64,000 nt of DNA from Antedon mediterranea (Eukaryota; Animalia; Echinodermata): positions 18,432,871-18,496,870 of the forward strand of contig NC_092676.1 in NCBI RefSeq assembly GCF_964355755.1, written 5' to 3'. Position 1 is the first letter of the stretch; each line of letters opens with the position of its first letter. Below the pieces are notes generated by a model. It was not told where the DNA came from. It made no database searches and saw nothing but the letters and a program-made list of their open reading frames with translations. The translations under genes were made by a program, and so were the position numbers. Shown here piece after piece: positions 1 through 64,000 of the stretch.

Positions 1-491
1 TGTGATTATGCAATACAGAACTTTGCGTCAATACGTCGCTGCGTTGCGTCCTAGTGGGAACCACGCTTTAGAGACACATTTGTCCTGAGACAAGTTTCAC
101 ATTTGTCGTATTCGTTTCGTGACTTTACCATTGAGTACAGTTTTTCATTTGAGTACTTATTTAACAGAGTATTCTGAGTGCTGATTGCTCTCAACAAAAA
201 AGCTTGCGTTTGTTAATGTTTTCTATTCAAAAGATTTTCTGTTGAGCACCATCATTTTACAATCGGCATTTGAATACAAAAAGTACTCAACGAATCTTAT
301 GTTTGACTACGATAAAATCAAATACGACAAAAAGTCAACATAAACAATATATTTGGAGTTATGTTTATGTTTATAAAATATACTAACCAAAACTGAAAAA
401 CAAATTTTTATTGGATGATTATATGAATTATTACTCAAAATCATTTTGGTTTTGACCTACATGCAAAAAAATAATTATAATTTATTTTCAG

Positions 492-3400
492 AATGGTCAC
501 AGATTTAGACTTCCTCGCATCTTCGTTCCCGGCACTTGATATTTCTGCTTTGAAGTTCAAGGAAAGAGATCAACTGGAAGCAATTTTCAAGTTTTGGAGA
601 AACCCTGACAACCAAGTGTTTGATATATCAACTTATTGGTACATTTTAACTTTACGTTTCAAAAGATATAGACTAACTTTTGTCCCGGACTAGATAGTTC
701 TGAACTAAAGTTATATTCCCTTTCAAGAATACGGGCCCTAAAGTTTGAGAGTCATGTGTTAAAGTATTGCTATAGTTCATTCATTATTCTTCATTAGTGG
801 ATATCCATATTTTCATTTTCAACAGACAACTTATATCCGATTCGCACAAACAACACACATACATAAAAAATATCAAACAATTTGGTTTATATCTCCCAAG
901 ATTATACTCTATATTTCACACTAGTTTGTTAAGTGTAATGTAAAAACTCAGTAGAAAGATACATGCACATAAGCACAGATACCACATGTTACATCAATGT
1001 ATTGACTTATTACCAACTTATTCCAAGATTTTACAAGTATAAGCACAGAAATGCTTTCACACAATACCTAGTTAATAATAATTTGTTATCAGTACATCAC
1101 TGTACTTTTTTATAAGATTTTTACAGGTATTAAACTGTACTTTTGTCTTGGGTTCTGCCATCTACCTCATATCTAAAGGCAGTTCCTTATCCTGATTCAC
1201 ACAATAGCTTTCACTAAATTTGTAAATTCCTCAATTTTGTCCACAGGGATAATCGAGTACGTAAACATCTTGATCAACGCTATGATTCACGGCGCAATTG
1301 TTTTGATTGGGACTACAATATGAAACTAAGGGATAGAGGAGCATCAGTTATTAATGCTAAACAGTATGGCGCTTGGAGAGACACTGGAGTGGCGTTTGAA
1401 GCCAGGGATGGCAACTATGACATTCCAAATAAGACATTGGCATCTGGTTTACTCTTTAAACAGGTACTGAATTTTGGAATTCTTCTCTGACTAGTCTTCA
1501 ATGATTGTTTCAGTTGTATTTCACACAACATATTATACTATATGTAGAAAACTCTGTTATTTACTGTGCTACTATGTTTTTAGGGAGGGGCTACAATGCA
1601 ACAACGTGGATACTGGGGTGATATTGTCTGCAGTCCTTACCTTGCATATGGAATTGAAAGTGAAAACAAAGAATTATTCAAGACTCAGAATGGAACACAT
1701 ATTAGGGTTAGTAAGTCACAACCATAGAGAAGAAGTCATATTTAATATCAGACACGATTGGGCTGCAGGCCTAAATTGTCTGGTTTTCTGGATGCAGGAG
1801 AGATTTTGAGACCTTACAGAAAATTATAGTTTTAGCAAAGTTTCCCCCGGAAGGCAGAGAGCAAGTGCACAATGCAATCAATGATAAACAGGTGCTCATG
1901 ATGCAACTGAGTCAGTAGTTTAAGTCACTTGTATTCAACTTCATACACAACTGCTTTAGAAACAGAGAAAGTGACATAACATTTGGTAAATTTGTTTATC
2001 AGAAAAAGATAAAAGTATTTTGAGTCCTTTTTTTCTTAACGAAAAAGCCTGAGCACATTTTAATATAACCATTCTAAAACAACAAAGTACTCAACCAATC
2101 TTTATGTTGACTACAAAAGTTTCCAATAAAATTGTCAACACCATAAATTTTGTTCTAAAACTATATTTCCAGACTGCTGCAGATGTTTCGGAGTTTAACG
2201 TTCTATCCCTTCTTTATGAACTCTCAAACAAGGAGACGTATGTACCAAAAGAAACAATGGAAGGAAAGAAACAAGATATCCCCTCAGCTACTTTAACAGA
2301 AATAACTGAAGAGGAAGAAGAAACAGAAGATGATGTCAAAGAAAATGGTACTTGCAATGAAGAACAGATTACAGGTGTGTTAATAAGAATAATAAATTAG
2401 GTTTACAGAATACAGTATGCGCTTAACAATAGAAATAAAAAGCTGAAAACTAAGAGGAAAAAAGAGTGAGTTTCAGAGCAGCCTATAAATGATTGAAGTA
2501 GCCTGACAGATAGAGGTTGGTAAACCGTTCCAAAGGGTGACAGATGCTTAAGAAAAGGAACAAAAAACCATATTAAATGCTTTGTTGACGGATGGATGGA
2601 ATTAGTGAGTAGAGACTCTGAACTAGATCGCAGAGGTCTCTTAGGAATATATGGATCAATCAAATTCAAAATAAAAGCAGGCGAGGTATTCACCAGTTTC
2701 AACAACCATCGTCTAAAGTAAAATACAATCAAACTGCATTAAGCTATACATTATAAGTGTAGCTAAAATTGTCTGAAGGTGATTGGCCGATAAAAACTGA
2801 CAGCTTGCCCATGGCAAACCAATTGAAATGCTGTTAACAGGACGAAGGTGAAATAGAGAAATAATTCTCTATAGAGGTCAATGCTAAACTTCAAATACTG
2901 TACGCCCCTATAAATTTTAAGATTTTATCTATTCTCTGTAAAGCCTGTTTTTACACACACATTAGAACTGAATTTTAAATTAATCCCATTTTACTATAAA
3001 ATTTCCTGAACTGTATGTATGCATTGCTCAAATTAACCCTGTTGTACTGTATATATAATAAAAACGACCTTGAATGATCCCATTCGAGATTTTGAATAGC
3101 CTTGAGCCACAATTGTTACACATCTACTGTAAACCTGATGTTTCAAATACTCCATGCTTTGAGCTATGCTAACATCAGTCTGACATAACGCTAGGCTATT
3201 CATTACTTTATCAACATTGGCAACCTTTGTACCATTTCTTTAAGCCATTAATTAGTGTATTCTTTTTTTTGCAGATAACATATTATTGGAAAATGTCAAA
3301 ATCTTTTTCCTTCCCCTTGGCTCAGCAGCTGAAATTCATAAAAAGAGTAAATACAAGAAATTGTTCAACCTGGTCTATTTCTCAAATAGGTAAAGAATTT

Positions 3401-4577
3401 TAAATAAAGAAAAGTGCCGATTATTTGAATTTATGAATCATGGAGGTAACCAGTTATGGATCCAAGGCTGGGGGACTAATATTATTATATTATTAGTTTT
3501 TCCTGAAGATTATTACGGAGATTTGATTCCATTGTTATGTAATTGCCACTAAAAATTACGATTGTTGATTTGCTGTGCAATATATGAGAGTTTCATTTCC
3601 GGCCAATTAAAGATGCCATTTACTGTATCATGAAATGGGGTGTTATTAACCACAATTTGCTTTCCACAACCCCCACAATGAGGGCCTGTGGCTCATGTAC
3701 TTAGTGGTCTTGTCTGCCTCCCCTCCCCTAATTTAACATGCTGGATCCGCCCCTGGTAACTAAATACTACACCATTTTGAGCTAATATTCTTTACCACAA
3801 ACGTTTCCGGCATATATACATTCACATACGTCGTCCTACCAACTTTACAATATCAAACAGTTTGTTAAATCACCTAGCCAGCTAGTTTCTTTTTTATTCC
3901 GTCCATGCTGTAGCATATATGACTGTTTTACGTTTAGCGTAGCAATCTTTATTCTTTTTTATAGCATGGTTCATAACATTAATGAATCGTTAAAGACAAT
4001 AATGGCAGATGGAGCAAAGGTAGTCCTTGAGACCGCTAAGTTTATGTTGGAGTTAACCGAAGAGCAGTACATGCAATATGTAAATAAAGTAACAGCAATG
4101 GTTAAGAATATTGGATGCAAGGTATGGAATGAATTATAGGTACAATAAACAGTGGACCCCGCTCTTTGGGTCATCCTTTTTTCAGGGGACATTCTCCAGT
4201 GAGACAAAACGGGGGGAAATGTTTTGATACTATGCCCAAATTCTATTCAAGGGACACTGCTTAAGGATATACTTTATTGGGTTGTGAAGGTGTCCCTTAC
4301 TGTAGTACCAGACAGCAGTTATGAGGTTGGACATGTATTGTTATAATAATAAAGCTTATTCTACAAACGGTATTCCCCCTCCATTATTTTTCTTGTGACA
4401 AAAGTAAAGTAGGTAATAGGAATTCTACTGTATTTTGATACATTACGTTTGCCTAGGTTTGCAATTATTAGTTCAGTATGTGCCATTAATTTATTTGTTT
4501 TGTCATTTCAGCCTTCTCCTAAAAGTGATGCAAAAAATGACAACTTTGCCACATTCACATTCTTAGGAAACGAATGA
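492..4577 (+). CDS. DNAAF3: Dynein axonemal assembly factor 3 (PF22 homolog), 3' part; 5' exons lie upstream of the window
   Basis: GT-AG exons with consistent phases: 492-638, 1247-1463, 1584-1706, 2173-2374, 3275-3389, 3965-4121, 4512-4577 (TGA). The translation contains WDNRVRKHLDQRYDSRRNCFDWDYNMKL..WRDTGVAFE..PNKTLASG..RGYWGDIVCSPYLAYGIE, matching DNAAF3 motifs (WDxRLR..RYD.R..DWD..MKL, WRDTGVAFE, RGYWGDI). Confidence 0.92.
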
Positions 4578-4780
4578 GGTTTTCCAGTCAAACTCTATCA
4601 ATAATGAAAGAATATCCACAAAATATATTTCAACATCATGATTTAGGGGTGCGTGAACCAGAAATTAGCGCATTCCAACATTCTGTGGTGTATTCTATGA
4701 ATTTTCTTGGCTGAATATTGATACAGAATCATGCATTTTATGATGGGTATGAAATTGGAATTTCCTCATGGGGCATTCAG

Positions 4781-5587
4781 TGAAGTATAGAGCCCTCGAG
4801 TTGGCAAGCATGGGACGGCATCTACTGAAGCATAGAACCCTTGAGTTGGCAAGCATGGGACTGCATCCACTGAAGCATAGAACCCTCGAGTTGGCAAGCA
4901 TGGGACGGCATCTGATGAAGCATAGAACCCGCGAGTTGGCAAGCATGGGACGGCATCTACAGTACTGAAGCATAGAACCCTCGAGTTGGCAAGCATGGGA
5001 CGGCATCTACTGAAGCATAGAACCCTCGAGTTGGCAAGCATGGGACGGCATCTGATGAAGCATAGAACCCGCGAGTTGGCAAGCATGGGACGGCATCTAC
5101 AGTACTGAAGCATAGAACCCTCAAGTTGGCAAGCATGGGACTGCATCTACTGAAGCATAAACCCTCAAGTTGGCAAGCATGGGACTACATCTACTAAAGC
5201 ACAGAACCCTCAAGTTGGCAAGCATGGGACTGCATCTACTGAAGCATAGAGCCCTCAAGTTGGCAAGCATGGGACTGCATCTACTAAAGCATAGAACCCT
5301 AGAGTTGGCAAGCATGAGACTGCATCTACTAAAGCATAGAACCCTAGAGTTGGCAAGCATGGGACTGCATCTACTGAAGCATAGAGCCCTCAAGTTGGCA
5401 AGCATGAGACTGCATCTACTAAAGCACAGAACCCTCAAGTTGGCAAGCATGGGACTGCATCTACTGAAGCATAGAGCCCTCAAGTTGGCAAGCATGGGAC
5501 TGCATCTACTAAAGCATAGAACCCTAGAGTTGCCAAGCATGGGACTACATCCACTGAAGCATAGAACCCTCAAGTTGGCAAGCATGG
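4781..5587. repeat. 45-bp minisatellite (~18 copies) downstream of the DNAAF3 stop
   Basis: Unit TGAAGCATAGAACCCTCGAGTTGGCAAGCATGGGACGGCATCTAC; it explains the 15-aa-repeat ORFs on both strands. Confidence 0.95.
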
Positions 5588-8127
5588 CTGATGAGACAAG
5601 AAGCAGAATAAGTTTATGATGGATCAAATGAACAATTGAAGCAATTCAATCAAAACTGGACACACCTTTAAGGTTCTTTCACACCTGCTCTGGTCCGGCG
5701 GCTCCGGCAAATAAAATTGAACGTCAATGTTTCGTTTTCAGGACACTCCATGTGGCTGTGTGCCAATCGATTGGTCTGTGACACACCCTGAGACTGGCCT
5801 ATGACATCCCTTAGAATGGCATGTGGCTCTGACACGCCCTTGATTATTTCTGTAAATTCTAAATTTTAAAATACATTTTGAATATTAAAGAATTTGGTTT
5901 TGGAAGAGTTGACAAAAATTGTACAGAATTGTGTACAGAATCAATTGTCGGTCAATAAAATGATATTTTTCAAAATTGTTGTGTAATTGAAAAATATGAA
6001 TTCTTAAAAAACTACCACTGTGCAAAAATCTAACTCAAAAAAACAGGTTGAGGTTTATGTAGTTAAGAAATTGTATTCTTAAAAACAAAAAGATCCCTAC
6101 CCTAGATGTTTTTGAATTTCAGGTCGATTAATTTTGGCAGATTTAAAACAATGGTTTCGGCCTAATAATTGAATATTAAATTAAATACAACATGTAATAT
6201 AATATGTGTTTAATAAGATTTTTTATTTAAAATTATCATTTATTCACAATGTTTTACCAGGCTGTAATTATATGTACTAACATTAAAAAAAAAAAAAAAA
6301 AACTTTTACGTGTTATACTATGCGTCAATAAGCATAACAAGTAAAACGCAACTGAGACTGATTGATGATGTTTAAATGCAAAAATAATAGCCGACTTATA
6401 TTGCCTGATGCATGTTTACAATTAGGTGCAGAATAACCGATGATACGTCTATTTATCAGGCTATAGATATACACTAGAACTGTTTTGTCTTGTCTCTTTG
6501 TATTTAATAGAATGAGAAAACACTCTTAAATCTTTGTTAAATGACCAATTTGACAGGTTTTATGCCAAGGTTTCTGATATTTTAAAATTCAATGAAGTCC
6601 CAATAGACTTACACATTATATCATCTTCAATTCTGCATGGTTAATTTACACCGCGACAATGACTGAAAGATTTTCAGTGTAGGCAATAAACAGTAAAATA
6701 AATTGTTGTGTTTGAGAAATGATAACACAGATTCTTTACAACATTTTGAGTGCTAGAGAAGACGATAAGAATAATTTTATAAATGCAATTGAAATGATCA
6801 AGTAAAGAAATAAACGAATGCTTTTGATAGAAATAGAGTGGGGTTAAAATAATAGTTTGGTTCTATGCTTTAAAATAACTTAATTTTGTCACCATTCTTT
6901 TAGTAGGCCTACCTTGTATCTCCACATAATATAATTTGACCGGGCACAATATCACTTTTTATGTTTATTGTATTTTTAAAATATTGTATTTTTTTTAATT
7001 GGAAAAATATATTGGAAATATTTTTCCAATAAAATATAAACAAATATCTATTTTCAGGCCTCAACAAAGTTTCAGGGAAAATAGAGATACAAGGTTTTAA
7101 AAGCAATGCTAAACAAAATCTTTAATGGAAAATTTTAACGTATTGCGGAAAATATTAAGGAATGTGTAAACATAAAAAGAAAGACAAAAATCTAATTAGG
7201 GAAGACCGGTTATATTTCCATTTTTATATTAAGAAAATGTAAATAACTTGGCAAGTTAACAGATTTGAAGGCTAAATTTAATGAGCTTTTTTTTTTATAG
7301 AAAAGTCATATAATTATATTTTAACAGTTTATGAACATATGGCAAACCAAGAAATGTCTTTTTGTTCTTTTTACAGATTTCCAAATTTGTTATAAATTAA
7401 AAAAAATTTTCTATGAATATTATATGTCTCTGCGTCTTAAATTGTAAAATAATGTTTCTACTTTCATTGTGGTCCCGAAATGGAGTTTTGTCTTTTATAA
7501 CAGTAGACTATATTGTTTGTTCCATTTTTTTTAAAGCAATTGTTTTGCTTCAAACTTTTATATTGCTAAGGAAGCGATTGTAATGAGCCATTTCTTCCCC
7601 TTTCAAACATGGCAGTTTGAAGAACAAATATGAATTCCAATTTACAATCAACAATACACTACTTTATTTGTTATAACATAGCTTTAGAATTTCATTTCTA
7701 GATGTCCTAATAATTAAAGGTTATAGGTCAGAAAATCAGGAATATTGAGGTAGGGGGTTGTAATTTGATGCAATTAGTCTATAACTTGACAGAGATATTA
7801 AATGCATGCTTCATTTGAATGTATTGATCATTGTAATACAGTACAGTATGCTGCACCGTTATACAACAATATTAGCATCACTGCTATACGATATTAGTAT
7901 AAACAACCAATCCCATTGTCCTTTTTAATACCAATATTACTGTAACGTTACAATTATGTTATAGAGCGATATTAAAAAATAGACAACACCTGCATAAACC
8001 AATATTAATTATGGATACAAAATGGTATAATGGATACAAAATGGTATAATGGATTGTGGGTGTGAGAAGGAGACTGACAAGGGGAGCTTTCTACAAAGCA
8101 GTAGTATACTACAGGTATATCAAAATA

Positions 8128-8410
8128 TGTTGGACGCTTGATTACCGATCGTGAGGTCGTGGTTCGAATCTAAATCTCGCCGCATTGCTTGTTTCCTTAG
8201 GCAAGGCACTTACATTTGCCTCTCCCCCCACCCAGGTGTATTAAATGGGTGCCCAGTTACATCAAGACACAACTTTGCGCTGATTACTATCTGCATTATG
8301 GAAGTATGTTTCCATGTGTTTTATCCAAAAAATTACCGGGGTAATAATGCTTGTAAAATGCCTTGAGCATGATTTCTAATAATAAAGGTGCTGTATAACT
8401 GTGGTATTAT
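8128..8410 (+). mobile_element. tRNA-derived CORE-like SINE
   Basis: GGTTCGAATC B-box, then CCTTAGGCAAGGCACTT..CCACCCAGGTGTA..AAATGGGT; a homologous copy lies at 39144-39380. Confidence 0.65.
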
Positions 8411-10028
8411 TAACAAAACGAGAGGTCATTTGACGTTGCAAGTGCCGTATTTCAACCATAGGGCGTAATGGTTATTTTAGAGCACTATAGGAAAAATTTG
8501 TAATGATTGTTGAGGCCTGAATGTGTCCTCGTAATATGGTTCTAATGTATTTTAAAATATATTTATCAATAAAAGTTAAATTTACTTATTAAAAACGTTG
8601 GCGACACTAAGATTTAGGAGAATGCATATGTTCTTTACAGGGAATGCACATTTGGACCTTTTTTGTCTTTTGAGATATTCATGCATCATCTGATTTCCAG
8701 TAAATTAAATATATTGTCACTAAAAACGATGTAGGCCTACACTTTATGTTTTAACATATTCTGTCTAGGCCAAATTGATTTTGGATGCCCGAATTGGTCG
8801 GCTCTGAAAGTATATTTCTATCCAAATAAACAAACAATTTAGAAATACATAATATGGGTATTAAATGGCCACTTTCACTATTTACTGAAACCAGTGTAGT
8901 AACTTTAAAATACATACAATGTTTACAATCATTTTGCTTTTTAGCCGTTATATTTATTTTAAAGACATAAATCATAGGATAAAAATCAAAATCATTTTTG
9001 TTTCAAAAAAAATTACTTTTATGATATTATTTCCCATCATATTTATTATTACATATTTGACAATAATATCAAAATATATGGTGGTATTTCGTCTAATTAT
9101 AATCAAAATTAACAATAATGATACATAGATTCACAGGCATACTTCTTCTAGCTTGGCCTATATTCTTACCAAAATAATATTAAAATACTTGCTGATAGAG
9201 AAATAGTTCATTAATTTATATATTTTAACTTATCTCCTTGCTACTTATAAGGTTAAAGTAGAAATAGTACAAACATCGATTATGTAATATATTCACACAA
9301 AAAAATATTAGAGGATAGGAAGAAGGTACTATTGTTTTTACAGGTCACTAATAACATATTATGCTACTGGATTGACTTTTTACATCTGTTGTATACTATA
9401 CTGTGGGACGCGAATCCAGATAGTTACTTCTTGATGATGTTGGTATAAAAATAAACAATATCTATAATAATAAATGTATTATTAAAAATATTAGACTTTA
9501 GAATTTAATTGATTCTGTGTGAAGTTGATCAAAATTATATTGTGGTAAAATTATAAAGGCTAAATGCATTCATGACATTAACTTTGAATAGTTTTTCTTA
9601 AAATTTGGATTAGGTAGTACAGTAACTATCCAACTACCATACATTTTTTACCAGGGCTAATATTTCTGGTTTTCTAGAAAGTATTCTGAATGTGTTGCTA
9701 GTGGTTAATAAAAATGTTATGGACCTTTTAGACCTCAAGAAAAGTTCGGCTTTGGGAAAATTTCCAGTTTTGAGAGAGTTTGGCATTGGGAGAATTGTTT
9801 CTGGTTAAAGTTACAGTACAAGACCGATGTTTCTGAAGGTGATTTGTGCAGAAAATTATACAGGGTCAATGATTTCACATCCCTAAACATTGTTGTTGTT
9901 AATTGTACACCCAGACATAACAAAGTGTAGAAAACTTGATAGCATAGTATCACATAGGGTAGAGCAATATGCAGCCAACAGATGTAAAATGTCAAGTTCT
10001 TAATAAAGGAAGTATAAAGACAAGTACA

Positions 10029-10142
10029 CAGTGGCGTAACGGCTATGAGTGCTCACTGGGGAAGCATGAGCAGTCCAATGCATTTACCCACTCCCTAAAG
10101 AGTGCTAAACCAAGGGCCTTTACCCACTGCGTTATGCCACTG
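10029..10142. mobile_element. hAT-like MITE
   Basis: TIR CAGTGGCGTAAC/GTTATGCCACTG with degenerate 8-bp flanks CAAGTACA/CAGGTATT. Confidence 0.55.
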
Positions 10143-10549
10143 CAGGTATTTGACAGTTTAATGGGGAAAAACATTATTATTATTTAAAGCCCTATTCGCA
10201 TTCAATTTAATCAATACCATAGGGTTACTTTGGTCAAATCATATTCTCTCCTTTGGATGCCTTGCCTTGTGACCGTACTTCAACTCGAATCCTCAGCTCT
10301 CAAACTCCCATTGCACAGAACTCTAAACATATTCTTATTTAACTAAGCTGTAGTTGAATATGGTTGTTTAAAAGTAGAAGGCCCAATTTGTTCAACTGGC
10401 ATGATCTCAAGTTCTAGCCGAGTCAAGTTGACATCTGGTTGCGAGAGTGACATATTCTTAACTTGACTTGTATGACTAATCTTTTTATTTATTTTATTTA
10501 TGTTTCTTCTTATAACTTGTGTTAAACACTGCACATTAGAACCGTATTA

Positions 10550-10721
10550 AGGCCAATTTACACAGACGAGCGGTAAGAATAATAAAAATATAGAATCTGT
10601 TATTCTTTATTACCATTGACACACAACGCGGTGTGGACAGGCAGTTTCCGCTCAGGATAGATACAGAATCTTTGTAGGACAAGAGGTCTTACGCTTACCG
10701 CTCGTCTATATAAATTGGCCT
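10550..10721. mobile_element. Tourist-like MITE family C (related fragments ~25850-25950 and ~62626-62810)
   Basis: TTA|AGGCCAATTTACACAGACGAGCGGTAAG...CTTACCGCTCGTCTATATAAATTGGCCT|TTA. Confidence 0.8.
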
Positions 10722-11490
10722 TTAATCGAACACCATCGGGACGCAACAAAGTGTTGGCCATAGTCCTTACACATAAATTTCCATTTGTTTGTTGGGAAAG
10801 TGTCCCTTATATCGCCTTCTCTCAATAGAGGGATTCTACTGTAGCATATTCTGACTGATCACAATCAAACATTCACCAGTAAAGTCATCTGGCAGCCAAT
10901 AATTAATTAAAGATCCTGTTAATTAGTTTACTCATCGATAACTTTCCAATTAAATAAACATATTTGCATGATTCTATTCATAGCATTCAATAAAATGCCC
11001 CACAAACTCACGACCTTTATAATCTTTTTGTACCAAAAAAAACCCATTAATAAGTAGAATATATATATATATATATAATACTTGAGACTCGTGGGCTGCA
11101 ATAATAAAACTCAATGTTTGAAAAAACATAAAACTAGATTATTATTAAGAAAAACAATTTGTAATACTGTATCTTTTGCTGAAAATGTTATAGTTCATCA
11201 TTAATAGTATTGATTATATATTTATGTTTTTCAGAAATTTTGCATGTTTTACTGAGATTTTACAAGTGAAATTGAAAGGAAAATAATGGGGTATGGGATA
11301 ATAGCAAAAACATTGTCACCAAAATAAGTTGTTAAAAATTATTCTTAAATAGTACCACATGTTACAAATGGGTATGTTTAGACTCAAAGCTTAGGTAGTT
11401 CATATATGCAGCGTACACATTTTTGTGTCATTACTAGGGTGCAGATTATCATTAGATAGCTGATACAACCTAGGGGTTCATAATTGAGCA

Positions 11491-11575
11491 GTAGAGGCTG
11501 GAGAAGTAGAGGCTGGAGAAGTAGAGGCTGGAGCAGTAGAGGCTGGAGCAGTAGAGGCTGGAGCAGTAGAGGCTA
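11491..11575. repeat. 15-bp tandem repeat (~6 copies)
   Basis: (GTAGAGGCTGGAGMA)n. Confidence 0.9.
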
Positions 11576-11660
11576 GATCAGTAATATTAATGCCAGCCAA
11601 TGATCTCTTTTAGACCCTTTTATTGATTTTACTGGACAGGAAGTTTTGTATCAATCACTA

Positions 11661-11923
11661 CAATAAGACCTACATTTTACGTAAAGTAGAGGACAAGATA
11701 AAAAAAATTAAATTGACCTCCAAACATGTAGATCCTATAGGTAAGGCTGCAGTAATGTGACCTTACACCTAGGCCTAAAAACATACAAACTGTTAATGAA
11801 TGGAAATAAAATAGTAAAATAAAGTATGAAATTACAAAGTAACGACGACGCCATAGGTCATTTTATGTGTACGTAAAATCCAGGGAACTTAAAATCATGG
11901 TACGTAAAATGTAAGGTCTACTG
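11661..11923. mobile_element. Degenerate Tc1/mariner-type MITE
   Basis: TA|CAATAAGACCTACATTTTACGTA ... TACGTAAAATGTAAGGTCTACTG|TA. Confidence 0.55.
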
Positions 11924-11979
11924 TATTATTTCGGTGTCAAATATATGATTGTGGGACGTATTTGTTTTATCTTGTCAAA

Positions 11980-12187
11980 GACTGTGTTTCCGCAGCCAAA
12001 AATGCTTTAATCAGGTAATTAATTAAAAAATAAAGTGCGCATTATCAGTCAATTTGTCCTTCTGGTTAAAGGTTAAAAATTATCACATTTATCCGATAAT
12101 TACCAAATAATTTTTTTGAGCCTAATAAGTTAAACCCCGTTTCCACAGGCAGTTTATCGGTTAATTTTTGGCTGCTGAAACACAGCT
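11980..12187. mobile_element. MITE
   Basis: TIR CTGTGTTTCCGCAGCCAAAAAT / ATTTTTGGCTGCTGAAACACAG. Confidence 0.65.
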
Positions 12188-12656
12188 AATTAAAGACTCT
12201 CTTCAATTACGATGCTTAGTATACAAGCATTATACAAACAACTATGAAGTTTTTGAAATGGAACAAACGTGTATATAAAGGGATGTGTACTGTACCCCAA
12301 TCCAATCTACCCTCTGGTGTACATCAATTTGCTTCAATTGGGAATTACAGTATCTTAATACAATATTCTTATAATTTAGCTTAAATAAAACCTTGCAGGC
12401 AGGATTATACTGTTGAAGTCAAACTTGTTGAATAATTGTATGTTTTTTAAACAAAATGTTGTAATCCTTTTACAATCGACGATCGCTTCATTCATGTCAT
12501 TCTCCTTTCCGAGAAGTTTACAGTATATACATGTATTACATGACAGCATGACATCAACACTCTGTACAGGTTTCAGAAAATTATTTACAGTATAAATTTG
12601 ATATCCGAATGCCCCGTATAATTATTTCCCCCAATGTCTCCTTCATCCGCCAATGC

Positions 12657-15600
12657 TTAAAACAAACAACACCTCGGCCGCCCTTTAGTTTTCTTGTTCT
12701 TTATTACGTTTCTTTTCTCTTTCTGAAAAAAAAAATTTAACAAAAAACGCATGAAGTAATAATAATACTTTCAATTTTTTCTTTATCATTTTGTGTATTG
12801 GAACATATAACGGTACAAGCTCTTAATACTTTATTTTTACTTTCCATTTTTTCTTCAACACTTTGTGCAATGTATTGGAATATATATAACTTTGTAAGCT
12901 ATTTCATAAATTTTACTCTTGGGAGTTTTCAACATTAGTGAACCTAAATCAAAGAACACTTTCTGCAACATGTTTTCAGACGTAGCGGAATTTAACAAAT
13001 TTCACTTAGTACTTTTAGTAATGGACGATGCAGTAAATCTTATAAAATCAATGTTTGAAATAAAAACTTTGAAAGAGTTGACATAGAAATCAGTATAAAT
13101 TTTTGTTGCAAAGTATGACATTTTCTTTGAATATGGGTTCAATAGATACTATATGGATAATGGTCACACATTTATGCATTTTATACACACATAATTAGTG
13201 ACATACAAGAATCCTGACGCCCTTCATTCGGTTCAACGCAAAAGCAAAGATGTACCAACATGATTTACCTATATATCCCCATGTAAAACAATGTTGTGCA
13301 TCATAAATGCAAAAACTCAATTACCGTATACCCTCAGGTATAATCACACTTCGGGTCTAATCCCACCCCTACTTTATGTCTGATTTCACAAACAGCTATA
13401 GTCACAGTATTGACTTTTTTTTCTGGATGTAGGCTTCTCTCTAGCCAGTTCAGATGAGTTTTAATGCTTACCAATCATTTTTCTCTTGTTTCCTCAGCTA
13501 TGGTCACACAACCATAGTCACTCTCCCCTCCCCCAACCCACCAGTTTCATGTTCTTGGGAGGTGGGATTAAACCAGAGCTCTGTCATTTCAACACAAAGA
13601 TTAGGGTATATTTTTCACTACAAAAAACTTATTTGCATATTTATACTTACATCTTTTCTAATTTCACGAACTAGCGTATAAAAGGCTTCATCCTATAAAA
13701 AAAAAATGTTGAGTATTAAGTAACAAGATTTGTATTTGTCTTTAAAGAAATGATTCTAATGTTCCAGAAGTAATACCTAAAGTTGGCTATGTAATAACAG
13801 TGCATAATGTGAAGAGATAGAGATTAATTCATGATAACACTTACAACGCCTTGTCTTGTCTTAGCTGATGTTTCTATGTATGGTATTGCGAATGTCTTCG
13901 CTAATAGTCCAGCATTCTTCTGGTCTACATTTCGGTTTGGAAGATCGATCTTATTACCAACCACTGTAAGAAATATATTACATTTAGCACGTGTACCCTT
14001 TTTTAAAGAAAACTAAATTAACATGCGACATCCAGCAGAATTAGTTAAGAAATAATCTAATGTAATATCTTAATAATATCCCTTATCACCATAATGATGT
14101 AGAGGCCAATACACTGAGTTCAATATTCATCAATGATCATCAATATTGTTAATTTGGTGTTTATACTGCTATGTATCACAGCTTAATTTCTGTAAACTAA
14201 TAATGATTAATTTAATAATTAATATTAAACTTATTTTCAAGAAAATGTTGTAGGTGCAATCGAAGTTTGTTTCTTGCAGGTTTCTTTCTGTGTGGGGAAT
14301 GGCCTTAAATACAGTAAGTCTAGGAGTCTCTCAGAATTATAAGTCAACCAATTATAATGTATGGAGGGATTCCCATTAGAGTAATCATACATTGAACCTG
14401 GAGATAAAGATATCTACTTCATTAATTTAATAATTAATATTAAACTTATTTTCAAGAAAATGTTGTACTGTAGGTGCAACCCAAGTTCGTTTTGCAGGTT
14501 TTTTCTGTGTGGGGAATGGCCTTCCAAGTACAGTAAGTCTAGGAGTCTCTCAGAATTATAAGTCAACCAATTATAATGTATGGAGGAATTCCCATTAGAG
14601 TCATACATTTGAACCTGGAGATAAAGATATCTACTGCAAAGATATTTAGACAACCTTATTCCTAACAACCGTATGAAAAAAGTGACAAACTTGGTTAATG
14701 AAAATGTGAATTAAATCTATCGTTTGATCTACGGCAAGATCGGTATTACACGTTCTATATTATCTTAATTGCCCAATCAATGTCAGTGAATAATGAGACT
14801 TTGTGTAGTGAGTAATAAAGCATAACAAGTTGAATGATAATTATGATGAATCTAGCTGGCACTTACAGGTCAATATGTGTTACTAAAATACCTCATATTC
14901 AGGGACTACAGTATTGCATAGATATAGTATGGTAATAGTGACCACTGTAATACCTGTTTATATGCAGAGACTATTGCATGGATATAGTAAGGTAATAACT
15001 AATAGTGACCACAAATACGGATATGGATGCATGGTGGATACAGTACAGTAGTTGTTACCACTGAAATACCTGTTTATGGAATATGCAGGGACTATTGCAT
15101 GGATGTATAGTAGTTGTTACCACTGAAATACCTGTTTATGGAATATGCAGGGACTATTGCATGGATGTATAGTAGTTGTTACCACTGAAATACCTGTTTA
15201 TGGAATATGCAGGGACTATTGCATGGATGTATAGTAGTTGTTACCACTGAAATACCTGTTTATGGAATATGCAGGGACTATTGCATGGATGTATAGTAGT
15301 TGTTACCACTGAAATACCTGTTTATGGAATATGCAGGGACTATTGCATGGATGTATAGTAGTTGTTACCACTTAAATACCTGTTTATGGAATATGCAGGG
15401 ACTATTGCATGGATGTATAGTAGTTGTTACCACTGAAATACCTGTTTATGGATATGCAGTAGTTGTGAACACTGAAATATCTCTCTATGGATATATGCAG
15501 GGACTAATTGCATGAATATAAATAGTACAGTAGTGTAGTATTAAACAAAATGGTGTTACTGCAATAAATTCCTTTGACATGGTCCCTTACTTGTTTTATG

Positions 15601-18600
15601 TATATTATTATTAAACTAACTATTTGAAAATTAAAAAATACTTACAAACCATGGGAACTTCCTCAGAATCTTTTACCCGTTGTATCTGATCTCGATACGA
15701 GTGAATATCTTCAAATGATTTTTCGTTATTGACAGCGTAAACACATAGAAATCCTTCACCCGTCCTCATGTATTGGTCCCTCATTGCACTATAAATAAAT
15801 TAATATTTTAATTACCGTACTGACAATACTAATAATTAAAGACAAGACTCTCATTTTCAGTTTTCTTATCTGAATAGTAAAACTGAAAAAATGGCAATTT
15901 AGAAGACACAAAAAGGAAAGGTTGTCAATGTGAAACTGAAAACTAAAAGGAATTTATTTTCAATACAACAAAAAATTAATTACATCAAGTATAAATGAAC
16001 AACAAAAGTTGTATGGAAGAAGATAACTTGAAGTTATAGCCACCATAAAACAAAGTTAACAAAACATGATATTAAGGTAAAAAGATACAGTACAGAATGT
16101 TTATTTTAAGATTATCCAAGAACTTGTTTAATAAATAAGGGCCTCAATGAACAACAAAACGACGCCTAATAGATGATGAACGATATGTTTCTTGGTACAT
16201 AATTGTTAAAATGTTAAAAGAAAATCTTGTATAATTATGATGATGTTGTTCAGAAGATTTAAAAAAAAGTTATATCGACTTTTGAATGAATAAAACTGAA
16301 AAGAACTACTGCTTTTTGCAAGCGCTTATGTCAATAACGTGTGTGGTTATCATATGGTTCGTGTAACCAAATTAAACATTTTCAGTTGCATTTAGTTTCT
16401 TTCAGTTTCAGAAAAAGTAGAACATGTTCAATCCAACGTGAGATAAATACCAGTACTATGGAAATATTGACAAACTACTGAAAACTAAATTTTAATTTGG
16501 CTTAAAATCCTGGTAAAATACTATAATTATTGACAAATCAACAACCCACACATGTAATGCTTTCCTTCCAGGTTTTCCAAAGTGACAGTATTATTATTAT
16601 TTGTTATTTTTAAAAACGTCTTTCCAAAGATGATCAAAGCACTTTACAGAGTAATAATTAACAGAATCAACAACATACAAAATATATTTAAATGTGCTAT
16701 AAACAATAGCATTGTCGCCTTTTCATTTTCTTGACGTATTAATTTATTGACTACACTGTCAAGTCAGAACATCATTCTGCGCATGCTCAGAAACATCTGC
16801 ACATGCTCAGAACAACTGTTTGATGCGATGAGTAAACCTAATTGAAATTTTTTGAATTACCGAAATTTGTTTACCAAGACTACAGTACTGTATCTGTACT
16901 AAAATGAATTTATATCATGTTGACGTATCTACAGTCAGTAGATATTATTTTAAAACTTTTGGTAAATTTTTAGAGTAAATACCGTAATAAAGGTTTTGGG
17001 TTTCATTTATTTTTTACATTTGATTAAAAAGCATATTTTCTTTATTAGAAGAAATAACTTGGAAATAAGTTACAATGGACAGACATTTCAAATGCACACA
17101 AAGAAATCTCACTATTATAAAACTATATTGTGAACAATGAGTAATTCAGCATCTAGCAAGGACAAATCTATTTATAGAAATGACATCATTGTACAGCATC
17201 TGTATATTTAGACATGATGAATGTTTTTAATACACAGTAGTCATCAGCATTATTAGTAGCCTGCAGTGGTGATGATACAAGTTTATTTTAAAATATGATT
17301 TACATTTTCCCAGGGCCTGAAATTCACACCAGCAAACTAGTAATTTGCTATAAAGCATTATATTTGTTTATAATTTCTAGCTAGTCATGTTTGTAATTTT
17401 TTAATTTAGGCTATGAAATTTCATTTTCTACAGTGCAGTATTTGGGATGATTTCTGAGAACTTCTTTCGCAAACTGTAGTGTTATTTATCAAGTAAAAAT
17501 TCTGATTTAAGTACTTTCCATGAATCTATATCAATAATTACATAATTTGCTAATGTTGCCATTTTATGACAAACTCATTAATTTATTATATAGACTTTAA
17601 ACTTGGACGGGTAATAAAACTGTTAATGTCTCTCCTAAATACCATTTCTCAGGAGCAAAATACAAACACAGATGATCAACTGGACCGTATACTAATAATA
17701 TTCTAGATATAATCTTTGTCAATGATTGATGCAGAAATAATACTAAACTGACTATACAGTAGTATATTATATTACATAGCCTATGTAAATACGCGAACGT
17801 GATTGGTTGAAACTGCATCACATGACTACCGCTGCGAGGATCGTAAATCGTATATATCCTCGAGAACGATGATATTGACTGTGTAATTTTCGCGTAATTA
17901 TCGTGTCCCCTGTCATTAAACATATAGATTCTCGAGTACGATGATATTGACTGTGTAATTTTCGTGTGCAACACTCGAGTTTGCCGATAAATAAACAAAA
18001 GTCATCTACTCGATCTTGAACTCGGGTGGAATTGTCACTCCATCGCAAGACAACGTCTCATCCGCTTGGCCACGGAATTTGCTTGAAGAAATTAATCTTC
18101 TAAACTATTTAAGCTATGCATACATAGCGCCCTCATTTGTTATAAGTCCACCCTAAATGTGATGAAACACCGTTTGTGATTGGTCAATACTCACGGTAGT
18201 AACCTAGTAACTAGTACGCGCTGAACATCCGGTGATTCGGCTCCTCGAAGATCGAGAGAAGACGAATTGTTTATTCGGCCTACCTGATTATAATATTATT
18301 ATTAATAGGCTTATTGATGGAAATTCTTCTGTTAATTTAAACGACCTAGGCCTAAGTGAATATTTTATTGCCAAGGAATCATTAATTAGTAATTATCTGT
18401 ATATTATTCTTCGCAAGGTAAGGTGTCTAGGCAGGCTTGTTTTAAATACAATACAACTACTATAGGAGGCCTAGCCTAGCTTCACCCAACCCAGCAGACT
18501 TGTTCTTGGCTATATAATATAACAGATATTGCCTTTTATATCGGTTAAATATAAGATTTGACATCCCCTCGGGAATGATATTAAGTTCTCGGGGAATATA

Positions 18601-21600
18601 TATTTCCCTCAGCTGGCGCTTCGGGAAATATATATTCCCTCGAACTTAATATCATTCCCTCGGGGATGTCAAATCTTATATTTAACCTCTAAGCAGTCAA
18701 TATCTGTATAATACTATACTGTATGTGTATGTTCACTCCCACCTCTTAAGCATTATTTTATAGATATACAGGTTTAAAGATAGTAAAATGGAAAGGGCAG
18801 ATTTAATAATACTGCAAGTGTACAGCATGCAAACCAGGCATAGAGTATAGTTTATGATATAATGTGCAAAATCAATAATCTTTTTTCGTAAAATTTAGAA
18901 TAATTTGAGTGGCAAATGGAAATAAAGATCTTAATTTGGAACTACTGTACTGTCAACACAGTGCTACTACTATGCCTCATACTGACATAGGCATAGGCAT
19001 ACTGACACATGTACTGTACATGTGTCAGTATGCCTATAAATGTATGAGGCATAGTAGCACTGTGTTGACAGTACAGTAGTTCCAAATTAAGATCTTTATT
19101 TCTATGAATAAAGATTATTGATTTTGCACATTATATAAATTATACACTACTAGATGGCACGCTCGCTTCGCTCGCGTACCATCTAGGTCGTGCCCACAGA
19201 TGGTTCTCGAATACACAGTATTTTCCAGCGAGAAAAAAATGGAGATTTCAAATGTACGTACTGCAGGACTATAATACATTGTCGTTTACAGAAACGAATA
19301 AATATACACGATGATTTATGTAGTCAGCTAAAATTAGCACCCTGGGAATTACTTCCGAGAGAAAGAAACAAAATGAGTCAAATTTTTTTATTTGGACTCA
19401 TTTAAACAAACCCAATTTGTGTTTTGTATGTAACATTAAGGGTTGAGGGATGGGGGAAGAAGATAGGTACAAAGAGGAAACATTTTAAAATATATTCTTA
19501 TCCACTCAGTAACAAAATATTGTTTTTAATGTTTTATAGGCCTATAAATAATATACCACTAAATACAGTAAAACGTTTACGATTTAATACTTTGTTAAAA
19601 CTCTCACTGTCATAGTCGATTGAAATAGTAAAGTACATGTAACGATACACCACTACGTACGTACGTTTATATATTTTTAAATTATTAATTAATACAAACG
19701 TTGAGAAGCAACTGTCAGTAATAACGTTTATTTATTTGTATATTATATGTTTATAATCTAACAGTAGGGCCTACCCACACTCACAGTAATAAAGTTTATT
19801 TGTATATTTGTTTATATTATATCTAACAGTACCAACACTCACAGTAAGATATTTGCGATTCAAATTGCGATCAAAAGTGCATTGCAATACTATTTATGTT
19901 TATTCTCCAAGGGGGCCCATAAATCTAAATCTATACCTCTATGGTTAAACCAAATAATTTGGAATGTTCCATTCATCACAAATCAATACATGTGTAAAAA
20001 CGTATATTACATGTATCAAAATAGCATTTTTTAAAGAAAATCGGCCTGTTTTCAACATTATGATGCTGTACTCGAACTGTTCAACCGGTTTTCAGCTAAT
20101 AAAAACAATTATCGTAGGAGGAGATAGGAAAATGCGAAGTGTCCTCGTATTATTGTGTGCGGGTATTTTTCAAATTGACATCCATTAGACAGTGTATACC
20201 ACGATCGAAAAACACCCCTATTTGGGGCAAATCGTTGAACCTAAATTCGTTCCAATCGTCAATAACTAATTATCGAACTCAATTTAATTAGTAGACAGGG
20301 TTACATCAGGTGGTTAAAATTAGTACCGAAAGTACGAACCAACTTTATATACCATCGAGTAAACATTCTAGAAATAACGCACGATTTACCGATTTTTGCC
20401 CTTACGTAAATTTATATATAGATACTGTATGCTTGGTTTGCATCAGTATACAAACAGTATTATTACACATTTACACATACAGTACAGTAGCTGTGCCAGG
20501 TGGAGTAGTCAGAACTATATTTAAACAAGAAATATTTCTTACAAAAAACGCCGCTTGACATTTTAAAATTAATCATTGTTCTTTTGATTAATTTATGAAT
20601 AATTATTAAAAAGATGTCCTTTAATCGCAAAGATACATACAAATCACAGATACGGTAGTTATTTAATTATGAATCACATGCCCATTTTTTCACTAGTTAA
20701 TTGTATACAGAGCATTTGAAAGAAGACATGTGTACCTTTCCAACAATGTATTATTTTCCAACAAATATTAATCTACTAATTCAAACTACTGTAAGTCAAT
20801 TTTGAACTTTAATGTGCTGTAGCCTGTTTGTGTGTGACTTTAACCTGCACTGTAGGCATGCAACTGAATACCCTCTAGAGACAACGTGACTTCAAGGTGG
20901 TAAATTCTTCCACAATCTGTTGATTCGCATCAACCAATCAAAAGGCAAGAATCCAAAATCGTTCAACAGTGAGCCCTCATAGACTCTCTTTTCCCAGACG
21001 TTTTTTGGGTACAGCAGCTGGGACCTACAAATTATAGTCGAGTTTGCAAATTCAAATTCTCAAAACTGTCAGCCTTACAGTAGATACTAAAGCTACCGCT
21101 ATGAAACAGCTTATTAATGAATATGTCCTCATGGGACATAGCTGGCTAGACCAGTGGCACGAAAAAATGTATTCAACAAGTAGTCAACCAAGGGCTTGCA
21201 TTAGCAACACATTACAGTATGTGTCCACAGCATATATAGTAGTAGGAATACTCTACAATAATACAATACAAATCTAACTTATTTCCAAATTAAACTAAAC
21301 TACAGTAATAAAAAAGAAACACACAAAAAAATCTTCTACTAATTTTAGTTATGATTAAATTTGTTACTATAATTGTATAGTATGAAATAATTCTACTGTA
21401 AGGGGTTTAGGGACTTAGGAAAAGATGAATTTCATAAATACAATATTTTTTTTTTCCGATTGTAATTATTAAGAAGGAAAGTCATTGCCTCTTGAGTGTA
21501 ATCAATACAGCAACAATAATTAAACTTGGGCAATTCTTCTTATTAATAATAATGAATAGATGCCATCAGGACAGTTCTCATTTAAAATTTAATTAAATTT

Positions 21601-24600
21601 TGGCTGTGTCCTGGCCAAACAATAAAAATATATGGCCGAGCGGTTAAGACAGCATAAACTGTCTTTAGCCTTTATAGCAAGGGTTCGAGTCTCACTCGCT
21701 TCATGGTTCTGGTGTAGAACAAGTTAGTCTTCTAGGATAAGGACTATAAACAGTTACACAAAACGTTTGGGTGGACCTACAGTACAGTACTATATCTTGC
21801 GAGACGAGTAGGGGATTGCCCTGGTGTGTTACTGTAGCAGCTCACACAGCTTCTGTTGCGGACAGAAGAAGTACAGTAGTGCTGTATTTGGCAGCACAGA
21901 CATGAGGGAAGAAGAATGCTGTTGAAAGGTGTAACATAAAGTTCACAGCGCCATGATCACTTTCGTTGCAGATATGGCACTATATAAATCTCCATCATTA
22001 TACCAACATCTACTGTAAAAACACATTTATTTATGTGTACAGTATCTGTATTCTTTCGGACAATGATACTCTCAGTCTCAACTTGTTTCTAAGATAAATC
22101 TGCTAATTCTGGAACAGAGGCTAGGCATTGCCCAATACTAGTCCCTCTTGAAAAAAACTCATTTTAAAACTTGTTTAGGTCATGTTTTAAAACCAGTCTT
22201 TAAGACATCTTTCATCCTATTTGTTTAAGAAAATATTACTTTAATTTGTAGGAATGATGTCCTACATATACCTGTGTCTAAATTTAAAAAATTCTTTATT
22301 GACAGCATCCCTTTCTTTCACAAGGGTCTGAATCTAATAAATTGATGGATCAGAATTTTTTCAAGTTTGATCTGAGAATTATATTGTTTAAAAATTCATA
22401 TGCTTGCCATTTGCAATATCTGTATAACTTAACATTAGATAATGTAAATAACTGCAAAAAAAAAATTATCTTCCTCCAGTAGTTTTAGAATACACCTGTT
22501 GTTTGTTATTATCCCGTCCTTGAGATAACACCTGTTATCATCCCATTCAAACAAAAATTGCCATACTTTTGCGAAGTACAGTCAACTATGCACTTCCTCA
22601 AACAACCTCATCAAGCTCCACACGCCCAAATTCTCAAACCAAAACTGGATGTTTTTGTCCAACCCAAAAGTGCACAGTTTTTGGGACAACTGAGCGGGTG
22701 ATTAACGATGTTTACAAACAACACATCTACCGGAAGATCTGAGAGGAAGGATGTAGATTACAGTAATATTTATATTGAATTTAAAAGATGTTACCAGATG
22801 TTTTGCACAAAACTAAACAAATATTAATTTGTACAGCTAACAAATATTAATTTGTACAGCTATCAAATAAGAATTCCAGATAAATACACTCGAAAACTAG
22901 CTCTAAAGGAAGATAACAAAAGAGTAAAGAGACACGTTGGAAGACCGAAGAAAATATGGACAAAAATGATGCAGGATTTCTAAAATGTACAGTACTATAC
23001 TAATTATACAAGATGGTTTTAAAATGTACCACTTTACAGTAGATACAAGCTGCCCATGATGGGAATAAATGGCACGAAATAGTAGAATATGCAACTAAAA
23101 TTTAGTGTAAAGATACATAAACCATTTGAAATTTACGTCTAATGGTTGAATAACTGGGAAGGTGACGTACAGTATTACCATTCCTGTTACATTGTTAACT
23201 CATTCCATGGATATAATTGTGCAAAAAGTCTTCTGGGATTATGAATCTAAAGCTTGGTTCCCACTAGCAACGCAACACAAGGACGTAACGCAACGCAAGT
23301 GAATTGCTAACTGTCTATAACTTCGCTTGTCATTGGTTAAAACGCTTGTGTTGCGTTTACGTCCTTGCGTTACGTTCTAGTGGAAACCAAGCTTAATGGT
23401 TCGGTAAACAAAAGCCAGTTGTGTGCACTTCCAGTACATCTTTGAGTTGAGGATGAGTAGGTGTTTACTAGTTTAGACGACAACATAGTAAAGATGGTTG
23501 GTGGTATGTACAGTAGGCTTGACTAGTGATCAAGATTCTGTCCATGCATGCCTATATTCCTAGACTCTCTGTAAATCAATTACTTATGTTAGTGCATCCT
23601 TGCCATTTACCTGTATTCTTCTTGACCAGCAGTGTCCAATATATCAAGTAAACAGGTCTCGCCGTCTATCACAACTTGTTTTCTATATGAATCCTCTGTA
23701 AACAAATAATATATTGTCAAACATTTAATTTGCTGGTATGAAAATAACCTATTTTCGTTTTCTAACACCCTGTTCAGACCCATGGCGTTAGACCGTTTTA
23801 GCGTACGACGCTAAAAGAATGTGTGTCTGAATAGTTGGGGATTAGCGTACAACGCGTCGTACAACGGTTGTAGCGTTGTAGTGGAAAACGGTTGATAGAA
23901 CCGTTTTAGCGTACGACGCTACTGTAAGTCAACGTTGTATCCAATCAGAACGTTTCCTGTTATGACGCGAAACAAGGTTTGACCTAGGCTGACATCTTGT
24001 ATCGTCAATGTGTGAGATGGATTTCAATAACAAAAAGGCCAGAATAAATAAGGCCTAACTACACTACAAATACAACTGTTACAAAGGCTACAAACTATTA
24101 TCATTTGATTACCATTATATTTTCTAACAAATGACATAAATACATGCACCTTGTATTTAAACATAGGGACTACGATCCCATCCGCTTTTAGGCCTAGCTA
24201 GGCCTAGAGCCATTTACGCATTTCATTTAAGCTAAAAACTAGCGTGGGACATCAAGTCACTCATTCATACAAGGCAGACTAGACTGGACAAGTTTAATGC
24301 TGAAAACCCCCTAACTCCTAAAAAAATCAGTAAACAAACAAGGGGAGCTGTGTCCCTTTTATTAGCAAGTTAAGGGTTATTTTCAACCGACTGGACCAAA
24401 GAATATATATATCTTTGACTGGACTGGATAGACTAATCACAATCATATTTTTCTTCATCATTACGATACGAGGCCTGCTTTATTTTCGTAACGCAAGAGC
24501 CTGGGGAGAATGTTTTTAACTACAAAATAAAAACAATAGAAACAGAAATTTGGCTTTACTATATTTTTCTTAAATAAATGCTGAGGTATGTTTTATTTAC

Positions 24601-27600
24601 GGCAAATTTTGTCATAATTGTAGGGCTGAGATCTAGGCCTATATACAGTGGAAATAATGATGAAAACACGTGGGTAAAAGCACATGAATATGCAACTAGA
24701 AACAACCTGGATGACGTACTTCCGTTGTAACGATAATCGTACGCTATGGGTCTGAACACCTCGTTTTTTTCTCTGCGGTTTGTAACGTGACCTTGATAGT
24801 AACGTTGTACGCTAAAACGGTCTAACGCCATGGGTCTGAACAGGGCCTAAGTTTGTATCTCATTTACTACTTCTGGGATCAAAATCGATATCCGTACCAT
24901 ACAAAAAAATAATACCAAAGGCAAAGTCTTACTTATCATATACCCCAGTCAAATGACCACTATACACTTCAGTTCAATGCCCACTATATCCCAGTCCAAT
25001 GACAAACTACGCTCTAGTTCAATGACCACTCTACCCCAGTACAATGACCACACACTGTACACTCCAGTCCAATGATCACTACTACTGTACACCTCAATCC
25101 AATGACCAACTACACTCATTCAGACCACGATACTCAGTCTCAGTGACCGGTGAACTCATAACCCCCTATCTTAAATAGTAATGCGTATTATAGTCTGATT
25201 GTTCAAATATTGAGAATGTGTAAAATGGAGCTTTTGACATGTTTTACACATTAATATTTGGTCAAACCTAGAGGCATGTTTAAAATAGGTTATTTTGTTC
25301 TAATCCTGGTTTTATTCATCAGGCTATTACCAATAACTAACATTTATTTAAAAAGGCACAATTCTTACCAATGGTTGGATCATATTCATCAACAAAACTG
25401 CAAGAAAAAGAAAGATAAAATACAATAAGAAGATTGTATGAATGTTACTATTTGTTTGCAAATCTCAATCTTTTCATCTTACGTGTCCTTAAGATGTAAC
25501 CTACAGTATATTATTACACTTTTATTAATTATTATAATAACTATAAAGTATAACAATACTCATAATAACAATAATTACAATAATTAAAAATAACTACTAC
25601 AGTAGTAATGACTATAATTTTTATGTGTTTAAATTTTAAGTGTAAATATGTATAATTATGTTTGTATGATGTTGTATGTTTAAGCGGATATTAGCCCTTG
25701 ATGGCATTTGCAGCAATAAAGAAATTGAATTGAATTGAATTCCATAGTCAGTCTTGTATTTAGTAGAATTATAATTCCACAAAAGGAGCAAACCTGCCAT
25801 GAGTGCAGCTGGGCTAGTAAAAACCAATTTAACAGCATTTCTGGCAAGTCGTGTGCTTATCCCACATAGAATCTCTCCTGTACCGGTTTCGGCTCAACCT
25901 CCGGTACGATTCATGTTTTGTGTAAATGGTCATCAGAAATAACATTCTATTCTATTCATACGATTCAATATTTGCATTTTGTATCCATGTTAGTTTTGTA
26001 TTAATTATTATAATAACTATTTAATTATTATTAAATATTTACAGATTTAATTAAAATACAGCAATCTACAATACATAATACTATCACTCAGTAAAAAGTA
26101 AATTACCACAGCACATACTACAGTAAATTATGTAAATAAAACTTTAAATAAATAACTAAACAAGTGAACAAAGAAGATAAAAACCGACCTTATAAATTTA
26201 TAAGACCTGTACTACACTAATGTTGTACTACAACCAGTCAAAAAATGAATACTGTATAATAAATTATAACTCGAGAATAAAATAAATGCAGAATATCATT
26301 TGTTTTTTAAGTACCTATCTATTGCTATTTTGTTTTGGTTCAATGAAAAGATTTTTTTTTTTTTTTGGCCGAAAGAGAAAACATTTTTGCCAACGCCAAC
26401 GGTGCCAGTCAAATGGCCAGTATACAGAAAAAGATTGTTTAGCAAAAGCAGTTAAAATTTAAGTGAAAAACCAGTATTACATTCTAAACCATACTGTAAT
26501 CAAGAAGTTTAATTACATCAATCAACACAATTCACAAATAGCAATTTTGAAATATTTTAAACAGGACCACCTATGAAGTAATTTCTACAGAAATGGATCA
26601 CCCAATTATATGTATAGTAATAGGTATACTATGATTGTACAGTATACCCTATTTTGAAGATATGTTGCATACAATAGTTAGTATTACACTTAAGAATAAA
26701 CATAAAAATTGGTTCCCACTTGGATGCAATGCAACGTATGCAACGTTTAGCGAGTTGACCAATCACAAGTGACACATTTGGGTGTTGTAATTTGCGTAAA
26801 CTTTACTTGCGTTGCATGTACGTACCGTACAAATGTGCTTACCGTACATCCAGGTTGTGTTGCATCCTAGTGGGAACCAAGCTTTAAAATCAATAATTTT
26901 GTCGGACACTGTACACATAAGTTTTACTAATTAATAGACTATAATAATTCATGATTATTTAAAGACTAATTAAATCCGTTCTATAAACCAAATTCATCAA
27001 CTGATAATGAAACCATACAGTAGGACATCCATAGATTGCTGGTTGAATTGCAAGGATTGCAGCAAGGCAGCTTATCCAGGGGCCTAAGTGATGCTTTTCC
27101 AGGACAGTAAAAATGCTCTTTTAAATAGCTAAATAATACTGTATAATATTCAGTGATAATAAGACAGAATCTGAGATAAATGCCATAAAACAACCTATCC
27201 TGTGGTTGGAATTAGACCCATAGGTTTAATATATGTGTACTGTTCTGTGCGTTTAAACTACTGTATAGTAACACTGTAGACTTACGGTACTAAATACTAA
27301 TACATTTGAGTAAAATGGGGAGTTTTTTATCATTTATTTTGTTAAAGAATTTAATATTATAACACAACAGTACCTTTGATTTGTTTTAATAATTAATACA
27401 AATATATACAAATATTAATAGTTACTGTGTATACAATTCCACATGTCATAATCTAAAACACAATTGTTCTAATTTAAATAAAACGTTTTCATGTCTTGAC
27501 ACAGTAAATAGAAATTTGAATCACATAATAACTAGTACGGTAATTAGTAATATACTGTAATGCAAGTGGTTAGGTTAAAAGTGGTGAAATATGACCTTTT

Positions 27601-30600
27601 CAAAAATATGACTTTTTTGCAAGTTCTTGAACAGTATTATATATTTGTGAAAATGCTTTAAATTTTATTTGTTTTAGTAACTCTTTTATTTTAGGTTTAA
27701 TAATTTTTTATAAATTTATAACGATTTTCTGCTTCATCACATAAAATTCACTTTCGTAATACTAAATCATGAAGGTTTAACAAAAATTGATTTAAAACAG
27801 AACTACGGTATTTAGTGCAAACAGTATATTACTAAAAAAACTATGGCACAATAGACCAATTCTAGAGGAAAGGTTATAGGTCAAAGTTCACTGCCAACAA
27901 TGTACACTTGGTTGTACTTGGCTGGTTTAGTAATTAAAGCACCACAACGCTGGGTGAGACCAAATCCACTCTGGTAGTTTCCTGAAGTCATTGTTGTATC
28001 AGCCCTAGCTCAGTTACAAGGTCATATTTACAATTATGCCCGACGGTTAAAACAGAAATTAAAATTAGATACCGCATTACTGAATAGTAAATACACCGTA
28101 GTGTAATTTGATTTTTTACACAACAGAAGAAAAGATAGATATCTGCAGAGTGAACATAAAATATTAATAATTTTTATTTTATTTTTAAATTTTGAATACA
28201 AAATTGTCACATGCTACAGCCCAGTACAGTAGGTCAATCTATTATATTTTCTTCCAGATTCTAAAGCTGTCTACACCATCAAAAACTAGTTTTACAAAAA
28301 AAAGTGTGATATGGCCAAATATGGTAGTGATATGACATCATCGTGTCCATATATGGGAACATCAGATTTTTTTTGTCACATAAAGTTTGATAGTGTAGAC
28401 AGAGCTTAATACTGTACAGTCAGTAGTACAGTTATATTGTTGAAGTGACGAATTCTAGTTCCTTGAGTTTTGAAAGGTGTTTGGAAGATGGGAATAAGGA
28501 CACACCGTTGTCATTTTTGATTTGCGCAAATAAATATTTTTAGTGGAAAAACGGCTTAAGACGGGCAAAGTATTGGTAGCCGACAGAGTTGGTGTGGGTC
28601 TTTAACTGACATACTATTCATTAATGTGTAGCTAGCTATATTACCAAGTTCCATGGGTTAGACGTGATCTGGATTTTTCTGTTTTCCTTATTATTTATCA
28701 CTGTACAGGTATAATATTTTGTGTTAGTACACTTTAAGCTTGGTTCCCACTAGAACGTAACGCAAGGACGTAAACGCAACGCAAGCGTTTTAACCAATGA
28801 CAAGCGAAGTTATAGATAGTTAGCAATCACAAGCGAATAAGCCATCGCTTGTGATTGGTCAATTCACTTGCGTTGCGTTACGTCCTTGTGTTGCGTCGCT
28901 AGTGGGAACCACGCTTTAGAGTAAATACAGCATACTTTACTCTCCTACTGTACTGTAAATTTTGTATAGTGTTTTGATTAAAGCTCCTAAAAATAATAAT
29001 GTGTGAGAAAACAGGAAATGCAGATGGAATGATTCAAGTAGAATGAATTTAATTTTCCAGATTTAAAGTCAATTCTGGCGGCCTGGACAATCGATATTAA
29101 TTAAATGTCTTGTAATCAATACAGCTGGAGAATACCAGAAGTAATTTTGAAACTGTACATACATTATCTGAGATGTGTATTATTTTGCAATGACCACCAA
29201 GACTATGCTTTTGAATTAGCATCAACCTTTATGTGACAAAAAAATGTGATGTGCCTATTATATGGGTTAATAATGACGATTCGGTACAATTTTGTAATTT
29301 TGTTGTCAAAATCTGGAAGACAATTTTCTAATTTTGAAAAGAAGAAGAAAAATATTACAACTAACATTTTTTTGTCACATTATATTTTTATTTAGTGTAT
29401 TTTTTTATTTTATTTATTTCATGGATTGCTTTTATTTTTATGTGAAGCGCATAGAGGCTTGATGCATTATGCGCTTAAAAATTCCAAATTTATCATTATT
29501 TAGTATTCTAAATATTTTTCCTGTTTTGTTTTTCGATTTTGGATTGGGCTACAGGAAAATATCCCAAAACTTACAAATTCTTTCCAATTGAATACCACCA
29601 CAAAGGAAATTTAAATATTGACTCAAAGTAAAATACAGTACTTCGTATTTTAAGGGAAGTGCGATTGGTGGCCACTGGATTTTAAGAACTGGGAACGTCA
29701 TGAGTTACTTTACGATGACCAAGTCCTTATTTAACGAGTTTTCTTCATGTCAGTACCTTGTGTCAGGTCATGGTGTACTATACAGGAAGCTGTTTTCTTA
29801 GAATTGACAAATTATTGATGCTTTATTTTGAGAAATACAGTACTTTAACTGTAAGTCTGTTAATTAGTTAATTGATCTATTGTATGAACCTTAAACCTTC
29901 TTAACACTATGCTGTTTAAACAAAGACTGTAAAATCAAATGTTAACAAACATTGTGCATTAAAAAGTGATCATTTCATATTATGTTATTACAAAGCTTAT
30001 TATCTCCAATATCATAAAGCAAGCAATGTTAAATAAAGTGGTTTATCAACTAATTTTCCGTCACAGTTCACAGTCCAGTTATAAAACCATTAAAAGCAAC
30101 TGCACAGAAAAGCTTCTGCTTATAAGCTTGTCTAATCTATGATGACCTCATTTTCCAGACTCTCTCATAACAAAAGGTAACAAAGGAATTTAGCAAAATG
30201 TGTTTTGTAAACAGAGTGTAACTTTGTAGAGGAGCTGTAGCTTGGTGGTTAACATGCTTGCCTTCCAATCCCTAGGTCCAGGGTTCAATCCTGACCTGTA
30301 CAAGGGTTTTAACTCGCCAACTCCACTCCCAAAGCCTCAAATTAGACTTAGTTTATAAGCACGATAAATTATTAAATAGTTTTATCCATCCTGTAATTGA
30401 CGAGTTACTCACTGTTGGATGCGTATGACAACAAAAATGCAAACAAACAGGTACAGAATATAGTATCATCTAAACAGTTTATTCACTGTAGGAATATTGC
30501 AAATTAGTACTGTACAGTTGGTACTGTGGCGTGGAGAAATAAACTCTCTGTGATAGTGATACTGTATGTAGTAGTGGTAACTTTAAACTATGTTTACTGT

Positions 30601-33600
30601 ACTTGATGTTTGTTTACTGTACAGTAATTTATTTGTTTACATAATTTGTCCTGAAAATAAGAAAATTTGGATTAGGCCATCTTGGATGCAGTGCCAAGTA
30701 CCATGAACTACAGGGGCCGAGATGGAACAGTATACTGCGGTAACCCCTACTTTTCCGAAAGATGCATTATGTTATTTAAGTGCACAAAAACTAGTCGTGT
30801 ACATTTAAATCTCCTTATCCAAGAATCCATAACACTGTTAAAGTCTAGAATATTCTCTCCTTCTGTATGACATACTCTTACTACATGCAACTCATACTAT
30901 GTTTACTGAAAATTGATCTGCTTGTTGTATAATACAAATATTGATCAGTTCCAAACACACCCATCTTGAAATACAAAAGAACATTGTTATCCTATTAAAT
31001 TACAAATAAATAAGCAGTCCTTGTTAGTCCCCAGAAGCCTAATAAATATTGCACATTTTAATTCATATTCTGGTGTCATTTTATATCTTAATTTCCATCT
31101 CTGCTTGACAGTAATTAGGCTACCGTAAGCGTCAAACTGTAGACTCCTGAATACTCTAATGTATTTGTAAAGATGACACACTGGTGGGTTCATCGACCTA
31201 AAGTGAAGTTTAAACCTAATACACTGTACTTAAGAATACATCATTAATGATGTACAATGGAAAGCTACTGTATATTTACAGTACTATTCCTCTGTATGCA
31301 TCCCTGTACAAACTGTAGATTTTTGGAAATTTCATTACGTAAATGTATTCCATGTAATGTACACTGATGATAGTGATATTGATAAATTATAAATCACTAC
31401 TGTACTGTTTGTTCTGCAAACTTGGGTCATCATCAAGTAAGGCTTTCGCAAATTAATAACAGGTTCGCAACAAAGAGATATATACTTTACTGTACTGTGT
31501 GTAGTTTATTTTGGGTATCAATGATGGCTGAGGTTGGTGGTACTTGAACATGGGGATGTACTGTTGACTGTATAGCTCTGTCTACACTATCAAAGTGTAA
31601 TGTGCCCAAATACTGTATGGTATTGGTAGTGATATGATGTCATTGTGAGCATATATGTGGGCATGTCACATAAAGTTTGATAGTGTAGACAGAGCTTTAG
31701 TTTGGTATTTTGTACTGTACGCTGTGCAACTACAGTGTGAATGCCAATATGATAAATAAGTATTGGCTCTTGGAAATACTGTATTATAGTCTTTCAAAGT
31801 AAAAGGTCGTAACTCACTTGAGTGTAAAATAATACAATCTGTATTGTTTGTTTAGACTTAACAGTTTCAAGTACAAACATAGTTCAAATGACTATACGGT
31901 ACTTAAATGAGATTCTGCACAGTAGGAAGGAAGATGAATACAGTAGTTATACTTACTGGTTTTGGATTAGCTGGATTGTTAGGGCGCTTTTACCAACACC
32001 TCCAGCTACAAGAAAAAAAATAATAATATTAAATATTGTACAATTTTAAACTTTTTGAGCAGTGTACAGTAGTGTGGAGTACTGTAAGGTTACATACAGT
32101 AGTAGGTACTATAACAAAGTACTGTGTATACCAAACACTATGTAATTTTTAGGCAAACAAAAAAAGCAACAGAAAATAAATGACATAATCAAAGCATTGG
32201 TTAGAATATTTTTAATACAGTATTTCTGTAAATTCTTAGTTATTAAGAAAATGGATGTACAATACTAGAAAACAAGCTATCATAATGCACCCTTGTTTTC
32301 CTCAGTTCTCTTTTATTGTACAGTCAGTACATATAGTTTTGCACATTTTTGCTCTAAAGATCACCTGCACAGAATATATTTAAAAAGATTATTTATTTAT
32401 TATGTACTACTGTAGAGTAGTATTTTTAGAAATTCAATTTGCTTTTAATGAAAAGACAAAGAGCAATGTCACACCATCACACACAATAAAATAGGATCTG
32501 GTGATGTAGATGTTTGGATTCTTAACTATACTCAACAGTACCTGTACTGTAGCTATGTACGTTTATAAGCAAGGGAGGAAGATTTTAAATTTAAAGTACA
32601 TTTTTAATATGTTGTACAGGTAAAGTACAGTTTAAAGTCATGTATCAAATTCCTCATTTAATGATATTTTTTTTATTTTATTTTTTTTATTTTTATTTTA
32701 TGTCTTTATTAATTAATTAATCACTGTCCTATTAGATAGGTGGTAATCCCCCTGATACATGGGCTATTGTGTGAACCAGTTCACCGGGGTAACCCCCTAC
32801 TCTTTTTCGAATAATGAACTGGGTTCTTTAAAGTACACACAGGTTATAACAGTGTACACTGGACCTACGGTTTATAGTCCATATCAGTAATGTTTTTCTA
32901 CGACGCTAGCTGTATCCTGTTCAGACGTGTACGGCATTGCGATTGGTTGCAATTATACTATTTGGTGTGATTTGAAGTGAAGGAAAGGTCATAAATGTAT
33001 GGTTCACCTTTCAGATATGGTCAATTATTACGTGAACTGTTGTACTTAAAACTGTATGTATATATCATAGGTTACAAACTGTATTTTAGTTGCTATCTGA
33101 TTTAATATTTACTGTTTTTAAGTACAGTAATTGTAGCATACAACAGTTAAAAATTGCAAGTATTACAACAACGATATTCAATTACATATCGATTAAATTG
33201 CGTATGGGTATAACTGGTGTGGTTTCATAAAATTAATGTATATTTTAAGGTAAAATTGTTTAAAAAAAATTGATTGACTGTCAAAAGGGGAAGCATGCAC
33301 TATTCCAGGGCTTCTCTACCCTCTCCACCCATGATCTGTATACTCTAACTTAACATTATTTTCGAAACACCATACAGTACCGTACTTTAAAGTGCATTAA
33401 ATGTATGGACAATATTTGTTAGAATGTACTGTACATTCCAAAAGAATAAAAGAAATGACTGAATGACAAGTTATCCAACCCTAGTACTTTAGATTTAAGT
33501 TCCGATGTTATTCAATTCACGAGTGTAATTATTTACCATGATGTGCAAAAGTAAACATACTGTGTAAACAATATTTATAGGTGGTGTTATTTGAGCTGAT

Positions 33601-34661
33601 ATAGCTACAGTATTACTATTTAGAGTCAAAATTCAAGAACAGTTATACTGAGCTACGTACACAGAAGTAATTTTTGTAGGTGCTTTAGTCAGAATTTTGG
33701 GCGCTTAAGCTGATTTGGTCCAGCACCCCGAGTTCGCTTTCACATCGAAGCACGAATTTGTATAATCCATTGTCAAGTGAGGTCATTCATGCTCAATGTT
33801 TATTGGTCAAAAGAAAAAAATCATACGATTTCAGCAATCAAATTAGGTACGCATTAAAATCATACGAATTTGGTGTGAACGATCCTATGCTTTACCACTG
33901 AACCCATTTTCCACGATATTTTTCTGAAGACACTGTTTGAGTGTTCGTGAAGTCTTATGGCAGCAATCTTGATTGTCACGTTTGGTGCAAACATATAGTT
34001 GCACCGGACTTTGTAAATGGTCAGACTAGCACATTTTACATAGAAATAACTGCTCAAAAGACCTTTCAAATAAGTTAAAAATGGAATCTGTGCAAAGAAA
34101 AATATTTGGTAAAGCAACTTCAAGGAAGCCTGGGCTAGGACTACACAAACCTTTAATAAACGTTCACTTTCAGTACACAAATAAAATAAATAAACTAGGC
34201 TATCCAACCTTTTTTTACAATTAGTTATTAGGCCTAGGCTAGACAAACAAAGGCATACCCAGCCGTCAAAAATACAAATGACCAATAAACAATAACATAA
34301 TAATAAACAAGTCAAGGGATTCCAGGGACCCTTTTGTTCATACAGTATAATTATTTGTCGCTCTTTAATTAGGCAATGATCATCTGCCATCACATCAATA
34401 GTTTGTCAAAACGGCCATTGAGAAATTCATCTAATCTTGGCCGACATAAGCCTAGGGAGTTGGCTCAACTTAGCTTAAATTACTTAGATTTCGGTGAGTC
34501 ACAAACGGGCCCACATAGCACAAAAGATTTGTAAACACGAGTTACCAGGTAGAGTGGACGCCCGCTGGCTGCTCTGCTGCTCCGAAATCGGAGCAGAATT
34601 TTTGAGCTTGTATTTTTCTACTTAGCTTACCTCCTACTACGACCAGCTTATATTCCGTCAT
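12657..34661 (-). CDS. KRAS: Ras GTPase (H/N/K-Ras pro-ortholog with KRas4B-like polybasic tail), 187 aa, complete
   Basis: Exons 34631-34661, 31957-32005, 25369-25397, 23611-23695, 15646-15788, 13845-13963, 13651-13692, 12657-12722 total 564 nt, all GT-AG and in phase. Protein: [78 protein letters not shown]...VGNKIDL...[45 protein letters not shown]. Confidence 0.96.
14207..14635. repeat. Direct tandem duplication of ~215 bp in Ras intron 5
   Basis: ATTAATATTAAACTTATTTTCAAGAAAATG...GAGATAAAGATATCTAC occurs twice with few differences. Confidence 0.9.
15047..15450. repeat. 62-bp minisatellite (~6.5 near-perfect copies plus degenerate flanks) in Ras intron 5
   Basis: Unit TAGTAGTTGTTACCACTGAAATACCTGTTTATGGAATATGCAGGGACTATTGCATGGATGTA. 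Confidence 0.95.
18522..18707. mobile_element. Palindromic fold-back element (~186 bp), probably a MITE or transposon end
   Basis: ACAGATATTG..GGTTAAATATAAGATTTGACATCCCC..GGGAATGATATTAAGTTC is mirrored on the right arm around a short GC-rich loop. Confidence 0.65.
18841..19149. repeat. ~310-bp interrupted palindrome (fold-back) centred at 19015
   Basis: Core ATAGGCATACTGACACATGTAC-T-GTACATGTGTCAGTATGCCTAT; outer arms GAAATAAAGATCTTAATTTGGAACTACTGTACTGTCAACACAGTGCTAC and ATAATGTGCAAAATCAATAATC each pair with their reverse complements. Confidence 0.9.
19150..20422 (-). mobile_element. Non-autonomous Helitron-like element (~1.27 kb) in Ras intron 4
   Basis: The minus strand begins A|TCTATATATAAA at 20422 and ends ...GCGAGCGAAGCGAGCGTGCCATCTAG|T at 19150: 5' TC, 3' CTAG with subterminal hairpin, A|T insertion site and no TSD. 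Confidence 0.7.
21633..21980 (+). mobile_element. Deu/Nin-like SINE copy
   Basis: TGGCCGAGCGGTTAAGAC...GGGTTCGAGTC...GGATAAGGACTATAAAC...GAGTAGGGG, homologous to 59595-59910. Confidence 0.65.
23251..23393. mobile_element. Tourist-like MITE family A copy
   Basis: TAA|AGCTTGGTTCCCACTAG...CTAGTGGAAACCAAGCT|TAA. Confidence 0.85.
23766..24847. mobile_element. Non-autonomous PIF/Harbinger-like DNA transposon (~1.08 kb) in Ras intron 3
   Basis: Long TIR CCCTGTTCAGACCCATGGCGTTAGACCGTTTTAGCGTAC mirrored at the right end; TAA flanks both sides. Confidence 0.8.
28737..28915. mobile_element. Tourist-like MITE family A (other copies: 1-67 partial, 23251-23393, 26706-26883, 37955-38092)
   Basis: TIR AGCTTGGTTCCCACTAG/CTAGTGGGAACCAMGCT with TTA or TAA TSD; five copies in the window. 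Confidence 0.85.
30230..30450 (+). mobile_element. Probable tRNA-derived SINE or tRNA pseudogene
   Basis: GTAGCTTGGTGGTTAACA A-box and GGGTTCAATCC B-box; no matching acceptor stem; A-rich (CAAA) tail. Confidence 0.5.
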
Positions 34662-34794
34662 TGTATGGTCCTTTAGGGCCAAATATATTCACTATTGCAT
34701 AAATAACCAAATATAAATATGTTTTATGCGTCCCGTCCTCAGATAAAAGGTTAAAGGCTGTTACAAACCAAACTAAAACAGAGAAGATACACAG

Positions 34795-34915
34795 ACACTA
34801 CGAACTCTAGTACGCCTGCACCATGACACAACCATGAAACGACGCCCTTTATAAAAGGTGAATGCTCGCGATCTAAAAATAGTAAAATTCGGTAAGCGTC
34901 ATAGCGCCCTCTCTC
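34795..34915 (-). promoter_or_regulatory. Putative Ras core promoter
   Basis: CpG-enriched patch upstream of the ATG with palindromic CTTTTATAAAAG (~34847-34858) and AGAGGGCGCTA (minus strand, 34902-34912; CTCF-core-like). Confidence 0.35.
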
Positions 34916-36814
34916 AATATACAATTCACATTTTTATTCATTTTCATCAAAACTTGGATTGAAAAAGAAAATTATTAAATAAAAACATAATTTTTTTTAA
35001 ATAGTTATCCAGCATCAAGCCCATTGTGTGAAATTTGATCATCTAGATATTATAATATTATCTCTATGGCGCAATCAATTTTGCTTTTTTTAATACTGTA
35101 ATTAATACTCCAGAAGGTCTATTCAAATTTGGATTTACACATCTCTAATTGTTCATGTTTTGGAGGACAATACATCTTGGTCATTAATAACATTTTGCTT
35201 TTGTAGGATAAAAATTTGTTATAATATATTATTATTATCAATGTGTTTGCAAATGTATATTTGTCATTTTTGGCAATAAGCATCAAACAAGAATGTACAG
35301 CACTCATTATAAACACTCTATAGTGTATTTATTTATATCATGAAACTATAATTATAGTTCCATGTTTATATCACCTGTAAAGCGTACAACCACATCCTCT
35401 GAATATTAGAAAAAAAATTCAAATCAACCAATCACCGACCATCCCATAATTTATACATTATTTCTGTACGCTTGCACACGTATTAAACTTATGCTAACTG
35501 AATAATACTAAATTGATCTTTATAAATGAAATACAGTACAGTAATAATCAAGAAGAATACATATTTACAGTTATTATAAATATTATAATTATAGTTTAAG
35601 ATTAGGTATATGCGAGTCACATTCATTTTGAACATAGGGGAATGAATTGTTAGGCTCATTGTATTAAGCCTTAGTAGGGTGGCCAGTTCCTTTCCGTGTC
35701 ATGTTCCTTTCCGTGTCATGTTATCTTCCCGAGTAACAAACGCACTTGTTTACAGTCGTTCTTACCAGGAATTGAACCCCGTTAAGTCCTAACCACCCGC
35801 CTAAATTTGTAAAAGATATTAAGAAACTCTACCCCACTATATGAAATATGTAAACAGAAATTAAATATAACTATTAGTTTATGATAAACTATAAAGAAAA
35901 GATAAATCAAATATGTGTTAAATAATAGAAATAAATATATCCGATTTTGTCTGCTTTTTAGATCATTTTACAATACACTTTAAATAAACATTTTTTTTTA
36001 TAAATAATATAATAATAAATCAAAGGATCTATTTCTATAAATTCTTAAGCGAAATACAGAAACATAATAAATGAAATATACAATCAGTAATTAATAAAGT
36101 GTACACTAAAAAAGAGTAATAGTGGAACAGTTATACCACTTGCAAGCAAGTTTCAAAACAGTATTTAACATAATGCTTTAAACACAACTAAGTTTACAGT
36201 AGTTGAGTATGTTGAAATTGCCATTTTAGACCATGGAGCTGTGGGATTAAAAGCCAAAATAAATTAAATTGATAGTATTTTTTTTAAAGAATTTAGAGTT
36301 ACTTGTATAATTTAATTTACCACTCAAAAACCATTACCAATTATTGTCAATGTTAACATGATACACTATAATGCTCCAATTAACTTAGTGAAATGGAGGG
36401 CATTACACTATAATGCTCCGATTAACTTAGTGAAATGGAGGGCATTACTGGATGTGATGTCCAGATATGCCTCCAATTTGGTATCACAAAATTGGGAAAT
36501 AAGTTGATATGTATTAAATATAAAAATGCCAATGCAACCTAGAGCAATATGGTAAAAACAGTATCCTACGGTCACAGTAGTTTTTAAATGTGCAAGTTCA
36601 TTTTAATTAAATTAACTTTATAAAATACTGCACATACAAATACTGTAAACTTTCAAAAGGGATAAATTACTAGAATCATGTCATACTTTAAAAAGAGAAA
36701 CTACAGGACAATTTCAAAATTTACACATATCTGTGTACTACTTAACATTAGATCCATGGAGCTGAATGCCTCTTTTATATACAGTATATATGGCTCTGAT
36801 AACAACAATTCTGT

Positions 36815-37342
36815 ACATAGATACAACCTAGCTGCAATTTTGCAACTTCCATAATCTAGCTGCAATTCTGCAACTTCCATTACATAGATACAACCTAGCT
36901 GCAATTATGCAACCACTCTAACATAGCTGCAATTTTGCAACTTCCATTACATAGATGTAACTTAGCTGCAATGCGATTCTGCAACTTCCATTAAATAGAT
37001 GCAACCTAGCTGCAATTCTGCAACTTTCATAACCTAACTGCAACATCTGCAATGTCTATTTCATAAATGCAACCTAGTTGCAGTTCTGCACCTTCCATAA
37101 CCTAGCTGCAATTTTGCAACTTTCTTTACATAGATATAACCTAGCTGCAATTCTGCAACTTCCATTACATAGATGCAAGCTAGTTGCAATTCTGCAACTT
37201 CCATTACATAGACACAACTCGGCTGCAATTCTACAACTTCTATTACATAGATGCAACCTAGCTGCAATTCTGCAACTTCTATTACATAGATGCAACCTAG
37301 CTGCAATTCTGCAACTTCCATTACATAGCTACAACCAAGCTG
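36815..37342. repeat. Degenerate 39-bp minisatellite downstream of the Myb stop
   Basis: Unit CTAGCTGCAATTCTGCAACTTCCATTACATAGATGCAAC; gives 13-aa-repeat spurious ORFs. Confidence 0.9.
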
Positions 37343-37523
37343 CGATAACACTATATATTTATTTATTTACATACGCAATGAATTCATCAATCAGTCTTCT
37401 TTCTTGATTTTCTTTGGTATAACTTCTGTGACTTCATCGAAAAAAATATATACTTGGAAATCTATTTATGTTAGGTAAACACCTACACAAATATAAGTAT
37501 AAAGTTTATTTTGATTGATTATT

Positions 37524-40500
37524 TCAAAGTTTTAATGATCTGGGTCTCATGTTACTGAACAAGTACTTCTTGGCTTGCTGTATGAGGATGAGCTGGTCAG
37601 CTGTCTGGCCACACGCAACTGCTTCCCATGCCTTGTTCAACTGTTACAAAATTAAAATAACATTTTTATTAAAGTTTTATAGTCCTAGGGCCTGTAATTG
37701 TCAAATTATCTTGTAGGCTAGATAGAGATGGGGTCCAAGGGTGCGGACCTCATACTTAAGAGGTCTCAAAATGATATAGGCTTTAATAAGGATATTATAA
37801 TTAACCCCATTTTTAAAAGTTACTTTTCAATATCATAAACTCTTCACAGACCATATGAAATTCACTTGTTGCAGACATCAAATTGCCTACAGAGAACCCA
37901 GATATAAAATAACAAAAACAAATCATAAAGGCACAGAGATGAGAAAAATGATTAAGCTTCGTTCCGACTGGAACACAATGCAAGGATGTAACTGCACCGG
38001 AGTAATTTGACCAATCACAACGCGATGGATTATCCAAGCTGTCGCTGTGATTGGTCAACTGACTTGCATTGCGGCCACATGGAACCAAAGCTTTAGAGAT
38101 AACAAAACAAAAGTACTGACCTTAATGGGAGGCTTAAATGGAGTTTCATTGATTTTCTTAAAATCTTTCTTTGGTCTGTATTTACTGATGCTAGTCTGTG
38201 CCGCTGGGGCTACAAAGCCTTGGTCAAGGGTAACAGAGAAACTGTCACTGCTGCTGTTAAGTTTGCTAGGCCTATCAGGTGACATTAGGAGAGATGAATC
38301 AGCCAGAAGAGATGAGCTCTACAATCAAACAATTTCGTTAAAATTTCAATGGAAAAGAATTCATTAGGCTACAAATAATTATAACCTGTGCCATGTCATT
38401 GGTTAATTTGTATCACATGCTATGCATTATTTACTGCTATTCTAATGACTCTTTTTTTGTAGATATTTTTAGAATTGAGTGTAATGCACTAAGCTTATTA
38501 ATAGGCATTAGGAAATCCAACAGTAGTTACTGAAAAAATGATAATTGCTCTACCCTGTGTTTAATTACAAAGTACTGTACAGCATTTTTTAATGTTCCAC
38601 ATTTTTATTATTTTTTTAAATATTCGATTAAAGATGAAAGCGACAAATGAATACACCAAATGTCCAATCCATGGATACACAATTTCTTCATTAAAATGTA
38701 TCTGTTGATTACACTATCTTTGCAGCACTTTATCGCAATGTATCTTACAGTGCATGTGTGGATATTGGCAGAGTACAGATTGCAAAAAAGTCATACAGCA
38801 TCATCTTTCTGAACACACAACAATATTAATTCTCTTGAAATATGTTAGTATAGTGCTTTTTTATATGTGAACTTACCTGTGGCTGAACCTGGTTGGCAAT
38901 GTGGTCCAAATTGGTTATATTAGGAGGAGGAGGAGGTGCAGCTGACTGATTGATGTTAGTAAGGGGTAGTAAGTGACTCAACAACTCTGGCTCTGAACTA
39001 AAATTCTCCAATGATGGTAGACTATATCCACCCTAGGATTAATACACACACAATGTTGATGTTGAAGGTTAGTTAGTGAAAAAATACAACTAGAAAGTTT
39101 TATTAGTGATTTGTGCAAAGCAGCTTTTTAAATTTTGTAACAAGCGTGTGGCACAGTGTGTTGGACATTGGACTAGGTGAGATCGTGGGTTCGAATCTAA
39201 GGCTTGTCACATTGCTTGTATCCTTAGGCAAGACACTTTACTTATGTTTACCTCTCTCCACCCAGGTGTACAAATGGGTACCTGGTTTAGGTCAAGACAC
39301 AACTGTGCGCTGATTACTAGCTGCATTATGGGAGTATGTTTCCATACATTTAAAAATGACCGGGGTAATGATAAGTATTTTAGAGGGCACAGTGGAATTC
39401 TCTCTCTAAAAGAAGAGTATAAAAAAACATTTCTTTTTTTTTTGTAATGTTATCTAACAAATTTCTTTTTTGTAAAAATAAAACAAATAGCTTTATAAAT
39501 TGTAGGTCCCAGATGTTTTCAAGCCTGACTTATTCTTTAGCTACTAATTAGTTGCAATTGTTGCAAGTGTCTGACATTGAAATATTATAAATATTCATTA
39601 TTAATTAACATACTGTAAGCACAAAAGATGGCAAATTTGTATTCGTAGAAATTCAGAAATCAGGAATTATAAATGAAAGATAAAATTAAATAATTATCAG
39701 GAAATGAGATGGGTTTTTAAGTAGAACTGTCGACGTTAAAAAAGCAAACGTTTTATAAGTTTTTCAAACAGCATCAAATCTAGTATATTTCAAACGAGTG
39801 AATCATGCGCAAAGCTTTAAAATGATGGTAAATATGTAAAATCCCTAGTCATACTATTGTATATTAATGCAGTGAACCAATAATTAATACGAGATACAGT
39901 ATAAACATCATCAATGCTTAAGCATTGGGCAATTAAAAAAGAAATACGCCTGAAGCAATAATGATAAGAATTAAAATTAAGGTGCAAATGAAAGGTGTGT
40001 GATAAGCATTAGGTTTATACTTTAATTAATCTTTCTCAATTACCAAATATTAAAGAACCTGAAGGTCCATTAATAAGTTTGATATATTACCAGATTTTCG
40101 GAACTCACTGTATCTAGATTTCTCCCAATTCCATAATACATCATCGCTTGTGATTCACATTACATGATATAGATCACATGTGATATACATAAATGCTGTA
40201 TAATGGAATTGTTCTGATACAGGGGAAACATTGTATGATGTGGAGATACAGCAATGAGAATCGGGTAATATAAAGAAACTATGTAAAATGTGAGGCAAAC
40301 CATTATGATTCTATATTTCAAACTCTAGTTTTTCATCTAATTTCAAAATATAGAATCATAATTTTTCAAAGTTTGTTTTATCATATGATATTTAATAATT
40401 AATGATAAAAAGATGATGTGAAAAGACAACAAAAAATGGCGATAGAACAACACCATCCATGCAGTAGAGAAAACGGTCGAAACTATGACTCGACTTTTAT

Positions 40501-43500
40501 TTACCATATTTGCATCATCGGACAAAAGACTGGAAGAATCACGGAAAAGCTGGCGAATTATTGCATTGCTATCAGGATTTAGATACTGTGAGGACTGTGA
40601 GATAGAAAAGGGTTAGTTGTAACAGGTTAAAAAATAAAACTATTAAAAGTAAAACAAGATAAAATGTCGTACAGCCAACTCTGTCAATACCATACTCTGT
40701 CCTAAAAGGTTTCAAATTCTTTTTTACTATTAAAAAAACACATTTTAAGAACCATAGACCTGTTCAAGCTTAGTTATTTACCTGGATAAGTTGGCAATCA
40801 ACCCACAAAAGTTAGCGATATGTGGTTCAGGAAGTCAACTTAGCAGATATATAACTAAGTCTGAACAAGGTCATAGGTAAGGATGTTCAGTATTGAGAGT
40901 GTTAGCGTATTAAAAAATCAATTAATTTAAATTGTCCATATTTATTATTATTATAATAAAAGGAAGCCAAGTTAGTAGATATATAACTAAGTCTGAACAA
41001 GGTCATAGGTAAGGATGTTCAGTATTGAGAGTGTTATTGTATTAAAAAATCAATTAATTTAAATTGTCCATATTTATTATTATAATAAAAGGCATTATAA
41101 AATTGATTTAAAAAAACAAAACATTATAAAGAATAACTAAAAGTTTAAAATGGTTAAGTAAAATATAAAAATTAAGATTAACAGCAAAATCAACCTACCT
41201 TTTATCAGTTTAGTTAGGTCTAAAAAACTTAAATTTAAACAAGTGCCAAACCAGGACATTTCTATTTGCTTAAATCCTGCTACTCACTGGCCATCAACAT
41301 TTTTTTTTAGCACTAAACATTTACTCAAGATGGTTACCATGATTTGATTACACTGGATATGCTGTAGGTGGCAATTTAAAACCATCAAAATGGCCATACT
41401 AAAAAATAAACCAACCTACCTACACTATTTTTCAACCTGTTAAGTCAATATAACTTGTTTAGGCCTAATACCAAAACACAATGAATTAACATAACTACTT
41501 TGGTCGTTGTAAAGACCACAGTCACCATCATCAATGAATTAATAACTGTCTAAGTAAGCCTTATGGGCCAAGAGGTCAGAAGAGGTTAGGTAAGAAATGT
41601 GTAAATAATAAGAAAACTTACAGGAGTTTCCATTGTTCCAGGCATAGTGTAGAAGTAGTTGTTTGTGGATTTCTTTTCATCTGCCCAATGGTTGCTCAGT
41701 GTTTTTCTCACTTTCGTTGTAGGTGTATCAATCTGCAAAACAAAATTGAAAAACAAAATTACAAAGTATATCCTTTGTCCTGAAACAAAAGAATGCTATT
41801 ATACTGTAAACAAAAGAATGCTATTGTACTGTAAACAAAAGAATGCTATTATACTGTAAACAATATGTGCAGTGTATACAATCATGTGTGTGTACTTAAA
41901 ATACCTAAAAAATGTATCAGGTACATATCATCTTGTCATGATTTTCTGAGAATGTAGTAAAGTGAATTTAAGTCAAATCATATTTGCAATCTATGAATTA
42001 TTGATTTGTATTGGTTATTTTAAATAAAGCTTTTAATAATACAGGTTATGGCCTGGGTCTTATCACTAGGATGCCAGCCTTCGTTCAGAAAATTAAGGAT
42101 CTACACCTAAGCCTGTGTACTTCCACCCGCATAGTGGAATAGCTCGACGGATGAGCTCTACTGGAGATTACAAGGTCAGGTGATACCAAGATCAGTCGTC
42201 ATATATCTAAAGTTCTGTCTATACTATCAAACTATTTTTACAAAAAAAGTGTGGTGTGCCCATGTATGGTAGTGATGTGCCCAAATATGGTAGTGATACA
42301 ACATCATCATGTCCATATATGGGCACATCACATTTTGTTTGTCACATCAAGTTTGATAGTGTAGACAGAGCTTAAGTATGTGATGTATACATTCAAAGTA
42401 AGTGTTTTATCCTGAATTAACTACTTTTAACTCCTGAAATTACTACATCATTACCTGGTTATGGTTCCTCTTTTGTTTCAGGTCAGACATTTCTTCCTCT
42501 TTCTTGATGATCTCTGATAAGTCTTCCACAAGATGATCTGGTGTCTGGGGCTTAAAAACAAAATGACAAAATGTTTCAAATGTTAATTCTTCCTCAGATT
42601 GCTAACTACTTAAGATTTGCCATTTGTTGCTTAAATACTAATACCAATACTAATTCTATCTAATATATAATTACACTACTTACTAATTATACTTAAGTAA
42701 CAGCACCTCCATTGTAGTAAAACAATACACACAGAATTTTAGTTAATTATTAGTATTTTAGTTATACAAAGAGAAATATTTTGATACAAATTTACAGTTT
42801 TTATAAATGGGAAAGAATTCTAGTACACTTTCTTTTGAAAAAATTACTCACCAGCCTGTGTATAGGTCCACCCTTCTTCTCCAAGGCTGCAAGTGCATCT
42901 TTTAATGGTGTTGGTGTTCTTGGAGTTTCCAGCAAAGCTCTGCGAATCTTAGGTGTCCTAAAGAACCCACTAGAATAAAGTATAAATTGGATTAAAAAAA
43001 ATAATCTCACATAAACCAGTTAAGATTTATAGACACTGGTTAGGCTGTAAGTTAAAATTACATTTAAATTAGCAACCTAACTAATTGGTCATCAGTTAAG
43101 ATTTATAGGCACTGATAGACACTGGCTGTAAGTTTAAATTACATTTAAAACTAATTGATCATCAGTTCAGATTTATATTCACTGTGAAGCTCTGTCTACA
43201 CTAACAAACATTGTTTGTAATCCATATTGCCATCCATAAAATACACAATACAATACATTATAGTTTGAAATTAACAAAATCATATAAAAACTAAATAATT
43301 ATACAGTTATGGAAAAGCAGAGGATAACCCTTTAAGCTGGGAAGCTTGTTTCAGAAGGGAGTTATACAAAATGTGATGTGCCCATATATGACAAGATGAT
43401 GTTATATCACTACCATACTTGGGCACATCACAATTTTTTTGTCAAAATAGTTTGATAGTGTAGACAGAGCTTAAATGATGAGATATCATAAAAACACTGA

Positions 43501-46500
43501 TCAAGTCCTAACAATCAAAAGTATTTTATTAGTAAGTAGTAAAAACCCAAAAGTAGAATAGAAAACTCCACTCGAAAGTTATTTTTCACTACTTCTTCAC
43601 TGTTTCATTTGTAATTGTTTCCCCTTTTTCCGTAGTCATCTGAATTTATGACATCTACATCCACAATCTGAAGATATATGTTATAAACCACTCTACCTTT
43701 AATTTTTCTTTTTATGTAATCACATTGTAATGTTTTTTCTATTATATTTTGTTAATGGTGGTCTCTGCTTAAAGTCTATTTCTAGACTTATTTTGACCAC
43801 CATCCACATTCATAAATATTTAATGATTTATCAAGAAAATATATGTATTATTTGTGGAAAATTAATAAACAACAACATAGCTTTGAAACTTTTTTCAAGA
43901 TATAAATAAGACTTGTTACAGGACAATAATACTTACTCTGGTAAGTTTTCCTTATTGCTAGGTGTTTGGGTGAATAGCTGTGGTGTGCTAAGCAGACTGC
44001 TTGTACAGGGTTCCACCTTTGAGATTGGCGTCGATGTTAACTGTTGCTTACCAGGGGTAAATCCTATTCCAATTGGACTTGAATTAAAGAACTATAATTG
44101 AAAAAAAAATGCTAAGAATGAATATAACATCTTTGTAGAATTTGACATTATTTAATAGATGTAACTATTATATTAATGAATGAATTTTTAATGGTCATTT
44201 TGTAGTTTTAATAAAATTAATCACTTCCGCAGAAAAACAAAATTTTAAAAATTGTGTTTTTGTTAAATTTAATCAAAATTTAGTTTTTTAGGTAATCATT
44301 TTTTTCTCTGATCTAATTTTTGGTCAAAGTGAATAACTATTATGCAATATCAAATGGCATTTTCAACAACAAAATTTGACAAAAAAAAAACAATTTCAGG
44401 GGGACAATATATCTTTAAACGATAATAAGTTTATTGGCAAATTGGACACCAATTTATTGTTATTATTTTTCTTGAAGTGTAATAATAAACAGAATACTTT
44501 ATAATAATTACCTGCGATGGAGAGAATGTGAGAGGTTTAATGGGTGTGGTCTTGGGTGTGCTCGAGTCCTTAAATATCTTGATATCGGGTGTCTTTAATA
44601 TACTTGAATTACTACTCCTTGTACTTGTATCCAAATGCTTTTACAGAGAATTAAGAAACTAAACATAAACAAAACTGCCCTAAACTTGATAGTTTCAATC
44701 CTCATTTTTTAATTTAGATGATTACATAAAATAAAACATATCAATACAAAGAAAGCCAGTAGCCCCGGATTTGATGTCTGATTGTATTTTTGTATAATTG
44801 TGTATCGTTTATAAAAGGCCCTCTTCAAGTCAGCTGTACTGCTGTAGTACAGCTGATAGAGATACCCTTGTAAAACAAAGTTGAATAAATATTAAATAGA
44901 AGTGGATAATACATTTTCAATATGCAAAATTACAGATTTTATGTACATTTTCATAACAAAAGTTATTTTTTACAAACAACAAGAGCTATGGGAGAGTTTA
45001 CTGAATAGAGAAAGTATTGTCATAAATTTCAGAAAAACATAAATTGGAATAATGCACTTACTGTTTAAATAAAACGATCTTAAACATCATAATATTGAAT
45101 CTCAATGGCAAGATTTCGGATTTGGCATAATTATATTTTTAAATAATATCAAAGGATACTGATCGCCTTCGCTTTTTCCTCAGTATGGTTGGTGGAGTAC
45201 TATACTTGGATGTGACGGGCGAAGTGATCGGTATCAGACGCCCTGATGTGTCTTTGGACAAGGACGAGATGGCATGACCATCAAATCGATATCCTAAAAA
45301 AAAACATTAGACATTTTATTTGGACTTATTATTACAAATTGGGATGAACTTAATTATTCATAAAAAATTATGTAAAAAAGTGAGACATTGTTTGTAATAG
45401 AGTTGTATAGTTTTGCTAACTTAACAGAGGCAACAACACTAAACTAAGGAAAGATAGACAATAGGCATTAGATTCAATCTTTCTCACAGTAAAAACAAAT
45501 CAGAACACTAGCCGCTACGCCAAATAAACATTCAGAATAATAATAATTAATTACAGTAGAACTTCTCATTTGGGACACCAATATAAACCAGTGGACACTC
45601 CTATTAAAGAGACACTTTGTTGGGTCCCAAAGAGTCCCCTTAATAGGGGTTATTTACTGTAATTAGCATACCTGTGGCTCCCTTTTGATGAAGCTTTGAG
45701 AATTTAATTGGTGTAGCAGTAATTGAGTCATCATCACCGAGAAGCATGTCAAATGTACTAAGGTCATCCAAATGTGGCTCTGGGTCTAGAAAGTTTGTAT
45801 CAGGCATATCTGGTAGATCTCTGAATAACAAAAAGGTATAGTTAGTAGTAGTAAAACATTGACATGGTGAGATGAAATATGGTGACATGTAAATGGTGGT
45901 TTATATATCCAAACTCTAATTTAATAATCAACTGCCCTTTCATGTCAAAATCAATGTACTACGACTTAATGCTCAATACGACAGAATTCAGATATAATCC
46001 CATCCTTCAAAAAAACTAATGCAATCCAAGTATATAATCCCACCTTCTGGTGTTATTTAATTTAGCAATAGATTAATGGGATTACACTAGGTTACATACA
46101 GTTTGAATGACTTTCCAGAAAAATCAAAAAGTCTATAATGTTTAGTTATTTAATCAGTATATTTTGAATATATATAATATTAAAAACCGTTTGGAAAATA
46201 TATGTAAAAAATAAACAGTAGACAGTTGGAAAAATTAATTTCAATTGGGTACCTGAATGGAGAAATAACGCCCTCATTGTCCATAACAATCCATCGCATT
46301 GGACTCGATTGCGCATTCATTCTGCCAGACATCTGTGTCGATGTTGAAGGTAACATGTTTCGTCTCATGTTTGTTTGAAGAATACCTAAAGATAAATTTT
46401 TTAATTAGCCTTGACCATAGAAATAATTCATGAAACTGTTAATAGTTTATTAAACGTGTTAATATTTTAGATAGGATGATATTATTTTAGATGTTCTTTA

Positions 46501-49500
46501 ATTTACAGAACAGTTTTTTTTTAACACACCAAATATAAAATAGCTTATTCTATTTTACATAAGTTAGAATAATTCTTAAACCTACAGGTAGAACTATTGT
46601 ATAGTCTAGTGGATGAGGCGTTACGGCAGGGGTACTGCAAACCATACCTACAAAATTGGCACAGGTTCAAGGCTATCCTTTCTCTCTATTCTCGGATAAG
46701 GAATTAAAACTTATGTGCATTTTAAAGAACCCAGTTCATCTTTCAGTAGGACATTACCACGGTGTACTGGTCCACCTCAGCCCGTCATTGTGGACAGACA
46801 AACGGGCACTGTTTGGTGGCAATTGTACGACACAAAGGATCCTTAAGTGACAAGAAAGTTGTTGTGTTTGTGTTGTCCACGTTCACACCTGTGCGCAATT
46901 CAGTCCAATAGGCTGTGAGTCGCAGATTATTCCCCAACATTTAATAAGCATAAACAACTTACTTCTCAGGCTACTATCTTGACAGTTGCTCTGTTGAGTA
47001 GCTAAGGCTGCATTACTGCTGATATACATAGGGTAGGGATTTGACGACTTGAAAAAAAAAAAAATTAAAGATATAAAAACATGACGTGACAATCCAAAAA
47101 CAATGGAGAGAATGCATTGTATTGAAAATAGATAATCAACAACTCTTTTTAATTATTATTTATTTAGTAATACTATATTAATACAAAATATATGTATTAC
47201 AAAATGCTATGTGCTATTATAGGACCCAGAAGTATGGTCAAACAATTGGATCTATACCCCATCAACTAGCAAATGACCTCATTTGACAGTCCTTATTTTA
47301 GGTAACGTTCTTAATATTTACCTGTGTATATTGGTAGTTGCCCGCTACCTGGTTCCTGGGTGAGTATGGGTTGGTTTTACTTTCTGCCTTTTTTTTCATA
47401 GTCGAATTCCAGTGGTTCTTAATTGCATTATCAGTCCTGACGCAATAAATAAAAACCAATTATTCATTTTTATTCTTATACACAGTACATACTGTACATG
47501 ACTTATGTTTTGAAATTCACCTGAAATGTGTGACCACCTTTAATATGAAAAAAAAATATGGTAGTGATTTGACATCATTTCCATATATGGGCACGGCATT
47601 TTTTTGGAACATTTTGTAAAACCGTCCAATGAAAAGAGGTTAGACAGATACAACTAAATTACAAACATAAAGGGGTACATTAACTGCGGTAATCATTTAC
47701 CTTCCAGGAAGCAGTTTGGCAATCTCTGCCCATTTGTTACCAAGACGCTTATGAGCTTCATAGATAATACGATCTTCTTCAACCGTCCAAGCACATTTCT
47801 TTATGTTTGGGTTCAGATGATTATGCCACCTGAATAAAGGAAGATATTATTACTAATATTCAATCTAAATTTTTTTAAATTAAAATTCATAACTCTAAAT
47901 GTATGTTACTGTAGCTACTGTGATTTAGGGAAATTTACATAACTGGTAATAGCGAAAATGAATGTCAATTAAGGGGATTAATTATGGTTCACCAAAAATG
48001 TAAGGGTTCCACAAACAATTAAAAAATAAGTCAGTAGAAAAAATAGTGACTTGACAAGGGAAGCGGAGATGAAAGTGTTTGTACAACGCTTTGAGATGGG
48101 TACCATATAAAGAACAATACAAATACATTTATGCTGTTAGAAGTCTGTTTTTACACTCACAGTATATCCCTGAACGCCTTTTTATATCACTGTGCTGTAC
48201 AACTAAAAATGGTAGTATAGTAACTGATTTTAATTGTGTTTGGAACCTACCTTAAATGTTTCTGCAAAATATTACCTACATTGATGGAATTTCAAAACTA
48301 TTTTCCTCAACCAATTGTTTATAAATACACTTTAGGCAATTTATTTGATGCAACACAATTTCTCAGATTATACACATACTGTACACAATCAGATTCACTT
48401 GTTAGGTACAATTTTTTCTTATTTATGATTGATATTAAATATGAATAAATATTATAAGAATACAAAATATTTTTACACCTACCGTTCCCTGCACTGTTTG
48501 CCTGTACGCCCAGTAAGGTACTTAGAGATAAGAGACCACCTTTTTGGGCCCAACTCCTTGACCAATCTAACGACCAAATCATCCTCCTGATATACAATTA
48601 ATCAAGTGAATTTATTAATAATAAAAGTGGTGTCATAATGTGTGCAAGAGAAAGAGAAGCAGTGCTGTACCAACAAGAGAATCTCAGTAGCCCCTACTCT
48701 AATTAAACTAAGTATATCTTAATGTATTGGTGCATCTATTGAAGATAGTCCTAAGTACGTTCTGTTCTGTGTCTACTGTTAGGACACTTAAATCAAATTG
48801 ATGCTGTATATTATTGAAACAAAGAGAAGTACCATGCCTACAAAAATGAATCTCAATAGCTGTTTCTAATATACTAGACAGTAGCACACCTTTCATTTTG
48901 TGACACAAAGAGACATACAGTACCATGCCTACAAAAAGATAGCCCCTAGCTTCTATTACAACTCGGACCCACATTCATTTGGATCAAGTTCCATGTCTAT
49001 ACAGCGAATCAAGCATCTATATCTGTAGACTAATTTTCAATCTCTGTATATGGTATTTTAATTTGGTCTGTGTATTGGAGCATCTAGAAGTGTCATGCAC
49101 AAAGGATGTATACAGTACTGTAGTACAATTTATCCTAACAAAACAATCTAAACTATAGTTTTTTGTGTGCTTCTCTCTTCGTTGATAACATCTTTTCTGT
49201 AAACTTTACAGTAACACTAGCCCTGTACGCAATCTGTTCCTTCTACTGACATCTTTTAGACCAATGTACCTTCCACAATCATTTTATACCAAATACAGTA
49301 TTCTACAATAGTACTACTTGACATTTGTGTGTCCACCAATTACAACCAGCAATCTCATAGCAACTCAGTACAGTAGATGTGATTGAACTAACAGTACGTT
49401 AAATTACATAGATCGATATATTGTCTCATAACCATTGTACTTACCATGGTAGTTTGACATAGGGTCCTGGAAGTACAAATATGCTATGTACCTAACCTGG

Positions 49501-52500
49501 CTACCTACCATTGTGTATAAGACACGTCACAATTGTGTTAGGCATACAGTACCTTTCCAGTTTCTCTGTTCTTCCTGATGGCAACTACCTCATTTGCAGT
49601 ACCTAACCTATCTACCTACCATTGTGTATATATAATTGTGTTAAAGCCTAGGCTAGCTGACCAGTATACCTTATTCTTTCTCAGCTATGAATGACCATAA
49701 ACATGGTCCATATGCCAACTGCCTGCTCATCACCTGCAGTACCTACCATTATACACAAGACATACCATAACTGTGTTAAAGCCTAGGCTAGCTGACCAGC
49801 ATACCTTATTCTTTCTCAGCTATGAATGACAATTAACATGGTCCATATGCCAACTGCCTGCTCATCACCTGCAGTACCTACCATTATACACAAGACATAC
49901 CATAACTATGTTAAAGCCTAGGCTAGCTGACCAGTATACCTTTCTCTACACTGTTTCCCTATTCTTCCTGGTAAATATTCAGCTATGAATGACCATCGAC
50001 GTGGCCCATATATGCCAACTGCCTGCTTATCACCTGCAGTACCTAACCTGTCTACCAACCATTATACACAAGACATACCATAACTGTGTTAAAGCCTAGG
50101 CTAGCTGACCAGTATACCTTTCTCTACACTGTTTCCCTATTCTTCCTGGTAAATATTCAGCTATGAATGACCATCGACGTGGCCCATATATGCCAACTGC
50201 CTGCTCTTCACCTGCAGAACCTAACCTGTCTACCTACCATTATACACAAGACATATCATAACTGTGTTAAAGCCTAGGCTAGCTGACCTGCATACCTTTC
50301 TCTACACTGTTTCCCTATTCTTCCTGGTAAATATTCAGCTATGAATGACCATCGACGTGGCCCATATATGCCAACTGCCTGCTCTTCACCTGCAGAACCT
50401 AACCTGTCTACCTACCATTATACACAAGACATACCATAACTGTGTTAAAGGCTAGCTGACCTGCATACCTTATTCTTCATGGTAAATATTTAGCTCCAAA
50501 TGACCATCAACATGGTCTATACACAAGACATATCATAACTGTGTTAAAGCCTAGGCTAGCTGACCAGTATACCTTTCTCTACACTGTTTCCCTATTCTTC
50601 CTGGTAAATATTCAGCTATGAATGACCATCGACGTGGTCCATATATGCCGACTAAGTGAGCTATCATATCATCTTCCTACAGTGCCATGAAATGGAAATA
50701 TGTGCAATGTGAAGAAAAAGAGCATGCATTTTACATTACATACAGTATGCATACATTAACTAGTTTGACAAAAAAAAAGTGATTTGCTCAAATATGGTAG
50801 TAATATGCTCAAATATGGTAGTGATGACATCATCGTGTCCATATATGAGCAAATCACATGTTTTTGTCACATAAAGTGTGATAGTGTAGACAGAGCATAA
50901 GAATAGCAAAAAACATTTGAATAAATACAGTATATTAAAAGTAGACACTACCAATCTCAGACTCTCTCAGACTTTTCTTGAGGTCCACAAAGTCCCAAAT
51001 TTTGTTTTAAAAAAAGTAGAAGTGTTTAAAAAAGATGATGATCGGATACCAGACTTTCCAGAAAAACCAGACTATAATTAGCCCAGGGTGTTTATGTTTT
51101 TAAATTTATTTGTAAATAAATAGATATTCATATTTCTGACAAGACCTGTACAATAAATATGTTAAATAAATTAGTTATTTTACTTCTTTTGTCCATGGTC
51201 CTTTTACAAGGTCAGGGTTCAAAACCTTTTGCCATCTCTGGATACAGTGCAACTCATTTCGGTCAACATAACTAGCAATCACTTTCCAATCGCTACAACC
51301 GTGGTAATCAACTGCATTTCTTAACTTGTCATCCTAAAATATAATTGAATTGAAACTTTGAATACAATACATCACTAGCATTGATCTACTGTATAAGTGT
51401 ACAGCAGATCAATCATTTATTTATTTACTTCAACAACAATATTTTATTTCATTTTTTTTTTTATTATACTTTGCTTAATGAGGGTGACTCAAAACAGCCA
51501 AGGATGTAATGCATGAGCCTGAGGCCGTCAACGAGTGGGTGGTCCATCCAGCGGAACCTTATCATTAGAAACACTCGGAACAATACTGACAATTTATATA
51601 TAAACATCAAAACTAATTGCCAGTGCTGATTGTTTGTATATTGTTATCCACAAATTCCCATTTTTAGAATGTAAACTAAATAGTTTCATGTAACTTGTAA
51701 CAAGTTGTAAGCAGGTTTGATCTTCCAATTTATTACACATTATCATATACATTATCGTTATAGCAAACGCACTGTGAGAAATCGTGGAGGATAGCATAGT
51801 TGATTGGATTTGTATGATTGGTCAGTTTAATACCAGGGCAATACCCATGTGTTCAGTAACTCTGAACAAAAAAAAACAGGCCTTTAATCTGTGTTTTTTT
51901 CCAAGATTAACAGGGGTCCTTTGTGAAATCTTGGGAGATTTTTCACAAAATAATCTTCACACCATGCAAACCTGGTTATAATTGTTACTACTTGCAGGTG
52001 TGAAAAGGGAATAAGTTACCTCTTCTTTTGTCCATTTACTACTATTTGAAAACCTTCTTGACCCTGGAAATAACCCTTGACTGCTATCCTGATCACTGTA
52101 GTCACCATAGTCATCACTAGAATCACTATCATAGCCACAACTACTGTATAAGAGATACAATTACAGTATTTTAAAAATATATTCAATTCAACAAACATTT
52201 ATTTCATCAAATGCCATTCAAATAATACAAAGCATAAAATGTGGACCAACCTAGTAGAAGTAAAACTTGTCTCAGTTGGCCCTTTAACATGGTTACAAAA
52301 TAATAACAAAATTCAGGATACATTAATAGCAATCGTTTAGCAAATATACTGGCTAATTACTAATTTAATAAACTTTATTCACTTTTAAAAATATTACACT
52401 AATTTCATTAAAATATAGCGCGTCATAATTGACCAGTCACAAGGTTAATTCATTATGCATTCCGATTAATTACCCACCAAAATATAGAGTATCATAATAT

Positions 52501-52954
52501 TAGTTATTACTATATTTAATACTATTATGTATAATTTTGTTAATGAGATGAGTGGTATATCAAAAAACAACATAAAATAAAACAATTAATTAAAGATTAA
52601 GAAACATTTTCAAGAAAATATATTGAAATGTCACATTATGATTATCTAAGTCTAATTTAATTATCTATCAATTATTAGGATTATTATTTACAAATATTAT
52701 TGAACAGTACACATTTAGGAACGCCTAAATTAATAATCAGTTGATCAGTTACATTAGGCCCTAGACTAGAGAGCAAACATAAGAAACCCGCCAGGTTCAG
52801 CAGGATATCCTCACTTGTCTTTGGCGCACTTCACCACTCGCACACTGAACATACACATCATACACACTTTTTTGCTCGAGTTGAGGCCTAAACTCTATTG
52901 ATAAAATGTAAGTCATAAACAAGGTAGTTCTCACCTAAATCGTGACTGCGACAT
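37524..52954 (-). CDS. MYBL2: Three-repeat Myb transcription factor (B-Myb/MYBL2-like), ~769 aa, complete
   Basis: Exons 52935-52954, 52020-52143, 51184-51333, 48483-48586 (or alternative 50573-50676), 47701-47829, 47322-47436, 46963-47047, 46253-46385, 45672-45820, 45160-45293, 44512-44637, 43937-44091, 42852-42969, 42455-42550, 41622-41732, 40505-40594, 38877-39032, 38121-38318, 37524-37640; phases are consistent. Motifs: R1-R3 repeats ([41 protein letters not shown]), [41 protein letters not shown] and C-terminal MuvB-binding [13 protein letters not shown]. No c-Myb LMSTEN activation motif seen. Confidence 0.93.
39144..39380 (+). mobile_element. tRNA-derived CORE-like SINE copy
   Basis: GTGGCACAGTG A-box-like, GGGTTCGAATC B-box, CCTTAGGCAAGACAC..CCACCCAGGTGTACAAATGGGTACC. 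Confidence 0.65.
42211..42372. mobile_element. Tourist-like MITE family B (other copies ~28265-28406, 31574-31696, 43188-43471 with insertion, 50758-50896 partial, 54331-54449, 58955-59105, 61924-62056)
   Basis: TIR AGCTCTGTCTACACTATCAAA/TTTGATAGTGTAGACAGAGCT, internal CCCAAATATGGTAGTGAT, TAA/TTA TSD; at least 8 copies. Confidence 0.85.
44638..45159 (-). other. U12-type (minor spliceosome) GT-AG intron in the Myb gene
   Basis: Donor GTATCCTTTG, branch site TTTCTTAAT ~12 nt before an AAG acceptor with no long pyrimidine tract. It joins ...LRKKRRRS to HLDTST... in frame. Confidence 0.85.
49480..50572. repeat. Tandem array (period 178 bp in intact units) derived from the 3' end of Myb exon 4a plus adjacent intron
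   Basis: Near-identical 80-bp exon-derived copies at 49940-50019, 50118-50197 and 50296-50375; internally deleted copies near 49551, 49669, 49804 and 50467. Confidence 0.9.
50573..50676 (-). CDS. MYBL2: Duplicated Myb R2 exon (exon 4a), candidate mutually exclusive partner of 48483-48586
   Basis: Pyrimidine tract plus CTGTAG acceptor, then 104 nt, phase 0 to 2 like the other copy, donor AG|GTATAC. Encodes [34 protein letters not shown](R) with no stop or indel. Confidence 0.75.
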
Positions 52955-53119
52955 TCTGAACGATCCACTTCCGTATATAAATTATGTTATTTCTATTTAC
53001 ATTTGTATTTAACTAACACAAAATGCTAAAATACAGACTGTATGATAGAGTAAACACCGACGAAAATATACAATGGTGACATCAACATTAGCGAATTCGG
53101 CGCGCAGTTTTGTGATTGG
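52787..53119 (-). promoter_or_regulatory. Putative Myb promoter/first-intron cell-cycle elements (E2F-like sites and CCAAT box)
   Basis: TTCGGCGCGC at 53096-53105 and CCAAT (minus strand, 53115-53119) ~150 bp upstream of the ATG; TTTGGCGC at 52820-52827 and TGGCGGG (minus strand, 52787-52793) in intron 1. Confidence 0.45.
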
Positions 53120-54570
53120 TCAATAATCAACTTTGACCTAATTACGCCTAGCTGATTAATTCGTTGCCAGGTTATTTCATCAGATTTACCCAATTTTAAA
53201 AGAGACTTTTTTGTATAAATTAATTTTAGTGGATATACTGTTCCAATTCATTGACAAAATTCCTTTTTTAACTTTGATAAAAAATATCTGAGCCTGTTAG
53301 AATTAAATTTCTTCAAATTATAGTCAAGCTTAATTTCAATAATTAAATAAATGTCATTTTTGTTACAGTACGCATACTTTGTTTCTTCTTTAAGATTGTC
53401 TCATACAGAAAATTCAATATATAATTTGGATATCAAATTTTTAAATTTAAAAAAATTATTCATATTCAAATTTTTCTATTTTGCAACTCTCATCAAAAAC
53501 AAGCAAAAACATTTTGTAAAATACAAATGCTTTTATTTCACATCTTAAGTTAAAATAGGCTACAAATGTGACACAAATATACAAGCAACAATATAGATTG
53601 TTACACAACTTTACTTCACTTAAAAACTGCCTTTATTAAAATAGCAATAGTTTAACCAAAACGGAAAAACAAATGTAGAGCTAGCTGTTGTCTGTAGTAG
53701 ATTGATTGGGCTACGAAAACACATCTTAACAAAGAATTACTATAATTTATATTCGAAATCTAAATAAATTTTAATTTTCACTAGCCCAAACATTGAACCA
53801 ATTTTAAACATTTTTCCATTAAATGTTTATTCTTATTTTTATTGATAAATACATATGATAAAATTATTCGAAATGTATGCATTTTTATCATCAAGACAAC
53901 TCGTCTCATCTGTACATATAATATGTAATATATCATTCCGTAAATCCAATTTCAACCCAGCAATCAAATACCCACTTCATTACTTCTCAGGCACTGTCAT
54001 CTACCCATAAAATTGTCTAAACACCTATCTTTTACTAGAGGAAGTAACAGTAAAACCAGAACCAGAAAAAAATTCTTTAGTAGGTGCAACAGTGATACAT
54101 GCAGTACATATTTATATATCATTCTGTGCTATTTACAACACATTCCCACAATCACATATTTAATGAAACTAATTACAAATGAAATTACTCTAACAATTAA
54201 ATATGCAATTAATTAATATTTTTATAGTTCATTTTGAATATTTTGTTAATTTATTTAGTAAGTTAATTTATCCAAAAAAATAATTTTATATTACAGTTCA
54301 TTCAATGCAAAAAAATTGATTAAATTATTAAGCTCTGTTTACACTATCAAAAAAATGTGATGTGCCCATATATGGACATGATGATGTCATATCACTACCA
54401 TATTTGGGCACATCACACTTTTTTTTTGTCAAACTGATTTGATAGAGCTTTAGCAATTATTTCTGAACTCCAAATCAGATATTTGTTTGTACTAAATACA
54501 GTGAGAAATCCTTCTAGGTTGAAAATAAAATAACCATACCTACTTTAGTTAACTTTAATTTTTCTGATTA

Positions 54571-54852
54571 AGCCTGGTTTCCTTAAAATTGCTACACCGT
54601 CGCTACAGCGTTTCCATTAAAATCGCTACACGCGCAGATGTCGCCGACGCAATCGGGATTCATCGCAGTCAAATCGGCGAAGTTCAACCATGTTCAACTT
54701 TGCCGATTTTGACGGCGATGAATCGTATACGCGTACCAAAGAATATTTAGCGCTCGCGTAATAGATCCCCGATAAATTCTAGCGTTTCTATAGAATCGCT
54801 ACGCATAGAATCGCTACGCTCTGTCGTGTAGCGATTTTATGGAAACCAGGCT
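54571..54852. mobile_element. Harbinger/Tourist-like MITE
   Basis: TTA|AGCCTGGTTTCCTTAAAATTGCTACAC ... GTGTAGCGATTTTATGGAAACCAGGCT|TTA. Confidence 0.8.
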
Positions 54853-56051
54853 TTAACCAAGAATATATTTCTGCAACATCGCAATGTTAAAATGAAAATG
54901 CTGTTCACTGTCTTTTATTTGCGCGAATAATTCTTGCCAACGAGATGACACACTTAAAGAGTTCAACAACCATGCTAAACTCCACAGCATTTGTCATTTC
55001 TCAAATATAATTCAAATATTGAAAATTATACCACACCCCTATTAGTAATATAACAAAAACTAGGGGCCCCGAAAAATTGATAAGGCCCCGGTTATCTCCA
55101 TTATCATTTGTACAGATGAAAACAGTAAACATTTTAAATAAGCAGTCAACCGAGAGGTCAAAGAATATTTCAGTGCCTCAGTCACCACCATCATTATAAT
55201 TTGTGTGGAAACAGGCAACTATGTCAGTGAAAAATTTTTCACACACATGTTGGAGATTCTCTATCTTGGAAACTCTCTATCTTGGAGATACTCTTATATT
55301 TACAGCTTAGATCTCCATACCAAAATGATGATTATAGTCATTATGTGTCCATGGTGTACAATTTGATGACATGGACACAAAGCTATAGCCATACCATTTT
55401 CATATATACACCAATGACTATCAAACAGATATATGAATTAACCAAAGAATCAATCAGTGACTAACTTCAAGAAAATGACTTGACAATTTGTATAAAATAT
55501 TACTTTGCTCCAAATGGTAAAATGATCTACTGACCAATCACAATTGGAATAATTATTCTCATAGAAAAGGTAAAACATATGATCACAATCTCTTTATTAT
55601 CTTCGGTGACTTATGTTTAACCAGACTATCCAGTCTGCACTGAACTTTTCAGTTTGGTTAAGCTATCTTCGTTAATTTTCCAGAGCAGGTGTTTCCAGAC
55701 GAACCGATTTCCAATTTCAGTATTTTTTTATATATATTTTTATAATTTAAAGAGAAAAAACTATCAAAAAACTTTGGGCTATAATTTTTTTTACTCTATT
55801 TTATACATTAATATTGTAAAAGTGATGGTCATTATTCAATAGTTTCAATAGAGAAATGTAAAAAAAAACCAAGGCAGCGAAAAACAAAAATAATTACTGT
55901 CAGACAAGCTATGTGTGCAATCAAATATTTTCTTTACAATTAGGAGGAAACTTACGTTTATACGATAAAAATATTGTACCAATGTTTACCTAAATATTTA
56001 AATGACACTGCTAGAACGCATTTATTTACTAATCCCTAACGTGACTCCTTA

Positions 56052-59000
56052 TCATAAACAGACTTTACGTCTCTTTCTTGTGTTGCGACTCTTCTCGCTA
56101 GAATTGTCTGAATCTACACTGGAATCTTGATCCTTGGTTGTCCTACTGTACGTCATGTTCGGTAAAAGTCGTTCTAAGATTTCAATAAACTGTTCCTCCA
56201 ACTTTTCTGCATGTATGACTTCTTCCGAGCCCTTCTGAAACACAAATAAACAAAACACTTTCTAAACTATTTGTTATTGTCATTGTTGCATAGTAGAGTC
56301 TCCTAAGGCAAGTATATTATATACAGTCAACTCCGCCTAAGTCGAATTTGTGTAAGTCGAAAAATCGCGAAAGTCGAATTTTTATGAAAGTCCTAATTCT
56401 TTCCTATACATTACTGTGCAATTTTTATTTGTAAGTCGACGTCTTTTTGCGGTCCGAATACACACATTCTTTAGTGATTTATATCGTATAAGTCGAAGTC
56501 ATAAATCACGCGGCAACAACGAGCTAAAAAAGCCAATGAAAAGTAAATAATTCGATAAAAAAACGACAGAGGTGATAATGTGGGACCATATTGGTTCTCT
56601 CGAGCACGTTGTATAGTATAGGCGGCATCCTACAACTCGCGCTAGTATATACTGTACGAGTTGTTTTAGAGTTGAGAACTTGAGCGGCGTTTTGTGGGTA
56701 CCCATTTTGTGTTAGACAGATGGCAATATAAACAATGGATACCGATTTCGAATAAGAACCGAAATGTATTTATTATACGTTTTCGTATTGTTATGACTTA
56801 AACCATAAAGAAAATACAGTTGCTGATAAAAGAGGCTTAGCGTTTATTAGGCCTAGATAGCTAAGAAAACTCAATTCAAGAAGACTACAGGGCAGGGTCT
56901 ACAAGGCTTAGCCATAGCGCGGCTAGTGAGTGAACCTATGCCTAGCATTTTTTTCACAAATCTGTTCAAGTCGAAGTTCACATAACTCAAATTTTTATAC
57001 CGGTCTGATTAGATTCGACTTAGGCGGAGTCGACTGTACAAATATTAAGAAATCATAGGACTAAAGATGAAATAATCAGCTATATCAAAGAACTGATTGG
57101 TAGAAATATGTTGGTAGGCTGACAAGTTTCATGCATAGATATACTATAAGAACAAGATCAACTCCAAAATGGCGGCTACGACCAACCATTCGATACATTA
57201 GTTATAAACCCTATGCCTAAAATATTATTTGTGCATTTTGGATACAAAAATTTAAGTACAAACCTTATAGTAAAGCTCAGCATTGGTAAATATGAGTTTT
57301 ATATCCAATATAAAGCTATCATAATTATTGTATTCTAAGCATAGCGTCCTAGTTTTAATCGTCTGTAGATCCACTGGGTTCTTCACTACTTTGTAGTATT
57401 TCTTAGCCTGTAAAATAAAAATTAATTAATTAATTAGGAATAATAGGAAATAGATTCTTGGTAATTTTCACTGTATCAAGGGAAAATTCAGATACAGTGT
57501 GTCCTGTGTCACATGTGAACCCTTATCATAGGCTATAAAGTTAACCTTAAAATAATATACCAATCAATCAATGCCGCCAAGTGGGTATTCGTGTAGAAAG
57601 TTGAACATTTTAAAAAACAATTTAAAGTTTGAGAAAAATATGTATAAAATAGCCAAATATAAGAAAATAATGCTACAGTTAGTTAAGTGATGTACAAAAA
57701 TAACCATAATTTGTTTGAAGTAATATTGGTATGCATTACCTCTTTCTTGTCAATAGGCTTTCTAAACAAAGCACTGTCCTTTGATTTGTTTAATCTGTAC
57801 AGTATATCTTCAAGAATCTAAAAAGAAAAATACAAGTCATATAAACAGTCAGTGCACCAGGAGACACATCTACAGCTCTACTTGCGCAAAGAGAAACAAT
57901 TACAACGTACAGTTTAACTAATTGCATTTGAACACACATACGCAATACTTACTCTAGTTTCAAAGGCTTGCTTGGCCTTCTTCGTTGTAGTAACTTGATC
58001 ATCCGAATCATCGTCGTCATATCTTATTCGTTTTCGTGAAGATTTATTAGCGGATTTCTTAGTATTCTTTAATCTCCTTGACTTCGTAGTTCTCTTTTTA
58101 CCATGTGTACATTCGTTACACGACCACTTTCCTCTACAAAATAAATAAGAACATTTTTGATTTATCAGACTGGAAAGTTATTTGGTGGAATTAATTTAAG
58201 CTAGTTGAGCCAGTTGTGAAACTGCTATGAGCACTCACGGACTACATTCAGGGTCCTAGAGCAGTGCAAAAAAAAAAACCCATTCTCAATAACAGTAAAA
58301 AAAGTATTTAGAAAACGGACCTAAAAAATAAATAACTTCCGTCATTAACAGGTCCTAGGCTCTCAGCATTAGAGAGCCCTTAGGGGCCTTAAACTAGGCG
58401 GTTAATTGACCTTGCGTTTCTCCACTACAATTAGCCAGCCTAGGATAATCACTTACCTAGGAAAGTTCCTTAGTGGAGGCTCATGGCAGTCTCTATGATA
58501 GAAGCTTTCGCATTCGTAACAGTTCAATAATTCTCCCTGTTCATCACAAACACAACAGTACTGCTCTTCTTCCTCTTCATATTCACTCTCGTTGTCGTAA
58601 TCTTCAATAACCACGCGGTTTCTGGCGGTACGACGAGGAGTTTGAGGCTGGGAAAAGATAACATTTTATTTAAATGGAAATACTCAATTCATGAGCACTC
58701 ACAAAAGTACAGACATCAACCAATGTGAACAAATACAATGGAACCTCTTCTTTGGATACGCCTATTAAGGGGACACTTTCCCATGAAATGAACGAGGGGA
58801 AATATGTTTCAACACTACAGTCACCCCCTATTAAGGGGACACTCCTAATAAGGGCTCTATTAGTACACAGTGAAGGATGGTAACCATCAACGCCAAAATA
58901 CAGTGGAGCCCCTGCTATTAAGGGGACACTTTTCACCTTGAAAAGGTTCTATTAAGCTCTGTCTACACTATCAAACTAGTTTGACCAAAAAAGTGTGATG

Positions 59001-62000
59001 TGGCAAAAAATGGTAGTGACATGTCCAAATATGGTAGTGACATCATTTCCATATATGGGCACATCATATTTTTTTGTCATAAAGTTTGATAGTGTAGACA
59101 GAGATTTACGTAATAAAGGACGTGGCAACCATACCTTGCAAGATGGGCATTTCCATTCTCCTTTTGGAAAAGACTTTAATACAGGGCGTAAGCATGATAG
59201 ATGGAATGGTTGATTGCAATCATCGCAAAGTATAAGCCTATTTTCACTGCTCTTCTTCCTGCAAATTTTACATTTTGCGTTCTCCGCAGACTTCTCCCAT
59301 TTGACGCTAGATTCAAAGATACCCAATAGTACATGAAGTCGTGAAAGGGTGGTGGCGCTTTCAACTGCATCGCGCCACTTCAGTATTTTTTCTGGAACTT
59401 TAGGTTCATCAGATTCTAACAAAAAAATTTAAAATACAAGTGTACCTTCTTAAACATGGGAAACACTAGAACATAATGCCTAAACATTGGGTTATAATAA
59501 TTATAGTTTCATATGTAGAGTACAACATCATTCAGCAATAGGTATTACGAATGAATGTTATTAAACATTGAACAAGAATAATGTGAATTCGTTTTGTGAA
59601 TTGAATTGAAATATTTTATTTATACTTGGCGACCTCTTCAGTCAAAGACTGGTCTCCCAGAGGGCCCAGTTATGATCAGTGGCTGTGATGTACCAATACA
59701 CCGGGGTAACCCCTACTCGTCTCGAAAGATGTACTAGGTTCTTTAAAGTGCACATGAGCTAGATGTGTACACTGGACCTACGGTTTATAGTCCTTATCCG
59801 AGAAGACTCGTTCTACCACCAGAACCATGAAGTGAGTGAGCCTCAAACCCCTGCCGATGTTATGGCTACGTAATTACGGTTCCACTGTCTTAACCGCTCG
59901 GCCACTCACTTTGTACTTTGTTTGTTTGTTGTATTTGTGTCTTACATGAATACGATAATTCTAAGTATATTGTATAGTACCATACAAATAACGTTAATAA
60001 ATGGAAATGATATCCCACTGATGAAATGAACTACAGTGTACTCAGTAAAAGCTAGTTAACACTTACACAGTTAAAATGTCAACAATAATCTCATTGTAAT
60101 GTTTTTTGTTAAAGTCTAGATTTATTGTAACTACCATCCACATTTATAAATATTTAATCATTTATTAAGAAAAATATTAGTATCATTTGTAGAAACTTAT
60201 AAACAACAACAAAGTGACCATGTAAATCTAAAACTCCCTAAACATACCTGGATCATCAGAATCGTTTTCCTCCAATCTTACTTTTGGTTTCTTCATTGCC
60301 ATAATGCCCTGCAGAAACCGTGGATTTGTAGAGTTCTGAGTCTCAATAAGCAACGCACCCTGTTAAAAACATTCAAATACAATAAAATTGTATGTAACTT
60401 CAAGAATTGAAATTAAAGATATATTCTCCCCAAAAAGATGAAAAATGAAGATTAATTAAATCATACTTTGAATATGTTATTTTGTAGTTTTAATTCTACT
60501 TCCCTAGAAAAAAAAACCCGATTGTGTTTTCACTTATAAAATGACAAAATAAATTGTTAAATTTAACCAAAAACTCATTGGCTGGAAGTCAATTTGACCA
60601 AGCTTTAAATTACAGGTAAATAAGTTTTGATCTAATTTTTGGTCAAAGTGGATAACTATTATGTTACAGTAAAATTGCATATTCAACAACAATTTTGTTA
60701 AAAATTTTTTTTTTTCAGGGGGACAATACATCTTTAAATTTAGGCAGGTTTTTATTTAGCATTGGCATAAATTTCCTCTTGGCTACCCAACTACTTATTG
60801 CTTTGTATCTGATGGCTAACATTGAGACTAGTACTAGCTTTACATAATTAGTGCCAGATCAAAAGCTCCCTTACTGAAATATACCCAATCATGATAATAA
60901 TTTATATTTTGACATATATTATGTCATTATTATTATTAATGACTTAATTACTAACCAGTGTTTCTAGATCCTCTGCTGTATTCAAACTCTTCTCCCAAAC
61001 TTGGAATGAGTCCACCCCTCCCAGGTTTCCTTGTCGTATATGCTGCTCTTCATCTAATAGGTCTTCTTTGAAAGCAGTCAGCAGGTCCTCTGGCCCATTG
61101 CATGCTCTTAGTCCAGGACTAGACCTGATTTTGAAAACAAACATTATGTTACACAAGAACAGGAGCACAAACTTTAATAGGGGCACTTTCCTGTGAAACC
61201 ACTAACAAGATAGATTATACAGGAGACACTACAGGTCCTGGAGGTGTCCCTTTAACAGGTGTTCTACTTTATTTTAAGTACTGGTTGTTTGCGTATAAGT
61301 ATACTTTCACAAGATTAAGTGCACGTCAGTGTACTGGAAAGTGCAATACAGACAGAAATGCCATTGAAATTGGTAAGTGGTCATAAACTGAAGAAAAACC
61401 TACATCTCAACGTAGTATGTAATATCTGAAATTCAATTCGCAGCGGTAACCATTAATATTAATGTGTAATGAAAATTAAATATGCAGTGTAGTATAGTGG
61501 CAATGTTTCTTATGTCTGTAGGCTCTTATATACAAGATGTATAATAGATGGAGAAGTCTTTTGTAAGTACAAGATCTGAGCTAGAAGCTCATTTTTATTG
61601 AGATAGAAATATACAATAAAGTTCTTGGGGCTTTTTCTAATTTGTTTGGAAATTGATTGAAAAATCTTTGCTATTAAAATGAATGTATTAACGTATGTAT
61701 GTACCTCCTTGCCAGATTGAGTGACTTGACAATGTCTTGGTAACTTTTCTTGAGCTCTACATAGAGGGTGCTTTCACGTATGCCTTGGTTGTTTATAATC
61801 TCCATCAATGTATCTAGGTCCTTTTGACTGTCATACTGAAACCACATATTTTGACCAACCTTTGGAATTCTATAAAAACAATATTGATAGATTTATTGAA
61901 TGAGTTATTGTATTGGAATTACGACTCTGTCTACACTATCAAACTTTATAACAAAAAAAATGTGATGTGCCAATATATGGACACGATATCATATCACTAC

Positions 62001-63696
62001 CATATTTGGGCCAATCACACTTTTTGTAAAACTAATTTGATAGTGTAGACAGAGCTTTAGAAATATAATATTTTAAAAAATACGACTAGAAATTTCAAAA
62101 TTCATTCTTAATTGTAATTTTTATACCAAATACTAACAAGGAATAGAAATATATTAACTTTGAATATGTATAAAAAATTTAAATAGGCCTACACAACTAT
62201 CTCTAGTAGTGATTATTCTGAATTCAGAATTTAAAATTATGGTGGACTTATGGTGTCTCATCAAAATAGGGGTGAGCTTACCCGCATCAGTTCGGTACTT
62301 ACGTTAACTCTACACCTTCTGTGGGCAGATCCGAGTCGTCTGAATCTGAATCACTGTCGTCATCTTTGAATGAATTGCCAATCTCTTTACAAGCCCAACC
62401 CTTCTCAACAAAAAGTCCAGGTACGACACTGGAGAACAGCCAGTAACGACTATGATTACGATCAACACCTAGAGGCTGGTTTCGCAATATTGACTTGGCT
62501 AGTTGAATACCATCCTATATATGAAACAATATGAGACAAAATTGAGTACAATCATTTCCAAAGCCAAGTTTCTTAATGTAAACAAATATTTTTTTATATG
62601 GTTCGTCTCCATATCATTATCATAAAGGCCAATTGACACAGACAAGTGGTAACGGTAAGCAGAAAACCAAAATAGAATCCATGTTATTTCTTATGACCAT
62701 TTACACAAAATGCAGAGCACTGCAGATGAACAGTTGAGCGGAAACATGCTCAGGATAAATACAGATTCTATGTGGGACAAGCTACATGGTTTTTCGCTTA
62801 CTGTTACCGATAAGATTGCAGTTAATATGCTAAAAAAAATTTTAGGCCACTAGAAAAACCTTATGCCTTCCATACCTCAAACCGTCTTTCAAACGACTCG
62901 GCTTCACGCTGTTTTCTTAATTCCTCTAGATCTTTTATACGTCGTTCTTTTTCTTTACGTTCTTGCTCAGCGCGTTCAACCTTCATTTTTGCAGATTGCA
63001 TACGTCTTCTTTTGATGACTGTAATCAAATCGTTTTCGTCTTCTGGAATAATTATTTCTTCTTCCTTCGTATTCTCCTTAGCTTTATTTTCAGTCTTATT
63101 TTCTAAAAAAAAAAAGTCAATAAATATTTTAGCATTCACAAATACCAAAATGATTAGTACATCAATTAATTTTATAAGAAGTAGACAATTGATTGATTAC
63201 CAAGTTGTAGATCACCGAAGTAAAGCAATGTTGGGCCAGGTTAGAGCTTGGATGGGAGACCATTTGGGGATTTCAGGTTATGTATATGGAGCTGGGGTCC
63301 CATTAGACATTTAAAATCAGCACTGCTGACTTTTATGGCACCCCTGCATCTAGTATCTGCCTCAGATATATTGGCATATGCCTTACCTCTGGTCAAGGTG
63401 GGCACTGGATGAGAGAAGCCCTCAAATCAATGATAAGACCAACCAAAGTGCTTTAAACAGTCCTTCCATTATTCAGATAAATGCAAGACTAAGGCACCTT
63501 GATGCCGTCTTATTTATGAATGGAATACTCAATATCACCTTTTTTAACTTCTTTGTCCCCGTTCTTTGCTACATTAGGCTTCTTCTCCTGTTCCTCCTCC
63601 TTCTTAAGCCGCAATGCTTCCTTTTCTTCCCTAATTTTCTTCTTTTCTTCCCTCACTCTATCATTTTTTTCTTTCAGTGTTTTCAGTTTCTCTTTC
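56052..63696 (-). CDS. BAZ1B: BAZ1B/WSTF-like chromatin-remodelling subunit, 3' half (WHIM/WSD region, two PHD fingers, bromodomain); 5' exons lie beyond the window end
   Basis: Exons 63539-63696, 62876-63102, 62303-62514, 61705-61869, 60956-61124, 60248-60359, 59135-59415, 58457-58647, 57953-58133, 57740-57817, 57264-57407, 56052-56234 (TGA); phases are consistent. Motifs PLGVDRNHSRYWLFSSVVPGLFVEKGW, PKVGQNMWF..GIRES and SRLHVLLGIFESSVKWEKSAENAKCKICRKK match WSTF. Confidence 0.92.
56324..57036. mobile_element. Non-autonomous Tc1/mariner (pogo/Tigger-like) element in the last BAZ1B intron
   Basis: TA|CAGTCAACTCCGCCTAAGTCGAAT ... ATTCGACTTAGGCGGAGTCGACTG|TA, with subterminal AAGTCGA repeats. 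Confidence 0.85.
58955..59105. mobile_element. Tourist-like MITE family B copy
   Basis: TTA|AGCTCTGTCTACACTATCAAAC...GTTTGATAGTGTAGACAGAGAT|TTA; it forms the spurious tail of ORF 58976-59422. Confidence 0.85.
59595..59910 (-). mobile_element. tRNA-headed SINE with Deu/Nin-like central domain (other copies ~21633-21980 +, ~32740-32885 -, ~46608-46790 +)
   Basis: Minus strand: A-box TGGCCGAGCGGTTAAG, B-box-like GGTTTGAGGC, core CTCGGATAAGGACTATAAACCGTAGGTCC...TTAAAGAACC...GAGTAGGGGTTACCCCGGTGT, and a (TTCAA)n tail. Confidence 0.7.
60417..60733. mobile_element. TTAA-flanked (Kolobok-like) non-autonomous element; partial second copy ~44180-44413
   Basis: TTAA|AGATATATTCTCCCC ... GGGGACAATACATCT|TTAA; the internal sequence is shared with the 44.2-44.4 kb copy. 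Confidence 0.7.
63210..63284 (+). pseudogene. 5S rRNA-derived fragment (pseudogene or SINE3 head), antisense within a BAZ1B intron
   Basis: GATCACCGAAGTAAAGCAATGTTGGGCCAGGTTAGAGCTTGGATGGGAGACC resembles the animal 5S internal control region (GATCACCGAAGTTAAGCA..GGGCC.GGTTAGTACTTGGATGGG.GACC); the 5' ~40 nt are missing or degenerate. Confidence 0.75.
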
Positions 63697-63700
63697 CTAA

Positions 63701-64000
63701 AAAGACAAATCCACAAAGTAATATATAATGCCCAGCTCTAAAACAATCTGTGTCCAAAAGGATCTAACACAACACAATGGACTAAAATGTTTAAAGACAA
63801 ATCCACAAAGTAATATATAATGCCCAGCTCTAAAACAATCTGTGTCCTAAAGGATCTAACACAACACAATGGACTAAAATGTTTAAAGACAAATCCACAA
63901 AGTAATATATAATGCCCAGCTCTAAAACAATCTGTGTCCAAAAGGATCTAACACAACACAATGGACTAAAATGTTTAAAGACAAATCCACAAAGTAATAT
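63701..64000. repeat. 92-bp tandem repeat in a BAZ1B intron (runs off the window end)
   Basis: AAAGACAAATCCACAAAG recurs at 63701, 63793, 63885 and 63977. Confidence 0.95.

Follow-up and report, generated by a model that had tools for sequence, protein, structure and literature searches.

The TCF3 (E2A) gene carries mutually exclusive homologous exons which encode the E12 and E47 versions of its bHLH domain and alter affinity but not the core site, and both the use and the function of these exons are established. They resemble the pair of Myb exons considered here, 4a and 4b, in that a choice between duplicates of one exon would exchange a portion of a DNA-binding domain, although the domain of TCF3 is a dimerising bHLH. 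A second example is FoxP, in which the tandem-duplicated forkhead exons of Drosophila (isoA and isoB) and of vertebrate FoxP1 are used in an either-or manner (PMC3002244). As in Myb, the duplicated FoxP exon covers part of a helix-turn-helix DNA-binding domain and the peptides are about 60% identical. The FoxP pair has persisted over hundreds of millions of years, with one copy near-ancestral and the other less constrained and lost in some lineages, and the Myb pair may be likened to it in this respect. Both FoxP isoforms were, though, demonstrated by RT-PCR, whereas 4a is known from genomic sequence; the FoxP pair belongs to a different family and is bilaterian-wide, whereas the Myb pair has been seen in two echinoderm classes only; and, unlike in FoxP, the two Myb copies have the same base-reading residues.

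Vertebrate c-Myb likewise yields several proteins from one 3R-Myb gene (exons 8A, 9A, 9B, 9S and 10A), and the vast majority of this splicing is reported to involve exons for the C-terminal part, without alteration of the DNA-binding domain (PMC3154906); in the crinoid Antedon, by contrast, the exon choice would fall within the second repeat (R2). The animal R2 exon is nearly frozen and is spared by vertebrate Myb splicing, hence the interest of a second copy, which, if conserved, would reveal another diversification route for a cell-cycle regulator and provide a natural test of whether the R2 cavity trades stability against binding. The c-Myb cavity mutant V103L and the V117D change of v-Myb alter the same two positions as the alternative exons (PMC3203581, PMC7910556; PDB 1h88, 1h8a), and the alternative exon of the sea cucumber Apostichopus japonicus has exactly the Leu103 of V103L. 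These are engineered or viral point changes, whereas the alternative exons add 11 to 18 others, with effects that are predicted. No published description of paired Myb R2 exons was found in the literature; the sea cucumber isoform is already in RefSeq.

The Antedon Myb gene and its two R2 exons

The host gene of exons 4a and 4b is the 3R-Myb of Antedon mediterranea, which lies on the minus strand of the window, a stretch of 64,000 nt. Coding exons 2–19 span 37523..52143 (the first coding exon is unmapped), and translation of these 18 window exons reproduces XP_071955932.1 (RefSeq) exactly. The protein (P0092) contains Pfam PF00249, PF13921 and PF09316, and its three repeats and C-terminal Cmyb_C place it in the animal 3R-Myb family (c-, A- and B-Myb). 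Exon 2 (52020..52143) precedes exon 3 (51184..51333), which encodes R1 and the start of R2, ends with GPWTKE and is 100% identical to Antedon Myb; in the exon map exon 5 (47701..47829) completes R2 and carries the larger share of R3, and exon 6 (47322..47436) encodes the R3 recognition helix.

Between exons 3 and 5 lie two adjacent homologous exons, 4a (50573..50676), which is equivalent to c-Myb 99–133, and 4b (48483..48586). The earlier note on this DNA had described both, at these positions, as stop-free exons of 104 nt, bounded by AG/GT, running from phase 0 to 2 and encoding the peptides it gave, all of which proved accurate on the minus strand, and a recount agrees with its figures of 22 identical residues in 35, 14 of the 22 specified by different codons, the split Arg codon included. 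By whole codons, the residue is the same at 21 of 34 positions and the codon differs at 13 of these 21, while nucleotide identity is 61/104. Each exon alone passes the Pfam Myb_DNA-binding cut-off of 24.4 bits, 4a with 37.7 and 4b with 45.1. All the residues that mark the family R2 (W115, K128, C130, E132 and V103) are found in 4b, and all but V103, which is I103, in 4a.

As in known mutually exclusive pairs, the two exons have equal length and phase and their own splice sites. Either one singly preserves the frame from exon 3 to exon 5; omission of both shifts the frame into a stop in exon 5, and the frameshift claimed for direct 4a-to-4b splicing also leads to a stop there, so that both-in and both-out messages are predicted to be nonviable. 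The Nei-Gojobori comparison of 4a with 4b (pS 0.85, with silent sites saturated; pN 0.28) supports the claim that the duplication is old and has been under purifying selection, as do simulations of neutral decay, in which a copy was scored as intact if it had no stop, retained AG/GT and kept at least 21 identical residues, indels being ignored. With 0.3 changes per site, 341 of 20,000 runs gave such a copy; with 0.5 the count was 5 of 20,000, and with 0.75, 1.0 and 1.5 it was none of 20,000 each time. Purifying selection on both copies is indicated by the 4a–4b comparison and, for 4b, also by the R2 exon of Anneissia (33/34 residues identical). Across 32 distinct types of animal R2 exon, 16 of the 34 columns are invariant, and 4a retains 14 of these 16, the exceptions being V103I and K113R.

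Other origins of 4a were considered and rejected: a chance ORF, on the neutral simulation and the Pfam Myb_DNA-binding score; a two-allele assembly artefact, on the saturated silent sites and the single-copy depth of the intron in DNA runs; and a copy of R1 or R3, since the ends of 4a match the R2 exon alone.

Exon use, splice signals and the tandem array

Exon 4b is the default R2 exon. It is present in both Antedon RefSeq isoforms, and one contig of RNA run X1 joins it to exons 3 and 5. Exon 4a is absent from both isoforms, an omission from the current annotation that is flagged here. The junction mapping suggested in the earlier note was thus borne out for 4b; for 4a, no contig joining it to exon 3 or exon 5 was seen in this one run, nor did any loose end of exon 5 in X1 carry 4a letters. 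The missing junction is no evidence of absence. Run X1, whose spliced junctions mark it as RNA in contrast to the DNA-like X2, X3 and X5, consists of contigs only, of unknown strand; rare forms are dropped and junction pieces of 30 letters a side may be missed. In the mapping that yielded the join through 4b, 23 of 30 bins were without cover; in the mapping that gave the contigs over 4a, an intron repeat swamped the junction and loose-end listings.

The best explanation, to which we give a probability of roughly 0.6, is that 4a and 4b are tandem R2 duplicates kept intact by selection, with 4b as the default and 4a as a likely minor, mutually exclusive alternative that probably predates the split of the echinoderm classes. 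The weak acceptor would account for the default omission of 4a, and some particular tissue or stage would bring its inclusion. A message holding both exons or neither would reach the stop in exon 5 and undergo nonsense-mediated decay, which would enforce the either-or choice. Steric exclusion is ruled out, since 1,986 nt separate the 4a donor from the 4b acceptor, and no pairing of the docker/selector type was detected, between 9 and 38 of the 40 shuffles doing at least as well in each of five splice-site duplex tests; nor did inverted repeats show pairing above shuffles. Neither route of exclusion is required where decay enforces the choice.

Immediately downstream of 4a, at 49545..50565 on the minus strand, lies a tandem array of partial copies of this exon, not noticed in the earlier note, in which the 3' 79 nt of 4a, the donor and the start of the intron are repeated. 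Three of the seven copies are near-identical to 4a and four are broken. The three young units measure 173–178 nt and place three donors near-identical to that of 4a downstream of it; they also provide candidate in-frame cryptic exons of 83 nt that lack helix 1 (50296..50378, 50118..50200 and 49940..50022), with weak acceptors. In 3 of the 4 broken copies the codons for R113 and R114 have lost their CpGs, which 4a retains; this contrast counts in favour of the tandem-duplicate explanation.

It is conceivable, if unlikely, that 4a was long a working alternative exon and has recently died in Antedon, put out of use by the tandem copies of its 3' half together with decay of its acceptor, stops having not yet accrued. 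The absence of 4a from the annotated isoforms would fit, as would a young array with three competing donors. The acceptor region (50677..50736) is AG-free for at least 58 nt, with its pyrimidine run at some distance from the AG; it matches the other acceptors of the gene poorly, with a score of -2.8 that ranks near the bottom (leave-one-out scores run from -5.1 to 13.5), a repeat element lies about 80 nt upstream, and record 2 of X1 passes unspliced over the acceptor into the intron (50615..50745). The score is, however, crude, as at least three constitutive acceptors of the same gene also fall below zero (values listed: -3.8, -5.1, -0.9 and -0.7). Moreover, the older array copies are about 15% diverged and broken whereas 4a is intact, the three young copies differ from 4a by no more than one synonymous change in 79 nt, and a sea cucumber has an annotated alternative exon.

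An improbable alternative is that the main role of 4a is that of an off switch, whereby slow splicing or retention of intron 3, or joining of 4a or an array copy to 4b, would yield truncated or degraded messages and less Myb in non-dividing cells, the 4a protein being minor. The exon 3 donor (GTAAAA) is weak, with a score of 2.1, the second lowest among 17 donors; record 6 of X1, in which exons 2 and 3 are joined, continues past it for 9 letters only, and read-through from exon 3 meets a stop after two codons. A 100-aa record from Asterias and a 113-aa prediction from Apostichopus also terminate just past GPWTKE. The bin depths on 4a in X1 (11.8, 17.9 and 12.2) are wholly accounted for by two unspliced records, but ordinary nascent RNA also yields unspliced contigs, and a poison exon needs no Myb residues kept at a silent-saturated distance.

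The sea cucumber pair and the predicted second domain

The tandem-duplicate explanation does not depend on Antedon alone. The RefSeq isoforms X1 and X2 of Apostichopus Myb (XP_071850981.1 and XP_071850982.1), of 701 aa each, differ only at residues 100–128; RefSeq thus annotates two apparent versions of the R2 exon, and the pair would be independent support for the either-or reading. The mutually exclusive switch put forward in the earlier note accordingly gains from this pair, but the two copies do not stand on an equal footing, 4b being the default. The alternative isoform has three PF00249 stretches and PF09316, and its R2 forms three helices in a predicted model built on alignment rows that are mostly b-type.

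The two alternative exons are identical at 18 of 34 positions. They have R113 and F117 in common, residues that are found in none of the 32 canonical types and that occur together in none of 41 unselected and 1 of 56 4a-selected Myb R2 stretches, and in none of the stretches listed for 143 further representatives; V103 is replaced in both, by I in 4a and by L in Apostichopus. Both have A119 and 4a also has I126, as in hemichordates, whereas the echinoderm main exons have S119 and T/S126 in 9 of 9 cases, among them 4b (V103, K113, L117, S119 and T126). These shared residues speak for a common origin of the two alternative exons, and by them Apostichopus provides, at the protein level, a second class with the exon pair; a tree from the 34 columns does not resolve the branching.

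A b-type R2 exon was found in all 17 sea-urchin and sea-star proteins having that exon and in the one Anneissia protein. A search with 4a returned no echinoderm protein, its 91 matches being Mybs that are unnamed or come from plants or protists. A profile search among representatives, where 50% clustering hides isoforms, showed no other alternative exon of an echinoderm in its best 150. A pattern scan of metagenomes covered 25 of 64 parts and gave 120 loci, from which 29 animal-like ones were chosen by eye and 91 dropped; a second R2 exon was present in none of the 29, 11 of them extending from the R1 exon as far as the R2 exon, with R3 also reached in 5 of the 11, and the sole echinoderm-like locus (L050) having only 537 nt of upstream DNA. 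One R2 exon type per cluster was seen in 15/15 shark and 15/15 mammalian A-Myb members listed, and no second R2 exon was seen in the non-echinoderm isoforms or loci examined.

The c-Myb numbering used in the earlier note (V103, V117, K128, C130 and E132) agrees with the PDB chains (1h88, 1h8a) and with PMC3203581, and the residue differences it listed were found, position 103 being I in 4a and V in 4b, and position 117 F and L, respectively. K128, C130, E132 and all of R3 are identical whichever R2 exon is used, so base reading is predicted to be kept. The 4a isoform is predicted, by analogy with c-Myb (PMC3203581 and PMC7910556), to have equal site specificity with different R2 dynamics and a different partner surface: its R2 core would be fuller and stiffer and its outer surface altered, I or L at position 103 would lower the flexibility that c-Myb binding requires, and F117 would change the surface mutated in v-Myb. 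Plant and protist Mybs also have I or L at position 103 and F at 117, so these residues can arise twice and need not weaken binding; Myb2 of Trichomonas has Leu at the 103 position yet is described as flexible (PMC3203581).

A broader reading, which we put forward tentatively and at somewhat less than even odds, is that echinoderms have had an R2 splicing switch since before crinoids and sea cucumbers split, toggling positions 103 (V versus I/L) and 117 with the base-reading residues kept, and giving a second Myb of low affinity or with different partners. If true, it would be a natural V103L experiment, by which a group with a single Myb gene gains what vertebrates could reach only by gene duplication, and an unannotated second R2 exon would be expected in intron 3 of sea urchins and sea stars.

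It is very improbable that 4a is in use but that the crinoid and sea cucumber R2 duplications were independent, with convergence in R113, F117 and the bulkier residue 103. In its favour, separate, species-level duplications are compatible with the AU tests (p 0.36 and 0.26), as is a shared origin (p 0.52), the required changes (K to R, L to F, V to I/L) come readily and are seen elsewhere, and urchins and sea stars are without an annotated alternative exon, but two identical private changes would be required, together with reversals of 4a to A119 and I126 and of the sea cucumber exon to A119 after fixation of S119/T126. The mechanism would be the same as in the best explanation and only the history would differ; such a history could take over about one-third of the weight that the functional readings carry.

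Two R2 exons in the Antedon Myb gene

Exon 3 (e3; 51184-51333, on the minus strand like all Myb exons) identifies the gene as Myb: it matches Antedon mediterranea Myb at 100% identity and Anneissia japonica Myb at 94%, and XP_071955932.1 is the exact translation of eighteen exons of the window, including the R2 exon 4b (48483-48586). Exon 4b is used by default, as the b exon is found in both Antedon RefSeq isoforms and in the sole Anneissia protein. The two Antedon isoforms (769 vs 717 aa) differ by a 156-nt in-frame cassette exon at 38877-39032.

Exon 4b and the candidate alternative exon 4a (50573-50676) are each 104 nt long, stop-free, bounded by AG/GT and of phase 0 to 2; these features, the coordinates and the peptides in the earlier note were all reproduced from the sequence. 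The same residue is encoded in 21/34 whole codons, by a different codon in 13 of the 21, and 61/104 nucleotides are identical; silent sites are saturated (pS 0.85) and pN is 0.28. In simulated neutral decay (20,000 runs at each rate), a copy counted as a survivor if the frame and both splice sites were intact and 21 or more residues remained identical; 341, 5, 0, 0 and 0 survived at 0.3, 0.5, 0.75, 1.0 and 1.5 changes per site. Exon 4a retains 14 of the 16 columns invariant across 32 distinct animal R2 exons (the canonical types, drawn from 246 animal proteins), departing at V103I and K113R (c-Myb numbering). The old duplication under purifying selection that had been proposed is thus borne out, and the pair is real, old and constrained. 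The most likely reading of 4a, with a probability of about 0.6, is a minor mutually exclusive exon with a shared echinoderm origin. Judged from sequence comparison, the signal shows constraint over a long time and says nothing of present use; a 4a recently dead in Antedon is unlikely, but the foremost alternative.

A complete R1-R2-R3 domain is formed by e3, 4a and exon 5 (e5; 47701-47829), and equally by e3, 4b and e5, and each R2 exon alone exceeds the Pfam Myb cut-off. An off-switch role for 4a is improbable. Inclusion of both exons, as the earlier note said of direct 4a-to-4b splicing, or of neither, would shift the frame and run translation into a stop in e5. Steric exclusion is ruled out by the 1,986 nt spacing, and inverted-repeat and duplex tests at the 4a/4b locus found no RNA pairing above shuffles; the likely enforcer of an either-or choice would therefore be decay of messages with both exons or with neither.

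Transcripts, splice sites and the 4a array

Contigs of four of five sequencing runs were aligned to 50480-52300 and those of one run to 47620-49480; runs X2, X3 and X5 behave like DNA and X1 contains spliced joins. A 185-nt X1 contig holds the last 20 nt of e3, followed by 4b in full and 59 nt from e5 (joint CT..AC) and, in spanning three exons, shows e3-4b-e5 splicing. Another spans the 4a acceptor unspliced (62 letters exonic, 69 intronic) and so does not show splicing of 4a. Of the junctions proposed earlier for checking, those of 4b are therefore joined, and no spliced 4a was seen in X1, where contigs of a single run do not allow absence to be inferred.

An X1 contig joining exon 2 to e3 extends 9 letters beyond the e3 donor; this read-through (51175-51183) meets a stop after two codons. 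Two protein records (P0343, P0346), one of 100 aa from the Asterias cluster and one of 113 aa predicted in Apostichopus, likewise end directly after GPWTKE. Splicing of intron 3 may be slow in echinoderms generally. At window position 51174 there is a polymorphism, immediately inside intron 3: in one sample, three DNA runs break at 51175 and have roughly half the depth beyond, and X1 diverges there too.

Scored on a small matrix built from the splice sites of the Myb gene itself, the 4a donor ranks as average (6.3) and the e3 donor as weak (2.1). The 4a acceptor is also weak, at -2.8 in a range of -5.1 to 13.5, and has no further AG within 58 nt. As a minor exon, 4a would need an activator to overcome its weak acceptor. 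About 80 nt upstream of that acceptor lies a high-copy short repeat with inverted arms (50758-50904), very deep in DNA runs and present also at 42230-42379, 58974-59103, 28306-28409 and 47554-47606.

Overlooked in the earlier note, a tandem array between 4a and 4b (49545-50565, minus strand) consists of repeated copies of the last 79 nt of 4a together with the donor and the beginning of the intron that follows. Three of its seven copies are each separated from 4a by one synonymous base; deletions or a stop disrupt the other four. In three of the disrupted copies, which may have a common ancestor, the R113 and R114 codons no longer have the CpGs that 4a retains. The three near-identical, young copies could supply in-frame 83-nt cryptic exons that lack helix 1 and have poor acceptors.

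The sea-cucumber counterpart and the origin of the pair

Among echinoderm cluster members, two Apostichopus japonicus isoforms of 701 aa, XP_071850981.1 (isoform X1) and XP_071850982.1 (isoform X2), differ from each other at residues 100-128 and nowhere else; this stretch is the R2 exon that corresponds to 4a/4b. An either-or choice is thus annotated in a sea cucumber, in agreement with the mutually exclusive splicing suggested earlier for Antedon. R113 and F117 are common to 4a and the sea-cucumber alternative exon and occur in 0/32 canonical types; as a pair they stand in 0/41 unselected and 1/56 4a-selected Myb R2 stretches, and in none of those listed for 143 further representatives. V103 is replaced in both alternative exons (by L in the sea cucumber, by I in 4a). 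Both alternative exons retain A119, and 4a also I126, the residues of hemichordates, vertebrates and cnidarians, whereas all 9 main exons of echinoderms carry S119 with T or S at 126; in the simplest reading of these residues, the copies would have diverged before the echinoderm classes split. Separate duplication in crinoids and sea cucumbers, with 4a still a minor mutually exclusive exon, is very improbable against these shared residues. Points against an early split are that the two alternative exons are identical at only 18/34 positions, that the R2-exon tree is without any starred branch, that AU tests reject neither origin, that Owenia and Haliotis have S119/T126 too, and that F117 and I/L103 recur in plant and protist Mybs.

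The b-type was found in 17/17 urchin and sea-star proteins having an R2 exon, a count informative on annotation only. The sea-cucumber alternative exon also carries R114E, I126S and G127S; its domain is predicted with three R2 helices (mean pLDDT 84.8, pTM 0.53), which points weakly to a three-helix fold, the alignment rows being mostly b-type.

In non-echinoderm Myb, the R2 exon was present in 86 of the 99 listed members of 10 clusters, with a single type per cluster, and no second R2 exon was found in 29 animal-like metagenome loci (chosen from 120), 11 of which span R1 exon to R2 exon. Two animal R2 types, HGTKxWAVIAK (L002, L003, L066) and YGPKxWxAISK (L006, L043, L057, L077), share the 104-nt exon; as each lies beside its own R1 exon, duplicated exons were rejected in favour of separate genes or species. 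In three ciliate-like loci (L048, L049, L067), about 1 kb separates two Myb motifs.

Predicted isoforms and neighbouring features

In the account of PMC3203581, c-Myb contacts bases through K128 and E132 in R2 and, beyond R2, through N136, N179, K182, N183, N186 and S187. K128 and E132, noted earlier as identical in 4a and 4b, and the six residues beyond R2 are unaffected by the swap, so the same DNA site is predicted for both isoforms. R2 of c-Myb owes flexibility to the cavity that V103 leaves, and Leu lowers it, yet Trichomonas Myb2 has Leu there and is flexible (as described in PMC3203581). An echinoderm-wide switch of the R2 cavity is a tentative proposal. Residue 117 is presumably part of a partner surface. 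One of the v-Myb changes is V117D (as given in PMC7910556; PDB 1h8a).

No description of a duplicated Myb R2 exon was found in the mainly open-access literature covered, and supplementary exon catalogues might list the pair. The E12/E47 exons of TCF3 work in like manner to Myb 4a/4b. So does the FoxP forkhead exon pair, ascribed in the text of PMC3002244 to tandem exon duplication. Alternative splicing of human c-myb, as outlined in PMC3154906, mostly alters the C-terminal part and spares the DNA-binding domain, whereas in Antedon the choice would fall within R2.

One minisatellite, of 39-bp units (36856-37343), directly follows the stop codon of Myb; another, of 45-bp units (4781-5587), is open in several frames. 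Upstream of Myb on the same minus strand, exons at 58976-59428, 57914-58177, 60944-61201 and 62861-63196 belong to a PHD-finger gene, presumably BAZ1/WSTF-like, and plus-strand exons at 1218-1490 and 3786-4139 to a DUF4471 gene, presumably DNAAF3-like.
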